A stretch of DNA of 64,000 nucleotides from Rickettsiales bacterium. Lineage in GTDB: Bacteria > Pseudomonadota > Alphaproteobacteria > Rickettsiales > JABSSG01. Position numbers and translations under genes: made by a program. Location: contig JABSSG010000014.1 of NCBI GenBank assembly GCA_013214525.1, positions 169,503-233,502 of the forward strand, given 5' to 3'. Below, in pieces: positions 1 to 64,000 of the stretch; positions within the stretch are counted from its first letter, which is position 1, and each line of letters begins with the position of its first letter. Under the pieces are notes generated by a model. It was not told the origin of the DNA. It made no database searches and was given only the letters and a program-made list of their open reading frames with translations.

Positions 1-1304
1 CATCTTGCACCGATCACATCTACTGCTGCTTTTCCTTTTGATCTTAGATGTGGTTCTGCAGGAATAAAGCTCATTTCTTTTGTGATATCGAAAAAAGAAT
101 ATTTGAAGGTTTTTGTTAGACCGTATTGTAAACCTCCTACCATTACAGTCATAAAAAATATATCGAGTCCATATTGGTTGGCATAAGGTGTTATATAATC
201 TCCAAAAAACGAGAATAAGAAAAATAGCGTTCCTACAATAGCCATTGAAACTGGAAGTATCATAGTGCCGAATAGCCATCCGAATGTTCTCAATACAAAT
301 CCACCGAGAAATAGACAAATCATAGCCCCTAGCCCAACATATGTTGTAATCTGACCCATGAAACGAGAGTAGCTTACCGTATCAGTATATAATTGACCAG
401 TTCTCATTCTCCACACACCCTCAAATAAGTTTAGACAAGTACCATATGACATTATTGCGATAACAATTAATAAAAGATATTTTGATGAAAGAATTATCTT
501 AAAACTCTCTATAACCGTTAATTTGGGTTTCAGTTCTTCTGCTTTTTTAGCAACAATGTTTTTAACATAATGTCTTCTTGCTTTAATAATATTGTATCTA
601 AGCATAATCATTGTCATTATAGTCATAAAACTTGCTATGATCATGGAGTTTTGGATAAAATATTCTTTATTTATCTTTGAGGTTAGAAAAGTAACAGCAA
701 GCCCAGAAGTAAAAGCACCAATATGTCCGATGAAAGAATAAGCAGGATATAATCTTTTTGCTTCTGATGTTTTGGTTGTTAAGTTTGCAAATTGCCAAAA
801 TAATAAAAATATCATAATTGAGCCCCAGATTTCAGCCATTACATAGTAAAGAGCAAAGGGCCATTTTCCATATATTTTTAAAAACCACTTAAAGTGATCT
901 AAATTAATCGTAAAAAAAAATAAATTGAGGTCGCTTTGTACGAGCTTTTCAATAGTGCTGGCATTTGCAGTAAAAAACTCTTGATTTGGGTGAAGGATAA
1001 AACCAAAGCATAAGAAAAATAATAAAAAAACTAAACCAAAATAATAAAATATTGTTTCAAATTTGAGTCTCTCCGATAGATAAGTATAAATAATGACAAC
1101 TAAAAGAGCAGCAGGCGTTACTGCATACATTTTTACGAAATTAGTGGCTTCTGGCCCGATATTTGTAACAATAAGAGAATCTTTTAAAGGCCTGAGGAAA
1201 TCATAATTGAACAAGATAAAAAAAAACATCATGCCCATCGAGATACATTTTTGTATTTCATCTTTATGGATAGGCATTAATGTGAAGGCAATTTTTTTTA
1301 ACAT
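1..1304 (-). CDS. tlc: ATP/ADP (nucleotide) translocase, NTT/Tlc family; 3' end runs out of the window
   Basis: Not in the ORF track. Manual translation from the ATG at 1304 gives MLKKIAFTLMPIHKDE...FNYDFLRPLKDSLIV...AEIWGS...LFWQFAN...KYSFFDITKEMSFIPAEPHLRSKGKAAVDVIGAR, all hallmark NTT motifs. Confidence 0.93.
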   Translation of the reverse strand, partial: MLKKIAFTLMPIHKDEIQKCISMGMMFFFILFNYDFLRPLKDSLIVTNIGPEATNFVKMYAVTPAALLVVIIYTYLSERLKFETIFYYFGLVFLLFFLCFGFILHPNQEFFTANASTIEKLVQSDLNLFFFTINLDHFKWFLKIYGKWPFALYYVMAEIWGSIMIFLLFWQFANLTTKTSEAKRLYPAYSFIGHIGAFTSGLAVTFLTSKINKEYFIQNSMIIASFMTIMTMIMLRYNIIKARRHYVKNIVAKKAEELKPKLTVIESFKIILSSKYLLLIVIAIMSYGTCLNLFEGVWRMRTGQLYTDTVSYSRFMGQITTYVGLGAMICLFLGGFVLRTFGWLFGTMILPVSMAIVGTLFFLFSFFGDYITPYANQYGLDIFFMTVMVGGLQYGLTKTFKYSFFDITKEMSFIPAEPHLRSKGKAAVDVIGAR

Positions 1305-1376
1305 GGCTTTTAAGTTGAGTTAAATTTTACTTAGTATATATTGATATTCATATCTTGCAAGTTATAAATTTTGAGC

Positions 1377-1940
1377 ATGGCTATAAAAAATACATTAAAG
1401 ATGTTAGATGATATTTTAATAACGGGGGTAAGCAAAGAAAAAGGAAATTACCCTATTAATAAACTTGAAGCACATGTTGAAGGGGTATTTCATCTAGCGA
1501 TTTCTATATTTTTAATTAATGAAAAAGGAGAGCTTTTATTACAAAGAAGATCTTTGAGTAAATATCATTCTGAAGGTTTATGGGCTAATTCATGTTGTAG
1601 CCATCCTTCATTTGGTGAAAATGAAGAGGGGTGTGCCTATCGTAGATTGAAAGAAGAGCTTGGTGTACAAAGTAACCTAACTACAATCAATAAAATTGAC
1701 TATAAATGTGATGTTGGAAATTTAATAGAGAATGAAAGGGTAACGTGGTTTAGGGGTTTTTTGGATTCCAGCCAAGTCATTGATTTTAATAAAGAAGAAG
1801 TTATGGATGTGAGTTGGATATCCATAGATAATCTTGAGAAGGCAGTTAAAGAAAAGCCGCAAATTTTTGCTAACTGGTTACATAGGTATTTGTCAGTTGG
1901 GCTTGTTGATATTTTACAGAGTAGTGTACAATATGTCTGA
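1377..1940 (+). CDS. idi: Isopentenyl-diphosphate delta-isomerase, type I (NUDIX fold)
   Basis: KLEAH..G.FHLAISIF, LLLQRRS..KYH, WANSCCSHP, RRLKEELG and ENE motifs. Start could be 1371, 1377 or 1401. Confidence 0.92.
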   Translation: MAIKNTLKMLDDILITGVSKEKGNYPINKLEAHVEGVFHLAISIFLINEKGELLLQRRSLSKYHSEGLWANSCCSHPSFGENEEGCAYRRLKEELGVQSNLTTINKIDYKCDVGNLIENERVTWFRGFLDSSQVIDFNKEEVMDVSWISIDNLEKAVKEKPQIFANWLHRYLSVGLVDILQSSVQYV

Positions 1941-2081
1941 AGTTTTCAGTTTTTAAGCATCATGGATATAAGAAATGTGTTTCATGGTATCCTTCATAAA
2001 TATATAGATTATTTAGCCTTTTTTCAATATAGTAGTAGCTTGCTAGAATAATAAACTCAATCTTAAATAAGAAAATTTTTG

Positions 2082-3131
2082 ATGTTAAATGACGTAGAGT
2101 CGGGCACAATGATTCCGACAAAGATTGTAAAATCTATAAAAGTAAAAGGTGTTTATGCAGAAGGTGATTTTTCTGTGCCTGTTGCAACTTATGAAACTAC
2201 TCTTTGGCCAAGTATACAACGTGGAGCTAATGTAACAAGTGATGCGGGTGGAATCAATGTTTCTGTGTTAAAAGATATTATGACTCGTTCTGTATTATTG
2301 GAAGCAGATAGAGTTAGCACTCCTGCTTCGATTGAAACAAGTTTAAAAGAAGCAATTATTGATATGCAGGAAGTTACTAAGTCTACTAGTGCTTTTTGTA
2401 GGTTGGAAAAGTTTGATACTAAAATATTAGGAAATTTAATATTTTTACGATTTACCTTTAATACAGGTGAAGCTTCAGGTCATAATATGACTACAAAAGC
2501 TTCAGATAGTTTAATTCAATGGATCTTAAAAAAACATGATGGTTTGAGATATATTTCAATATCGGGTAATTATTGTGTTGATAAAAAGAATTCTGCAGTT
2601 AACAGCATTATGGGGCGAGGGAAATATGTTGTTGCGGATGTAGAGATTAATCGTGATCTTTGTAAAAAATATCTAAGATCTACACCAGAAAAAATTGTAG
2701 ACATTAATATCAAAAAAAATCTTTTAGGGAGTATAGTTTCAGGAAGTGTATGTTCTGCAAATGCACATTTTGCTAATATTTTACTTGGTATTTATTTAAG
2801 TACTGGTCAAGATGCTGCTAATATTGTGGAGGGATCTCAAGGTGTAACTCATGCAGAAGTAAAAAATGGTAATTTATATTTCTCTGTAACTTTACCTAAT
2901 ATAATAATAGGGACAGTTGGGAATGGTAAAGATCTAAGTTTTGTGAAAAATAATCTCGAGATTATGGGATGTGCAGAGATAGCGAATAACTCTACAACTT
3001 CTAGAAAGCTTGCTTCTATAATTGCAGCAGCAGTGTTGTGTGGGGAGCTTTCTTTATTAGCTGCACAAACAAATCAAGGTGAACTTACAAAAAGCCATAT
3101 GTATTATGAACGAGGTACAAAGAATGCATAG
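2082..3131 (+). CDS. mvaA: HMG-CoA reductase, catalytic-domain-only bacterial type
   Basis: VPVATYETTLWPS, TGEASGHNMTT, SISGNYCVDKK, GRGK, TGQDAANIVEGSQG, GTVGNGK, CGELSLLAA and C-terminal His. Confidence 0.93.
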   Translation: MLNDVESGTMIPTKIVKSIKVKGVYAEGDFSVPVATYETTLWPSIQRGANVTSDAGGINVSVLKDIMTRSVLLEADRVSTPASIETSLKEAIIDMQEVTKSTSAFCRLEKFDTKILGNLIFLRFTFNTGEASGHNMTTKASDSLIQWILKKHDGLRYISISGNYCVDKKNSAVNSIMGRGKYVVADVEINRDLCKKYLRSTPEKIVDINIKKNLLGSIVSGSVCSANAHFANILLGIYLSTGQDAANIVEGSQGVTHAEVKNGNLYFSVTLPNIIIGTVGNGKDLSFVKNNLEIMGCAEIANNSTTSRKLASIIAAAVLCGELSLLAAQTNQGELTKSHMYYERGTKNA

Positions 3132-4323
3132 TTGTAAATCACGAAACTATAAAGTTGGTATAGATGCAATAAAATTTTATGTGCCAAACTATGTATTGAA
3201 TTTGTCTGATTTAGCAGAAGCTAGAAATATACATGATAATAAGTATAAAAATTCATATGGCCAGGAAAAAATGTCTGTGCCGTCTATAGATGAGGATATT
3301 GTTACAATGTCAGCAAATGCTGCTATAGAGGTTATGAAAGATGTTAATAAGGATGAGATAGGATTTTTAATTTTAGCGACTGAAACAGGTATTGATGCTT
3401 CTAAATCAGCAGGGATGTTTATTCATAGATTGCTTAATTTACCGAAGGATTGCAGAGTATTAGAGTTGAAACAAGCATGTTATAGTGGGACAGGTGGAAT
3501 AGCGTTAAGCATACCATTTTTACGTCAAAATCCTAATAAGAAAATATTACTAATTACAGCTGATATTGCTAAATATACTATTTGTAGTGCCGCTGAATCT
3601 TCAGGTGGTGCTGCTGCGGTTGCTATGATCTTGTCTGTTAACCCTCGTATTTTAGAAATAGAACAACCGAGCGGCGTATACACGGAAGATAGCATGGATT
3701 TCTGGCGTCCTAATTATGCAGAGGAACCAATATTAAATAGTAAATTATCTTGCAATTTATATATGAAGTTTTTATGTGAGTCTTTTGATGATTATATAAA
3801 AAAAGGCGGTACTAATTTAGATAATATAGATTATTTTTGTTATCATTTATCTGTACCTAGATTGACAATTACTGCTCATAAGCGTCTATATAAATATATT
3901 AAAAATAAATCTATAACAAATGAGGTTCTAAAGAGGCATATTGAGGCTTCGTCTATATATGGTAAACATATAGGGAATTGTTACACAGCTTCTTTATATC
4001 TCAGCTTAATTTCTCTTCTGGACAATGAATCATGTGATCTTTCTGGAAAGAGAATTGCCTTTTATAGTTATGGATCAGGTAGCATTAGTGAATTTTTTTC
4101 TGGTGTAGTAAAAACAAAATACAAAGATTATATTGATCCTGAATATAATAAGAAGCTTATAGATAGACGAGAAAAAATTTCTGTAGAGCAATATGAAAAA
4201 TGGCATAGATATTTATATCCGACGGATGGTTCAAAACTAGAATTACCAATCTTGAAGAAAAATGGTTATAGATTGTCTGGTTTTGAAAAACACATGAGAA
4301 TATATGAAGAAAATAGTAGCTAA
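3124..4323 (+). CDS. mvaS: HMG-CoA synthase
   Basis: VGIDAI, EDIVTM, ATETGIDASKS, ELKQACYSGT (catalytic Cys), DFWRPNY, GNCYTASLY and SYGSG. The ATG at 3124 follows GAGG and overlaps the HMGR stop. Confidence 0.94.
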   Translation: MHSCKSRNYKVGIDAIKFYVPNYVLNLSDLAEARNIHDNKYKNSYGQEKMSVPSIDEDIVTMSANAAIEVMKDVNKDEIGFLILATETGIDASKSAGMFIHRLLNLPKDCRVLELKQACYSGTGGIALSIPFLRQNPNKKILLITADIAKYTICSAAESSGGAAAVAMILSVNPRILEIEQPSGVYTEDSMDFWRPNYAEEPILNSKLSCNLYMKFLCESFDDYIKKGGTNLDNIDYFCYHLSVPRLTITAHKRLYKYIKNKSITNEVLKRHIEASSIYGKHIGNCYTASLYLSLISLLDNESCDLSGKRIAFYSYGSGSISEFFSGVVKTKYKDYIDPEYNKKLIDRREKISVEQYEKWHRYLYPTDGSKLELPILKKNGYRLSGFEKHMRIYEENSS

Positions 4324-5311
4324 AGCTCCAGGGAAATTAATTTTGACAGGAGAGTATTCAGTTCTTTATAACATGCCAGCAATTGTTTTTACAATAGACA
4401 AGGCTACTACAACTACGGCGAAATTATTAGAGGATAAAATTGTAGTTATAGAGCTAAAAGATTTTAATTTAATAGAAAGTTTCTCACAATATTTTTTAAA
4501 TAGACGTTATTTGTTTATACGAAATAAATACAATCAATTTTTATCAGGAGTATTGTCAATAGATAAAGTATTAGAGATTCCTGTAGATGTATGTTGTTTT
4601 TTAATTGGATATATTTTTGATAGGTTTAAAATAAAGCAGGGCATAGAACTATCTATAGAATCTACTATTCCTATAGGTGCTGGTTTTGGATCTTCTGCCG
4701 CTTTTGTTGTTAGTCTGCTTAAATCATTGGATGCCCTTTTTAGTCTGAATTTGAATCAAGAAGAATTTTTTCAAATTGCTTTGAAGGGCGAAAAGTTGAT
4801 ACATGGTAGTTCAAGTGGAGTTGATGTCAGAGCATCTTTGATAGGTGGCAGTAATTATTTGGATGGTGGTATTTCTGCTATAGATATAAAAGATTTTGAA
4901 TTTTTTTCTATTTTTACAGGCAAACCTGAAGCATCTACAGGAGAGTCAATCTCAAAAGTAAAGAATATATTAAAAACATCAGATAAATTACAAATGTTTA
5001 AAAAAGTTGCATTAAAGCTTAAAGATGCAATTGAGAATAAAAATTTATTAGATGTTATGTCTCAAATTAAAACTAACCATGCTTTGCTTAAAGAATTAGG
5101 TGTAGTACCCCAAAAAGTTCAAGAGTTCATAAAGGAAATAGAAGCAAACAATTGTGCCGCTAAAATATCCGGTAGTGGTGCTGTCGCAGGAGAGAATGCT
5201 GGTGTCGTGATCTCAATGGGTAATTTTACCTCCATAAGCAAGATTGCTAAAAAATTTGGTTATACTGTGAGTAAAATTAAGCAATCTAGTAAAGGTGCTT
5301 ATGCTTTATAA
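4304..5311 (+). CDS. mvk: Mevalonate kinase (GHMP family)
   Basis: APGKLILTGEYSVLY, IPIGAGFGSSAA, HGSSSGVD, AKISGSG, plus operon context. Confidence 0.88.
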   Translation: MKKIVAKAPGKLILTGEYSVLYNMPAIVFTIDKATTTTAKLLEDKIVVIELKDFNLIESFSQYFLNRRYLFIRNKYNQFLSGVLSIDKVLEIPVDVCCFLIGYIFDRFKIKQGIELSIESTIPIGAGFGSSAAFVVSLLKSLDALFSLNLNQEEFFQIALKGEKLIHGSSSGVDVRASLIGGSNYLDGGISAIDIKDFEFFSIFTGKPEASTGESISKVKNILKTSDKLQMFKKVALKLKDAIENKNLLDVMSQIKTNHALLKELGVVPQKVQEFIKEIEANNCAAKISGSGAVAGENAGVVISMGNFTSISKIAKKFGYTVSKIKQSSKGAYAL

Positions 5312-7247
5312 AACAAAAACTCTCGGTAGTATTATGATAATGGGAGAACATAGTGTTTTGCATTCTCATCCTTCTATAGCAGCATCTATTGATAAATATA
5401 TTTATGTTACTGTAAAAAAAAATAATCTTAGAAAAATCCATATAAATTCTGATTATTTTGGTAAATATGAAACATATATTTCTCAAATAAAACCATCTAA
5501 AGATTTTGATATTATTTTAGCGGTTCTGGAAAAATATAGAGAATTTTTGAGCGAAGGTATTGATGTTGAGGTTAAATCAGATTTTTCTCCTGAATTTGGT
5601 CTAGGGTCTTCTACGGCAGTGCTTGTAGGTGTTATTTCTAGTTTAATGTTGATGCTTAAGAGAAAAATAACAAAACAAGAACTTTTGCTAGAAGCTATTA
5701 CTATTCTTAAAAAAATTAGAGGAGCTGCATCTGGTAGCGATATAGCAGCAAGTATTTATGAGGGAGTAATTTATTTTGACCCTAGAAGCTATGTAGTAGA
5801 AAGGATAGCAGATTATTTACCAATAATAGTTGCCTATTCTGGATATAAAACCAAAACAGAAGATGTGATTAAGAAAATTAATTTTGAATCTCAGGATCAT
5901 CATTTAGATATCGATGATATTTATTTAAAAAATGGTAATCTGACCAAAGAAGCTGCAATAGCAATTCGTAATAAAGATTATGTTAAATTGGGAATGATTA
6001 TGAAGTTTTCAAATGATATTCTTTACAAGCAGCTAAATTTAGTGACTGATGAGCTACAAGATATCTTAGAAAAATTTAAAAAAGAAAAATCTATCTATGG
6101 TGCAAAAATATCGGGAGCAGGTCTTGGTGATTGTGCAATAGCTCTTTCTAAAAACACAAAGTCTTGCGTTTTTATGGATATGCAAACATTGCCAGTTTCT
6201 ATAGCATCTAATTTTATAAATAAAATATCTATAACGGAAGATGAGGTAGGTTTAAAAAAAATAGATATAGTAAAGAAAATATTAGGCAACAAACTATATA
6301 ATAAATCTAGTAAAAGATCTGCAACTGCATTTGCTCCTTCAAATATTGCTATTTGTAAATATTGGGGCAAAAGGAATGAAGAATTGCATTTGCCTGTAAA
6401 TAGCAGTTTGTCTATTTCTTTAAATAATCTAGGGTCTAAGACAACAATATCTTTAGCTGAAGAAGATAAAGTTGAATTAAATGGACATATTTTAAATTCT
6501 TCAGATCAGTTTGCATCTAAAATATTTGATTTCATAAATTTGTTTAGACAACAGAATAACTTTAAGTTGTTCGTTAAGATTCAGTCGAATATTCCAATTG
6601 CTGCAGGGCTTGCTTCTTCAGCTGCGGGTTTTGCCGCATTGACTTTGGTGCTTAATAATTTTTTTGATTGGCAACTGAATACTAAAGAATTATCTATATT
6701 GGCAAGGTTAGGAAGTGGTAGTGCTGCACGTTCTATTGAAAGAGGCTTTATTAAATGGCATAAGGGTTCTAGGGAAGATGGCATGGATAGCTATACAGAA
6801 AAACTTTTATTAAACTGGTCTGATTTGTGTTGTGGTATATTGATCGTGAGTAAACAGGAAAAACATATTTCATCTAGGGATGCTATGAAAATAACAAAAG
6901 AGACCTCGCCTCTTTTTAAAACATGGTCTAACAAGGCTATGCAAGATATACATCTTCTTATTTCTGCAATAAAAAGAAAAAACTTTGTGCAATTTGGTGA
7001 AATTTTGGAAGCTAATTCAAATAGCATGCATAAAATGATGGCTACGTCTTCTCCTAGCTTGATTTACAAAAATTCCTCTACGGAGAAATTAATTTCTAAA
7101 ATAAAATCTTGTAGAACAAAAATGGAAATTCCAGTATTTTATACGCAAGATGCTGGACCTAATTTAGTAATCTTTTTTGAAAAGAAAAATTTTTTAAAGG
7201 TCAAAACTTTCTTTTCTAATGAAGCTATGATTTGTGAGCCAGTTTGA
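5301..7247 (+). CDS. Fused phosphomevalonate kinase (N-terminal half) and diphosphomevalonate decarboxylase (C-terminal half)
   Basis: N-half is a GHMP kinase (GSIMIMGEHSVL, GLGSSTAV, SGSDIAAS, KISGAGLGDC). C-half is MVD (APSNIAICKYWGKR, LPVNSSLSISL, AAGLASSAAGFAAL, ARLGSGSAARS, TQDAGPN). One continuous frame. Confidence 0.9.
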   Translation: MLYKTKTLGSIMIMGEHSVLHSHPSIAASIDKYIYVTVKKNNLRKIHINSDYFGKYETYISQIKPSKDFDIILAVLEKYREFLSEGIDVEVKSDFSPEFGLGSSTAVLVGVISSLMLMLKRKITKQELLLEAITILKKIRGAASGSDIAASIYEGVIYFDPRSYVVERIADYLPIIVAYSGYKTKTEDVIKKINFESQDHHLDIDDIYLKNGNLTKEAAIAIRNKDYVKLGMIMKFSNDILYKQLNLVTDELQDILEKFKKEKSIYGAKISGAGLGDCAIALSKNTKSCVFMDMQTLPVSIASNFINKISITEDEVGLKKIDIVKKILGNKLYNKSSKRSATAFAPSNIAICKYWGKRNEELHLPVNSSLSISLNNLGSKTTISLAEEDKVELNGHILNSSDQFASKIFDFINLFRQQNNFKLFVKIQSNIPIAAGLASSAAGFAALTLVLNNFFDWQLNTKELSILARLGSGSAARSIERGFIKWHKGSREDGMDSYTEKLLLNWSDLCCGILIVSKQEKHISSRDAMKITKETSPLFKTWSNKAMQDIHLLISAIKRKNFVQFGEILEANSNSMHKMMATSSPSLIYKNSSTEKLISKIKSCRTKMEIPVFYTQDAGPNLVIFFEKKNFLKVKTFFSNEAMICEPV

Positions 7248-7307
7248 AATAGGGACACTCATCGTGTTTGAGGATTTTAATTTTTAAATTTTATATTTAA
7301 AATATTT

Positions 7308-8009
7308 ATGAAAAGTTTCAATGCTCCAAAACATATAGCATTTATAATGGATGGCAATAGACGTTGGGCAAAATCACGAGGTCTACCAACTATAGAAGGG
7401 CATAGAAAAGCTGTACAAAATGTTACTAAGATTGTTGAGGTTTCTGATAAAATTGGTATAGAGTATCTTACTTTTTATATGTTCTCTTCAGAAAATTGGT
7501 ATAGATCTGCTGAGGAGGTGAAAGGCTTAATGTCTTTATTTGAATTTTATATCAAAAAAGAGAGTAATAAGTTACTTGAGAAAAATGCTAAAGTAACATT
7601 TATTGGGAATCTATCTAAACTTCCATCTAATCTTCAAAGGATGGTTGAAGACTTAATGGAAAAATCTAGTAAAAATTCAGGGATACATGTAATATTAGCG
7701 GTAAGTTATGGTAGTAGAGAAGAAATATTACGTGCTGCCAAAGAAATGGCTATACAATATAAGCAGGGATCTTATTCTCTTGATAAGATTGATGAAAATT
7801 TATTTAAAAGATTTCTGTATGTTGATGTTCCTGATCCTGATTTATTGATTAGATCTGGTGGTGAAGTTAGAATCAGTAATTATTTATTATGGCAAATAGC
7901 ATATACAGAGCTATATTTTATAGAAAAACATTGGCCTGATTTTACTGTTGAGGATTTAGAGGAAGCAATATTAGAATTTCAAAGAAGAGAGAGGCGATAT
8001 GGTAGGTAA
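7308..8009 (+). CDS. uppS: Undecaprenyl diphosphate synthase
   Basis: PKHIAFIMDGNRRWA, FSSENWYR, DPDLLIRSGGEVRISNYLLWQ, RRERRYG. Confidence 0.97.
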   Translation: MKSFNAPKHIAFIMDGNRRWAKSRGLPTIEGHRKAVQNVTKIVEVSDKIGIEYLTFYMFSSENWYRSAEEVKGLMSLFEFYIKKESNKLLEKNAKVTFIGNLSKLPSNLQRMVEDLMEKSSKNSGIHVILAVSYGSREEILRAAKEMAIQYKQGSYSLDKIDENLFKRFLYVDVPDPDLLIRSGGEVRISNYLLWQIAYTELYFIEKHWPDFTVEDLEEAILEFQRRERRYGR

Positions 8010-8670
8010 AATTAATTTGAAGAATAATAATTTAATTATGCGGAGTATATCTGCTATTTTACTAATACCATTGGTAATTTATATTATTTTAGATGGATCT
8101 ATAATTTTTTATGCTTCCATAGGATTAATAGCTGTATTAATGGCTACAGAATGGCGTCGTATAATAAGAAACCTAAAGCAGAAATTTAGATGGACTGTAT
8201 TTGCATTAATTTATATCACCTTATTTGTAGTGTCTTTAGTTTGGATTAGATATCAAGAAATGGGTAAATCTTTATTATTATGGTTGATTGTTACTACTTG
8301 GATGGCAGATACTGGTGCTTTTATTTTTGGCAAAATAATAGGAGGCGCTAAGCTTGTTCCCAAAATTAGTCCTAAAAAAACTTGGGCAGGTTTAATAGGA
8401 GCGATAATGTTTGCTGGTGTGAGTGGTCTCATTTTTAGTAAAAGCTTAAATATGTTTGATACTTATAAATTTATTTGGTTTACTATAGTGTTGGGTATCT
8501 TAGCTCAATTAGGTGATTTATCTGTATCTTGGGTTAAAAGAAAGGCTGATATAAAAAATAGTGGTGAAATTATTCCAGGTCACGGAGGGATTTTAGATAG
8601 AGTAGATAGTTTGACAATGTGTTCTGTTATATTAGCTGTATTTTTGATTTTTTTTAGACATTGTTTATAG
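7999..8670 (+). CDS. cdsA: Phosphatidate cytidylyltransferase
   Basis: DTGAF..GK, ISPKKTWAG, GDLSVSWVKR, IPGHGGILDRVDS. Confidence 0.96.
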   Translation: MVGKINLKNNNLIMRSISAILLIPLVIYIILDGSIIFYASIGLIAVLMATEWRRIIRNLKQKFRWTVFALIYITLFVVSLVWIRYQEMGKSLLLWLIVTTWMADTGAFIFGKIIGGAKLVPKISPKKTWAGLIGAIMFAGVSGLIFSKSLNMFDTYKFIWFTIVLGILAQLGDLSVSWVKRKADIKNSGEIIPGHGGILDRVDSLTMCSVILAVFLIFFRHCL

Positions 8671-8830
8671 TATCTTAGAGAAGTATATATAAAGAAGCAG
8701 GTTATTCTTTTGCTTATTAGAAGATGTTAATAATATTTATTTTTCCTCTGAATTTTTTAAAAAATAAATTGATATAGTAATATAAATGAAGATAATAGGG
8801 TATGTGTAATTAAAAAATTATTTTCATAAA

Positions 8831-10150
8831 ATGACTACCGTAGACTTACAAAATATAAAAGAACAAATTAATGCATTATCTTATAGTCAGAAAAAATATG
8901 CATGGCGAGCATTTGAGATTTTAAAAGACACAGAATATATTAATCGATCTCCAAAATTTGTCTCTCAGTATCATATATGGGTGCTTGAGGAATACGAGTC
9001 GGAGCATGCACTGATTGCAGTTAAGATAGGTGATGCGTTAAATGCGTTAGGGTATAATCAACAGAATAAAGCTTGGGAAACTATAAAAATGTTAGGTCAT
9101 GAAGAATATGAGAAAGCTTTATCAATTTATCAATCTATTAAAGCGTTATCATATGGTCAACCAAAATATGCATGGCAAGCATTTGAGATTTTAAAAGACA
9201 CAGAATATGTTAGTCAATCTCCAAAGTTTACTTCTCAGTATCATATTCGGATGCTTGAAGAGTATGGGAATAATAAAGTTAAATTTGTTCTTAGCGTATT
9301 TGATAGAATTAGATTGAAAGAGCTTAATGAAAATCAAAAAAATATTCTTTGTGATGTTGTTATTTCTTTAAAGGAAGATGAGCACATTGCGAATAAAATT
9401 CTTGATATGCTAATGCATGAAAATTTTTTTATAGTAGCTTTACAAGATTTGGAATTTGTCAGAGATATATTGACTGAATATACTGAAATTAAGTATCTAA
9501 TTGATCAAAGTGACTTTATAAAAACTCAGTTTACAGAAGAACAAATAGATAGGTTAAGTAAAAAAGGCATATTAGATCAGTTCCCACTATTATTACATCC
9601 TAGTAGTGATGAGTTTGAAAATATAAATATAAATACAGTACGATATGTTTTAGAAACTGGTTATGATTCAAGTTATAGAGATAAATTAGGGAATGCACCT
9701 AAACATTTATCGATTTGTTCTGCGTATAATCAAATGATGTATAAAATTAGTCAATGTTCTCGAAGTATGATTTTTAATGATGATATAAAGTGCAATTTCA
9801 ATACTTATCATGATGAAGTTAATAATAAGCCAAAGCAGTATGAATATGAGTGTGAACAATCTACTACGATTCAAGGTACTGTCATTGATTGGAGTTCTAG
9901 CACTAGTGGTGTAGGGATATCTTATAAATGCAAGCATGAAATATCCTCAGGGGTAGAGAGATTCAGCGTCAGTGATATTGAGATTATGCAAAACCGAATA
10001 TTTGACTCAACCTATGTAAAGCTATTAACTGAGTATAGTTCTGAAGATGAGCAAACTAACATTTTAGGGCAGAATATATCGTTTATACAGAACTTTTGTC
10101 ATGAGTTATCTGGTGATAAGAGTGATATTTTATTGCATGATGAACTTTAA
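8831..10150 (+). CDS. Orphan protein with an internal ~43-aa repeat, ending in HDEL; candidate effector
   Basis: 439-aa ORF with no recognisable family motif; carries an internal duplication. Confidence 0.75.
   Translation: MTTVDLQNIKEQINALSYSQKKYAWRAFEILKDTEYINRSPKFVSQYHIWVLEEYESEHALIAVKIGDALNALGYNQQNKAWETIKMLGHEEYEKALSIYQSIKALSYGQPKYAWQAFEILKDTEYVSQSPKFTSQYHIRMLEEYGNNKVKFVLSVFDRIRLKELNENQKNILCDVVISLKEDEHIANKILDMLMHENFFIVALQDLEFVRDILTEYTEIKYLIDQSDFIKTQFTEEQIDRLSKKGILDQFPLLLHPSSDEFENININTVRYVLETGYDSSYRDKLGNAPKHLSICSAYNQMMYKISQCSRSMIFNDDIKCNFNTYHDEVNNKPKQYEYECEQSTTIQGTVIDWSSSTSGVGISYKCKHEISSGVERFSVSDIEIMQNRIFDSTYVKLLTEYSSEDEQTNILGQNISFIQNFCHELSGDKSDILLHDEL
8867..9265 (+). repeat. Intragenic direct repeat (~8867-8995 vs ~9137-9265, 270-bp period)
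   Basis: INALSYSQKKYAWRAFEILKDTEYINRSPKFVSQYHIWVLEEY vs IKALSYGQPKYAWQAFEILKDTEYVSQSPKFTSQYHIRMLEEY, with a degenerate partial unit (LNALGYNQQNKAWETIKML) in between. Confidence 0.9.
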
Positions 10151-10322
10151 TGTTAGTTATAAAAAAATACCATATTAAAAGATAGTATACTTAAGTAACT
10201 CAAAAAATTTTCTTGATATATTTGAAATAGTCAGTACTCTTCTTGGGAGAATAGTTTTTACTGAAGTCTAAAGTGAAAACAAAATAATTTACGTACAGAA
10301 TTTTTTAGTTATCTTAGATAAA

Positions 10323-11411
10323 ATGATTGAGACTTTGTATAATATTCTATCTTTTTTACTTGTCATTTCGATTATTGTGTTTACGCATGAGCTTGGTCAT
10401 TATATAGCGGCAAGAATCTTTGGAGTAAAGGTCATTGATTTTGCTATAGGTTGGGGGCCTAAAATTTTTAGTATCAAAGATAAGGCAGGTACTAATTGGA
10501 AACTCTGTGCAATTCCAATTGGTGGTTATATAAAATATTTTGGAGATACTAATATTAGTAGTATTAGCTCAACAGGGAAAAAACTTTCTGAAAAGGAAAA
10601 GAAACAATCTTTTGTAGCACAGAGTTCATGGAAGAAAAGCATAATGGCTGCTGCTGGTCCTATGGGAAATTTTTTAGTGGCTATTATTATTTTTACTTAT
10701 TTTTTTGCTTTTCATGGCAAGTTAGTTTCAGAGAATGAGGTAACTTTTGTTGCACCTAATAGTGTTGCACAGAGAGAAGGCATTGAAATAGGAGATAGAA
10801 TTAAAAAAATTGAGGGAAGTGAAGTATCTGACTTTTCAGATATTGAACGATATGTAAAGACGAGTCCTAATATTCCTCTTCATTTGGAGATAGAAAGAAA
10901 TGGTCAAGTTATTAAGAAGATAATTACTCCCGAAGCTGTAGAGATTGAGAATGATGTAGAAAAGATAACAATTGGTAAGATTGGTATCGGTTCAAATAAA
11001 GTTAGAAGAGAAGTATATAGTTTACCAAAAGCAGTTATAGTTTCTGTTCAGGAGGTAATAAAGACAAGTGTTTTTACATTAAAAAGTTTAGGGCAGATGA
11101 TTACTGGTCATAGAGGTACAAAAGAATTAGCTAGCGTGATTAGAATATCTAAATATTCAGGTATGGTTATAAAACAAAGTTTTGCAAGCTTCATATGGTT
11201 TATAGCAATACTTTCCATAAATTTAGGTTTAGTAAATTTATTTCCAGTGCCTCCTTTGGATGGAGGGCATATATTTTTATACGCTGTTAAGGGTATAACT
11301 AGCAAAAAAATATATAATTATATTGAGCTTTATACGGTAAGAATCGGTATAGTACTGTTAATAGCTCTTATGATATTTGGACTTTTCAATGATATTTTTT
11401 ATACAAAATAA
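10323..11411 (+). CDS. rseP: RIP metalloprotease RseP
   Basis: HELGH, PDZ domain, NLFPVPPLDGGH. Confidence 0.96.
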   Translation: MIETLYNILSFLLVISIIVFTHELGHYIAARIFGVKVIDFAIGWGPKIFSIKDKAGTNWKLCAIPIGGYIKYFGDTNISSISSTGKKLSEKEKKQSFVAQSSWKKSIMAAAGPMGNFLVAIIIFTYFFAFHGKLVSENEVTFVAPNSVAQREGIEIGDRIKKIEGSEVSDFSDIERYVKTSPNIPLHLEIERNGQVIKKIITPEAVEIENDVEKITIGKIGIGSNKVRREVYSLPKAVIVSVQEVIKTSVFTLKSLGQMITGHRGTKELASVIRISKYSGMVIKQSFASFIWFIAILSINLGLVNLFPVPPLDGGHIFLYAVKGITSKKIYNYIELYTVRIGIVLLIALMIFGLFNDIFYTK

Positions 11412-11418
11412 GTTTGAT

Positions 11419-13761
11419 ATGAGAGGAATAAAGCACCTTATTTTGCTGTTGATCACTATTTTTGTGATGCAATTTGCTCATCTGGGTTATGCGGAAGATG
11501 CTAATGTTATTAAAGACATTCAAATTAAAGGTGCTAAACGTACAGAAAATTCAACAATTATTTCTTATTCTGAGCTTGAGACGGGTCAAGTATATAGTGC
11601 AACTATAGCTGACGCTGTTTTAAAAAAATTATATGGTACAGGTTTTTTTGCAAATGTATCTGTTTCCTTTGATAAAGGGATTGTGACTATTGTAGTTGAA
11701 GAGAATCCTATAGTAGGTAGAATTAGTTTTAAAGGTAACAAGTCTCTGAAGCCTGAAAATATTCTTCCAGAAATTTCTTTACAAACTAGAGGGTATTTTT
11801 CTAAGAATAAATTACAAAGTGATGTAAACCGTATTTTAGGGTTATATAATAAGATTGGTATATTTTCTGTCACTGTAAAACCTAAAATATCAAAGCTTGC
11901 ACAAAATAGAGTCAATGTGTTGTTTGAAATTTATGAGGGCAGCAAACTTAAGATAGAAAAAATTTCTTTTATAGGTAATAAAAGATTTTCTAGTAACGAT
12001 CTAAAGCAGGCACTTGTTTCCAAAGAGAACAGAATTTTTAATATATTCCGGCTTAATTACTATAATGCTGATGCGATAGAATATGACAAAGTATTGTTAA
12101 AGAAGTTTTATAACTCAAAGGGTTATGCAAATTTTAGAACAGTATCTGTAAGTGCTGATATAGATCCTGCAGACATGGAGAAGGTATATATTACCTTTAT
12201 TATAGATGAGGGAGCCAAGTATGATTTTGGTAAGATCAATATTAATAATAAGATTTCGACCATTGGTACAGCTGATCTTATGCAGTTAGTGAAGATAAAA
12301 TCTGGTAAAACATTTAATGGTAATGCTGTAGAAGATGCAAATACCAGAATAATAAAATATTTAGCAGAAAAAGGATTTCCTTTTGTAAAAGTTGATTATG
12401 AATATAAGTTAAAGAAAGAAAAGAAATTAGTTGATGTGTATTATAAGGTATCTAGATCACCTAAAGTGTATATAGGTAAAATTAATATAAGTGGCAATGA
12501 AAAAACTTATGATTATGTTGTAAGGAGTGAATTTAGACTTTCGGAAGGAGATCCTTATAATGGATTCTTAGTTGATAGGTCTGAGCAACGTGTAAGAAAT
12601 TTAAATTATTTTAGAAAGGTCACTGTTACGCCAGTTAAAACTAATAAGTCTGATGTAGTTGATTTAGATGTAAAGGTACAAGAAAAATCTACGGCAAGTA
12701 TAAAGCTTGCTGTGGGCTACTCAACTAGCAATGGTCCTATGGCAATGATTAATTTTTCAGAAATAAATTGGTTAGGACGTGGGCAAAAATTATCATTTGG
12801 GATACAAAAAACTACGTTCACTTTAGGTGCAAATTTTGGGTATAGTGAACCTAACTTTATGGGCAGTGAAGTAGAAGTAGGAGGAGGTGTAGGGTTTTCT
12901 CAGCAGAAAAATGATACTAAAGGAGGATTAGCTGGATTAGCATCAGATCACTCTCAAGTGCCATTTAATGAAGATAGCTACTCTGCTAATGTTTTTATGA
13001 ATTATGATGTGACTGAATATCTTAACCATAATGTAGATTATTCGATTACTAGTACCAAGACTTCTTCATCTGCGAATAGTGATATTCCTGAGATTACTCA
13101 AAGAGAGGTCGGTAAAAATATAATTTCTGCTATCGGTCATACATTGACTTATAATGTAGCAGATAGTGCGGTCAAACCAACAGATGGTTATATAATCACA
13201 TTAAATCAGCATTTAGCTGGAGTAGGGGGTGATGTGAAGCATCTTAGACATGTGTTGAAAGGAGCATATTATTATCCAATAATGGAAGATTTAACTTTGA
13301 AAATTGCTGCAGAAGGAGGGTATATACATAAAATGTTTGGTGATGATGCCGTAAGGATTAGTGATAATTTTTACTTGGGGGATTTTTCCTTCAGAGGTTT
13401 TGATTATGCTGGTTTAGGGCCTAGAGATAAAGGTAAAAGAAAAATGGCATTGGGTGCTGTTAAATATTATAAAGGTTCGACAGAATTACTGTTCCCATTC
13501 CCAGGAGTTTCAAGAGATTTAGATCTTTCTACGTCTATATTTTCAGACTTTGGTTCTGCGTGGGATATAGATATACCTAAGAATGTTAATTATACAAGGG
13601 AAGATTACTTTAATAAGAAGACAATTCGAGCTTCAGCAGGTGTTGGTTTTATATGGATTACTAGAGCTGGTCCTTTGCGGATAGATTTTGCTCATGCTTT
13701 CAAAAAAGAATCATTTGATGAAACAAAATTGATTTTATTCTCATATCAGACTGCATTATAA
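11419..13761 (+). CDS. bamA: Outer membrane protein assembly factor BamA
   Basis: Signal peptide, POTRA-like repeats, FRGF motif and GPLRIDFA; lies after rseP. Confidence 0.95.
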   Translation: MRGIKHLILLLITIFVMQFAHLGYAEDANVIKDIQIKGAKRTENSTIISYSELETGQVYSATIADAVLKKLYGTGFFANVSVSFDKGIVTIVVEENPIVGRISFKGNKSLKPENILPEISLQTRGYFSKNKLQSDVNRILGLYNKIGIFSVTVKPKISKLAQNRVNVLFEIYEGSKLKIEKISFIGNKRFSSNDLKQALVSKENRIFNIFRLNYYNADAIEYDKVLLKKFYNSKGYANFRTVSVSADIDPADMEKVYITFIIDEGAKYDFGKININNKISTIGTADLMQLVKIKSGKTFNGNAVEDANTRIIKYLAEKGFPFVKVDYEYKLKKEKKLVDVYYKVSRSPKVYIGKINISGNEKTYDYVVRSEFRLSEGDPYNGFLVDRSEQRVRNLNYFRKVTVTPVKTNKSDVVDLDVKVQEKSTASIKLAVGYSTSNGPMAMINFSEINWLGRGQKLSFGIQKTTFTLGANFGYSEPNFMGSEVEVGGGVGFSQQKNDTKGGLAGLASDHSQVPFNEDSYSANVFMNYDVTEYLNHNVDYSITSTKTSSSANSDIPEITQREVGKNIISAIGHTLTYNVADSAVKPTDGYIITLNQHLAGVGGDVKHLRHVLKGAYYYPIMEDLTLKIAAEGGYIHKMFGDDAVRISDNFYLGDFSFRGFDYAGLGPRDKGKRKMALGAVKYYKGSTELLFPFPGVSRDLDLSTSIFSDFGSAWDIDIPKNVNYTREDYFNKKTIRASAGVGFIWITRAGPLRIDFAHAFKKESFDETKLILFSYQTAL

Positions 13762-13882
13762 ACTGCAGTTATAGATTACAAAAACATTATATTTTTGTCT
13801 ATTTTTGTTGCAAATAAGTACTAATTTTCGCTAAAAATATCCTAAAACTCTAAAATCTTTCTAATCCATAACTGGGGTTATA
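13757..13882. mobile_element. MITE-like element, family 2
   Basis: Left arm tataaactgcagttatagatta pairs with right arm taatccataactggggttata. The internal gtctatttttgttgcaaat recurs inverted near 29085-29105. Confidence 0.6.
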
Positions 13883-13944
13883 AACCTGTATACCATTTCT
13901 TAAAAAATATGTTATCATATGATTCGCAAGTGATACGGAGTAAT

Positions 13945-14511
13945 ATGGTTAGAGCATTATTTTTGATAACTGTTTTTTTAGGGATAATTGGATCTAGTTA
14001 TAGTTATTCTACGGCAGTTTCTTGGAAGGGTTCTCAACGTAAGCAGGTGGATAATAATTTACAATATGTTATTTTGGATATTGATAGAGTTGTTAATAAT
14101 TCAATAGCATATAAGAAATTTAAAGATAAATGGGCTAAAATAAATGATAGATATCAAAAAGAAATAGAGTTTTATGAATCTCAATTGTTGAAATTAGAGA
14201 GGAGAGCTACGAGTAAAGGAGTAAGCGAGAAAGATATGATACAAGTGAAGCAAAAGATAGGTGTTTATGAAGTTAAAGTACAGAAGTTACTGCGTAAGAG
14301 AAAAGAAGTTTTGGAAAAAGCTGGCAATAAGGCTATTGCAATACTTAGAGAAAATATAGATAAATTAATTTATGAATATGCAACGCAAAATAATATTAAT
14401 ATTATATTTTCTAAAGACCAAGTAGTGTATTTTTCAAATTCAATTGATATAACTAGTTTTATCTTAGAAAAATTGAATGTTAATTTACGTCAGTTAGAGG
14501 TAGATATATAA
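13945..14511 (+). CDS. skp: OmpH/Skp periplasmic chaperone
   Basis: Between bamA and lpxD; signal peptide, LDIDRVVNNS, coiled coil and DITSFIL C-terminus. GGAG precedes the ATG at 13945. Confidence 0.8.
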   Translation: MVRALFLITVFLGIIGSSYSYSTAVSWKGSQRKQVDNNLQYVILDIDRVVNNSIAYKKFKDKWAKINDRYQKEIEFYESQLLKLERRATSKGVSEKDMIQVKQKIGVYEVKVQKLLRKRKEVLEKAGNKAIAILRENIDKLIYEYATQNNINIIFSKDQVVYFSNSIDITSFILEKLNVNLRQLEVDI

Positions 14512-15563
14512 TGGCAAAGTTTAATAAGTCAGTCTCTTTACTTGAGATTAAGACTAACTTATCTGTAGAGATATGTAATAATATTGGTGTTGTTGTTGAA
14601 GATGAACAGTTAGGAAAAATTTTTGTAAATGGTGTTTCTACTTTAGAACAAGCTTCTGAAACTAGTATTTCTTTTTTCTATGGTAAAGAAAAACATAAAA
14701 ATGCCTTATTAAAAACCAAAGCTAGGGCATGTATTATTGATCGTAGTTCTTTGGAAAGATTTAATTTAAATTTACCGCAAGAAATATATTTTGTTGTAGT
14801 TAAAGACGTCAATATGGCGTTTGCAGAAATAATGAGGTTATTTTATCTTGAAGTTCAAACGTTAAAGGAAAATATTTCAAAGAATGCTTGTATAGATGAG
14901 TCAGCAATTATAGGTAAGAATTGTCAGATAATGCATGGAAGCTATATAGGTAAGAATGTAAAAATTGGTGATAATGTACAGATATATCCAAATGTATTTA
15001 TAGGTGATGATGTTGAGTTAGGCAATAACTGTATTATATTTCATGCTGCAACTATTTTTCATACAATTACAGGTAATGATGTTATTATTCATAGTGGAGC
15101 TAGATTAGGCAAAGATGGATTTAGATATGTTACAAATGAGTTAGGTCAGCATATTAAAGTACCTCATATTGGTAAAGTAATTATAGGCAATGATGTTGAA
15201 ATAGGAGCAAATTCTACGATAGATAGAGGAAGTATATCAAATACAATCATAGGGGATATGTGCAAGCTTGATAATTTAGTTCAGATAGGGCATAATGTAG
15301 TACTTGGGAAGGGATGTATAGTGGTGTCTCAGGTTGGTATAGCAGGAAGTGTTGTTGTTGGAGATTATGTTGCTATTGGTGGTCAAGCAGGAATAGCAGA
15401 TAATGTTTCAATTGCAAGCTATTCTAAAATAGCTGCTCAGTCTGGGGTGATGAAAAACACCCTTGAGAAGGAAGTTGTTATGGGTAGTCCAGCACAACCG
15501 ATAAAAGATTTTTTTAGACAAGTGGTAGCAATAAAAAAAATTACTAAAGGAGAAAAAATATGA
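14511..15563 (+). CDS. lpxD: UDP-3-O-acyl-glucosamine N-acyltransferase
   Basis: Hexapeptide repeats, DGFRY, EIGANSTIDRG, KLDNLVQIGHNV. Confidence 0.96.
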   Translation: MAKFNKSVSLLEIKTNLSVEICNNIGVVVEDEQLGKIFVNGVSTLEQASETSISFFYGKEKHKNALLKTKARACIIDRSSLERFNLNLPQEIYFVVVKDVNMAFAEIMRLFYLEVQTLKENISKNACIDESAIIGKNCQIMHGSYIGKNVKIGDNVQIYPNVFIGDDVELGNNCIIFHAATIFHTITGNDVIIHSGARLGKDGFRYVTNELGQHIKVPHIGKVIIGNDVEIGANSTIDRGSISNTIIGDMCKLDNLVQIGHNVVLGKGCIVVSQVGIAGSVVVGDYVAIGGQAGIADNVSIASYSKIAAQSGVMKNTLEKEVVMGSPAQPIKDFFRQVVAIKKITKGEKI

Positions 15564-16015
15564 TCATAGAAAAAGAAAAAACTATATTGGAATATGAAGA
15601 TATAATACAAACCATTCCTCATAGACCACCTTTCTTATTTGTTGATAGAATAATAGAATTAAATAAGAATAAGAGTGCAGTTGGTATAAAAAATGTTTCA
15701 ATTAACGAACAATTTTTTGCAGGTCATTTCCCCCAAAAACCAGTTATGCCAGGTGTATTAATTGTAGAAGCTCTTGCACAAACTGCAGCAATTTTAGTCT
15801 ATAGATCGCTAGAAGATGAAAAAGCTAATAGAGGTGTGTTATTTACGCATATTGATTTTGTTAAATTTAGAAGAGTGGTAATACCTGGTGATCAATTAAT
15901 TTTAGAAGTTTCAATACTGAAAAATAAATTAGGATTTTGTAAATGTGCTGGTCGTGCTCGTGTAAATGAAGAAATTGCAGTTGAATCAGAGTTTACTGCA
16001 AAGTTAGCAAATTAA
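15560..16015 (+). CDS. fabZ: 3-hydroxyacyl-ACP dehydratase
   Basis: IPHRPPFLFVDR and GHFPQKPVMPGVLIVEALAQ. Confidence 0.97.
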   Translation: MIIEKEKTILEYEDIIQTIPHRPPFLFVDRIIELNKNKSAVGIKNVSINEQFFAGHFPQKPVMPGVLIVEALAQTAAILVYRSLEDEKANRGVLFTHIDFVKFRRVVIPGDQLILEVSILKNKLGFCKCAGRARVNEEIAVESEFTAKLAN

Positions 16016-16029
16016 TTAGGTTTGGGCAT

Positions 16030-16881
16030 ATGAATACTGTAGATTGTGATTCAAAAACTAAAGATGATACTTTAATACATGAAACTGCGGTAGTTGAGAA
16101 AGGAGCTAAATTAGGTTCTAATGTCAAAATAGGAGCATTTTGTTTTGTAGGAAAAGATGCAGTTCTTAATGATAATGTTGAGCTTAAACCACATGTTGTA
16201 GTAACAAATAAAGTCACTATTGGAGTTGGTGCAGTAATTCATTCTTTCGCTGCGATTGGTGGTGCTCCACAAAATATCAATCATCATGGTGTTGGTGCTG
16301 AGGTAATAATTGGAGATAATAGTATAATAAGAGAACATGTTACAATAAATATTGGTACTGAAGTTGATGGGATGAAGACAATCATTGGCAATAATTGCTT
16401 TATTATGATTGGCTGTCATATAGCTCATGACTGTGTTCTCGGTAATAATGTGATCATGGCTAATAATGCTACATTAGGAGGGCATATTCATATTGAGGAT
16501 AATGTTTTTATAGGTGGGCTTACTGCTATACATCAATTTGTAAGGATTGGGAAATATGCAATGGTTGGAGGAGCATCTGCAGTTGGGCGTGATGTTAGTC
16601 CGTTTATTATGGCAAGGGGAAATGAAGCTTATGTAATAGGGGTAAATTCAGTAGGATTGAAAAGAGGGGGTTTCTCTGATGCTGATATTTGTACTGTGAA
16701 AGAGTCATATAAAATTTTATTTGATACTTCTCCTGGTAAAAATATTGATGTTGGTTTAAAAAATTTGGAGCAGAAATTTAAGGATAATGAACATGTTCAG
16801 TATATATTAGATTTTTTAAGAACTAAAAGTAAAAGAGGAATATATAGACCTAAGGTTTCTGAGAATGGACAAAGTAAGTAA
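16030..16881 (+). CDS. lpxA: UDP-N-acetylglucosamine acyltransferase
   Basis: IHETAVVE, IREHVTI, HIAHDC, LGGH, IHQFVRIG. Confidence 0.96.
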   Translation: MNTVDCDSKTKDDTLIHETAVVEKGAKLGSNVKIGAFCFVGKDAVLNDNVELKPHVVVTNKVTIGVGAVIHSFAAIGGAPQNINHHGVGAEVIIGDNSIIREHVTINIGTEVDGMKTIIGNNCFIMIGCHIAHDCVLGNNVIMANNATLGGHIHIEDNVFIGGLTAIHQFVRIGKYAMVGGASAVGRDVSPFIMARGNEAYVIGVNSVGLKRGGFSDADICTVKESYKILFDTSPGKNIDVGLKNLEQKFKDNEHVQYILDFLRTKSKRGIYRPKVSENGQSK

Positions 16882-17704
16882 GGATAAAACAGATTGTATT
16901 GCAGTTGTTGCAGGTTCTGGAATTTTTCCTTCACTTCTTATATCTCACTTGCAACAAATAAAAGAAGATTTTGTTGTTTTATGTCTGAATAATAACACTT
17001 CTAGCAAAGATGTTAAAAATACTAAACATGTTTTTATAGAGTTAGGTGAAATAGGAAAAGCTTTAACTTTTCTTAAACAACATCAAGTTACAAAAATAGT
17101 TTTTGCTGGTAAGATACAACGCCCTTCGCTTATGTCTATGAAACTGGATAGAAAGGGATTATCTTTTCTAGCTAAAATGGGTATGAGCATTCTAAAAGGT
17201 GGTGATGATAAAATATTGTCTTCAGTGGTTAAATTGCTTGAAATGGAAGGTTTTGAAATAATTGCTCCAGAAAAAGTCTTACCAAATTTAGTGACACCTA
17301 TAGGTGTTATTGGAAAAGTTAAACCTAGCAAGCAAGATTATGAGGACATTGCTCTTGGCAGAAATGTTTTAGAAGCACTTGGGAATTTAGACGTAGGGCA
17401 AGCTGTAGTTGTAGAAAATAAATATGTTTTAGGAATTGAGGCAGCAGAAGGTACAGATAATCTAATTTTGAGGTGTGAAAAATTAAGACGTGAGAAAAAT
17501 AGGTCTGGAGCAATGATTAAGATGAAGAAAACTTCTCAGGAGAGACGTATTGATTTGCCAGCTATAGGTAATAACACAATTTTGAATGCTTATAAAGCTG
17601 GGTTAAGAGGTATTGCAATTGAAGCTAATAATAGCCTTATTGTTGATATTGACTCGGTAATAGAAAAAGCAAATGAATTTGGTTTATTTTTGATTGGTGT
17701 GTAA
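16865..17704 (+). CDS. lpxI: UDP-2,3-diacylglucosamine pyrophosphatase LpxI
   Basis: AGSG.FP, GGDDKIL, LDVGQAVVV, EAAEGTD, RIDLPAIG. Confidence 0.93.
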   Translation: MDKVSKDKTDCIAVVAGSGIFPSLLISHLQQIKEDFVVLCLNNNTSSKDVKNTKHVFIELGEIGKALTFLKQHQVTKIVFAGKIQRPSLMSMKLDRKGLSFLAKMGMSILKGGDDKILSSVVKLLEMEGFEIIAPEKVLPNLVTPIGVIGKVKPSKQDYEDIALGRNVLEALGNLDVGQAVVVENKYVLGIEAAEGTDNLILRCEKLRREKNRSGAMIKMKKTSQERRIDLPAIGNNTILNAYKAGLRGIAIEANNSLIVDIDSVIEKANEFGLFLIGV

Positions 17705-17726
17705 GTTGTTTTAGGTATAATTAATA

Positions 17727-17890
17727 TATACTAACCATACCTGAAGACTCTAGTTTTTAAGTTTGAAAATGAAACTACTATCTTCCTTTAAAAATGTCTT
17801 AAATATCAACGATATTTGCTAATTTTTAAACTTGATATTAATTCTATTTTCTTTCTTTAAAACTAGGGTTCTTCAAGTACGAAGAGTATA
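17727..17890 (+). mobile_element. MITE-like element, family 1, full length with mismatched (chimeric) ends
   Basis: The ~165-bp core (tttttaagtttgaaaatgaaactactatcttc...cttcaag) is shared with the copies at 22920, 39517, 48625 and 49613; TATA at both ends. Confidence 0.85.
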
Positions 17891-17918
17891 CTCTAGTATC
17901 TGTTCTGTAGAAATTTAA

Positions 17919-18572
17919 ATGAGAAATATAATGGATAACTTTAAATCACAGGGTTTTATAGTTGTAATTTCCTCTCCTTCTGGTTGTGGCAAGACAACAT
18001 TAGCTAACATGCTTCTTAGTAATGATTCTAATTTAAAAAAATCTATTTCTGTTACAACTAGGCTGAAACGAAAAGGAGAAATAGAAGGTAAAGATTATTT
18101 TTTTACAACAGAAAAGCAGTATAAAGAAATGGTTGCCAAAGATTTGCTTTTAGAGCATGCACAAGTATTTGATCATTTTTATGGCATTCCAAGTCAACAT
18201 GTAGAAAAAGTATTAAAACAAGGAAAAGATGTATTATGTGTTATTGATTGGCAAGGTGGAGTTAGTTTGATGAAAAAAATAAAGCGACAAAATATTGTTA
18301 GTATATTTATTCTTCCTCCATCGCTCGCTATATTAAAAAAGAGGCTTATAGATAGAAAAACTGATAGTGAAAAAGTGATTAATAACAGATTATCTGAAGC
18401 AAAACATGAAATTTCAAAATGTGTTCATTACGATTATGTAGTAATTAATAATAAATTAGAACAATGTGCAGATCAACTTAAAGCAATATTGACTGCAGAA
18501 AGGCTAAAAAGAGCGAGACAAGATATAAAAGCTTTGATTGGTTCTATCGAAAAAAAGGGAATACTATCTTGA
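17919..18572 (+). CDS. gmk: Guanylate kinase
   Basis: SSPSGCGKTT P-loop, SISVTTR..R.GE.EG.DYFF, IDWQG. Confidence 0.97.
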   Translation: MRNIMDNFKSQGFIVVISSPSGCGKTTLANMLLSNDSNLKKSISVTTRLKRKGEIEGKDYFFTTEKQYKEMVAKDLLLEHAQVFDHFYGIPSQHVEKVLKQGKDVLCVIDWQGGVSLMKKIKRQNIVSIFILPPSLAILKKRLIDRKTDSEKVINNRLSEAKHEISKCVHYDYVVINNKLEQCADQLKAILTAERLKRARQDIKALIGSIEKKGILS

Positions 18573-18625
18573 AATATTTTATTTAATGAGGTAATATTTC
18601 AATATAATTAAACTGTGAGGATAAT

Positions 18626-19357
18626 ATGGATTTTACAAGACATAATGTTACTTCTGCGAGATCTACTTCTTATGATAAAGGGTTAAGGGAGTACATGCTC
18701 GGAGTTTTTGGTTATATGAGTTTAGCATTGCTTATAACAGGTGTTGTTGCTTTTTTAACAGCTTCTACTCCAGCAATAATGAAATTATTTTATGCAAGTA
18801 AACCTGATGGCACTTATGGTATGAGTGGCTTGGGTTATTTGGTATCCTTTGCTCCAATAATATTTGTGCTTAGTTTTTCTTTTGGCATTAATGCTATGAG
18901 TGTAGCTATTGCTAGAGTGACATTGCTTGCTTTTTCAGCTGTTATGGGGCTTTCTTTCTCCTTTTTATTCATAGCGTATACTGGTGAAAGCATAGCTAGA
19001 ACGTTTTTTATCACAGCATCTGTGTTTGCAACTATGAGCATTTATGGTTATACGACAAAAAAAGATCTAACTAGCTTTGGTTCTTTCTTAATTATGGGTT
19101 TAGTTGGTATACTTATTGCTTCGCTAGTTAATCTGTTTTTACAAAGCTCTGCAATGAATTTTATTATTTCTATAATTGGTGTACTTGTTTTTACAGGTCT
19201 AACTGCTTGGGATGTACAAAGAATTTCTCGTATTTACTGGGCGTTACCAGCAGGTGAGCAAAGAGAAAAAGCTGCTATTATGGGAACGTTGTCTCTATAT
19301 ATGGACTTTATCAACTTGTTTCTTTTTATGTTGAGATTCTTTGGTAACAGAAGATAA
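18626..19357 (+). CDS. Bax inhibitor-1/YccA family membrane protein
   Basis: YDKGLREYML, YGYTTKKDL, GLTAWDVQ, LSLYMDFINLF. Confidence 0.93.
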   Translation: MDFTRHNVTSARSTSYDKGLREYMLGVFGYMSLALLITGVVAFLTASTPAIMKLFYASKPDGTYGMSGLGYLVSFAPIIFVLSFSFGINAMSVAIARVTLLAFSAVMGLSFSFLFIAYTGESIARTFFITASVFATMSIYGYTTKKDLTSFGSFLIMGLVGILIASLVNLFLQSSAMNFIISIIGVLVFTGLTAWDVQRISRIYWALPAGEQREKAAIMGTLSLYMDFINLFLFMLRFFGNRR

Positions 19358-20359
19358 TAAATATTCTACGATTTGAATTGCATTAAGTGCAGCTCCTTTA
19401 CGAATATTATCTGATACTATCCACATACATATTCTGTTTGATCGGGAAGGATCTTTTCTAATTCTTGAAACATAGACGAGATTCTTTCCCTCAGCATCTA
19501 TCGGAGCACAATCATCATTTGATATAGTTACTCCAGCAGAGTTTTGCAGTATAGAGGTTATTTCTTCTGTAGATATGGGTTCTTTAAATTCAATATTTAT
19601 AGATATACTGTGAGAATAGAATACAGGTACTCTTACGCATGTTGCTACTACATCAATTGCTGGGTCAATAATTTTTTTTATTTCATTTCTTATTTTAGTT
19701 TCTTCTTTTGTAAAGCCGTTTTCTTCAAAAGAGTCTATATGAGGTATTAAATTAAAAGCTATTTGTTTTGAGAATTTTTTTTTGTTTATATTCTTTTGTT
19801 CAAAAATATTTTTTGTTTGGTTCTGTAATTCGTCTATTCCTATTTTGCCTGCCCCTGATACTGATTGATAAGTTGAAACTGTAACATGATTTATTGTGAA
19901 CTTTTGATGAAGTGGTGCAAGGGTTACTGCAAGTGGAATAGCTACACAATTGGGATTTGCTATAATGTTTTTTTTAGCATCTTTAAGATCATGTAAATTT
20001 ACCTCTGGTACGATTAATGGTATGTTTTGGTTCATTCTAAAATGAGAAGAATTGTCTATAACAATACAGTCGCTTTTAGTTGCTTTTGGTATGAATTTCT
20101 TAGAGATATCTGCACCAGTACAAAATAATGCAATATCTACGTTATGAAAATCAAAAGAATTTAATGCTTTTATTGTAAGCTCATATTTACCAAATGGGAT
20201 CTTATTGCCGGCAGAATTTTTAGAAGCAACTGCATAAATATTTTGTATTGGAAATTTTCTTTCCTGAAGTATTTTAAGAGCTGTTATACCAACCATTCCT
20301 GTTGCTCCTATTACTGCAATATTGATACCGATTTCAGGATTATAATTAATGTAGTTCAT
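19295..20359 (-). CDS. asd: Aspartate-semialdehyde dehydrogenase
   Basis: GATGMVG, IDNSSHFRM, IIANPNC, STYQSVSGAG, TCVRVPV, DNIRKGAALNA. Confidence 0.97.
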   Translation of the reverse strand: MNYINYNPEIGINIAVIGATGMVGITALKILQERKFPIQNIYAVASKNSAGNKIPFGKYELTIKALNSFDFHNVDIALFCTGADISKKFIPKATKSDCIVIDNSSHFRMNQNIPLIVPEVNLHDLKDAKKNIIANPNCVAIPLAVTLAPLHQKFTINHVTVSTYQSVSGAGKIGIDELQNQTKNIFEQKNINKKKFSKQIAFNLIPHIDSFEENGFTKEETKIRNEIKKIIDPAIDVVATCVRVPVFYSHSISINIEFKEPISTEEITSILQNSAGVTISNDDCAPIDAEGKNLVYVSRIRKDPSRSNRICMWIVSDNIRKGAALNAIQIVEYLLSSVTKESQHKKKQVDKVHI

Positions 20360-20949
20360 GAAGATTTTTTATTTATTGCACATAGCAACTGGTTTTGTAA
20401 TTCTATATTCTTTTGAAATACTCCTAAAAAATAATGTGTGAGAAGAGTAGTAGCTATATTTTTTGTTTCATTCGGATCTGTACAATAGTGTTCTGCTTGT
20501 ATAATAGTTGCAACTCCTTTAGGTTTTAAATATTCATTAATTGTATCAGCAATTTGTGTGGTTAGATTTTCTTGTAGTTGAAGTCTATGGGTAAAAGCAT
20601 TTACAATCTTTACTAAACTACCAATGCCTGCCAATGTTTGTGAGGGAAGATAGGCAATATGGACTTTTCCAATCATAGGCAATAAATGATGTTCACAAAA
20701 TGAAATGAATTTTATATCAGGGACTATTACTATGCCCATTTCTTTTTTACATGGGATAGTTGGTTGTTTAAGAATTAATTGAATGTCAGTTTGGTATCCC
20801 TTAAATAGTTTTTTATAGCGATTTAAAACTCTTTTCGGTGTTTCTTTTAAGCCTTCTCGATTTGGGTTGTCTCCTAACCATTTTAATAAAGTTGTTACGG
20901 CAGTTTCTGCTTGTTTATCATTAACATTCATAGTTTGTTTATTAATCAT
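20356..20949 (-). CDS. folE: GTP cyclohydrolase I family, divergent
   Basis: REGLKETPKRV, SFCEHHLLP, RLQLQE and AEHYC are present; several substrate-binding residues are altered. Confidence 0.85.
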   Translation of the reverse strand: MINKQTMNVNDKQAETAVTTLLKWLGDNPNREGLKETPKRVLNRYKKLFKGYQTDIQLILKQPTIPCKKEMGIVIVPDIKFISFCEHHLLPMIGKVHIAYLPSQTLAGIGSLVKIVNAFTHRLQLQENLTTQIADTINEYLKPKGVATIIQAEHYCTDPNETKNIATTLLTHYFLGVFQKNIELQNQLLCAINKKSS

Positions 20950-21032
20950 TATTCAGTATATCTATCTTCCTAGTGAATTTAGATAGTTAGTATAATAAAG
21001 TGTATTGACTGTAACAACTTAATTTTATGTGT

Positions 21033-21074
21033 TTAAACCTGATAATGTTTTTTAAATCCATTATCAGTTTTTAA
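21033..21074. repeat. Internally deleted family-2 element (inverted repeat)
   Basis: aaacctgataatg...aaatccattatcagtttt; same aatccat core as 13757 and 51763 with its own outer arms. Confidence 0.5.
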
Positions 21075-21244
21075 GAGTTGATTTGGCATTGTATACATCT
21101 ATTAACTTTTAGTAGTATTAATGTCACTTTTTTTTTTTGAGTGAAAATTATTAAGTCAATAAAGTTATTTTTTTTATGCTGAGCATATTATGAAGTTATT
21201 ATTATAATATTAGGTATTATATTGTTAATTATTGAAATATATTT

Positions 21245-22909
21245 ATGTTACAGGATCTAAAATTAGACAATCTAGAGTCATTATTGCCAGCAAAGGAAAG
21301 CCAAGGTTCTCTGGAGGATAGTGGGTCTGAAAATGATGGTGTTATCACAAGGTCTGTAACTACATTTCAAGTTGGAGATAGAATAGCTCCGCAGAAACCT
21401 ACAGCAATAAAGTTGCCACCTCGCATAATTGATGATGATGTGTATTCTGAGGGGTCAAGTACTCCTTCAATTTCTGGAAGAGAAGCTAGTTTTGCTCCTC
21501 CATTACATACTTTGGGAGGTTCTTTCAATACTGCAGCTCAAACTGTTTCTAGAGTTGTAGTTCCAGATGGTTTTACACCTCTAAGTGCGAGTAGTGGTGC
21601 AGATGTCTTTACTCCTTTTGTAGATAGTATTTTAGCACACCAAGAAAAATTTCCAGATACAGTTGTATATGGATCACAAAAAAAAAGAATACGTGATATG
21701 AGTCAAGCATTATTACAACTTACACATGAGCAAGAAGTGGCTTCTTCTGGTATAGAGCATACTATGCATCATAGACATGATAGCTTTATTTCTCCAAAGG
21801 CACAGTTTGGTCATATGCCGTCATTGCAATATGATAATGAAAGAGGACAATTTTATATTCCATCAACAAATAATATGAATTTTCCTTCGTCTATGCTTGT
21901 ACAGCAGCCTTCTACATTTAGTACATGGACATCGAAAATATCATTTTTTTTTTCGTATAATACTAAGAAGTTATATGATGTATCCCAAGAACAGATACAA
22001 GAATGGTCACGGAATACGATTTTTGGTTCTGAAATAGTGGATACAGTAGCAAATACTATTCTATGTTATCAAGTTCCTACCCATTCTCATGCAAAGAAAA
22101 TTACTGATAATCTTGTCAACGTTCATATACTATGGAATGGCTTTGATTTTACTACAATTGGTTTAACTTCTGCTTTAACAGCATATAAATTGCATGAAGA
22201 AGGAATCTGGCCTGCAATAAAATATGTGTTTTCTTCTTTTTCCATGATATCTATGGCGTATCCTATAATTAATACAATGTTTCCTTTTGGAGGCTATGCT
22301 ATTACGGGATATAAAATTATAATGGCCAGCTTTGCTGTATGGAATAGTATTGCAACGTTACATTCCTTATATCAAAATAATTATGGGGATAATCGTGGAA
22401 ATTATGAATTAGAATCATATCAAGCGAAACTTAATTTTATTGAATGGTTAGCAGATAATAGTGATGTAGAGTTTTTTAAGATAAAAGCTCAAAAATATGA
22501 AGATGCAATAAAATTGTTAGATACAAACAGAAGTGATAAATTTTCAACATTGGATAGTTTTGATAAAATTTTTGAGACTGAAAAATTTCATAAATGCCTT
22601 ATGCTTAAAGTAAAGAATCAGTTATTATGGAAGGATACTTCAGAAACATCTCTAACGGACTTGAGCAGAGCTGCTGATGAGTGTATAAAAGGTTATTTTA
22701 TTGCTCAAAAAATGTTAAGCCAGCATAATTTACATTTTGAAGACAGTAATTTGTATAGATGTGTTTCACTAAATGTGAAAGCACAGCAAGTTTCCCAAGC
22801 GGATGGTTCGCCTAACATGATTGATATACCCATAATTCTTGAAGGTTGTATAAGCTATCTATATGGGCCTGTGCCGTTAGGTGGGATTATAGATCATGAT
22901 GTTACATAA
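21245..22909 (+). CDS. Orphan membrane-associated protein, paralog of 23100; candidate effector
   Basis: Ser/Pro-rich disordered N-terminus, hydrophobic core, SLYQNNYGD...YELES motif shared with 23100. Confidence 0.75.
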   Translation: MLQDLKLDNLESLLPAKESQGSLEDSGSENDGVITRSVTTFQVGDRIAPQKPTAIKLPPRIIDDDVYSEGSSTPSISGREASFAPPLHTLGGSFNTAAQTVSRVVVPDGFTPLSASSGADVFTPFVDSILAHQEKFPDTVVYGSQKKRIRDMSQALLQLTHEQEVASSGIEHTMHHRHDSFISPKAQFGHMPSLQYDNERGQFYIPSTNNMNFPSSMLVQQPSTFSTWTSKISFFFSYNTKKLYDVSQEQIQEWSRNTIFGSEIVDTVANTILCYQVPTHSHAKKITDNLVNVHILWNGFDFTTIGLTSALTAYKLHEEGIWPAIKYVFSSFSMISMAYPIINTMFPFGGYAITGYKIIMASFAVWNSIATLHSLYQNNYGDNRGNYELESYQAKLNFIEWLADNSDVEFFKIKAQKYEDAIKLLDTNRSDKFSTLDSFDKIFETEKFHKCLMLKVKNQLLWKDTSETSLTDLSRAADECIKGYFIAQKMLSQHNLHFEDSNLYRCVSLNVKAQQVSQADGSPNMIDIPIILEGCISYLYGPVPLGGIIDHDVT

Positions 22910-22919
22910 CATATAATAG

Positions 22920-23068
22920 TATTAACCGTACATGAAAATACTGATTTTTAAATTTGAAAATAAAACTACTATCTTCAGTTAAAGATCCTCAAATATTCGT
23001 GATATTATAGGGTTTTTAAGTTTGGTATTATTTTTTTTTATTTTCGGATTTGCCAAGTGCGGTTAATA
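22920..23068 (+). mobile_element. MITE-like element, family 1 (diverged)
   Basis: Family core present; arms tattaaccgtacatg and caagtgcggttaata. Confidence 0.8.
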
Positions 23069-23099
23069 TAGAAGTGGTTAATTAAATATAGGGGGTAGT

Positions 23100-24122
23100 A
23101 TGATGAAGAGAGAGTTAGGTGTTTCTGAGAGAAAGGAAGACGTTCGAGATGATTATAGTGATTCATCTATAGATAGTGAGAGGCCATCATCTGGATCCTA
23201 TGACGTGTCTGGTGATGTTACTCCTAGGACTTTTCGTCAAGAGAGTACAGCAATGATTGAGAGAATGAGAGAAATGGGGTATGGCACTAGTGGTTTTCCT
23301 AGTATACCTCCTCATACTGGTCTTGTTGGGTCAAGTATGGAATCTTCTTTAGTTGGAATAGATAGTGACGTACATTCTCATGTTCGTCATTATACTCATG
23401 GTATTGATATGTTTCCACATAGTAGTGGTCTATACCAAGGCAAAATGGGGAAGCCTTTCTTAGGAATGAAACATGCACCGGTACAATCTAATTCATTTAT
23501 TTTGAATAGTTTTTATAAACTGAAAAAAACATCTCAAACGCAAGTAAAAGAAATTGCCCAGAGTGTAACTGTTTCTGCTAAAACTATAAAGACAGGATTG
23601 GATGTATTTACATGGTATAAGAGTCCTACATCTAGTAATGCTAATAGTGTTGCAGAGAGTCTTATCACTACATATGCATCGTATAAAGGATTTGATTATT
23701 TTTCTATTAGTTCATCTAGTATGCTTTTTATATATACGGCATGGAAGGAAGGTATTGAATCAGCAGTGCAACAGGGAATTAACTCTGTAGCATATATGAT
23801 AGCTCCTACAGCCATCAATATTATTTTACCTGGTTATGGAGCAGTAATATATAAAGTTATCATATCTAGTTTTGCTGTATATGGTGTTGGGGAAAAAATA
23901 TATTCTTTATACCAAGATAATTACGGAGACAGTGCTAAAAGTTATGAAATTGAATCAAATGAAGCACGGCTTGCTTGGTTTAAAACTTGTGCAGATTTTA
24001 CGGAGATAGAGTGGTGTAAACGTAAGGTTCAGGAATATACAGATATAGTAACATTATTAAAGTATCAGATAGATGATTCGGAGTTAGCGGGGGAAATGCC
24101 AATAAGTAAGTTGGAGGTGTAA
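23100..24122 (+). CDS. Orphan membrane-associated protein, paralog of 21245; candidate effector
   Basis: Shared core: Y.SPT.S.A..., GFD, EGI..A, YK.I..SFAV, SLYQDNYGD...YEIES..A.L. Confidence 0.75.
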   Translation: MMKRELGVSERKEDVRDDYSDSSIDSERPSSGSYDVSGDVTPRTFRQESTAMIERMREMGYGTSGFPSIPPHTGLVGSSMESSLVGIDSDVHSHVRHYTHGIDMFPHSSGLYQGKMGKPFLGMKHAPVQSNSFILNSFYKLKKTSQTQVKEIAQSVTVSAKTIKTGLDVFTWYKSPTSSNANSVAESLITTYASYKGFDYFSISSSSMLFIYTAWKEGIESAVQQGINSVAYMIAPTAINIILPGYGAVIYKVIISSFAVYGVGEKIYSLYQDNYGDSAKSYEIESNEARLAWFKTCADFTEIEWCKRKVQEYTDIVTLLKYQIDDSELAGEMPISKLEV

Positions 24123-24184
24123 ATCTCACTTTATTTTTGCATTGTGAAACCTAATAATGGCTTAGGAAGATAATGAAATGCCTA

Positions 24185-26269
24185 TCATTGAGTGGGTATG
24201 ATAAATGAGGGGACAGTTTTTGAATAATTTTCTACATGTTTATCACAAATAGGGCATTTTAATTTTTTACTGGGAATATGTCCGTGATCTGAGCAAATTG
24301 AAAAGATTGGTGCAAATGTAATTTGAGAAGTTTTATAGTCATTACAAATTTGTTTTATAAGGTTTTTTGTAGATTTAATATCTATTTCCTCATGTAATGA
24401 AATGTTAAGCATGGTGTTTTCTGCGTGTTGTGTAGATTGGATTGTATTATATGAGTTAAGAGATTTAAATATACTATCGTTATAGGATATTTGTGCACAG
24501 GAAGAGTTTGTATAACTTTTATTTATATATTTTTGACTGTGTTTTTCAAATATTTTAGTGAATTTTTCTAAATCAAACTCTGCAAATCTTCGCGCAGAAG
24601 TTGTAGCGGGGGTAGCTTGTATATTGTAGGGTGTACCAGTTTCTTCTTTATAATAGTATGCTTTTTTGTTCATGAAGTCTATAATTTGTCCAGCAAATTC
24701 ATTTCCTTCTTTTGTTGTAAGATCCTTGTTTAATAAATTAATACATGCTTCGTTTATTCCAATAAATCCAATAGTTGAGAAATGATTTTGCCAGTATCCT
24801 CCATAGTTTTCTTTTATTTTTTGTAAGTAAAATTTAGAAAATGGATAAAGGTTGTTGTCTGTAAATTTTTCAATGGTTTTACGCTTAGTGTCTAATGAGA
24901 TTTTTGCTATATCCATAGTTTTGCTTAACCTAGAAATAAAATCTAACTTGTTTTGTGTAAGAAGTCCTATTCTAGGAAGATTTATTGTTACTATTCCAAT
25001 TGAGCCAGTTAAAGGATGTGCAGTGAATAATTCCTGTCTAACATGATCAATTTTATTAATATCACTGCTTAATCTGCAGTACATATATCTATGTTGTTTT
25101 ATAGTAGGGTTTGTATGGTTAATAAAATGCGGAGTTCCATATTTTGCTGTTATTTTCCATAGATTTTTTAATTCAGGTTTATCCCAGTTAAAATTCTTAG
25201 TGATATTATAAGTAGGAATTGGAAATGGAAAAACATTCTGATTCTCATCTTTCTCAAGTAATACTTCACAAAATGCTTCATTGATCATATCCATTTCTTT
25301 CTGAAACTCTTTATATAGTTCTTTTTGTTGTTTTCCTCCGACAATAACGTGTTTCTCTTTTAAGTTATCAGGGGGATGAATATCAAAGCTGATATTAGTG
25401 AAAGGTGCTTGCCCTGTATGTGTTGGAATATTGAGGTTAAATATGAATTCTTGAATTGCTTGTTTTACTGATTTGTAATCTAATTTATCGTAACGTATAA
25501 AGGGAGCAAGTAAAGTATCTACGTTAAGAAAAGTTTGAGCACTAGAGATTTCATTTTGTAATGTGTAGAAAAAGTTAACCATATGACCAAGTGCACTACG
25601 CAAATGTTTAGCAGGTTTGCTTGTCATTTTTCCGTAGATATCGCAGAAGCCAATTTGTAGTAATTGTTTTAAATCCCACCCTACACAATAGACAGATACG
25701 TTGCCAAGATCGTGTATATGTAGTTCACCTGATGTATGAGCTTCTTTTACTTGAGCGGGATAAATTTTATCAAGCCAATATAATTGGCTTATTTCAGAAA
25801 CAATATAATTATTTAAGCCTTGTAATGAATAATTTACTTTATGGGTTTTCTCTATTAATGGTTCTTTTTTTTGTAGATATTGGTCTATTAAGTCAAATTT
25901 ATTTTGTGAGGACATTTTGCGGATAAATGCCCTTTGTTCTCTATATAATATTTGTGATTTAGCTGTTTTCTTATAGGGAGAGCGTAGTAATACTTCCTCT
26001 ATAACATCTTGGATAAATTCTATACCAAATGTTTTTTCCTTATAATTGACTAAAATTCCTATGACTTGTGAAGTTAAATTTTCTGCTATTTCTCTATCAA
26101 ATTCTCCTGAATTTTGTCCTGCTTTTAATATGGCATAACTTATTTTTGTAAAGCTAAAAGGAGTTTGTTCTCCATTACGCAATATTACAGTGAAATCTTG
26201 ACATTTTGCATATGGATTTGTACCTATTTCTATAAGATTATGACGATGCAAAATTTGTGTGGTTTTCAT
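24185..26269 (-). CDS. nrdD: Class III (anaerobic) ribonucleotide reductase-like protein with ATP-cone, degenerate C-terminus
   Basis: ATP-cone, YSLQGLNN, AH.SGELHIHDL, YCVGWDL, FPFPIPTYNIT, CRL, TGSIGIVTINLPR, HFSTIG and a CxxH...CxxC Zn site. The RVxGY glycyl loop is missing. Confidence 0.85.
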   Translation of the reverse strand: MKTTQILHRHNLIEIGTNPYAKCQDFTVILRNGEQTPFSFTKISYAILKAGQNSGEFDREIAENLTSQVIGILVNYKEKTFGIEFIQDVIEEVLLRSPYKKTAKSQILYREQRAFIRKMSSQNKFDLIDQYLQKKEPLIEKTHKVNYSLQGLNNYIVSEISQLYWLDKIYPAQVKEAHTSGELHIHDLGNVSVYCVGWDLKQLLQIGFCDIYGKMTSKPAKHLRSALGHMVNFFYTLQNEISSAQTFLNVDTLLAPFIRYDKLDYKSVKQAIQEFIFNLNIPTHTGQAPFTNISFDIHPPDNLKEKHVIVGGKQQKELYKEFQKEMDMINEAFCEVLLEKDENQNVFPFPIPTYNITKNFNWDKPELKNLWKITAKYGTPHFINHTNPTIKQHRYMYCRLSSDINKIDHVRQELFTAHPLTGSIGIVTINLPRIGLLTQNKLDFISRLSKTMDIAKISLDTKRKTIEKFTDNNLYPFSKFYLQKIKENYGGYWQNHFSTIGFIGINEACINLLNKDLTTKEGNEFAGQIIDFMNKKAYYYKEETGTPYNIQATPATTSARRFAEFDLEKFTKIFEKHSQKYINKSYTNSSCAQISYNDSIFKSLNSYNTIQSTQHAENTMLNISLHEEIDIKSTKNLIKQICNDYKTSQITFAPIFSICSDHGHIPSKKLKCPICDKHVENYSKTVPSFIIPTQ

Positions 26270-26393
26270 AGCTTAAGATCAATTGTTTCGATGAAAGTTT
26301 TATTTTAGACTATGTAGAATGTTTCGCTCAATTTTAATTTCTAAATAGTTATATTTTTTTATAATGATAAGGTTATTGTGATTCTATTTAGAG

Positions 26394-26442
26394 ATAGCTA
26401 TAAATAAATTATTAGAATTCGGAGTCTTCAAGTTATGGCTGT
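26394..26442 (+). mobile_element. Internally deleted family-1 element
   Basis: atagctataa...ggagtcttcaagttatggctgt; family right-end core with its own outer arms. Confidence 0.5.
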
Positions 26443-26449
26443 AGATCAA

Positions 26450-27232
26450 GGTTGAAGAGATTTTATAATTTCCTCTATATAAGGTGAAGAATTTAAATGT
26501 AAATATCCAATACTGCTTGAGTAAGGGGTATCTAAATCTATAGCCAATGCTATACAAAATCCAAGCAATATGGCACAGAGATATGTCCTAGTGTAAAAAA
26601 TAAATCATTATTTTTTGTTGTGAGCAATACAACATACAAATGATGCCATTGCACCACCACCAAATAAAACTATCTATATTGGGATAGATAATTGATTTTT
26701 TAAGGATAGTCTTTTTCTTTTTGTATCAATTGCTTTGAGAATACTAGGTTTCAGTTGTGGATATAGTTTTTGTTCTTGTTTGGTTTTTGGATATAGGGAA
26801 TGTACTGCTTTTAGCAATTTATAGGCATGTTGTAGTTCTAATACATAATTTTGATTGCGTAGTTTTGTCGATATATTATTAGGTATAAAAAGAATGTAGC
26901 ATTTAAATGCATTAGTAATGTTTTCATTGTTTTTTGCTTCTGAGTAATCGTTTCGTATGTGTATTGCAGATGCTATAGCGGAAGCTTCTTTTGATACTAA
27001 CCTTTGAGTTTGTACAAGGTTACTCCATAGCACTACAATTATGAAACTTAGTAAGGTATCATATAGTATTAATTAAAATAGATATTTTAGAAAATCGTCA
27101 TATATTGTTCATATCTTTTATGAAGTCGCAATATATTCTAGGAAAAATATATCTCAAAAATAATATGATCAATATGAAAACGCTTACTATTATTAAGTAT
27201 ATCTTCCAAGTAAGAAAAATATTAACCATCAT
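26450..27232 (-). pseudogene. Degraded DUF4239-like membrane protein
   Basis: AAGGGG-ATG start at 27232 (MMVNIFLTWKIY...) stops early. Fragments LLSFIIVVLW...VSKEASAI, R..RL, VLFGG and DLDTPY lie in different frames with in-frame stops. The 3' boundary is approximate. Confidence 0.6.
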
Positions 27233-27414
27233 AACCCCTTCCAATGTATATTGAGTTTATTAATAATGGTTTAAGATGTATTGATCAAAATAAAATCCAT
27301 TTTATGGATTTATACATTTTTTCAGGTGGTTCTATAAGAAAGACTATAATTATTTAGTTTTTGCTTGTTAATTGCTAATATTGCAGTTAATTAAAAAGTA
27401 TAATACAGATAAAT

Positions 27415-28242
27415 ATGGCAACTACAATAGTAATAGGAAATGAAAAAGGTGGGGCTGGTAAAACCACTGTAGCTGTTCATTTAACAATGGCGTTACTATA
27501 TTTGGGTTTTGAAGTGGCAAGTGTTGATACTGATATTAGACAAGCTTCTTTTACTAATTATTTAGAAAATAGAAAAGCAACAACCAAATTTAAGAATTTT
27601 GATATTCCTAATCCAAAACATTACAGAATTAAGTCAGATAAACAACAAACAACAGCTGAGATCAGTAATAATGAGCATGATCAAATTACAACTATCTTAT
27701 CACAAGAGAATGAAGTGCAAGATTTTATTATTATAGATACACCTGGTACTCATAATAGTTTGTCTAGGTTAGTTCATTCATTTGCAGATATAGTAATAAC
27801 TCCAATAAATGATAGTTTCTTTGATATAAATGTTCTTGCTGAAGTCAAAGCAGAAAATCTAGATGTAGTAAAACCAGGCATTTATAGTCAAATGATATGG
27901 GAGCAAAAAATTAATAAAGCTAAAAGGGATGGTAAGTCTATGGATTGGATAATAATGCGAAATAGGCTTCATAGTTTAGATTCTAATAATAAGAAAAATA
28001 TTGAAAAGGTTATTTCAAAACTTAGTAAGAAAGTTGGATGTAAAATTGCTTCTGGCTTTGGAGAAAGGGTTATTTTTAAAGAGTTGTTTTTGAAAGGATT
28101 AACATTGCTTGATTTGAAAAATAAGGCAATTACTACTAATATGACTGTTTCGCATCTAGCAGCAAGACATGAATTGTTTAATCTTCTTAAAACAATTGAC
28201 AATAAAAAAATTAATGCAGTTTTAGCAGAGAGTCTTTTGTAA
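27415..28242 (+). CDS. mipZ: Division plane positioning ATPase MipZ
   Basis: GNEKGGAGKTT, IDTPG, TPINDSFFD, GFGERVIFKELFLKGLTLLDL, SHLAAR.E. Confidence 0.93.
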   Translation: MATTIVIGNEKGGAGKTTVAVHLTMALLYLGFEVASVDTDIRQASFTNYLENRKATTKFKNFDIPNPKHYRIKSDKQQTTAEISNNEHDQITTILSQENEVQDFIIIDTPGTHNSLSRLVHSFADIVITPINDSFFDINVLAEVKAENLDVVKPGIYSQMIWEQKINKAKRDGKSMDWIIMRNRLHSLDSNNKKNIEKVISKLSKKVGCKIASGFGERVIFKELFLKGLTLLDLKNKAITTNMTVSHLAARHELFNLLKTIDNKKINAVLAESLL

Positions 28243-28274
28243 AATATCGTAATCTTCAAGCATGAGGAGTATAT
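28240..28274 (+). repeat. Solo right end of a family-1 element, overlapping the mipZ stop codon
   Basis: taaaatatcgtaatcttcaagcatgaggagtatat matches 49766-49800 with 2 mismatches in 35 bp. Confidence 0.8.
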
Positions 28275-28296
28275 TTAAAATAAGTTTAAAAGATTG

Positions 28297-28326
28297 TTGA
28301 CTTTTATAATAATTCTAGGCTAAACT
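28297..28326 (+). promoter_or_regulatory. Putative sigma70 promoter of tRNA-fMet
   Basis: TTGACT-N18-TAAACT, 17 bp upstream of the tRNA. Confidence 0.5.
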
Positions 28327-28343
28327 CCCAGTACTTTATGTAT

Positions 28344-28420
28344 CGCGGGGTAGAGCAGCCTGGTAGCTCGTCAGGCTCATAACCTGAAGGCCGCTGGTTC
28401 AAATCCAGCCCCCGCAACCA
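28344..28420 (+). tRNA. tRNA-fMet (CAT), initiator
   Basis: CGCGGGG...CTCATAA loop...GGTTCAAATCC...CCCCGCAACCA; C1:A72 mismatch; encoded CCA. Confidence 0.97.
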
Positions 28421-28624
28421 ATTTTCTAAGTGTTAATCAGATTGTTTCCTGAAGTTTAGGTTTTATAGTTTTTTTCTATTACACCCTGTGTAATTCCCTA
28501 AGATATGATCTTTAGTATTTCTATGTAATGGTAAAATTCTTTGCTATAGAATTTTTGTCTATTTTAATTAAATAAATCTCTTTAAACTTTTGCCTTAAAT
28601 CGAGGAGAAGGATGGTTTATGCTT

Positions 28625-28984
28625 CTATGTTTTGATTTTATTAAATTGCGATGATCTTGTTAAATATGAAATAGTCTTATCTATAGTGTCAATTAGACTT
28701 TTTTTATCGGCTATATCTTTTACCAAAACTTTTTTACGAGATTTTAAAGTTTTGATTTTATGTATATTATCTTGTGTAAGTAATTTTCGTATATCATTTA
28801 GATTATAACCAAGATTTTTAAAAAATAAGATTTGTTGTAGCTGTTGTAATTGTGTTTCCTTGTAATAACGATATTTGTTGGCACCATAATATGCAGGTTT
28901 TAGGATCCCCTTTATATCATACCAACGTAATGCACGAACAGTTGTGCCTGATATTTTTGCTAATTGACTTACTGTATAAGTCAT
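28625..28984 (-). CDS. MerR-family regulator (Mta/TipA-like N-terminal part, no effector domain)
   Basis: MTYTVSQLAKISGTTVRALRWYD..GILKP....NKYRYY...LQQILFFKNLG; GAGGGG RBS before the ATG at 28984. Confidence 0.9.
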   Translation of the reverse strand: MTYTVSQLAKISGTTVRALRWYDIKGILKPAYYGANKYRYYKETQLQQLQQILFFKNLGYNLNDIRKLLTQDNIHKIKTLKSRKKVLVKDIADKKSLIDTIDKTISYLTRSSQFNKIKT

Positions 28985-29013
28985 AACCCCTCTTGAATAT
29001 AATAATTTTTTAA

Positions 29014-29044
29014 ATGATACAGAATTACGTAACGTGATAGTCAA
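29014..29044 (-). promoter_or_regulatory. MerR-type promoter/operator
   Basis: Minus strand reads TTGACT-atcacgttacgtaattctg (19 bp)-TATCAT, with the dyad ATCACGT-T-ACGTAAT in the spacer. Confidence 0.8.
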
Positions 29045-29161
29045 TAGTTTTTTTGTATCAAAAGAATTGTCACATAATATTGATCACATTTGCAACAAAA
29101 TAGACTCTAATATTAGTATTTTTTTGTTTAGTACAGGGATAAAAAGTATTTTGAAAAAAGT

Positions 29162-30604
29162 TTAGCGAACAAAGATGTTTAAGAAAAATAATGAGAGAAT
29201 TCCAATAATTATATTGGCACTTGTAAGAGATGATACAATAGCTGTTTCGATAAAGGTTGTTTTTCTAAAAGATAATTCTATAGGAGGCTTTGTATTAAAC
29301 ACTAAAGCATTAATTATTTTGGCTAAATAAATAAAAGTAAGTATGGAAGCACAAGTTACTGCAATGAAAGCAAACCAAGATTTATTGTGAATCAAATCTA
29401 TGAATAATGCAAATTTAGGAAGAAATCTTATTGTTAATGGAAATCCGATGAGACTCAAAGAATTAATAATGAATAAAATTACATAAAATGGTTTTTCATG
29501 AATAAGGTTTCCTAAATTATCAAGACTATAGCCACTTCTTATTTCTCCAAAACTTACGGTTAACATGAATAAAGTTAGAGCTGTTATGCAATAGCTGAGT
29601 AATTGTAGTGCTATAAGCAAGAAAGAGAATTTATATTCAAGTCCCATTAAGATAAAGACATAACCAACTTGAACTAACCCTGATAATGCAAGAATTGTTC
29701 GTATATTTGTAGAATATACAGCACGTATTGCACAAGCTAGCATAGCTATTACTCCAGCAGGTAACAGTAGATATCTTATGATTGATAAATTAAATAATCC
29801 AAGATAAAAGAGCTTTGCAAAAATGAATAAATAAATTTTATTAGATGATGCTCCTAAAAAAGGTAATATGAATTTATTTGTTTCTTTATATATTTTTAAA
29901 ACCCAATTATGTAATGGAAATAATGCGGATTTTATTAGCAATCCTACAGCAATTAAGCATACTCCTAGATGGACAGTTTTTAGATATTTAATAGACTGAA
30001 ATTTATTCAAAAAGTGACTGATATTTAATGTGCCAGAAGCACTATATAAATACCCTACTCCTATTAGGAAAAAACTAGCAGCAACACCACCTATGATTAA
30101 ATAATAAAATGCTGCGATTAATGAATTTCTATTAGTGGAGTTCCATGAAACTAAAGTATAGGTTGCAAGAGAGTTTATTTCTATAAAGACGTAAAAACTA
30201 AAGAAATCATTGGTCATAATAATGCCATATAATCCAAAAATGCATATCAAAAATAAAGCATAGAATATTGGTATGCGTGCATGTTCTATTTCAGTTTTTA
30301 TAAGGTCTTTTCCATAGAGAAAACAACATAATGCAGCTACTGAAATTAGAGTTATGAAAAGCTCTCCGTAATAATTGATTTTAAATTCTATGCCAAAAGG
30401 GGCTGACCATCCGCCGAAGCTATAACTGTATTCATTTATCTGAAAAACAAGTAATAATGTAGATAATGAAGCTGCACATAATGAAACTAATACGCAACAA
30501 GTAATTATATTAGCTAATTTTAGATTATTTCTGGAGAGCACATTTAGTAATGCTCCAAATATTGGAATTATAATGTGCAAAGCTATTAAGTTTGTAAAGG
30601 TCAT
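29162..30604 (-). CDS. mrpD: Mrp/Mnh Na+/H+ antiporter subunit D
   Basis: GGWSAPFGIE, DFFSFYVFIEI, GTLNI, KSALFPLHNW; highly hydrophobic. Confidence 0.9.
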   Translation of the reverse strand: MTFTNLIALHIIIPIFGALLNVLSRNNLKLANIITCCVLVSLCAASLSTLLLVFQINEYSYSFGGWSAPFGIEFKINYYGELFITLISVAALCCFLYGKDLIKTEIEHARIPIFYALFLICIFGLYGIIMTNDFFSFYVFIEINSLATYTLVSWNSTNRNSLIAAFYYLIIGGVAASFFLIGVGYLYSASGTLNISHFLNKFQSIKYLKTVHLGVCLIAVGLLIKSALFPLHNWVLKIYKETNKFILPFLGASSNKIYLFIFAKLFYLGLFNLSIIRYLLLPAGVIAMLACAIRAVYSTNIRTILALSGLVQVGYVFILMGLEYKFSFLLIALQLLSYCITALTLFMLTVSFGEIRSGYSLDNLGNLIHEKPFYVILFIINSLSLIGFPLTIRFLPKFALFIDLIHNKSWFAFIAVTCASILTFIYLAKIINALVFNTKPPIELSFRKTTFIETAIVSSLTSANIIIGILSLFFLNIFVR

Positions 30605-30605
30605 T

Positions 30606-30971
30606 TTACTTTAATTCTAGTTCAATTAATTTTTGCTCTTCTATCGTTTTAAAGTTTTTTTTAATTTTGATGAGAATAGCAAGCCCAACTGACATGGTTG
30701 CAACCCCTACTACTATTGCAGTTAACATCAGCACTTGAGGTAATGGGTCAACAATATCTCCACATTCATTCAAGTCAAAACATTCTAAAGCAGGTACTTT
30801 GCCATTATGTATCTTTCCTAAAGTAATGAAAAAGAGAATTGTACCTACTTGTAAAAGGTTCAAACATAGTAGTTTTTTGAAGTAATTTTTATTGATAATT
30901 ATTCCCCAAAAAGCAACACAGATAATTGCTAAGCATAAGAAATATGCACCATGAGTTAAAATAATAGTCAT
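30606..30971 (-). CDS. mrpC: Mrp antiporter subunit C
   Basis: DPLPQVLMLTAIVVG. The start at 30971 overlaps the mrpB stop (ATGA). Confidence 0.92.
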   Translation of the reverse strand: MTIILTHGAYFLCLAIICVAFWGIIINKNYFKKLLCLNLLQVGTILFFITLGKIHNGKVPALECFDLNECGDIVDPLPQVLMLTAIVVGVATMSVGLAILIKIKKNFKTIEEQKLIELELK

Positions 30972-31408
30972 TTTTTTATCTTTTCTATCTGGATAAAGGA
31001 ATAATAGATAATACAAATTGTTGAAAATACAGCGAAACCAACACCAAGTTCAACTAAAAAAATACCTATTTCTTGAGCATGAATAAATTTATTGTCGAAT
31101 ATGGTATAATCTAAAAAATTTTTTTGTAACATGCTCGAGATTGCACCAGTTATTAGGTAAAATGCCATTCCTAAACATGCAAAATTTAGTAAGAAATTAA
31201 ATGGTATAATTTTTAAAGTTGAAGAAGCTCCAAATATAATACTATGCAAAATTAAACCTGAAGCCATGATAACACCTGCTTGAAAGCCGCCACCAGGAGA
31301 ATCACTGCTGTTTATTTGTATATAAATGCCGAAAGCAAAAATAAATGGTAGCAAAAATCTTGTAACATAAATTACTATTATGCTTTGTAATGGATAGTCT
31401 TTTCTCAT
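30968..31408 (-). CDS. mrpB: Mrp antiporter subunit B
   Basis: SPGGGFQAG and ELGVG. Confidence 0.92.
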   Translation of the reverse strand: MRKDYPLQSIIVIYVTRFLLPFIFAFGIYIQINSSDSPGGGFQAGVIMASGLILHSIIFGASSTLKIIPFNFLLNFACLGMAFYLITGAISSMLQKNFLDYTIFDNKFIHAQEIGIFLVELGVGFAVFSTICIIYYSFIQIEKIKK

Positions 31409-31956
31409 TTGGTTTTATTATTTAAAATTGAGTAACCGAATATGAAGAACACAGAAATACCTGCTGTAAATATTACCAATGTTTCGCAAAGAGTATCCAT
31501 GCCTCGATAACTGGCTAAAATTCCTGTTACGAGTGATCTCATGCCGATATCTCTTTCTATATTAAGAATATAATGACGACTGACTCCATCTTTTATAATC
31601 GCAGAGGGATCTCCATATTGATGAAGGTCTATGGAACAATAACACATAGCAATAAACATGATACAACATGCTAATCCACTTATCATTAATTGTTTTTTTG
31701 TAGTAGAAAATAAATTAGCAGTAGGAGAGAGAAGTCTAATGCTAATTAGAATTATACATGTGCTGGCACATGCTCCAACTGCGGCTTCAGTAAGTGCCAC
31801 ATCTGGTGCTAGCATCACTAAATAAGTAGTAGCAGCTAGTACACTAATGAGTGCAACTATAATTGTTGATCTCATGTAATCAATAGCAAATACAAGTACC
31901 ATTGAAAGAAATAGGATTAAAGCTAACAAAGTCATATCTATATATGGAGATATCAT
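31405..31956 (-). CDS. Mrp antiporter DUF4040/MnhB-associated subunit
   Basis: APDVALTEAAVGA and VTGILASYRGMDTLCET. Confidence 0.88.
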   Translation of the reverse strand: MISPYIDMTLLALILFLSMVLVFAIDYMRSTIIVALISVLAATTYLVMLAPDVALTEAAVGACASTCIILISIRLLSPTANLFSTTKKQLMISGLACCIMFIAMCYCSIDLHQYGDPSAIIKDGVSRHYILNIERDIGMRSLVTGILASYRGMDTLCETLVIFTAGISVFFIFGYSILNNKTK

Positions 31957-32309
31957 TTTGATTCCTCAACTTCATTGATTGAAACAGGTGTTTTAATATT
32001 ACTAAAGGGTTTAATTTTATTTTTTATGCCAGATCTTATTAATGCATGGGTAGAAAATGGATTAACAAACAATAAAATCACAATAATGAAAAAGATTTTT
32101 AGAGAGGTAAAGTTAAAACCATTAATGAGGATTAATCCTGTTAAAGAGATAGGGACACCTAGTGAATCACTTACACTTAAAGCATGTAGTTTTGTGTAAA
32201 GATCAGGAAAACGGATACATCCTATTGCTCCTGTGATGCTTATTAAGATACCGATAAATATAAATGTCCAACCAAGATAAAGAGTGATTACTTTTAAAAT
32301 TTCTAGCAT
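31953..32309 (-). CDS. mrpG: Mrp antiporter subunit G
   Basis: GCIRFPDLYTKLHA and P.STHAL. Confidence 0.92.
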   Translation of the reverse strand: MLEILKVITLYLGWTFIFIGILISITGAIGCIRFPDLYTKLHALSVSDSLGVPISLTGLILINGFNFTSLKIFFIIVILLFVNPFSTHALIRSGIKNKIKPFSNIKTPVSINEVEESK

Positions 32310-32569
32310 TTATCGTTCTTATAATATTTCAGTACTGCTACGCTTACTACAAAGCTAACAAGTGCGTATATTAAAGCAACATCTACATAGCTTGATTTAT
32401 TGTTATCAAAAACTACAAGAGAGCATATGAAAACAATTACGTAAGATGTAATTACATTTACAGAAATAAATTGAATTAGTTTTTGTTTTGTTCGTAACAA
32501 ATTGTAAAGCATTAATGCTGTGGCAATACCAATTAAGCAAAATAGAATTATTTGTACTGTTTCTATCAT
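32303..32569 (-). CDS. mrpF: Mrp antiporter subunit F
   Basis: YVDVALIYALVSFV; three TM segments; operon position. Confidence 0.88.
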   Translation of the reverse strand: MIETVQIILFCLIGIATALMLYNLLRTKQKLIQFISVNVITSYVIVFICSLVVFDNNKSSYVDVALIYALVSFVVSVAVLKYYKNDKC

Positions 32570-33024
32570 GATTGGCTTTTTATTATTTTTGAGTCTAAAT
32601 CTCTACAGCCATCGATACATTCAGCATCAATTGCATGTATCATAACTGTATTTTGAGTAATATCAATTGTGATTGTGCCTGGCGTTAGAGTGATTGAGTT
32701 GCCAAATAATACTTTGGCTTCATCTGTTTTTTGTTTAGTAGTAATTTTTGTAGTTACTGGGCGAAGATCTGATCTTTTTCTGAAAAAAATAGCTTTACAG
32801 ACACTGATTGTAGAAAAGAATATTTCTTTCAGAAGCTGCATTAAATAAATAAAAAATTTGTGATTGATTTTTATCCCTATTTTATTGTATCTTTCATTTT
32901 TACATAAGAAATGTGATAAAGTTATACTAGCGACTGCTATGACAGTAGCAATTAATACAGATACTAGTTGATGACTTCCTCCCATCACTACTACAAATAA
33001 TATTAGTGCGAATAATTTAATCAT
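32566..33024 (-). CDS. mrpE: Mrp antiporter subunit E
   Basis: NSITLTPGTITIDI and IHAI. Confidence 0.92.
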   Translation of the reverse strand: MIKLFALILFVVVMGGSHQLVSVLIATVIAVASITLSHFLCKNERYNKIGIKINHKFFIYLMQLLKEIFFSTISVCKAIFFRKRSDLRPVTTKITTKQKTDEAKVLFGNSITLTPGTITIDITQNTVMIHAIDAECIDGCRDLDSKIIKSQS

Positions 33025-33254
33025 GATTAGTTAACTTAGATGCTGATTTATTATAAATCAATAAAATCTTCAGGTAATTCAAGAGAAAATTATTTAATTT
33101 ATCTTTGTTAGTTATTCAATTGTATCTGCCTATAGTTGACAATTAATAGGGTACAGTGTAAATAACTAATATAACTTAGTAAGTCTATTCTTATTCGTGT
33201 AAAAACTAGATGGGTGTTTTTCTAGTATAATGTAAATAACAAAGAGTAAGTTTT

Positions 33255-33959
33255 GTGAGTAGTTTAGTTCTATTAATAGTCATTGAGTTGGTTATTTTAA
33301 TGCTGTGTGTAAATATAGGATATGCTAGCGGTTTTGATGATAGATATTTTGAGAAGACGACAAAAGATGTCTTTAGAAGAGTATATTTAAAGTTTGGTAG
33401 TAGTATTATACGTTACAAGCCTTTTAAAGGAGAAGGGGGGTATGATAAGGGATCCCCTAAAGAGGTATCTTCTTATAATATAGGAATAGGGTACAAGTTT
33501 ACTAATGCAATAAAAACTGATGTAAATTTACTGTTTAATGTAGCTGAATATAAGAGTACTACGGATATTGGGTATGCAATTGTTAATATCAAACAACGAA
33601 TTAGGATGATTTCTAGTTTTATTAATGGTTATTATGATGTTGCACTTAGCAAATATATTATACCATATTTAACAGCGGGAGTTGGTGTAGGAAAAAATAA
33701 AGCAGGGGATTTAAAATGGTTTATTAAAGATTTTGGATTTGAAGAGTCTTTCAAAGGTAGAACAGTTACAAATCTTATTTGGAATGTTGGTATAGGGATT
33801 AAATATTCCTTAAGCAAAGATTTTGTTCTAGATCTGGGGTATAGATATATGGATTTAGGGAACATAAGTACTAATGATTCTTCAGCATTGGAAATTAGAG
33901 GGGTTAAGCAAAAAATGAGAGGATATCAGATTCTAGGTTCTTTGATTTATAATTTTTAA
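33255..33959 (+). CDS. Outer membrane beta-barrel protein (8-stranded OmpA-like/opacity type)
   Basis: Signal peptide, NGYYD, PYLTAGVG, WNVGIG, LDLGYRYMDLG and terminal YNF. Confidence 0.85.
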   Translation: MSSLVLLIVIELVILMLCVNIGYASGFDDRYFEKTTKDVFRRVYLKFGSSIIRYKPFKGEGGYDKGSPKEVSSYNIGIGYKFTNAIKTDVNLLFNVAEYKSTTDIGYAIVNIKQRIRMISSFINGYYDVALSKYIIPYLTAGVGVGKNKAGDLKWFIKDFGFEESFKGRTVTNLIWNVGIGIKYSLSKDFVLDLGYRYMDLGNISTNDSSALEIRGVKQKMRGYQILGSLIYNF

Positions 33960-33984
33960 TTTAATATAATAAGGTGATATTATT

Positions 33985-34500
33985 ATGAATTTGACTAATA
34001 TGGTAAAAATTTTACATGAACAAGCTATTGACGTTGCTAAAAACAATAAGTTAAACAAAAATGAAACTATAAAAAAAATGTTTAACGACGGTATAAATTT
34101 TGCTGGTAAATCGTATAAAATTAGCGATGAGGGATATAAAACAAGTTCTGATTCTAAAGTTAAAGCCATTTTTAAACTTTTGAATGGTCTAGATAATTCA
34201 TATTTTTGTACATCCTCTGCAGCTGTAGATACAAAAGTTGATATATGTAAAGAAGATATGGATGATGAAAAAGTTTCTGATGGAGTTATGACTTTTATGG
34301 GTGAAGATGCTGATTTTGATTATTTTTCTTCATGTCCTACCATTGATCATAATGGCAATTTAGAGCATGTAGGTCGTGAGTATTTTGTATGTAAATGTGA
34401 GGGGCAGAGTTTTACTTGTAACACAGAGTCATTGCTAGGAGAAATTACTTATAAACCGTTTGAGTCTGGAAAAGACTGTTCTATTGTATGTGCTGAATAA
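33985..34500 (+). CDS. Orphan protein with shared N-terminal module and Cys-rich C-terminus
   Basis: The N-terminal ~70 aa are homologous to 34561; AAGGTG RBS. Confidence 0.75.
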   Translation: MNLTNMVKILHEQAIDVAKNNKLNKNETIKKMFNDGINFAGKSYKISDEGYKTSSDSKVKAIFKLLNGLDNSYFCTSSAAVDTKVDICKEDMDDEKVSDGVMTFMGEDADFDYFSSCPTIDHNGNLEHVGREYFVCKCEGQSFTCNTESLLGEITYKPFESGKDCSIVCAE

Positions 34501-34517
34501 TCTCAGTATAAATACTT

Positions 34518-34538
34518 TCTTGCATAAATTATGCAAGA
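34518..34538. repeat. Perfect hairpin between the two paralogs
   Basis: tcttgcata-aat-tatgcaaga. Confidence 0.6.
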
Positions 34539-34560
34539 GGGTGTTTAAAATATATTAATT

Positions 34561-35529
34561 ATGACGAATTTAACTCATAAGGTATATCAACTACACCAGA
34601 AGGCTATTGATGTAGCTGTAGCTTTTCATCTTGATAAAGATGCAGTAATTAAAAAAATGTTTCAGGATGGAATAGTATTTGGAGGAAAGAAATATACAGA
34701 ATTTGACTTGTTTACGCCTCAAGGTCAGGCTATTTTTCATCTTCTTGACGGAATGGAAGAAAAACATTTTGTAACAGAGTGTAAAGAGAGAACTCAAGAT
34801 GATATTGAGATAAGTAGTAGAGTTACAGATGATGAAATTGCTGAATTAGTAGTGAGCCAGCTAGTAGGATATCAAGGAATTCATAGAAATGATTCTAGAG
34901 ATCATAATCAGAATGAAGACTCGGAGTCATCATCTTGGGGATGGGGATATATAATGCTAGGAGCAAGTATATTATTAGGGGCTGGTCTTTTCTTAACTAG
35001 GTGTGTACATCCTATGCAGAGAAGGAAATGTATGAAGAGTGTACATGATGGTATGATTAAAACTATAACGATGACAACTAGTGTAATTGGTGAGCTTACT
35101 AAAGATGATGATGAATTTGCAGGAGTTGCATCTGGTGGTGGTTATGAAGAAAATATTGTTCTTAATGATGATCATTGCTTTGATGGCTACAAAGGTGATT
35201 TTGAATATGACTATGAGACAATGTCAAAAATATCGGAAAGGGGTATTCTTATGTATCAAAATGCAGAAAAAGCTTTGGTAGAACCACTGAAATTACTAGC
35301 ATCACTTAACAAGCAAATGGGGGCGAGCGAAGAAGCATATACTCATGATGGCATACACTCGGTACAGACTATTGATGGTGATGATTCAGGAGGTTTTGTA
35401 TCTTACTATCATCACAATAGTGATAATAATTATATGTCCTACTATGGGCATAGTGATAGTTTTAGCTCTGGATATAATTCAGATGGTTTTGGGATGGAAG
35501 GCTTAGGTATATGGGGAGCAGGTTATTAG
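34561..35529 (+). CDS. Orphan protein with shared N-terminal module, one TM segment and acidic Gly/Ser/Tyr-rich tail
   Basis: LHQKAIDVA...IKKMFQDGI.FGGK.Y...AIFHLLDG is shared with 33985; TM segment WGWGYIMLGASILLGAGLFL. Confidence 0.75.
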   Translation: MTNLTHKVYQLHQKAIDVAVAFHLDKDAVIKKMFQDGIVFGGKKYTEFDLFTPQGQAIFHLLDGMEEKHFVTECKERTQDDIEISSRVTDDEIAELVVSQLVGYQGIHRNDSRDHNQNEDSESSSWGWGYIMLGASILLGAGLFLTRCVHPMQRRKCMKSVHDGMIKTITMTTSVIGELTKDDDEFAGVASGGGYEENIVLNDDHCFDGYKGDFEYDYETMSKISERGILMYQNAEKALVEPLKLLASLNKQMGASEEAYTHDGIHSVQTIDGDDSGGFVSYYHHNSDNNYMSYYGHSDSFSSGYNSDGFGMEGLGIWGAGY

Positions 35530-35534
35530 TATTT

Positions 35535-38090
35535 TCAGTTCTTATCATCCTTTTTTTTCTTTATAGATTTTTTTATAGTAGCGGCTCTTTTTTTCAATAT
35601 CCATTTTCCTTCATTTTTTGTTGTTTTTTTGTTTTTATTAGCTGTATTACTAGAATCTTCTTGTAGAGTATCTAAGAGTTCATCTAATTTAGAAATTTTC
35701 TTTTCCATTTGATCCAGTGCTTCAAGACTATTAATGGCAATTTTTTCGAGTCTATCTATTCTGAATTTTAATTGTTCTTGTGAGGAAGTATTTTCTGATT
35801 CTTCTAGGTATTCTTCTTCGTTATCAAAGTTATTTGTTAGAGTATCATTATTATTGTTTGTTATATCATTCTCAATAACCTTTTCTTCTTCTGATAGTTT
35901 TGGAGTTGGTTCTTCTATATGAGTAGAATTATTAACCTTATCTGTTGGTGAAGTGTTACTTTCCTTATTTTTTGTTTTTATATTATCTAATTCCTCGTTT
36001 TTTATGGGCTTGGGAGTAGTTATATCTTGGCTATCAGGTTTTTCTAAAGTTTCTGTTTTTAAGTTAGGTATTTCTTTGCTATCATCTTCCTCTGTAGCTT
36101 GACTAGTATTTAATTCTTCAAGATTATTTATTTCATCATTATCTTCTTGAGAGAATTGAGTTGCAGTTGGTTCTGTAGTTTCATTTTTGGTTTGGGCATT
36201 TAGATTGTTTTGATCTTCTTCAATTTCAGTTGATTTTGATATGCTTGTATCTTCACTAGTTTCATTTAATTCGATATTATCTAATTCTTCTTCATTTTTT
36301 ATTGGGTCAGATATATTAATGTCTGGTGGAGTTGAGTCTTCCTTAGTTTCATTTGGGTCATTAGTGCTTTCTGAGGGTTCTGTTAATTCAGTAATTTTCT
36401 CTTTATTATCCTCTTCTTTTATAATTTGATCAGTATCTGATTCCTCATGATTATTTGTTATATTCTTATCTTCTTGAAGGGGTTGAATGTTTGGGGTTGT
36501 TTTATTTTCTACAGGATTGAGCTGTTCTGGTATATCAGTAACATCTACAGGGACTGGTTTTTCGTTGATTTGATCTAATTTGTTAGTAGTATCTGTAGTT
36601 TCAGGTATTTCGTTATCAAGATCTTCAGTTTCAGAAAATGAATTAGTATGTGTTTGTTCCTTAGTATTTTCTTTTTCTGGTACTTCTTTTTTATTTATAT
36701 TGTCTTTCACAGGTGAAATATCATCTTCTTTTGCAGTTGCGTTTTCTGTTTCTGTTGATGGAGAGGTTGCTGTTGTTTTGTTTTTATTTTCAGTTGGTGC
36801 AGTTTTTGCTGTTGTAGTTGTATTATCTTGAGAGGATGGAGTATTTCCTTTTTGATGGTTTGCAATAAAAGTTTCTATGTCTTCTTTAGACATAGCTGTG
36901 CCAATGGCGGTTGGATCGGGAATCCTCAGATCAAAATTAGTGTTTCTAGTTGTCAATTTTATGGCTTCAATCATTTTATGAGAAAGAGCAGAGACGCCTT
37001 TGGAAGAGTAAAAATATAAGCATGGATGCCCATCTTGAAACTCAACAATATCGTATGAATCACTGATGAATCTGCCACTATCTGGTTCTTTTCTATTTAG
37101 ACAAATTGCAAATCTACCAATAATATTTCCTTCTACAGAGAATGTGTGTTGAGTTGTATTTGTATTGAAGGAATCTTTCAAATATCCAGATTTAAATATG
37201 TAACAAGATGTTTCTTCATCTATTCGTACTAGTTCAGGTTTTGTGTATTGATCAGTCATAAATTCGGAAGCAATTTCATATGCACATATATCTTGATCTA
37301 CTACTAAAGTAGGTTCTAAATAATTACTGACGAAGTCTTTTTGTTTACTTGATTCTCTTTTCATTTCATATGCCTCATCTGCAGATAAATTTGCTAGATC
37401 ATCAAGATTTATGTCTGTAATTTTTTTAACTTTATATTCATTTTGATATCTATCACGTAAAACTTTCATAATTGGAGAACCACAAATTACATGGGTTTTA
37501 ATATTTGTCTCTAATTCTTTTTCAGAGGGAACAACAAACCAAGAATTGGCTCCAGTTGGTTTTTCTTTAATTGTTTGATTTTTTTCTTCTGTATCAGCAC
37601 TTGTTATTTTTTTGCCTTTATACCCTAATCGTTTATTATATTCTTCTGAGAGCTTATTTAACTGTTGGCCTATTTTGGGATTTAAACTTCTGCCAGAGCT
37701 TAATAGTTCTTGTTGTTTTTGTTGTATCTCAGTGATCTTTTCTTTTAATTGCATGTCTGTCCATGACGACAATTCTACTAATTCCTGATCTTCTGATATT
37801 TTTCCTGTTACTAAACCAAAACTAGATAATAGGTTATCAAGTTTTTTTTGTAGTTGCTCAGGGCTATCTTTATTTTGATCGTAGATTGCAATAATTTGTG
37901 ATATTATTTGAGGGGTTTTTTCTTTTGAAACAATTTCTCTGGAAAATAGTTTAACAATGCTTCCCAAAACATTGTCATAACGATCATCATTTTCATCAGT
38001 GATGCCAGTTATTGAGACTGTTGCAGAATCAAAATCACTTGATTCTATAGCTTTCATTATTTTTTCAGTAAGATCTGGCGGAGTATCCAT
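35535..38090 (-). CDS. Large orphan protein with an acidic low-complexity region and basic C-terminal tail
   Basis: 851-aa ORF with a globular-looking N-half, an E/T/N/D-rich C-half, a coiled coil and a Lys-rich end. Confidence 0.8.
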   Translation of the reverse strand: MDTPPDLTEKIMKAIESSDFDSATVSITGITDENDDRYDNVLGSIVKLFSREIVSKEKTPQIISQIIAIYDQNKDSPEQLQKKLDNLLSSFGLVTGKISEDQELVELSSWTDMQLKEKITEIQQKQQELLSSGRSLNPKIGQQLNKLSEEYNKRLGYKGKKITSADTEEKNQTIKEKPTGANSWFVVPSEKELETNIKTHVICGSPIMKVLRDRYQNEYKVKKITDINLDDLANLSADEAYEMKRESSKQKDFVSNYLEPTLVVDQDICAYEIASEFMTDQYTKPELVRIDEETSCYIFKSGYLKDSFNTNTTQHTFSVEGNIIGRFAICLNRKEPDSGRFISDSYDIVEFQDGHPCLYFYSSKGVSALSHKMIEAIKLTTRNTNFDLRIPDPTAIGTAMSKEDIETFIANHQKGNTPSSQDNTTTTAKTAPTENKNKTTATSPSTETENATAKEDDISPVKDNINKKEVPEKENTKEQTHTNSFSETEDLDNEIPETTDTTNKLDQINEKPVPVDVTDIPEQLNPVENKTTPNIQPLQEDKNITNNHEESDTDQIIKEEDNKEKITELTEPSESTNDPNETKEDSTPPDINISDPIKNEEELDNIELNETSEDTSISKSTEIEEDQNNLNAQTKNETTEPTATQFSQEDNDEINNLEELNTSQATEEDDSKEIPNLKTETLEKPDSQDITTPKPIKNEELDNIKTKNKESNTSPTDKVNNSTHIEEPTPKLSEEEKVIENDITNNNNDTLTNNFDNEEEYLEESENTSSQEQLKFRIDRLEKIAINSLEALDQMEKKISKLDELLDTLQEDSSNTANKNKKTTKNEGKWILKKRAATIKKSIKKKKDDKN

Positions 38091-38231
38091 AATTTGCTGT
38101 TACAATCTTGATTCTTTTAACCACAAGTTTAGCCTATCCATGAAAATAAATAAATCAACTAATGTACTCTGCAAGATAAATATTTTTTGATATGCAAATT
38201 TTATGTTAAAGACACATAAATTTTTATTGTA

Positions 38232-38394
38232 ATACCATTTTTCGTTAATAATTGATGTTTTAGGGTTCAAGATTTAATGACAGAATTAATTTCAAAAATA
38301 TTGCATAGCCATTGCTATACAAGACTTTTTTAAACGATGATAATGGCGTAAAGATTGAAATGATAAAAGGTCAATTATTAACGAAAAATGGTAT
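38232..38394. mobile_element. MITE, family 3: 163 bp with perfect 24-bp terminal inverted repeats
   Basis: ataccatttttcgttaataattga (38232-38255) is the exact reverse complement of tcaattattaacgaaaaatggtat (38371-38394); TA at both ends. Confidence 0.85.
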
Positions 38395-38419
38395 AAGTAG
38401 CAATTTTAAGAGAGCAGGA

Positions 38420-38998
38420 TTATTTTGTTGATCCTGCACTTACCATGACTAGAGCAGGTTTAATTAGCCTGTCTTCTATTAGATACCCAGCTCGTATTAT
38501 TTTTATAATAGAATTTTTAGGATATTTATCGTCTGGAGCTTGAGATAAAGCTTGGTGAAAATTATGATCAAAGATATCTCCAGCTTTTGGTTCAACACGT
38601 TTTACATTATGTTTTGATAGAACGCCCATAAGTTCTTTGCGAGTTAATTCAATTCCTTCTACAATTTTCTTTATCTTTTCGTTTTTTTTATCTTCTTCAC
38701 TGATATGTTCGGTAGATTGATATAGTGACTCAATAACGTTAACTAAATCTTTTATAACTGTGGATATAGAAAATTTCTTGGCCTCACTAACTTCTTTACT
38801 GTTTCTTTTTCGTAAATTTTCAGTTTCAGCATATGCTCTTAAGCATTGATCTTTGAGTTCTGTAACTTGTTGCTGTAGTTTTTTTAATTCTTCAGTGCTA
38901 GAGTTAAGTGATTTAGAATTATCTTTAGGAATGTTTCCTTTGGGATGATTTTCAGATTTTGTAGTTTCTTTTTGTGCTTGGTCGTGTTTTTTATCCAT
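38420..38998 (-). CDS. grpE: Nucleotide exchange factor GrpE
   Basis: LRAYAETENLRKR, FDHNFHQA, GYLIEDRLIKPALVMV. Confidence 0.96.
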   Translation of the reverse strand: MDKKHDQAQKETTKSENHPKGNIPKDNSKSLNSSTEELKKLQQQVTELKDQCLRAYAETENLRKRNSKEVSEAKKFSISTVIKDLVNVIESLYQSTEHISEEDKKNEKIKKIVEGIELTRKELMGVLSKHNVKRVEPKAGDIFDHNFHQALSQAPDDKYPKNSIIKIIRAGYLIEDRLIKPALVMVSAGSTK

Positions 38999-39124
38999 TT
39001 CACTGTTTTTATTTATTCGAGTGTTTAAGCTAGCATATATTTATGATTTTTTCAAGTATTCCTGTAATTGAAGATAGCTTTCATTCTGTTGATAAATCTG
39101 ATATATAAGCTAGTCTAATTTGGT

Positions 39125-39166
39125 AAAAAACATGGCCCTATAATTGATTAATCAACCATAGGGCCA
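39125..39166 (-). terminator. Rho-independent terminator-like hairpin
   Basis: Minus strand tggccctatggttgattaatcaattatagggcca followed by tgtttttt. Confidence 0.6.
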
Positions 39167-39338
39167 CTAGAGAGGGTTATGTTGTAAAGTAGTATTATTA
39201 CTAACATAAAAATTAATTCAAGTCAATATTATTTTGAAATATTTTAAAAAAATACATTAGTTTTGTTTTTTAGTAAATTTTTTACATAAAGTATGTAAGA
39301 AAAGATGAAGTTGTCTTTAGGATTAGTCTACATAAGGA

Positions 39339-39413
39339 TGGCTGGGGCGGAAGGATTCGAACCTTCGCATCACGGGATCAAAACCCGTTGCCTTACCGCT
39401 TGGCTACGCCCCA
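39339..39413 (-). tRNA. tRNA-Gln (TTG)
   Basis: TGGGGCGTAGCCAAGCGGTAAGGCAACGGGTTTTGATCCCGT...GGTTCGAATCC...CGCCCCAGCCA. Confidence 0.97.
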
Positions 39414-39516
39414 AATGTTTTTTAGAATATAGTTTCTTTATACTGAGTTCCTATTTTATTGTCAAACAGATAAAAAAGTGAAGAAGAGAGTTGTTTAAAA
39501 TTAATGAATATGTATA

Positions 39517-39682
39517 ATACACCCATCACACCTGAAGATCCCTGTTTTTAAGTTTGAAAATGAAACTACTATCTTCATTTAAAAATGCCTTAAATATTAA
39601 CAGTATTTGCGAATTTTTAAACTTGATATTACTTCCATTTTCTGTCTTTAAAATTAGAGTTTTTCAAGTGTAGTGGGTGTAT
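39517..39682 (+). mobile_element. MITE-like element, family 1, full length
   Basis: Core nearly colinear with 17727; arms atacacccatcacacctgaa and ttcaagtgtagtgggtgtat. Confidence 0.88.
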
Positions 39683-39708
39683 CTCTCAACTTATTAGAGG
39701 TTTATTTT

Positions 39709-40305
39709 ATGAAATCTAAATTTTTATTTTTTATTTGCTTTTTAGTGATTTGTACAACTCAACCAGTTTATAGTGAATCGGATGATGGATATCCAGAAAC
39801 TGCTAGAGAACGTAGAAGAAAAGGATTTGGATCAGTGTTAGGTAGAGATAAGGATAGCGGTGCTGTTACAATTTTTGGCAAGACAATAGGTGGAGAGAAG
39901 AAGAATGAGCAATCTGCTAATCAAAAAGGTAAAGAAAGCACTAAGCCTGTGAGATCTCGTGCTTCAAGACTTGGGTATAAAGGAAGAGGGGTTAGGAAAA
40001 TGTCTTCATATTTATGGCAAGCAGCGTTAGAATTTGTACAATCAATGCCTATTTTAGTGACAGATTCGTCAAGTGGTTTGATTTCAACAGATTGGCATGA
40101 GAAGTTAGACTCTCCTAATGAAAGATATAAATTTAATATATTAGTTAGATTAGATGCAATGAATGCCAAAGATCTTAATGTTACTGCATTCAAGCAAAAA
40201 CTTGAAGAGGGCAATTGGAAAGATATGAAGGTAGATCCAGAAGTGGCTAATAAAATGAGAAATAAAATCTTTTCTAAGGCTAAAGAATTAAGAGATCAGA
40301 AATAA
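39709..40305 (+). CDS. DUF3576 family exported protein
   Basis: YLWQAALE...MP....SSSGLISTDW...PNERYK; lies upstream of leuS as in other alphaproteobacteria. Confidence 0.85.
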   Translation: MKSKFLFFICFLVICTTQPVYSESDDGYPETARERRRKGFGSVLGRDKDSGAVTIFGKTIGGEKKNEQSANQKGKESTKPVRSRASRLGYKGRGVRKMSSYLWQAALEFVQSMPILVTDSSSGLISTDWHEKLDSPNERYKFNILVRLDAMNAKDLNVTAFKQKLEEGNWKDMKVDPEVANKMRNKIFSKAKELRDQK

Positions 40306-40318
40306 AAGGTTACTAGCC

Positions 40319-42887
40319 ATGCTAGATAAATATGATTTCTTAGAAATTGAAAAAAAATGGCAAGTTTTTTGGCATCAGAATAATTTCTTTAAGACGGATG
40401 ATCTCCTGTCAAATAAGCCTAAATATTATGTATTAGAAATGTTGCCTTACCCATCAGGCAATATGCATGTGGGTCATGTACGGAATTATACAATAGGGGA
40501 TGTGACTGCTAGGTATAAAACTCGTACAGGACATAATGTATTATATACTACTGGTTGGGATGCATTTGGATTGCCTGCTGAGAATGCAGCAATTGAAAGG
40601 AATATACATCCTAAAGAATGGATTGCTTCTAATACTAGTAGAATGAAAAAAGAAATGCAGAGGTTAGGTTTTTCTTATGATTGGCATAAAGAAACAAATA
40701 CATCTTCTCCTGAATATTATAAGCATGAACAAAAAATATTTTTAGATTTTTTAAAACTGGGTATAGCTTATAGGAAAGAATCTTTTGTAAATTGGGATCC
40801 AGTGGATCAAACTGTGCTTGCTAATGAACAAGTTGTTGATGGTAAGGGGTGGCGATCTGGTGCAACTATCATTAGAAAAAAACTCAATCAATGGTTTTTT
40901 CGGATCACAGATTATGCAGAAGAGTTGCTTAATGGTTTAGAAGACTTGAAAGAGTGGCCTGAAGAAGTTCGGTTAATGCAAAAGGAATGGATAGGTAAAT
41001 CGCATGGTTGCAATATAAAATTTAAAATTAAAGATAATAATGATTTTATAGAAGTATTTTCAACGATGCCTGAAACTTTATTCGGAGCATCATTTTGTGC
41101 AATTTCATTTAATCACCCTCTTGCTGAGTCCTTAAGTAAAAAAAATCCAAATATAAAGAATTTTACTGAGGAATGTAAAAAAGGTTCTACTACTGAAGAA
41201 GATTTGGAAACTGAGGAAAAAAAAAGGAATTGATACTGGTATAAAAGTTGAGCATCCTTTAATTAAAGATAAATATTTGCCAGTATTTATAGCAAATTTT
41301 GTGCTAATGGAATATGGTACAGGAGCTATTTTTGGATGTCCTGCACATGATTTGCGAGATAATGCTTTCGCTACAAAGTATCAATTATCAATTTCTTCAA
41401 TTATAGAAAATAGTGAAAATGCAGAAGGTAGTTATATAGAAATAAAATCACAAGACATTCTTGTAAATTCAGATTTTTTAAATGGTCTCACTGTAGAGAA
41501 AGCAAAAAGAAAAGTTATTGATTATTTAGAAGAAAATGGTCAAGGAAAAGGTACTGTTAATTATCGTCTTAGAGATTGGGGTGTTTCCAGACAACGATAT
41601 TGGGGATGTCCTATTCCTATTATTTATTGCAAAACTTGTGGAATAGTCCCTGTTCCAAAAGAAGATCTTCCAGTAGTGTTGCCAGATGATGTTGATTTTA
41701 GTCAAAAAGGCAATCCTTTAGATAATCATCCAAGATGGAAATATACAAAATGTCCTAAATGTAATGGTGATGCACAAAGAGAAACCGATACTCTTGATAC
41801 TTTTGTTGATTCTTCTTGGTATTTTGCTAGATATTGTAATCCTTATAGTGATGAGGTTGTAGATAAAAAAGAATGTGACTATTGGTTGCCTGTGGATCAG
41901 TATATAGGTGGCATTGAACATGCGATATTACATTTGCTTTATGCAAGATTTTTTACTAGAGCTATGAAAGAATGTGGTTATTTAAATATTAAAGAGCCAT
42001 TTCAAAGTCTTTTTACTCAAGGTATGATCAATCATGCTGCATATAAAAATAAAAATGGTAAGTGGGTAGCTATTGACGATATAGAGAAAAAGGGGGAGCA
42101 ATATTTTAGCAAAACAACAAAAGAAGAGGTATTTTCTGTAGGAGTAAAGAAGATGAGTAAATCATATAAAAATGTTATATCTCCTATGGATATGATTCAA
42201 AGTTATGGATGTGATGCAATTAGAATGCTTATTCTTTCAGATACTCCTGCGACAAAAGGTTTTGAATGGACTGATTCAGGTATAAAAGGGGTTTCAAGAT
42301 TTCTTAGTAAATTATATGAGTTTATTTCTGGGCATAGTATTGATCTAAAAGATTTTACAGAACAAAATATTGCTCATAAGGATCTTAATGATAAGCAAAA
42401 GTTGTTACGCAGTAAAACACATGAGACAATTTTTAATTGTACTAAATCTATTGAACAATTTCAATTTAACAAAGCTATAGCTTATATAAGAGAATTAACA
42501 AATGAATTATTTCATTATGGATCTATTAATAATAAAGAAGATAAATTTATAGTGAAAGAATCAATTGAAGCAGTGATTCAATTATTAAATCCTATCACTC
42601 CACATTTGACTGAAGAATTATGGTGTAATTTAGGAAATGACAATGCACTTGCACATGCAGTTTGGCCAAAATGTAATGCAAAGTTTTTTGAAACTGCAAC
42701 AGTAACAATTGCCATACAGGTAAATGGTAAATTGAAAACAACAATAGAAATTGATAAAGATAAGACTTCAGAAGAAGATATCAAAAAACTAGTGTTGGAA
42801 AATCAAAAAATACACAAAGAAATTGTAGGAAAGTCTATTCGTAGGTTTATTTATATTCCGGGCAAAATAGCCAATGTGGTAGTTTAG
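40319..42887 (+). CDS. leuS: Leucyl-tRNA synthetase, split by a +1 frameshift in an A9 run (41217-41225)
   Basis: MLPYPSG.MHVGH in the first ORF and KMSKS in the second. Removing one A restores EEKKGIDTG...HP...[17 protein letters not shown]. Confidence 0.95.
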
Positions 42888-43420
42888 TGAAAAGATTCTT
42901 TATTTTAATATTTGTTTTTTTAATTTCAGCATGTGTTACGCATACTGCACATGATAAAAAAATATACTCTAAATTAATTCAAATAAGTTTAGATGATATA
43001 AGTGGGAAAAATCCATATCTTATCCGTCAGAGTTTTCAGGATGAATTTTATATAAATGGAGATGATGTTTACAAAAATAAAAAATATTCCTTATCTATTA
43101 AAATTACAGATAGTGTTGGTGGGTGGTTAATACAAGAAAATAGCACAATTGTAAGAAAGAGTCTCAAAATGTCTGCTAGTTTTACTTTAAGGGAGTTATC
43201 AACTAATAAAGTGATAATTACTGATAGTGTCAAATCGCTAATTATTTTTTCTGAAAGTTCTTCCGCTTGGTCTTCTTATATTTCTTCAGAGAAGGCTTAT
43301 AAAAATGCCTTGCGTGATGTTATGAGATCAATAAAAATGAAAATTTCTTTATCATTAACACAAAAGAAACGTTCTAGTAAAAATGAAAATAACTCTAAAC
43401 AACGTCAAAAAATTTCTTGA
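42887..43420 (+). CDS. lptE: LPS assembly lipoprotein LptE-like
   Basis: Lipobox LISAC; located between leuS and holA. Confidence 0.75.
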   Translation: MKRFFILIFVFLISACVTHTAHDKKIYSKLIQISLDDISGKNPYLIRQSFQDEFYINGDDVYKNKKYSLSIKITDSVGGWLIQENSTIVRKSLKMSASFTLRELSTNKVIITDSVKSLIIFSESSSAWSSYISSEKAYKNALRDVMRSIKMKISLSLTQKKRSSKNENNSKQRQKIS

Positions 43421-44435
43421 TGAAGAAAATTTCATAAAATTTAAAGCAATATTATTTTATGGAGATAATTCTGGTCTTATCCAGAGATACGTATCTTCTA
43501 TATCTGATAAATTTTTAGCAAATTCTTTTGCAGAAGAACAAAAATCTTTAAATAAAATTATATTTAATTATTCGCCTATAATAAAAGAGCCAGATTTGCT
43601 ACTTAACGAGATGAAATCTATAAATTTTTTTGGTGATAGAAAAATCATAATAATAAATGAAGTAATTGGAAATATTTCTAAGCAATTAGAACAAATATTA
43701 TTAGAAAGACAGAGCACTGATGTGTTAGTAATTCTTTATGGGAATAAAATTTCTACGAAGGATCAGATATATAAAGTTTTTCTATCTGCACAAGATTTAG
43801 CAGCGATAGGGTGTTATTCGGAGCAGTCATCTGATATAAAGAAAACTATTTTTGCAAAATGTAAGGATGCTGGAATGCAGGTTGAAAGTCAGGAAGTGGT
43901 AGAACATATTGCAAATAATATAGGAGGAGATTCAGCTTATATATCTGCTGAAATAGATAAGATTATTAGTTTCTGTGATACGAAAAATCTAATAACGCTT
44001 AAAGATGTAAAAAATATAGTTGGGGGCTTCTCCAGTAATGTGGGTTGTGATAAATATATTTCATTTTTGATAGAAGAAAAATTTCAGCTAGCGGAAAGCG
44101 AGTTAAAAAAGCTGATATTAGCAGATGTCAAACCTCATTTTATAGTAAGATATTTATCACGATATTTTATGAGGCTTTATGTTGCACATGGGTTGATGAG
44201 TGAAGGAGTTCATGAGGTAGATGTACCAAGAAAACTTACACCGCCAGTGTTTTTTAAGGATGTGCCAATATTTAAGCTTGCTCTTAAAAAATATTCAATT
44301 TCAAAAATTACAAAAATTTTAGAATGTCTTTTAAAATTAGAAATAAAAATAAAATCTAATGACACTAAATTTGCAGAGATGGTTTTAGAGCAGGGACTAT
44401 TTAATTTGTTTTATATAAAAAATAAAGTTAGTTAA
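43383..44435 (+). CDS. holA: DNA polymerase III subunit delta
   Basis: ILFYGDN.G, FFGDRKII, EIDKI, PPVFFK; leuS-lptE-holA synteny. Confidence 0.9.
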   Translation: MKITLNNVKKFLDEENFIKFKAILFYGDNSGLIQRYVSSISDKFLANSFAEEQKSLNKIIFNYSPIIKEPDLLLNEMKSINFFGDRKIIIINEVIGNISKQLEQILLERQSTDVLVILYGNKISTKDQIYKVFLSAQDLAAIGCYSEQSSDIKKTIFAKCKDAGMQVESQEVVEHIANNIGGDSAYISAEIDKIISFCDTKNLITLKDVKNIVGGFSSNVGCDKYISFLIEEKFQLAESELKKLILADVKPHFIVRYLSRYFMRLYVAHGLMSEGVHEVDVPRKLTPPVFFKDVPIFKLALKKYSISKITKILECLLKLEIKIKSNDTKFAEMVLEQGLFNLFYIKNKVS

Positions 44436-45448
44436 ATAACTCTACATTTATTTTCAACATTATTTTTTAATGTTGTTATAAATTCATTTAATGGACAATC
44501 ATCAGAAGATTTACATATTTTTACAATACGATTATCTAGAGAGGTTCTAACAAAAAGCTTTTGGTTTTTTATATTTTTAAGTACTTCAAATCTTAAGTTA
44601 GATAGATATGGTAACTTATTTTTTAAATCATATCCTAACAAAGAAGTAATAGTAATTATATTAGTGTCATGTCCTACATATAGAAAATATTTTTGTTTAT
44701 ATTGAGTATCTAGAATATTTGTTACATGAGTAATAAAGTCTTTTCCATAAAGGCAGGCTATTTTAGGATGAGAAAGAAATTTTAATTTACTTTGGCTTGC
44801 TAATAGGGTGATTTCTTGTTTCTTTTTTTTAGGTAGTTGTTTTAATAGTGGTTTATTGTATATGTCACTGACTCTAATTAAATCTGCAATATATTTGAAC
44901 TCTACGGCAGTAAGAAATTTAGCGCTAAAGATATTATTTATATATTTAAGCTGTTGTTTTATGTTTGGGATCAACCATGCATTCATCAGTGCTTTGTCTT
45001 TCTGTAATTCTGTAATAACAGAAATTTGTTTAGGTTTTTGTTTTGGGTCTACAATATTATATGTTTTTATATGGATTTTATCTGAGTTACTAGGAAACAT
45101 TCCTTTTACTAATGCTCTTGCCGTGTCTTGTGCACGTTGGAAACTTGTAGAGCTAACTTGTATAAGGTTTAATTGAAAGTTTTGTGGTAAAAGTTGTATT
45201 TTTTTTATGTAATATTCCCTAAAGTTTTTACCCAATAATTCTGCTTGTTTTTTACCACGTATGGTTAATTGTCCTGTTTCTTTTTTGTTCCAAGCATTTG
45301 AAATTTTTGGCATATATTTTTTAGGACCTCTATCTCCATGTCGTACGAGATCTAGTGCAAATACTAATTTGAGATTTGTATCTGCAATTGCAAGGTAGGA
45401 GTTTAAGAAAATAAGACAAAAAGTAATAAAATATAGTAGTTTTCTCAT
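44432..45448 (-). CDS. Secreted histidine acid phosphatase (array copy 4)
   Basis: Signal peptide, RHGDR, R..DTA, GHD and C-terminal Cys residues. Confidence 0.9.
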   Translation of the reverse strand: MRKLLYFITFCLIFLNSYLAIADTNLKLVFALDLVRHGDRGPKKYMPKISNAWNKKETGQLTIRGKKQAELLGKNFREYYIKKIQLLPQNFQLNLIQVSSTSFQRAQDTARALVKGMFPSNSDKIHIKTYNIVDPKQKPKQISVITELQKDKALMNAWLIPNIKQQLKYINNIFSAKFLTAVEFKYIADLIRVSDIYNKPLLKQLPKKKKQEITLLASQSKLKFLSHPKIACLYGKDFITHVTNILDTQYKQKYFLYVGHDTNIITITSLLGYDLKNKLPYLSNLRFEVLKNIKNQKLFVRTSLDNRIVKICKSSDDCPLNEFITTLKNNVENKCRVI

Positions 45449-45460
45449 ATCATTAATTAT

Positions 45461-46516
45461 TTAGCATTTATTTTTTATATTATTTTTTAATGTTGTTACA
45501 AATTCTTTTAATGGACATTCATTATAGGATTTACAAACTTTCATAATTTTGCCATCTAAAGAAGTTTTAACAAAGAGTTGTTTATTAGTTGTATTTTGTA
45601 ATAGTTCAAATCTTAAATTGGCAAGATAGGGTGGCATCTGCTTTAAATTCATACCTAATAAAGGAGCAATAGCCAGTATATTTCCGTCATGTGCGGTATA
45701 TAAAAAATATTTTTGTTTGTGCTGCTCCCTAGATTCTAATAAGTTTGATATATATAGGACAAAGTCTTTTCCATATAAGCATGAGAATTTTGGATATGTG
45801 AAACTATTTAATATAAGCTTGTGGCTTAAATTGATAATTTTTTCTCTTCTATCATCAGGGAAGGGTTTTAAAAAAGATTTATTCTGAAGTTTGCTAACAT
45901 GCATTAAGTCGCTTATGTGGCTAAATTTACGGATAGCAGAAAATTTAGTTCCGAATATATGATTTATATTTTCTAATTCCTTTTCTATAGCTGTCATCAG
46001 GGATGGGTCTGACTTTTTAATATGGTTTTTAAAATCTGTGGCTTCAGTAATAGGAACACTTTTTTTTGCATATTTGTTAGTATTTAAGATATCTTTTTTG
46101 TATGGTAGAACAGTGATTTTTATTTTATATGATTCCTCAGGATATATTCCTTTTAAAATGGATTTAGCAGTTTCTTTTGTGCGTTGAAAGTTAGTAGAAC
46201 GAACATATATAAGGGATTGCTCAAATTTTTTTGGTAACAAATGCGTTTTGTTTATGTAATATTCTCTAAATTTTTTGCCTAATAATTCTGCTTTTTGTTT
46301 CCCAAGTGGAGTAATTTTTTTTATTTCATCTTTAGTCCATGCATTAGAGATTTGAGGAAGATATTTACTTGGATTTCTATCTCCATGGCGTACTAAATCT
46401 AATGCAAAAATTAGTTTTAAATTTTCATCTGCAGATAAAGGATAGAAATCCAAGCTAAGAAAGCAAATTAGAAAAACAATAGATGTAATTTTTTTTATGT
46501 GCCAGAGATATTGCAT
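45461..46516 (-). CDS. Secreted histidine acid phosphatase (array copy 3)
   Basis: Signal peptide, RHGDR, YVRST..QRT, AHD. Confidence 0.9.
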   Translation of the reverse strand: MQYLWHIKKITSIVFLICFLSLDFYPLSADENLKLIFALDLVRHGDRNPSKYLPQISNAWTKDEIKKITPLGKQKAELLGKKFREYYINKTHLLPKKFEQSLIYVRSTNFQRTKETAKSILKGIYPEESYKIKITVLPYKKDILNTNKYAKKSVPITEATDFKNHIKKSDPSLMTAIEKELENINHIFGTKFSAIRKFSHISDLMHVSKLQNKSFLKPFPDDRREKIINLSHKLILNSFTYPKFSCLYGKDFVLYISNLLESREQHKQKYFLYTAHDGNILAIAPLLGMNLKQMPPYLANLRFELLQNTTNKQLFVKTSLDGKIMKVCKSYNECPLKEFVTTLKNNIKNKC

Positions 46517-47520
46517 TTATTTTTAATGTTATTTTGTAATGTTGTAATAAATTCTTTTAAAGGACAAATATTGATAGATTTACAAACTTTTATAATCCGA
46601 CCGTCTAGTGAAGTTTTTATGAAAAGATTCTTGTTATGTTCATTTTGAAATACTTCAAATTTTAAATTAGAAAGATATGGTGGTTTATTTTTTAAATCAT
46701 AACCTAATAAAGAGGTCAGAGTAATTATATTATTGTCGTGTCCTGCGAATAAAAAATATTTTTGTGTGCTTTGTGATTGAAGTATATCCATAACATGTAT
46801 GATAAAATTTTTTCCATAGAGACAAGCTATTTTAGGGTATGTGAGAAGTTTTAGTTTACTCTTATTATTTAATGATATTATTTCCTGTTCTTGTTTAGCA
46901 GGCAATTTTTTTAAAAGAGGCTTATTGTGTATCTTACTTACTTTAATTAGGTCTGCAACAGGTACATATTCGTGAATAGTAGAAAAATTAGTGCCAAATA
47001 TACGATTTATATATTTTAGTTTTTGCATGATTTCAGGAATAAACCATGTCTTTGAAAGGGTTTTATCTTTACGTAATTTTTTAATGATTGAAATGTTTTT
47101 TTCTTTATCTTTAGGATTCAAGATATGATATGTAGCTATGCTAATTTTATCTGCATGGTTAGGGAACATTCCTTTCAATAATGCTTTGGCTGTTTCTTTT
47201 GTTCTTTGAGAATTTGTAGAATTCGCTTGTATCAGTTCTAATGAAAATTTTTGTGGTAGAAGATTTGTTTTATCAATGTAGTATTCTCTAAAATTTTTTC
47301 CTAGTAACTCTGCTTGTTGTTTCCCAAGCGGAGTGATTTTTTTTATTTCATCTTTACTCCATGCATTTGAAATTTGTGGAATATATTTTTTTGGGTTTCT
47401 ATCTCCATGACGTACTAAATCTAATGCTAGTACTAGTTTTAAATTTTCATCTGCAAATGCAGGATAGAGAGTGATGGTAAGAAAGAAAGTGAAGAAAATA
47501 GATGATATAAATTTTTTCAT
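46495..47520 (-). CDS. Secreted histidine acid phosphatase (array copy 2)
   Basis: Signal peptide, RHGDR, GHD. Confidence 0.9.
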   Translation of the reverse strand: MKKFISSIFFTFFLTITLYPAFADENLKLVLALDLVRHGDRNPKKYIPQISNAWSKDEIKKITPLGKQQAELLGKNFREYYIDKTNLLPQKFSLELIQANSTNSQRTKETAKALLKGMFPNHADKISIATYHILNPKDKEKNISIIKKLRKDKTLSKTWFIPEIMQKLKYINRIFGTNFSTIHEYVPVADLIKVSKIHNKPLLKKLPAKQEQEIISLNNKSKLKLLTYPKIACLYGKNFIIHVMDILQSQSTQKYFLFAGHDNNIITLTSLLGYDLKNKPPYLSNLKFEVFQNEHNKNLFIKTSLDGRIIKVCKSINICPLKEFITTLQNNIKNKCNISGT

Positions 47521-47522
47521 TT

Positions 47523-48563
47523 TTAGACACCAGATTTATTGCATTTATTTTGAACATTATTTTTTAATGTTGTTACAAATTCTTCTAAAGGACAAACATA
47601 AGAAGATTTACAAACTTTTATATCTTTATTGTCTAAAGAAGTTTTCACAAAAAGATTTCCATTTTTTGTATTTTGAAATACTTCAAATCTTAAATTGGAA
47701 AGATAAGATGGAGTTTTTTTTAGTTTATAATTAAGTAGAGGCATTGCTGTTAAGATATTTGTGTCGTGTGCTGCATATAAAAAATATTTTTTATTATATT
47801 GTTTTGTCTTTAATAAATTTGCTACATGTAAAATAAAATCTTTTCCGTATAAGCATATTAATTTAGGATAGGTAAAATTATTTAGTATTAATTTTCTTTT
47901 AAGGTCTAAAATTTCCTTTATTGAGCTTTTAGGTAAAGATTTTAATAGAGGTCTATTATGAATTTCACTTACTCTAATTACACCGCTAACTCTGCTAAAA
48001 TCCTTAATTGTAGAAAAATTGGTATTAAATACATTGTTTATATATCTTAGTTGGTTTTGTATGCCAGTTATGATATATGATGGGGTAGCATTTTTTATTA
48101 TCTCTTTTTTGATTAAATTTCTCTGTTTTTTCTGTTTTTTATATCTAGAAGAGTTTAAAAAATCTTCTTTGGTGGGTATTACTCGAGCTATATCATATGT
48201 TGTTGGGTACATTCCTTTTAATATTGCCTTTGCGGTCTCTTCTGTGCGTTGACAGTTGGTTGAATTAATTTGCATAAGTTCTGATGAGAAATTTTTAGGC
48301 AAAAGATGTGTTTTATGTATGTAATATTCCTTAAAATCTTTGCCTAATAATTCTGCTTGTTTTTTTCCAAGTGGAGTAATTTTTAATATCTCATCTTTAG
48401 TCCAAGCTTTTGAGATTTCAGGCATATATTTTGTAGGTCCTCTATCGCCATGCCGTACTAGATCTAATGCAAAAACTAGTTTATGGTTTTCATTTGCAAA
48501 TGCAAAATAGGAATTTAAAGTAATAAAGCAGAATAAAAAAATAAACGATAATATTTTTTTCAT
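47523..48563 (-). CDS. Secreted histidine acid phosphatase (array copy 1)
   Basis: Signal peptide, RHGDR, AHD. Confidence 0.9.
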   Translation of the reverse strand: MKKILSFIFLFCFITLNSYFAFANENHKLVFALDLVRHGDRGPTKYMPEISKAWTKDEILKITPLGKKQAELLGKDFKEYYIHKTHLLPKNFSSELMQINSTNCQRTEETAKAILKGMYPTTYDIARVIPTKEDFLNSSRYKKQKKQRNLIKKEIIKNATPSYIITGIQNQLRYINNVFNTNFSTIKDFSRVSGVIRVSEIHNRPLLKSLPKSSIKEILDLKRKLILNNFTYPKLICLYGKDFILHVANLLKTKQYNKKYFLYAAHDTNILTAMPLLNYKLKKTPSYLSNLRFEVFQNTKNGNLFVKTSLDNKDIKVCKSSYVCPLEEFVTTLKNNVQNKCNKSGV

Positions 48564-48624
48564 AGGTAAGACATATTATAGGGGTTTTTATAACATAATT
48601 TTCAAAACCAGTCATTATAAAGAT

Positions 48625-48717
48625 ATATTAATCATACTTGAAGAATCCTAGTTTTAAAGACAGATAGTAGTTTCATTTTCAAAGTTAAAAACTGAAGGTT
48701 TCAGGTATGGTTAGTAT
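48625..48717 (-). mobile_element. MITE-like element, family 1, inverted and internally deleted
   Basis: gatagtagtttcattttcaaa is the reverse complement of the family core; arms atattaatcatacttgaa and ttcaggtatggttagtat. Confidence 0.85.
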
Positions 48718-48814
48718 GAAGTTATGTTTTTGTGTTGTTTCCGTTTCTTATGTAAATTTTCATTTACAATATTGTTAGATAAATATATGATTGAGCTTTT
48801 AATTAAACTAAAAA

Positions 48815-49585
48815 ATGATGCTGTCTAAAGTTTTAAGAATTTTTTGTATATCTTTTGGATTAATATTTGCTTTTATAGGAAACCAATCTTTTTCTGATGA
48901 TAAAGAAAAAGTTTTAGTTATGGGTACATCTGCTGATTATCCTCCATTTGAGTTTATTAAAAATGGTGAAGTGGTAGGATTTGATATAGAGTTAGCTCAT
49001 ATGATAGCTGAAAAACTTGGTTATAAATTGCAAGTGCAAGATATGAAATTTGCTAGCATAATTTCATCAATACAAACAGACAGAATTGATTTTGGTATTT
49101 CAGGTATAACTAGCACTCCTGAGAGAGAAAAGAACGTAGATTTTTCTATTAGGTATTATGTTCCTAAATTAGCGATGGTATATAGAAAAGAGAATCCTAT
49201 ATTATCTATTGAGGATTTGAATCAAAAAGTAATAGCAACACAAGCTGGTACTACTATGGAGTCTTTTTTACAAGAAAAATTGAAAATAGGTAAAGTTTTT
49301 GAATTACGGTCTCTTAGTAAAGTTCCCGTTATGATTGAAGAATTGAAAATGAAAAGAGTAGAAGGATTATTAATTGAAGAGTCTCAGGCTAAAGTTTTTG
49401 TGAAAAAATATCCCGATTTAATTAATTACTCTCTATTTAAATCTACTGTATATGGTTATGCTGTTGTGTTTAAAAAGGGCTCTCCATTAAAAAGTAAATT
49501 TAATAAAGCAATAAAAGATCTAAAAAAACTTGGTAAATTAGAAAAGTTGAAACAAAAATGGCTTGTAACTCCAATAGCTAATTAA
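48815..49585 (+). CDS. Polar amino acid ABC transporter substrate-binding protein (standalone)
   Basis: GTSADYPPFEF, GFDIELA, TPEREKNVDFS; signal peptide. Confidence 0.93.
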   Translation: MMLSKVLRIFCISFGLIFAFIGNQSFSDDKEKVLVMGTSADYPPFEFIKNGEVVGFDIELAHMIAEKLGYKLQVQDMKFASIISSIQTDRIDFGISGITSTPEREKNVDFSIRYYVPKLAMVYRKENPILSIEDLNQKVIATQAGTTMESFLQEKLKIGKVFELRSLSKVPVMIEELKMKRVEGLLIEESQAKVFVKKYPDLINYSLFKSTVYGYAVVFKKGSPLKSKFNKAIKDLKKLGKLEKLKQKWLVTPIAN

Positions 49586-49612
49586 AGAAATCTAATATAC
49601 TCTGTAATGAGT

Positions 49613-49800
49613 ATATACTCTTCGTACTTGAACATTCCTATTTTTAAGCATGCCCTTGCGAAGGCAGGGGGTTGAAAATAAAGCTGCTATCTTCGCTTAA
49701 AAATACCTCAAATATCGCCAATATTCTTGGATTTTTAAGCTTGATATCATCTCTATTTTCTTTCTTAAAATATCGTAATCTTCAAGTACGAGGAGTATAT
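49613..49800 (+). mobile_element. MITE-like element, family 1, carrying a nested GC-rich hairpin
   Basis: Arms atatactcttcgtacttgaa and ttcaagtacgaggagtatat; extra sequence at 49649-49671. Confidence 0.88.
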
Positions 49801-49812
49801 TTCCTGAATATT

Positions 49813-51174
49813 TTATAAAATAAATTTTGATAAATCTATTTGTGTAGTAAGTTTGCTTAGATGTTTGGTTACATAATTTTTATCTATTTTCAGTTCTTTT
49901 AGATCGCAATCTGAAGCTGTAAAACTGATTTCTTCAAGTAGTTTTTCTATGAGAGTATGTAATCTCCGTGCACCTATATTTTCTACTTCTTTATTAATGG
50001 TGATAGCAATTTCTGCTATTTGTTCTATTGCATCATCTGTAAATTTTAGATTTACTCCTTCAGTTGAAATCAAAGCTGTATATTGCTTAATTAAGCTAGC
50101 TTCTGGTTCTTTCAGTATCCTAACCATATCATTTTTTTCTAAGTCAGATAATTCAACTCGTATTGGTAGTCTACCTTGTAATTCTGGTAATAAATCAGAT
50201 GGTTTTGCTATATGAAAAGCACCTGATGCTATAAATAAAATATGTTCAGTATTTATCGATCCATATTTAGTTGAAACAGTAGTGCCTTCAATTAATGGCA
50301 ACAAATCTCTTTGCACGCCTTCTCTACTTACATCACCCCCTTTTGTGTTTACATTGGATGCTATTTTGTCAATTTCATCTAAAAACACTATGCCATCTTT
50401 TTCTACTAATTCTTTTGCATCGAAAATTATAACTTCTTCATCGATAAGTTTTTCTATTTCTTCTTCAAAAAGAATTTCACGAGCTTCTTTTACAGTTAGT
50501 TTTTTCTTTTTTGTACGATCTCCTGACCCGAGAGCTTTGCCTAACATCTCTCCAAGATTGACTATTCCCATTTGTCCTCCTTGTGAACCAGGAATGTCTA
50601 TCATAGGGCTTAGTTTTTTAGTTTCTCGCACCTTAATTTCTATTTCCTTTTTATCTAACTCGCCTTCTTGAAGCATTTTTTTGAATTTTTCTTTTGTTTC
50701 AGTAGTTGATGTTTGACCAACAAGGACTTCTATGATTCTTTCTTCTACGTTAGCTTTTGCTTTTGCATGATTTGCTCTTCTACTTTTTGTTTTGAGCATG
50801 TTTACAGCAATATCCATTAGGTCTCTTACGATAGAATCAACATCTCGTCCTACATATCCTACCTCAGTAAATTTAGTTGCTTCTATTTTTATAAAGGGAG
50901 CTTCTGCAAGTTTTGCTAATCTACGGGCAATTTCTGTTTTACCCACACCAGTTGGTCCTATCATTAACATGTTTTTAGGAACGATCTCATCTCTTAAAGA
51001 GTCCTCCTCTACGGCTTTGCGTCTATAGCGATTTCTTAATGCAATTGCTACTGCTTTTTTTGCTAAATTTTGGCCTATAATAAATCTGTCTAATTCTGCT
51101 ACTATTTGTTTTGGGGTGAGAGCATTTTTTAATATTCGTTTGGCTTTTAAATTTAAATTTTTTTTGTTTTTCAT
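49813..51174 (-). CDS. hslU: ATP-dependent protease ATPase subunit HslU
   Basis: [53 protein letters not shown]. Confidence 0.98.
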
Positions 51175-51184
51175 GATTATAATT

Positions 51185-51718
51185 TTACTTTATAGTTTCA
51201 ATAGTTAGGGAATGGTTTGAAAAAACACATATATCAGCAGCAATAGACATAGCAGTTTTTACGATTTTTTCAACATCATAGTCTTTAACATTGATTAGGG
51301 CTTTAGCTGCTGCTCTTGCAAAATTTCCTCCAGATCCTATTGCAGCTATACCATCTTCAGGTTCTATTACATCTCCGTTACCACTTAATATAAATAGAGA
51401 ATTTTTATCTGTAACAATCATCATTGCTTCAAGTTTACGTAAATATTTATCTGTTCGCCAATCTTTTGCGAGTTCTACACATGCTCTTGGTAGTTGTAAT
51501 TTATAATGTTCTAATTTGGCTTCTAATCTTTCATATAGAGTTAATGCATCAGCAGTAGAACCAGCAAATCCAGCTATAATTTTTCCTTGAGCGATGGTTC
51601 TAATTTTTTTGGCTGATGATTTAATAACAGTCGGCCCTAAAGATATCTGTCCATCAGAAGCAATTGCAACTTTTTTTTCTTTTTTTACTGCTAGAATTGT
51701 TGTGCCGTGTAAATCCAT
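51185..51718 (-). CDS. hslV: ATP-dependent protease subunit HslV
   Basis: [32 protein letters not shown]. Confidence 0.98.
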
Positions 51719-51762
51719 AATTTCTTGTTTGTTTTTTTAATAAATGTAAATAGGATATAGAA

Positions 51763-51800
51763 TATAAACCCTAATATTCTAATCCATCATTAGGGTTATA
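51763..51800. repeat. Internally deleted family-2 element
   Basis: tataaaccctaat...ctaatccatcattagggttata; right end parallels 13861-13882. Confidence 0.55.
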
Positions 51801-51832
51801 AGTTATTTTAATTCAAATACTAGGATAAAAAA

Positions 51833-52210
51833 ATGAAATTCTATTCGGTATATAAAAAATCTAATGATCCAATGGAAAAATCTATTTTAGTGAAAAGGGG
51901 TTTTTCTTGGGGAAATTTTTTCTTTGGAATATTATGGGCATTATATAAAAAGCTTTGGGATTTAGCATTGGTATATACATTATTTATGCTAATAGCTAAA
52001 TTAGTGGTTTCATTTTATCCAAATTTGACTTTTTACGTAACTACTATTTCTATAGCACTTCAGGTGATAATTTCTTTTTACGTTCATAGGTTGTTAGAAG
52101 TAAAACTTATAAGTCAAGGTTATCAAAAAATAGATTTTATTGCTGGTGATACTAAGGAGCTTGCTTTGTTGAGATTTTTTAGTAATAACTCAGTTAGTAA
52201 AAAAAGTTGA
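51833..52210 (+). CDS. DUF2628-like membrane protein
   Basis: VKRGFSWGNFFFGILWALYKKLW and A.LRFF. Confidence 0.8.
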   Translation: MKFYSVYKKSNDPMEKSILVKRGFSWGNFFFGILWALYKKLWDLALVYTLFMLIAKLVVSFYPNLTFYVTTISIALQVIISFYVHRLLEVKLISQGYQKIDFIAGDTKELALLRFFSNNSVSKKS

Positions 52211-52265
52211 CAATAAATAGATTTCTGTCATATTAAACTAACTGAATTAATTAATATAATACGTT

Positions 52266-52745
52266 GTGTTTCATAAAACATATTCTCTAAAACAAGCAGA
52301 TATTGATAAAAAATGGTTATTAATAGATGCAAAAGATATTGTATTAGGTAGACTTGCAAGTTTAGTAGCAGGGCTTTTGCGAGGCAAGCATAAGCCTAAA
52401 TACACTCCTCATATGGATTGTGGGGACAATGTAATTATTGTTAATGCCAAGCATGTTTGTTTAACTGGTAATAAGTCTGAAATAAATAAAGGGAAAAAAT
52501 ATTATTGGCATACAGGATATCCAGGTGGTATTAAGGAGACAACAGCTAGTAAAATATTAGACTCTAAGCATCCAGAACGTGTGGTTATAAAAGCAATAAA
52601 AAGAATGATTTCTGATAATAAGTTAGCTAGAAAGCAAATGTCTAATCTTTATGTATATGGCGATGCAGAACATAAACATATGGCTCAAAATCCTCAGAAG
52701 TTAGATATAGGTTCACTTAATAGAAAAAATATCAGGGTAAGTTAA
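52266..52745 (+). CDS. rplM: 50S ribosomal protein L13
   Basis: [30 protein letters not shown]. Confidence 0.98.
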
Positions 52746-53150
52746 ATGATAGATGTTAAAGTTTCTCAAGATTCTTATGCAACAGGTAGAAGGAAAACTT
52801 CAGTAGCTAGAGTGTGGATTACTCAAGGATCTGGTGAGTTTATAGTTAATAAGCAACCATTTGATAAATATTTTGAAAGAAAAATATCTCAAGCTTTAGT
52901 AAATAAGCCTTTTATTGTGACTCAAACAGAAGGGCTTTATAATGTAAAATGTACTGTGAGCGGTGGAGGGCTTTCAGGTCAAGCAGGTGCATTAGCTCAT
53001 GGTTTAAGTAGAGCAATTGCAAAGCTTGATGAATCCTTTAAACCTATGCTTAAAGCACAAGGTTTGACTACACGAGATAGTCGTGAGGTTGAGCGTAAGA
53101 AACCTGGCTTAAAGAAAGCAAGGAAGAAATTTCAATTTTCTAAGCGTTAA
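52746..53150 (+). CDS. rpsI: 30S ribosomal protein S9
   Basis: ATGRRKTSVARV, GGGLSGQAGA, ERKKPG, QFSKR. Confidence 0.98.
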   Translation: MIDVKVSQDSYATGRRKTSVARVWITQGSGEFIVNKQPFDKYFERKISQALVNKPFIVTQTEGLYNVKCTVSGGGLSGQAGALAHGLSRAIAKLDESFKPMLKAQGLTTRDSREVERKKPGLKKARKKFQFSKR

Positions 53151-53501
53151 TTATTTAAACTTTGAAATACAGTTATGTATTTTGCACTCATATTCTTTAC
53201 AGCATTCTTGAGTGCAAATCTTATGTTGTAAACATTTGATAGCTGACTCTGCTGCAATTTGTGCTAGTTTATCTATTTTAGAACCCATTTTCTTCTCATA
53301 GATTTTTTTTATTTTTTCTTTCATTAAATCTCCCCACGCTTTATTTGCAGCACATTTAATGTGGTTTGTAATTTTGCCATAACAATCATGGCAGCTTGTA
53401 TTACGACAAGTATTGTTTAGGGAATTACAGAAATTTTCCTTAGGTATGCAGCAATTATTGTTATTATTGCAGCAGTAATTATTTCTATTGCATCTTTCCA
53501 T
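53151..53501 (-). CDS. Small Cys-rich hypothetical protein
   Basis: GAGG RBS; 116 aa with Cys/Asn clusters around a helical core (AW.DLMKEKIKK...KIDKLA). Confidence 0.7.
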   Translation of the reverse strand: MERCNRNNYCCNNNNNCCIPKENFCNSLNNTCRNTSCHDCYGKITNHIKCAANKAWGDLMKEKIKKIYEKKMGSKIDKLAQIAAESAIKCLQHKICTQECCKEYECKIHNCISKFK

Positions 53502-53758
53502 GATAAGCCTCGTTGTTTAATTAACATATATCCTCAAGTGTGATGGATGTATACTCCATTATAAAGCAAAGGCGTTAATTAAATATTAAATGATATCAAC
53601 TAATTTAATTAATAATAAATTTTGATTTTTTTATAAAAATTTTAAATCTTTCTGAGCATGAGTTGGGGTTTTAAAAATAGGTAAATTTTTTAGTAGACTA
53701 ATTAAGATAAATAATTATATTGATATACATAGAATAGGGGTTTGGGATATATAAATTT

Positions 53759-53834
53759 GGGTGATTAGCTCAGTTGGTAGAGCACCTCGTTTACACCGAG
53801 ATGGTCGGCAGTTCGAATCTGTCATCACCCACCA
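53759..53834 (+). tRNA. tRNA-Val (TAC)
   Basis: GGGTGATTAGCTCAGTTGGTAGAGC...TTTACAC loop...GTTCGAATC...ATCACCCACCA. Confidence 0.96.
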
Positions 53835-54841
53835 TTTTTTTCTATTTGTTTGGGTGATACAAAATCTGTTGATATGGATATTGTTTCTGGCTCTAGTTTA
53901 TGAAATAATTTATTCTTATTTTTATAAATTCCCAATTTAAATTTAATTTCATCCAATAAATTATATCTTCTTAATTTTGGGAATATAGGATCAAAATATG
54001 TAGCAGGAAAAACAATGGTTGTTGGTTGTATAGAGTTTTTGATTACAGCTGGAGTTAGTGCAAACATTAGACTTCTATGTGGCATAGGCATTTTTATAGA
54101 TTTTTTTCCTAAGAGTTTACGTAATATCCTTTTTGAAAAGGAATTTTTTCTTGCATAAGTATTTTTATAAATCGACTCTGCTAATTGTAATGTATCATGT
54201 ATGATCTTGTTACTTGGGATGCTTGCTACTACTCGATTAGAAAGAACAGCGGTCTTTGTCCATCTGGAAGGTGGTTCTATGCCAGCAAAGAAGTTATATT
54301 TATGAACTAGTTCATCCATATTTTTTAAGCAATATATATCTGCATCAAGATATATTCCTCCATATTTATATAAAATTAGATATTCTAATATATCTTTTTG
54401 ACCGTTATAGAAGAAATTATGTTCATTGAAAAGCCATTTATATTTAGGGTTAATATTTAAAATATTCTCTATGTCTTTATTTGTCCAAGTGATGAATTGC
54501 CAGTCTGGATGTAATTTTTTACAGCTTTCAACAGCTTTTTTATATTTTTTAGGGAAAGGTCGAGAGCCTATCCATATTCTATGGATAATCTTTGGTATTT
54601 TAGGAGATTTGGAAGCTGTTACTTTAGAAGGTAAGTTAGTGTTATAGAGTTTCCTAAAGACATCTAAGATTTTTTTTGAATTTTCTCCATCGCGTAACAT
54701 AAGGTTATATCTGCCACGTTTTTCTATACCCATAGATTTATCAAAGTCGACTTCTATGATGTTTGTGGCAATACTGGGTTGTATAATAGTTAAACATACT
54801 AGAGTTATTATTAGGAGATTAAATCTTTTCCTTATTATCAT
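53825..54841 (-). CDS. Exported DxD glycosyltransferase (GT32/Och1-like), copy 2
   Basis: Signal peptide, IPKIIHRIWIG, HPDW, LYKYGGIYLDAD. Confidence 0.88.
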   Translation of the reverse strand: MIIRKRFNLLIITLVCLTIIQPSIATNIIEVDFDKSMGIEKRGRYNLMLRDGENSKKILDVFRKLYNTNLPSKVTASKSPKIPKIIHRIWIGSRPFPKKYKKAVESCKKLHPDWQFITWTNKDIENILNINPKYKWLFNEHNFFYNGQKDILEYLILYKYGGIYLDADIYCLKNMDELVHKYNFFAGIEPPSRWTKTAVLSNRVVASIPSNKIIHDTLQLAESIYKNTYARKNSFSKRILRKLLGKKSIKMPMPHRSLMFALTPAVIKNSIQPTTIVFPATYFDPIFPKLRRYNLLDEIKFKLGIYKNKNKLFHKLEPETISISTDFVSPKQIEKNGG

Positions 54842-55856
54842 TTTTTTCTATTTTTGCCATTTTTTCAGGTGATACAAAATCTGTTGATATAGATATTGTT
54901 TCTGGTTCTAGTTTATGAAATAATTTGTTTTTATTTTTATAAATTCCCAATCTAAATTTAATTTCATCCAATAGATCATATCTTCTTAATTTTAGGAATA
55001 TAGGATCAAAATATGTAGCAGGAAATATAATTGTTTCTGGTTGTACACCATTTTTGGCTACAGCTCGTGCTAGTGAACCTAAGAAAGTTCTACATGCATT
55101 AGGCATTTTTATGCTATTACCTTTAAAAATTTTTCGGATATATCTTTTTAATATACTGCTATTTTTTTGTTTATATACTTTCTTATAGTGTGAAGTAGCT
55201 ATTTCTAGGTAGTCTGATATAATCTTATTATTTGGACTAGTCCCTACAACTCTAGTTGTCAGAACAGGAATTTTAGACCATCTAGATGGTGGTTCTACGC
55301 CAGAAAAAAATTTGTATTTATGAACTAGTTCATCCATATTTTTTAAGCAATATATATCTCCATCAAAATATACCCCTCCATATTTATATAAGATAAGAGA
55401 CTCTAATACATCTTTTTGAGCTGGATAGACAACTTTTCGATTTTTATATTCATTGAAAAGCCATTTATATTTAGGGTTAATATTTAAAATATTCTCGATA
55501 TCTTTATTTGTCCAAGTGATGAATTGCCAGTCTGGATGTAATTTTTTACAGCTCTCGACAGCTTTTTCATATTTTTTAGGGAAAGGTCGAGAGCCTATCC
55601 ATATTCTATGGATAATCTTTGGTATTTTAGGGGATTTGGAAGCTGTTACTTTAGAAGGTAAGTTAGTGTTATAGAGTTTCCTAAAGACATCTAAGATTTT
55701 TTTTGAATTTTCTCCATCTCGTAACATTAAATTGTATCTGCCACGTTCTTCTATACCCATAGATTTGTCAAAATCTACTTCTATGATATTTGTTGTTGAA
55801 GCGATACTAGCTTGCATGGTTATCATGCAAGCTATAACATACATTATACGATTCAT
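54819..55856 (-). CDS. Exported DxD glycosyltransferase (GT32/Och1-like), copy 1
   Basis: Signal peptide, IPKIIHRIWIG, LYKYGGVYFDGD. Confidence 0.88.
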   Translation of the reverse strand: MNRIMYVIACMITMQASIASTTNIIEVDFDKSMGIEERGRYNLMLRDGENSKKILDVFRKLYNTNLPSKVTASKSPKIPKIIHRIWIGSRPFPKKYEKAVESCKKLHPDWQFITWTNKDIENILNINPKYKWLFNEYKNRKVVYPAQKDVLESLILYKYGGVYFDGDIYCLKNMDELVHKYKFFSGVEPPSRWSKIPVLTTRVVGTSPNNKIISDYLEIATSHYKKVYKQKNSSILKRYIRKIFKGNSIKMPNACRTFLGSLARAVAKNGVQPETIIFPATYFDPIFLKLRRYDLLDEIKFRLGIYKNKNKLFHKLEPETISISTDFVSPEKMAKIEKNDNKEKI

Positions 55857-55861
55857 TTGCC

Positions 55862-57115
55862 CTAGTTTGTTTTGTTTAAGATACGTAAAACTATGCGGAG
55901 TATAACATATATAACAGCTAGGGAGAATACGTAAAATGCTGGAGCATAATTTAGATCAGTTAAATGGGTTAGATAAATTGATATTGAAGGGGTAAAACCA
56001 CCAAATATTGTTACTCCTAGATTAAAATTTACTCCTACTCCTGAATATCTAACTTCAGGGGGGAATAAATCAGAAAGGAAAACATAGGTAGGGGTTAGTA
56101 TTGCTGAAGTCAATATTGCCATCATCGTTAATCCAGCAAGCACACAAATGTAGTTATGACGTGTAATAAGCATGAATGCTGGTAAGTATAAAATCATTAC
56201 TGTGCCAATAATAACTCTATTGAATTTTCTGTATGTATATTTATCAGAAAAATAACCAAATATTGGAGATAATATAGCAACTAAACCGGATACATATGCT
56301 ACACAGATAAAAGACATATTTGTTGAAAATTCCATAACAGCTTGAAAATATGTAGCTAAGTAGCCTTTATTTATATATGATATGCTTGCAGTAAAGCCAG
56401 CAAATGTTATTACGAGAATCGCTTCTTTAAAGTGATTTCGTATCATATATAACAAAGGGATTCTTGGTTTATTTTCTTTAGGAGTTTTATTAAAACGTTC
56501 AGTTTCAGGTAGTCCTAATCTTAAAAAACCAATTGCTAAGCCACATATACCTCCTATGATGAATGCTAATCTCCAGCTTTCAGTATCTAATCCAATAGTT
56601 GTGTTTATTACTAACCCTACTATTCCTGCTATTAAAGTTCCAGTTACATTAGCTGTAATTAATAAACCTCCTACAATTCCTCTTCTTAAATGAAAGGTAT
56701 TTTCTAGTTCATGTTCAAGTATATATACTGCAGCACCTACCCCTTCTCCTCCAAGAAAAAGACCTTGTAGAAGTCTGAATAATGAGAGTAAAATAGGAGC
56801 GAATATGCCAATATATTTATAGCTTGGCATTAAGCCAATACCAATTGTGACGATGGACATACCTAATATGGTTAAGATAAGAGCAATTTTTCGCCCCATC
56901 TTATCACCAATATGCCCAAAAACTGCTGATCCGAGGGGTCTAGCTATAAAACCTGTACCAAATATTGAAAATGCTAAAAGGATCTGTGTTTCGGGAGCGT
57001 ATTCTGGAAAGAATGTTTTACCAATTTGAATAGCAAATATAGCAAAAATAGTGAACTCATAATACTCAAGAGTATTACCTAAAAGTGAGCTTAACAGTAT
57101 CCGTGCGTACTTCAT
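55862..57115 (-). CDS. MFS transporter, ProP/MHS family
   Basis: GNTLEYYEF, ARPLG...FGHIGDKMGRK, RLLQGL..GGE, LFPPEVRYSG. Confidence 0.93.
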   Translation of the reverse strand: MKYARILLSSLLGNTLEYYEFTIFAIFAIQIGKTFFPEYAPETQILLAFSIFGTGFIARPLGSAVFGHIGDKMGRKIALILTILGMSIVTIGIGLMPSYKYIGIFAPILLSLFRLLQGLFLGGEGVGAAVYILEHELENTFHLRRGIVGGLLITANVTGTLIAGIVGLVINTTIGLDTESWRLAFIIGGICGLAIGFLRLGLPETERFNKTPKENKPRIPLLYMIRNHFKEAILVITFAGFTASISYINKGYLATYFQAVMEFSTNMSFICVAYVSGLVAILSPIFGYFSDKYTYRKFNRVIIGTVMILYLPAFMLITRHNYICVLAGLTMMAILTSAILTPTYVFLSDLFPPEVRYSGVGVNFNLGVTIFGGFTPSISIYLTHLTDLNYAPAFYVFSLAVIYVILRIVLRILNKTN

Positions 57116-57202
57116 TCAAATTTTAAATTTACTTAATATCTAAAGTAATAGGTAGCTTTTTGCAACAAAAATTTTTATTGTAATTAAAAAAAATTTTAAA
57201 AT

Positions 57203-57277
57203 GCACTAACCATGCCTGAAAAACCCTGTTTTTAATTTTGCATTTAAAAAATTAATATATTCATGTATGATTAGTAC
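57203..57277 (+). mobile_element. Internally deleted family-1 element
   Basis: Arms gcactaaccatgcctgaa and ttcatgtatgattagtac; ccctgtttttaa start of the core. Confidence 0.7.
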
Positions 57278-57316
57278 ACTTACTACATAATATTACTATA
57301 AAATATTTTTAATAAT

Positions 57317-58273
57317 ATGGAACTAATATTAGCAATAGATATAATTCGTCATGCAGATAGAACTTCAATTCATTGTATTCCTGGTATTTTTACGAATTCA
57401 GAAAAAAGCAAATTAGGAGAATTAACTCCTAAGGGGAAAGAAGATGCATTAGAGCTGGGTAAAAACTTTAAAAAATACTATATAGAAGAGCATTCTTTAT
57501 TATCTCATTTATATGAGCCAGAAGCTATTATAATTAAATCAAGCGATTTTCAACGCACAAAGGAGACTGCTAAATGTATTATACATGGTATGTATGATTC
57601 TCAATTGGGTTCTGTAAAAATTAGTATTTTACCTAAGCAAGAAGATTTTTTATTTTTAGGATTTTTATATGCTGCTGGGCAAGAAATGAAGGGACTCACA
57701 AGACCACAGCATGATTTTACTGGAAAAGTATCTAAAGATGTGATGCAAGAAATTGGAGTATTGCTGAGAAGAATAAATGACAAGCTTGACACTAAGTTCA
57801 ATGATATAAGTGATGTTGTTAAAATAGCGGATGTAATAAAAACTGATAAAGTGCAAAGAAGATTTTTATTAGAAAAATTAGGTGAAGATATAGTAGCAAG
57901 TATTTTACATCTTACCAAATTAGTTTTTATAGATATTTTCAGGTTGCCAGAAGTAGCACATGCAGGTGCGGGGCTTCTAGTTAGGCAAGTGATAGAGCAA
58001 ATGATAGATAAGAAGCAAAACCAAAAAACACCGTATAAGTATGTGTTATTTTTGGGACATGATATAAATCTATTTGCTGCTATGAGTTTGTTAGATTTTC
58101 CGTTGGGAGATGTGCCGTATCTTGCAAATTTAAGATTTGAATTATTTCAAAAGGATGAGAAAGAATTTTTTGTAAAAGTATTCTGTATAGATGAGTATGC
58201 TAGAATTTGCTCGGAAGAATATTGTCCGTTTGATCAGTTTATTACAATGATTAGTAGTAAGTTAAATAATTGA
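57317..58273 (+). CDS. Histidine acid phosphatase without signal peptide
   Basis: RHADR, GELT.KG, SSDFQRT, GHD and PYLANLRFEL are shared with the array. Confidence 0.88.
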   Translation: MELILAIDIIRHADRTSIHCIPGIFTNSEKSKLGELTPKGKEDALELGKNFKKYYIEEHSLLSHLYEPEAIIIKSSDFQRTKETAKCIIHGMYDSQLGSVKISILPKQEDFLFLGFLYAAGQEMKGLTRPQHDFTGKVSKDVMQEIGVLLRRINDKLDTKFNDISDVVKIADVIKTDKVQRRFLLEKLGEDIVASILHLTKLVFIDIFRLPEVAHAGAGLLVRQVIEQMIDKKQNQKTPYKYVLFLGHDINLFAAMSLLDFPLGDVPYLANLRFELFQKDEKEFFVKVFCIDEYARICSEEYCPFDQFITMISSKLNN

Positions 58274-58345
58274 TTATTAGATATGTATTGACTTTATAAA
58301 GCGGATCAGTAATTCTATTAATTATTAGTTATAAGGCGTTAATAA

Positions 58346-58887
58346 ATGAAAAAAATCTTGTAGTATTTTCAGTTCTTATTTTTGGTCTAACACAGGTTGT
58401 ATCTGCAAAACCAAATAAAACTTTTGAAAAAATAGGTGATTGGGGACAAATTATATTGCCAGTATCAGCTGCGATAATTCCGTATGTGAAAGAAAGTAAT
58501 TATGATGGAGTAAAACAGTTTGCTAAGACTTATGCATCTACTATGGCTGTGACATATGGGTTAAAATATACTATTAATGCAGAACGTCCAAATGGTGGGA
58601 GTCATTCATTTCCTTCAGGGCATTCTTCTTCTGCTTTTGGTGCAGCTTCGTTTTTAGCTCTCAGATACGGCTATAAATATGGTGTGCCAGCTTATTTAGG
58701 AGCTATAGTAGTTGGAGCAAGTAGAATTAATGCAAAAAGGCATCATTTAGCTGATGTAGTTGCTAGTGCAACAATAAGTTTAGTATGTGCAAATATTTTT
58801 ACTACTCGGTATAAAGATGATATCAAAATCAGTGCAGTTCCTATGCAAGGAGGTGGTGGACAATTAAATTTAGAAATTCCTCTTTAG
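58346..58887 (+). CDS. PAP2 phosphatase (LpxE-like); start codon out of frame because of an A7 run
   Basis: K-x6-RP, FPSGH and SR-x5-H-x3-D motifs. The ATG at 58346 has an AAGG RBS and needs one more A to join the signal peptide NLVVFSVLIFGLTQVVSA. Confidence 0.82.
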
Positions 58888-59480
58888 AAATTTTGCCTAG
58901 AATTAAAAGCTGTGCTAAGAGTTACTTCATCTAAATATTTAAGTTCTCCGCCGATTGGTATGCCATGGGCAAATCTTGTAATACGAATTGAAGAATAGGA
59001 ACGTAATCTTTCAGTAATAGAGAAAGCTGTGGTTTGACCATCAAGAGTTGCATTTGTGGCAATAATAATTTCTTTAATGTCTTGTTTTTCAATTCTTTCA
59101 ATAAGAGAATTAATATTAACAGGGTGAGTATTTTTAGCATGAGGTGAGGTGAATGTGCTATTTAAAATGTGATAAAGTCCCTTATAGAAATTCGCTTCTT
59201 CAATTGTCCAAAGATCAATTATTGATTCCACGACACATATAACTTTATGGTCTCTTTTGGGATCAGAACAGATACTACATTTATCTAATTCATCGATATT
59301 TTTACAAATACTGCACTCTTTTAATAGATTACTTGCATTGGTTAACGCATGGATTAATTGTCCAAGTAATAATTCTTTGTTCTGAATGAGATGTAATACT
59401 ATTCTTTTTGCCGTTCTTTCACCTAAACCAGGAAATTTTGAAAATAAATGTATTAATCTTCCAAGAGTTTTATTATTCAT
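58884..59480 (-). CDS. recR: Recombination protein RecR
   Basis: PGLGERTAKR, C4 zinc finger, ICVVE, IATNATLDGQTTA, GIPIGGEL.YLD. Confidence 0.95.
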   Translation of the reverse strand: MNNKTLGRLIHLFSKFPGLGERTAKRIVLHLIQNKELLLGQLIHALTNASNLLKECSICKNIDELDKCSICSDPKRDHKVICVVESIIDLWTIEEANFYKGLYHILNSTFTSPHAKNTHPVNINSLIERIEKQDIKEIIIATNATLDGQTTAFSITERLRSYSSIRITRFAHGIPIGGELKYLDEVTLSTAFNSRQNF

Positions 59481-59485
59481 ATTGC

Positions 59486-59809
59486 TTAAAATGGCATTTT
59501 AAACCCCGGAGGTAATTGAAACCCTCCCATCATTTTAGACATATTTCCTTGAGAATCTTCTTCTTTCTTTGTAAGAGCATCGTTGTGAGCTGCAACTATT
59601 AAGTCTTCTAGTGTATCGGCTTCATCTTTGTTTAATAATGAAGGGTCTATGTTTATGTTTTTCATTTTCCCATCACCTTTGATTATTATTTTTACCATGC
59701 CACCACCTGCAGACCCTTCATATTCTTTATTAGCCATTTCTGCTTGCATTTCTGCAAATTTGCTTTGCATTGCTTGGGCTTGTTTCATAAATTGATTCAT
59801 ATCTACCAT
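59486..59809 (-). CDS. ybaB: YbaB/EbfC nucleoid-associated protein
   Basis: MKQAQAMQ, GSAGGGMV, LEDLIVAAHNDA, PPGFKMPF. Confidence 0.96.
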   Translation of the reverse strand: MVDMNQFMKQAQAMQSKFAEMQAEMANKEYEGSAGGGMVKIIIKGDGKMKNINIDPSLLNKDEADTLEDLIVAAHNDALTKKEEDSQGNMSKMMGGFQLPPGFKMPF

Positions 59810-59831
59810 ATTATTACCTGTGTTTTGTGTA

Positions 59832-61415
59832 CTAATTAATATCTACTATACTTTTTATCTTAGCACTAGGAAAAGATTCTAGTATATCCTTGACTATTGT
59901 ATTCTCCTTCTTAATTTTTTCTTCTTGCTGTGCTCGCAAAGTTTTATGAGGGAAAATTTCTGATTTAGAAATGATCATTTGCCATTTTTGATTAGTCCAT
60001 TGTTCAAGTTTTTCACTAATTTGTTTTGAGAAGTTACTTGGTAAAGATTTACCGATTACTATTTCTATTTTACCTATAGTAAAATTAGTAATATTCGTTT
60101 CTTCCATTAATTGATGATATAAAACGATTTCTTGATTTTTGCGGAACAACTCAACTATGTCTTCAAAACTTGAGAATCTTATGCTGTTTTTTTCTAAATT
60201 AGGGGAAGATGTATTTTGAGTAGGTTGATTGCTATAGGATTTAGATATTGTAGGATTTTGTAGATTTTTATATGATTGTGAAATAATGCTTTCAAGTGAA
60301 GGAAGCCTTGATAGGTAACATAATTTGAGCATTATCATCTCAATTGTTTGCAGTATATTCGTTGCATTTTTCAGTTGCTCTGTAGCTTTGAAAATCATTT
60401 GCCAAATAGTTGTAAGATTTATAAGATCTGTTTTCTTAGACATTTCTTTTAAAATTATTTTTTCAGAGTTGAGCAAATCAAGATCTTCAAGATAGTTTTT
60501 AATAGTGAGTGTTTTACTTAGAGTATTTGTAATCCATAAAATTTGCTCTAAAATTTCTGGTAAATCTCTTCCTTTATAATAAATATCATTAATGATATCT
60601 AAAGCTTCTTTAAAGTTTCCATTCAGTATCGCTTCAAATAATACATATTTGTGATTTGTATCAGATATGCCTAGCACTTTATGGACTAATTTTTCATCTA
60701 TGATTATTTCTTGGTTATTCTTATAGATATGAATAGTTTCAAAAAGAGAAATGCTATCTCGTAGAGATCCTTCACTATGTTTAGCGATTTCTTTTAAACC
60801 AGCTGTTGTATATTTAATATTTTCTTTATCGGAAATATATTTTAAATGATTTATGATTTCTTCTGAGCTGAATCTATGAAGATCAAATTTTTGACAACGT
60901 GATATGATTGTAAGTGGAATTTTTCTAAATTCTGTTGTTGCAAAAATAAAAATTACATTAGCTGGTGGTTCTTCAAGAATTTTTAAAAGAGCATTAAAGG
61001 CATTATTAGATAGCATATGGACTTCATCTATTATGTAGATTTTATATTTACCTAAAGCAGGTACATAACGAGAGCTATCTATAATTTCTCGTATATCATT
61101 TACTCCAGTTTTGCTTGCAGCATCTAATTCTATAACATCTGGGTGAGTATCATTTTGAATAGCTAAACAGCTTTTACATTTTTCGCATGGTATAGCGTTC
61201 TGTTCATCCGTTTGTAGCTCAGAGCAATTTAAAGTTTTTGCTATAATACGTGCTGAGGTAGTTTTGCCAATACCACGAATTCCGGTAAGTAGATAAGCAT
61301 GATGTGGATTATGATTTTTGATTGCATTAGTAACAGTTTGTACTAAAACTTTTTGCCCTTTTAATTCTGAAAAATTTTTGGGACGATATTTATTTGCCAA
61401 AGATACGTGGTTCAT
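59832..61415 (-). CDS. dnaX: DNA polymerase III subunit gamma/tau
   Basis: KYRP..F, GIRGIGKTT, IDEVHMLS, SRCQ. Confidence 0.97.
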   Translation of the reverse strand: MNHVSLANKYRPKNFSELKGQKVLVQTVTNAIKNHNPHHAYLLTGIRGIGKTTSARIIAKTLNCSELQTDEQNAIPCEKCKSCLAIQNDTHPDVIELDAASKTGVNDIREIIDSSRYVPALGKYKIYIIDEVHMLSNNAFNALLKILEEPPANVIFIFATTEFRKIPLTIISRCQKFDLHRFSSEEIINHLKYISDKENIKYTTAGLKEIAKHSEGSLRDSISLFETIHIYKNNQEIIIDEKLVHKVLGISDTNHKYVLFEAILNGNFKEALDIINDIYYKGRDLPEILEQILWITNTLSKTLTIKNYLEDLDLLNSEKIILKEMSKKTDLINLTTIWQMIFKATEQLKNATNILQTIEMIMLKLCYLSRLPSLESIISQSYKNLQNPTISKSYSNQPTQNTSSPNLEKNSIRFSSFEDIVELFRKNQEIVLYHQLMEETNITNFTIGKIEIVIGKSLPSNFSKQISEKLEQWTNQKWQMIISKSEIFPHKTLRAQQEEKIKKENTIVKDILESFPSAKIKSIVDIN

Positions 61416-61419
61416 TTTT

Positions 61420-64000
61420 TTAATCCATAGCTGAGGTTTTAAGTTTATATAAAATATTCAATGCTTCTTTTGGTGAAGTATTATCAATGTTTAGATTATT
61501 TAATTCATCTTTAATTTTCAATAAAGATGATGGGATTATATTGGTAGTGGTAGAAGTAGTTGTAGGAATTTCTTTTTTATTTTGTTTATATAGAGTTGCT
61601 AAAATTTCTTGTGCACGTTGAATAACATCTTGTGGCAATCCCGCTATTTTAGCTACGTTGAGACCATATGATTTACTAGCAACACCTCGAATCAGTTTAC
61701 GCATAAATATTACTTTATTTTGCCATTCTTTGGTGCTTACTGTGTAGCATTTTAAATTATTAAGTTTTGCAGATAACTCAACTAATTCATGATAATGAGT
61801 AGAAAAAAGAGTTCTCGTTTTTTTATTATTATGAATATATTCAAGACAACTCCAAGCAATTGCAATACCATCATAAGTGGAAGTGCCTCGTCCAACTTCA
61901 TCTAAAATAATAAGGGACTGTTCTGTTGCTTGATTTAAAATTGTTGCAGTTTCAATCATTTCTACTAAAAATGTAGAGCGACCTTTTGCTAAATCATCTT
62001 CCGCTCCTATTCTAGTAAATATGCGGTCTACTAAACCAATTCTGGCTGTTTTTGCTGGCACATATGAACCAATATGTGCAAGTAATGTAATCAATGCATT
62101 CTGACGAAGAAAAGTACTTTTACCAGACATATTAGGGCCTGTTATAAGCCAAGCTAATTGTCCTTCTTTTAATTCACAGTCATTAGCAATAAAATTTTCA
62201 CCTGATTCTTTTGATAAGGCATGTTCAACAACTGGGTGTCTACCATCTTTGATTTCAATTTCATGATTTGTTTCTATGATAGGGCGACAGTAATTTTGCT
62301 CTAAACTGAGTTTTGCAAAAGAATTTATAACATCTATAAATGCAATTACATTAGCAACTTCAATTAATGACTTGCGATTATCTATAATAGTTTTACTGAT
62401 ATTTAGAAAGATTTTATTTGTAAGATCTTCAATTTGTGCTTTAACATTTAAGATTTTCTCTTCTACTTCCTTTAGCTTTGTGGTTACGTATCTAACGCCG
62501 TTTACCATAGTTTGCCTATGGATAAATTCTTCTGATTTAATTTTATTTAGATTTGATTTTGTAACTTCTAAATAATATCCAAGCATATTATTGAATTCTA
62601 ATTTTAAATTCTGGATGCCAGTTTTACCTTTGTATTCTTCTTTTAATTGTGCAAGAATTTCTTTTGAATTATCTCTAAAATTATAAAGTTCTGTTAGCTC
62701 TGTACTATATTCTCTGATGATTAAATCCCCTTGATTCATATAGATTTCGTGATTAACTAAACTACTATTTAGTAATGTCAAAATTTTTTGTCCTTTTACT
62801 AGTTTAATTGGCAAATTTTTCAGAATCTTATTTTCACAATTTGTGAAGATTTTTGCTAAATTATCAGCTATTTCAAGTGCTTGCCTAATTTGATATAAAT
62901 CACGAGGATTTCCTCTATTAAGTGCTAACCTAGCAATGGAACGTTCAAAATCTGGCATAGATTGCAACTGTTCTGTAACTTCTTCAGTTAAAGATTTATT
63001 TTGAATAAATTGCTCCACGAAATTAAGTCGTGCATTAATTGTAGAAATATTTTTTGAGGGAAAGGATAAAAACTTTTTTAATAATCTTCCTCCTGCATTT
63101 GTTTGAGTTTTATCTATTATTTGAAATAGTGAACGACCATGTTCTCCAATTGAATTAAATATTTCTAAATTTCTTATAGTATTTCTATCAATTACAACAT
63201 AGTCAGAACATTTAATTACTTTAGGGAATTTTAAAGTTATTTTTTCTTTCTTTTGCGTAATACATAAATAATCGATTAATGAACAAGCACTTGAGAGTTG
63301 TGAGTTAGAAAACTCTCCTAAGCTTTCAATTGAATGCAGAGAAAAATTGTCTTTTATTCTTCTTGTACATTTTTGAATATTGAAAAAATGCATTGGGAAA
63401 GTAACGGTTTTAGATTTGAAATCTACTAGTGCTTGCTTGATTTCTTTTTTTATTATCAGATCATCAGCTATTAATAATTCTGAAGGATTGATTCTAGCTA
63501 AATCTGCAGCTAAATTATTTAAACTAGATGGTAATATAAAAAAATCCATTGTAGAAAGCTCTGTATATGCAAGTGCTACATCTTCTTTATTTACTACAAT
63601 AGAAGCAAGATAATTAGCAAGTTTTCCCTCTAATAGATTATCTTCAGTTAAAGTGCCTTGAGTAATGACTCTCGTGACATCTCTTTTTACTATTGCATTA
63701 TAGCCTCTTTTTTTAGCTTCTGCTGGAGACTCAAGTTGATCACAAATAGCAATCTTGTAACCATGTTTGATTAATTTTTGAATATAAGAATCAACACTGT
63801 GATGTGGTACGCCACACATTGGAATGTCTTGTCCTTCGCTTTTCCCACGTTTAGTTAAAGTTACTTCAAGAATTGGAGCAGCTTTTATAGCATCCTCATA
63901 AAATAATTCAAAAAAATCTCCCATTCGGAAGAGTAATAAGCAGTCTTTATATTTTTCTTTATTCTCCAAATATTGTTTTATCATTGGAGTAACAGAGTTT
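61420..64000 (-). CDS. mutS: DNA mismatch repair protein MutS (start probably just outside the window)
   Basis: TPMIKQY, FRMGDFFELF, TGPNMSGKST, STFLVEM, DEVGRGTS. The frame stays open to the window edge. Confidence 0.97.
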   Translation of the reverse strand, partial: NSVTPMIKQYLENKEKYKDCLLLFRMGDFFELFYEDAIKAAPILEVTLTKRGKSEGQDIPMCGVPHHSVDSYIQKLIKHGYKIAICDQLESPAEAKKRGYNAIVKRDVTRVITQGTLTEDNLLEGKLANYLASIVVNKEDVALAYTELSTMDFFILPSSLNNLAADLARINPSELLIADDLIIKKEIKQALVDFKSKTVTFPMHFFNIQKCTRRIKDNFSLHSIESLGEFSNSQLSSACSLIDYLCITQKKEKITLKFPKVIKCSDYVVIDRNTIRNLEIFNSIGEHGRSLFQIIDKTQTNAGGRLLKKFLSFPSKNISTINARLNFVEQFIQNKSLTEEVTEQLQSMPDFERSIARLALNRGNPRDLYQIRQALEIADNLAKIFTNCENKILKNLPIKLVKGQKILTLLNSSLVNHEIYMNQGDLIIREYSTELTELYNFRDNSKEILAQLKEEYKGKTGIQNLKLEFNNMLGYYLEVTKSNLNKIKSEEFIHRQTMVNGVRYVTTKLKEVEEKILNVKAQIEDLTNKIFLNISKTIIDNRKSLIEVANVIAFIDVINSFAKLSLEQNYCRPIIETNHEIEIKDGRHPVVEHALSKESGENFIANDCELKEGQLAWLITGPNMSGKSTFLRQNALITLLAHIGSYVPAKTARIGLVDRIFTRIGAEDDLAKGRSTFLVEMIETATILNQATEQSLIILDEVGRGTSTYDGIAIAWSCLEYIHNNKKTRTLFSTHYHELVELSAKLNNLKCYTVSTKEWQNKVIFMRKLIRGVASKSYGLNVAKIAGLPQDVIQRAQEILATLYKQNKKEIPTTTSTTTNIIPSSLLKIKDELNNLNIDNTSPKEALNILYKLKTSAMD

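Follow-up and report, generated by a model that had tools for sequence, protein, structure and literature searches.

A horizontally acquired mevalonate operon beside the envelope genes has probably replaced the MEP pathway in a Rickettsiales-like marine bacterium

Genes at the locus

The window, a 64,000-nt stretch of contig JABSSG010000014.1 (positions 169,503 to 233,502; assembly GCA_013214525.1), belongs to a small, uncultured Rickettsiales-like marine bacterium represented by a metagenome-assembled genome (31-contig draft, 95.69% complete, 1.27 Mb, GC 30.8%). The sequencing runs in which this genome was found are marine sediment and marine metagenomes. Near the left end of the window, mevalonate (MVA) pathway genes are followed by native envelope genes that surround an orphan ORF (Table 1). 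A first-pass annotation had described idi, HMGR, HMGS, MVK, and PMK/MVD as co-directional at 1377-7247, and the ORFs and their Pfam and NCBIfam matches agree.

Table 1. Features of the mevalonate cluster and of the neighboring genes (positions in the window)
Feature	Position	Strand	Match or basis
TLC ATP/ADP transporter, divergent left neighbor of the cluster	3..1304	-	PF03219, 382 bits
idi, predicted type I (Nudix) isopentenyl-diphosphate isomerase	1377..1940	+	NF002995, TIGR02150, PF00293
HMG-CoA reductase (HMGR), short bacterial class-I form, ~349 aa	2082..3131	+	PF00368, TIGR00533
HMG-CoA synthase (HMGS)	3124..4323	+	TIGR01835, 412.3 bits (cut-off 360.35)
GHMP kinase K1, putative mevalonate kinase by operon position	4304..5311	+	TIGR00549, 154.9 bits (cut-off 163)
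K2-MVD fusion, second GHMP kinase and diphosphomevalonate decarboxylase in one ORF	5301..7247	+	TIGR01240, GHMP_kinases_N/_C
AT-rich MVD-uppS spacer, 60 nt	7248..7307	.	sequence
uppS, native undecaprenyl-diphosphate synthase, uses IPP	7308..8009	+	TIGR00055, 265 bits
cdsA, native	7999..8670	+	PF01148, 172 bits
Orphan ORF, 439 aa, at the position of dxr in relatives	8831..10150	+	no Pfam or NCBIfam match
rseP, native	10323..11411	+	TIGR00054, 246 bits
bamA, native	11377..13761	+	TIGR03303, 649 bits

The stops and starts from HMGR through PMK/MVD had been noted to overlap, and the overlaps measure 8 nt (HMGR/HMGS), 20 nt (HMGS/K1), and 11 nt (K1/K2-MVD); these last four genes are translationally coupled. 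Between idi and HMGR there are 141 nt (1941-2081), and these two genes are uncoupled. All pathway enzymes are encoded by intact ORFs with strong family matches, from which their activities are predicted. A second copy of the TLC ATP/ADP transporter lies just upstream, outside the window (L037:14317-15807, 423.6 bits).

Some of these matches fall below NCBIfam equivalog cut-offs. The best matches of idi are type-I idi models, both below their cut-offs (NF002995, 116.9 bits against 127; TIGR02150, 93.7 against 105.8); PF00293 gives 62.8 bits, and identity to idi in related clusters is 34-43%. HMGR scores 291 bits with PF00368 (cut-off 27) and 316 bits, below the cut-off of 441.8, with TIGR00533. 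The latter (NADPH type) is nevertheless its best NCBIfam model, which places the enzyme in the archaeal/eukaryotic-like class I; the other type, class II, is Pseudomonas-like. Among solved structures, the best HMGR match is 6hr7 (238 bits), the human catalytic domain gives 209 bits, and all six sequences at E <= 1e-10 are named plainly as HMG-CoA reductase. Homologues of the HMGR clade are of equal length, have the same N-terminus, and align over their full length. In the motif GDASGHNM, the enzyme has Glu where 10 of the 11 other aligned sequences have Asp, which we take to be the catalytic Asp. The HMGS start at 3124 fits the 399-aa database form.

In the fused protein, GHMP_kinases_N and _C match residues 74-287 and TIGR01240 matches residues 344-641 (267.1 bits, cut-off 171.35). 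Homologues with the same fusion include four metagenome proteins at 58-64% identity and others at 35-40%, and the fusion was found as a single HSP in L038, L039, L040, L043, and L118. K2 scores 190.2 bits with TIGR00549, the model that K1 narrowly misses, and for both of them mevalonate kinases rank first among solved structures. K1 is probably MVK and K2 probably PMK by analogy of position: K1 stands where mvk stands in the mvaA-idi-hcs-mvk-pmk-mvd operon of Paracoccus zeaxanthinifaciens (PMC7264872; Humbelin 2002 cited therein).

The cluster had been said to stop 60 bp before uppS, and exactly 60 nt separate the MVD stop from the uppS start. No terminator-like hairpin was found in this spacer, and co-transcription of the operon with uppS is predicted. 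In a related strain, 49 nt of the spacer (7248-7296) are replaced by 7 letters, and MVD and uppS remain adjacent.

The gene order around the cluster is alphaproteobacterial, and uppS, cdsA, rseP, and bamA are most similar to the copies of family relatives. In particular, identity to the relatives' genes is 46-53% for uppS, which clusters with theirs in a tree (support 88), 39-44% for cdsA, and 41-46% for rseP and bamA. The usual order had been given as frr-uppS-cdsA-dxr-rseP-bamA. Among the five family relatives inspected, uppS-cdsA-dxr occurs in all five and rseP-bamA follows in four, while the upstream frr was not borne out in these five genomes. An unrelated orphan had been recognized between cdsA and rseP, where dxr would be expected, and it carries no trace of Dxr: tblastn of the Dxr proteins of five relatives against 8600-10400 gave a best E of only 0.21. 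The orphan contains an internal 128-nt repeat (8867-8994 and 9137-9264, 84% identity), no paralogue of it was found elsewhere in the genome, and its structure model is unusable (pLDDT 34).

Isoprenoid genes elsewhere in the genome

A genome-wide search found none of the seven MEP genes (dxs, dxr, ispD, ispE, ispF, ispG, and ispH) above the family cut-off, which favors replacement of the pathway; control searches score in 9-10 of 14 reference genomes. There was no match at all for dxr, ispG, ispH, and ispF, and only weak matches to paralogous proteins for dxs, ispD, and ispE. The matches of the dxs model (53-65 bits) may be pyruvate-dehydrogenase or transketolase-type enzymes. The cluster itself, as had been pointed out, contains no thiolase gene; the whole-genome search located an acetoacetyl-CoA thiolase at C1:7485-8738 (Thiolase_N, 302 bits; Thiolase_C, 175 bits). 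This thiolase is native, and orthologues with 59-66% identity occur in seven of nine relatives of the same family.

On the consumer side, only UppS and MiaA were found as isoprenoid users. No trans-prenyl diphosphate synthase (ispA, ispB) and neither of the UbiA-family enzymes was found in the genome, though all relatives searched possess them. The lack of an FPP synthase to serve UppS is unexpected and was missed by the first-pass annotation. With no FPP synthase found, the products of the pathway cannot by themselves prime a canonical UppS.

Distribution and composition of the mevalonate genes

HMGS is above cut-off in none of 40 relatives, including none of the 10 from the same family, and dxr is above cut-off in 36 of the 40, including all 10 from the family. 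Across the order, 12 of 399 other genomes, from three families, have an HMGS match at E <= 1e-30. The order HMGR-HMGS-K1-K2-MVD is common to two of these genomes, G352 and G184, and to G400, which has no HMGR in the stretch examined. The MVA genes have the composition of their own genome (GC 0.30-0.33 and GC3 0.18-0.25, compared with 0.314 +/- 0.024 and 0.196 +/- 0.028 for the genome).

A tree of three genes with 26 rows unites the window with three metagenome sisters (support 100), and this clade is nested in a group (support 99) of gammaproteobacterial MAGs and two genomes from another family of the same order; the HMGS tree agrees (support 98). The recovered members include Gammaproteobacteria, Verrucomicrobia, Lentisphaeria, Calditrichota, Paracoccus, and Liberibacter. 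Tree position and the shared order HMGR-HMGS-K1-K2-MVD both place the cluster in a mixed MVA clade, which probably corresponds to the clade of Gammaproteobacteria, Verrucomicrobia, and Lentisphaerae for which the relevant part of PMC6107057 (Hoshino & Gaucher 2018) infers a single origin and subsequent horizontal spread. The MVA trees thus do not follow the species tree, given that HMGS is missing from the family and the genes nest among gammaproteobacterial clusters. The donor can be named no closer than a Coxiellaceae- and Legionella-like gammaproteobacterial pool.

Acquisition of the operon and loss of the MEP pathway

The first-pass annotation had proposed that a horizontally acquired MVA pathway replaced MEP. 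Neither a complete MEP pathway elsewhere in the genome, nor MVA trees that follow the species tree, nor an assembly chimera at about 7250 was found, and the replacement is well supported. The full scenario, in which the operon was gained, placed before the envelope cluster, and followed by loss of MEP, draws on observed gene content, gene order, absences, distribution among relatives, and phylogenetic neighborhood, and we regard it as highly probable. The ancestor of the lineage would have acquired a complete operon by horizontal transfer from the pool of clusters now present in Coxiellaceae- and Legionella-like Gammaproteobacteria. The operon has the order idi, class-I HMGR, HMGS, putative MVK, and putative PMK-MVD, and it would have landed directly upstream of the native uppS-cdsA-dxr-rseP-bamA cluster. 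With acetoacetyl-CoA from the pre-existing thiolase, the new route would have supplied IPP and DMAPP, after which all seven MEP genes may have been lost, with dxr being cleanly replaced by an unrelated, fast-evolving orphan. In this succession, gain presumably preceded loss. The products now appear to feed UppS (bactoprenol carrier, cell envelope) and MiaA (tRNA modification), the sole consumers found, and ispA, ispB, and both UbiA-family enzymes would have been lost as well. Points that weigh against the scenario are the draft state of the genome, the scores of HMGR, idi, and K1 below their equivalog cut-offs, the Glu in GDASGHNM, and the missing FPP synthase.

How the operon reached this lineage allows for an alternative to a separate gammaproteobacterial acquisition, namely, a single entry into Rickettsiales followed by transfer between Rickettsiales lineages. 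Forcing the window clade (G000) together with the sequences of family f19 costs 12.1 log-likelihood units, which the AU test does not reject (p = 0.198), and a quick HMGS tree leaves G352, G400, a Legionella-like MAG, and the window in one unresolved group (support 89). However, in the unconstrained three-gene tree, f19 joins the Legionella-like MAG (support 99), and the G000 clade, whose stem has a length of 1.0, is unresolved. Moreover, idi is arranged differently, and none was found in the f19 stretches examined. On balance, a single entry seems somewhat unlikely.

A different alternative concerns the use of the pathway. Castelli et al. reportedly proposed in 2021 that Sarmatiella takes up host intermediates or operates the pathway in reverse. 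Applied to the present genome, this would mean that the operon mainly salvages host mevalonate or HMG-CoA, or runs in reverse to acetyl-CoA, with little de novo synthesis. The organism looks host-dependent, with two TLC ATP/ADP transporters adjoining the cluster, and the same idea is raised for Sarmatiella in part of PMC11253213. Nevertheless, the upper pathway (thiolase, HMGS, and HMGR) is intact and translationally coupled to the lower pathway, and no other source of IPP was found in the genome, so that predominant salvage or reversal is unlikely.

As regards the allylic primer of UppS, the operon and uppS might together constitute a self-contained bactoprenol module independent of any trans-prenyl diphosphate synthase. 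With ispA and ispB lost, UppS would use as primer either DMAPP, which would yield an unusual carrier lipid, or host FPP; in the latter variant, FPP would serve as primer only and the bacterium would supply the eight IPP units. The matches of UppS among solved structures include some plant cis-prenyltransferases, by name, which presumably start chains from DMAPP. We consider such a module a speculative and rather doubtful proposal.

That the MVA operon was added rather than substituted, with an MEP pathway hidden in the unassembled 4% of the genome, is very improbable. The absence does rest on a draft of 31 contigs with 95.7% completeness; however, all seven genes would need to fall into gaps, a 238-kb contig spans the ancestral dxr site, where another gene now stands and no remnant is left, and all five other MVA-bearing genomes of the order (86-98% complete) also lack dxr. 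Equally hard to maintain is a cluster ancestral to the order, inherited vertically with many later losses. The scattered HMGS matches in three families and the gene order shared with G352, G184, and G400 would fit such an origin, but the family lacks HMGS and retains dxr throughout, the f23 sequences occupy long branches of their own in the HMGS tree, those of f19 cluster with the Legionella-like MAG, and the entire group nests among Gammaproteobacteria, the setting to which the horizontal spread inferred in PMC6107057 applies.

The integrity of the assembly was examined at both ends of the cluster. An independent assembly of run X1, which may itself be the source sample, yielded one 38,449-nt contig of uniform depth (20.1) that matches window positions 1-8937 with zero differences. 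In run X2, from a different study, a contig of a related strain (90-99% identity) joins 7092-7247 to 7297-7402 and bridges MVD to uppS; therefore, the MVA-uppS junction is not chimeric. No shift in GC, GC3, or GC skew is seen at either junction (~1340 and ~7250). Thus, although the genome is metagenome-assembled and the closest named homologues of the MVA genes are gammaproteobacterial, it is extremely unlikely that assembly or binning joined a foreign MVA block to a Rickettsiales contig, as these contigs, the even composition, and the native genes on both sides of the block all speak against it.

Comparison with known systems

Unrelated MVA genes in metagenome-derived Rickettsiales sequences are said to have been noted by Castelli et al. 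(2021, Environ Microbiol 23:1684). The replacement of MEP by MVA proposed here is not a first in Rickettsiales, as the symbiont 'Ca. Sarmatiella mevalonica' (Rickettsiaceae), whose full set of mevalonate genes was likewise obtained by horizontal transfer, constitutes a published precedent in the parts of PMC11253213, PMC9539572, and PMC9098888 concerned. A difference from Sarmatiella is that dxr is kept by all 10 other members of the family in which the present genome falls. An identification with Sarmatiella was rejected, since that organism has a GC content of 38% and a Paramecium host according to PMC9539572, whereas the present genome has 30.8% and is marine.

The closest named homologues are clusters of MVA-only Legionellales and related MAGs (L046, L047, L050, L052, L058, and L083), with identities of 50-57% for HMGR, 44-50% for HMGS, and 45-49% for MVD. 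They share class-I HMGR, predicted type-I idi, and the order HMGR-HMGS-K1-K2-MVD. In the present operon, idi is upstream and co-directional, and the putative PMK is fused to MVD; in those clusters, idi is divergent or fused behind MVD. The host gene order here is also alphaproteobacterial. In the Legionella-like MAG L058, the MVA cluster is likewise embedded in uppS-cdsA-...-rseP-bamA. If the reading of a self-contained bactoprenol module is right, this independent embedding would suggest that linking the supply of IPP to envelope synthesis is under selection. Coxiella burnetii and Legionella pneumophila possess MVA genes and lack MEP genes, as far as the relevant part of PMC9803151 goes. The background cited initially (MEP in Anaplasmataceae, host isoprenoids in Rickettsia, and MVA in Coxiella, Legionella, Paracoccus, and Liberibacter) agrees with PMC6854040, the same part of PMC9803151, and the homologue comparison.

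The operon of Paracoccus zeaxanthinifaciens (L077) arranges HMGR, HMGS, two kinases, and MVD in the same order; however, it falls on the second main branch of the tree, with identities of only 28-50%. Its idi is presumably of type II. A gene of ~1 kb, idi according to the account in PMC7264872, lies between its HMGR and HMGS. The same account describes the use of this operon for a laboratory replacement of MEP in Rhodobacter sphaeroides that targeted dxr, which in that species is in an operon with uppS, cdsA, and rseP (PMC7264872). This laboratory replacement parallels the natural event proposed here and speaks for its feasibility.

Rickettsia and Orientia have lost the MEP pathway and need host isoprenoids (PMC6854040). 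As in the present genome, they keep uppS but lack the upstream MEP genes and FPP synthase. Having no MVA genes, Rickettsia needs to import IPP, DMAPP, or FPP, whereas the organism studied here is predicted to make IPP and DMAPP itself, yet it also lacks FPP synthase.

As a side observation, the present genome coincides in size with that of Sarmatiella, both being 1.27 Mb by the figure in PMC9539572.

The mevalonate operon and its insertion site

In the Rickettsiales genome G000 (1,268,679 bp in 31 contigs, 95.69% complete, 0.83% contamination, GC 30.8%), a natural swap of the MEP pathway for the mevalonate (MVA) pathway is readable at both of its sites, the insertion site before uppS and the vacated dxr slot, when set against five relatives with the ancestral layout. 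The swap is a natural parallel to the engineered pathway replacement in Rhodobacter. The cluster layout had been described accurately in the first-pass annotation. The ORFs of HMGR and HMGS overlap by 8 nt, those of HMGS and the first GHMP kinase (K1) by 20 nt, and those of K1 and the fusion of the second kinase with the decarboxylase (K2-MVD) by 11 nt, and 60 nt separate MVD from uppS. Between idi and HMGR there are 141 nt, and these two genes are uncoupled.

Features of the MVA locus and the adjoining envelope gene block (positions in the window)
Feature	Position	Strand	Remark
TLC ATP/ADP transporter	3-1304	-	divergent left neighbour of the MVA cluster
idi	1377-1940	+	type I
HMG-CoA reductase (HMGR)	2082-3131	+	
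HMG-CoA synthase (HMGS)	3124-4323	+	
GHMP kinase K1	4304-5311	+	
K2-MVD	5301-7247	+	second GHMP kinase and diphosphomevalonate decarboxylase, fused in one 648-aa ORF
uppS	7308-8009	+	
cdsA	7999-8670	+	
Orphan ORF	8831-10150	+	439 aa, without family match
rseP	10323-11411	+	
bamA	11377-13761	+	
ompH-like gene, lpxD, fabZ	right of bamA	+	

The same annotation had raised an assembly chimera at about 7250 as a possible objection, which can be dismissed. In sequencing run X1, which may be the source sample of G000, a Logan contig of 38,449 nt (depth 20.1) covers window positions 1-8937 with zero differences, and breaks only at the internal repeat of the orphan. Run X2, from a different study, contains a related strain with 90-99% identity to the window; in one of its contigs, 7092-7247 and 7297-7402 are separated by 7 letters in place of the intervening 49 nt, and MVD and uppS are thus adjacent in that strain too. 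GC, GC3, and GC skew are even throughout the region.

The promoter scan found 72 promoter-like sites, where 63 +/- 7 were expected by chance. The terminator scan detected nothing in the MVD-uppS interval, a result that does not count toward co-transcription. None of the runs listed with this sequence is an RNA run, and the RNA run X4 gave no cover of the window. The five intergenic spacers yielded neither a repeat family nor a tRNA-like scar nor a MITE copy, and the borders of the cluster showed no mobile-element scar; the sole match, obtained for the MVD-uppS spacer, is 35 nt long with 89% identity. The left neighbours of the MVA cluster are two minus-strand TLC ATP/ADP transporter genes (G000:C6:168136-171305, that is, 13136-15807 of the fetched locus L037 together with window 3-1304), and an aminotransferase gene lies beyond them.

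Loss of the MEP pathway and the vacated dxr slot

Whole-genome family searches of G000 gave no match for dxr, ispG, ispH, or ispF. The dxs search returned matches of 28-65 bits, all to other proteins, the ispD search nothing above 43 bits, and the ispE search the two MVA kinases alone. As a positive control, 9-10 of 14 control genomes exceeded the cut-offs in these searches. In tblastn searches with Dxr of five relatives, the best E values were 0.026 across G000 and 0.21 in the dxr slot.

Forty relatives, 10 of the same family and 30 of the same order, were searched for HMGS and dxr. None has HMGS over the cut-off (weak matches there are ORFs of approx. 320 aa that score at most 45 bits), and dxr is over the cut-off in 36, including all 10 of the family. 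The order uppS-cdsA-dxr is present in all five family relatives inspected; rseP and bamA then follow dxr in four of them, with ndk instead in the fifth (G004). The observation is real, and replacement by horizontal transfer, as proposed in the first-pass annotation, is well supported: no MEP gene over the cut-off lies elsewhere in G000, and the MVA genes do not follow the species tree (0/40 relatives for HMGS; 10/10 in the family for dxr).

The orphan in the dxr slot contains an internal repeat and has neither a family match nor a paralogue in G000; the contigs of run X2 give no cover over 8833-9984. A single-sequence AlphaFold model was unusable (pLDDT 34.1). Atlas language-model features gave a weak hint of an ankyrin-like repeat (score 0.92; recognition 1956, guide 2300), to be taken as a lead only. 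As a guess, the orphan could be a lineage-specific, possibly secreted, repeat protein.

Native genes around the operon

The envelope genes that follow the operon are native: identity to family relatives is 46-53% for uppS, 39-44% for cdsA, 41-44% for rseP, and 44-46% for bamA, and similarity to the counterparts in a Legionella-like MAG (L058) is far lower. In the UppS tree, the window and all five family relatives form one group (support 88). The thiolase gene at C1:7485-8738 has orthologues with 59-66% identity in seven of nine family relatives; thus, the first step of the MVA pathway was in place before the operon. The ORF beside this thiolase gene (G000:C1:8684-9715; L152:3684-4715) has a weak PhaC_N match of 23.6 bits, which hints at a polyhydroxyalkanoate-related context. 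The acquisition of the MVA genes is old, as they carry the composition of G000 itself: GC is 0.30-0.33 and GC3 0.18-0.25, compared with 0.314 +/- 0.024 and 0.196 +/- 0.028 in 499 long ORFs of the genome.

Enzyme assignments

The best model for HMGR is TIGR00533, and among solved structures it matches 6hr7 (238 bits) and, with 209 bits, the human catalytic domain; judged from its sequence, the reductase is a class I enzyme. It is a short form of approx. 350 aa, a length shared by most of the 11 aligned members of the clade. Its motif GEASGHNM (window 2400-2425) carries Glu where 10 of the 11 others have Asp (GDASGHNM), the exception being G184, a genome of family f23 that also has Glu. Drug targets are predicted to have changed in this lineage: the target of fosmidomycin is gone, and a class I HMGR, the statin-sensitive class, is present.

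The gene list of the Paracoccus operon is given in one source as mvaA, idi, hcs, mvk, pmk, and mvd (PMC7264872). Both K1 and K2 resemble mevalonate kinases in models and solved structures; K1 would be MVK and K2 would be PMK, an assignment made only because they occupy the same places as mvk and pmk do in that operon. Humbelin (2002) reportedly lists the Paracoccus genes in gene order. The PMK-MVD fusion is not unique to the window, as single-HSP fusions were found in five fetched loci (L038, L039, L040, L043, and L118) and at least 15 fused proteins are among the matches listed. Many of the closest MVD homologues carry a fused Nudix (idi) domain instead.

Origin of the operon and recurrence in the order

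The nearest homologues come from metagenomes: four for the K2-MVD fusion protein (58-64% identity) and five for HMGS (71-73%). Longest contigs of 111,383, 54,632, and 7,110 are common to three fusion and three HMGS homologues, which therefore probably lie on the same contigs. A scan of metagenome contigs with the fusion protein alone as query yielded one distant locus, L118. Among species-representative genomes, the closest clusters belong to Gammaproteobacteria MAGs, Coxiellaceae MAGs, and the Legionella-like MAG, with identities of 50-57% for HMGR, 44-50% for HMGS, and 45-49% for MVD. The gene order of the cluster is also found in Paracoccus zeaxanthinifaciens, 'Ca. Liberibacter europaeus', Oceanospirillaceae, and Piscirickettsiaceae, as well as in Calditrichota, Verrucomicrobia, and Lentisphaeria MAGs.

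HMGS was surveyed at E <= 1e-30 in 400 genomes sampled from the order, one of which was not scored. Matches were obtained in 12 other genomes, three of which exceed the family cut-off: nine of 28 in family f23, two of 39 in f19, and one of 39, weak, in f26. No dxr was found in the five HMGS-matching genomes tested (86-98% complete). With HMGS matches in three further families among the genomes sampled and dxr missing in these five genomes, MVA-for-MEP swaps seem to recur in Rickettsiales. In the f19 genome G352 (locus L133), the HMGS match is split into two HSPs abutting at 10628 (10628-10834), which may reflect a frameshift or an assembly error.

The trees of the MVA genes are quick trees, and their support values are SH-aLRT values only. 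The HMGS tree comprises 42 rows; it excludes HSPs that cover less than 70% of the query, as well as the short loci L119-L130, which were superseded by longer stretches from seven of the genomes concerned. The window falls in a group (support 98) with gammaproteobacterial MAGs and two f19 genomes, and the f23 rows stand apart on long branches. A first concatenated tree paired the window with G184 (f23), two long branches joined at the root; this pairing was taken as long-branch attraction, and the tree was rebuilt without f23 and with three of the metagenome homologues. This three-gene tree (HMGS, K2, and MVD) has 26 rows, namely the window, 22 loci chosen from approx. 90, and the three homologues. 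The window and these homologues form a clade (support 100, stem length 1.0) within a group of 14 rows (support 99), and the f19 genomes are grouped with the Legionella-like MAG (support 99). Constraining the window's clade with f19 was not rejected (AU p = 0.198). By these comparisons, the source pool of the operon is clear (clusters of Coxiellaceae- and Legionella-like Gammaproteobacteria), and MVA genes may have entered the order once or several times.

In the Legionella-like MAG (L058, 4622-19257), the order is uppS-cdsA-[~1.5 kb]-HMGR-HMGS-K1-K2-MVD-idi-rseP-bamA. The MVA cluster of this MAG occupies the cdsA-rseP interval, which makes it a second and independent example of an MVA operon physically linked to the envelope gene block.

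Known cases in Rickettsiales

A 2018 paper contains the statement that the MVA pathway occurs in no Rickettsiales (PMC6107057), and a 2019 paper reports none in the six Rickettsiales genera it covers (PMC6854040). 'Ca. Sarmatiella mevalonica' (2021) then became the first case in the order (PMC11253213, PMC9098888, table in PMC9539572). The pathway swap itself is already known in Rickettsiales, and G000 is a further case. The abstract of the Sarmatiella paper (Castelli 2021) reportedly also mentions Rickettsiales sequences from metagenomes that carry unrelated MVA genes, and the G000 lineage may or may not be among these. A review from 2026 on how isoprenoid pathways vary among bacteria treats Rickettsiales in terms of MEP loss and idi gain (PMC13001223). 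Searches of the literature on the mevalonate pathway in Rickettsiales and on Sarmatiella yielded no description of the G000 lineage or of the uppS link. What G000 adds is ancestral and derived layouts side by side, a swap that is seemingly recurrent in the order, and the loss of every trans-prenyltransferase.

Missing prenyl synthases and the UppS primer

The polyprenyl synthase family (PF00348) has no match in G000 and one or two matches in each of the 20 relatives searched; tblastn with IspA and IspB of six relatives gave a best E of 0.55. In the relative G002, ispA lies in the order zapA-ispA-fur-miaB and ispB follows an OmpA-family gene, and G010 and G004 have the same neighbours around both genes, as judged from ORF order and matching hits in G000. 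The RNase HII gene is a flank of the OmpA-family/ispB region in relatives. In G000, zapA (C17:203975-204244), miaB (C31:504-1889), the OmpA-family gene (C13:47553-47939), and the RNase HII gene (C17:187771-188139) are all contig-internal with neither ispA nor ispB alongside; thus, an assembly gap is unlikely to be the cause of the missing genes.

The UbiA family, which covers both UbiA and heme O synthase, is likewise missing from G000, with two or three members in each of the 12 relatives searched. The absence of ispA, ispB, and the UbiA family implies that the cell makes neither FPP nor a ubiquinone tail nor heme O by itself, which suggests that the lineage has abandoned quinone-dependent respiration. 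UppS and MiaA are the only isoprenoid consumers found, and consumption by these two alone fits the position of the operon before uppS.

UppS is thus left without a home-made allylic primer for bactoprenol synthesis, in a cell that makes its own IPP but has no FPP synthase. Rickettsia also lacks FPP synthase and relies partly on host FPP (PMC6854040). By analogy, host FPP is the ordinary explanation in G000 too. Priming of UppS from DMAPP is a bolder explanation, which is hypothetical and to which structure matches lend no support. The top structure for UppS, a tomato CPT1 chimera (229.9 bits compared with 220.3 for M. luteus UPPS), was discounted as a hint to the primer, because bacterial UPPS is the top structure for two relatives and for the nearest homologue, P0251, and the differences are at most 20 bits.

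Two further observations concern the ancestral sites. A 536-aa pentapeptide-repeat protein is encoded directly after zapA (G000:C17:204345-205955; L149:1846-3456), at the place that ispA and fur take in relatives; a search of G000 for fur with one relative's protein as query found no match. The RNase HII ORF (L148:1771-2139) encodes 122 aa that match profile positions 72-198 of 199, and it may be 5'-truncated or frameshifted.
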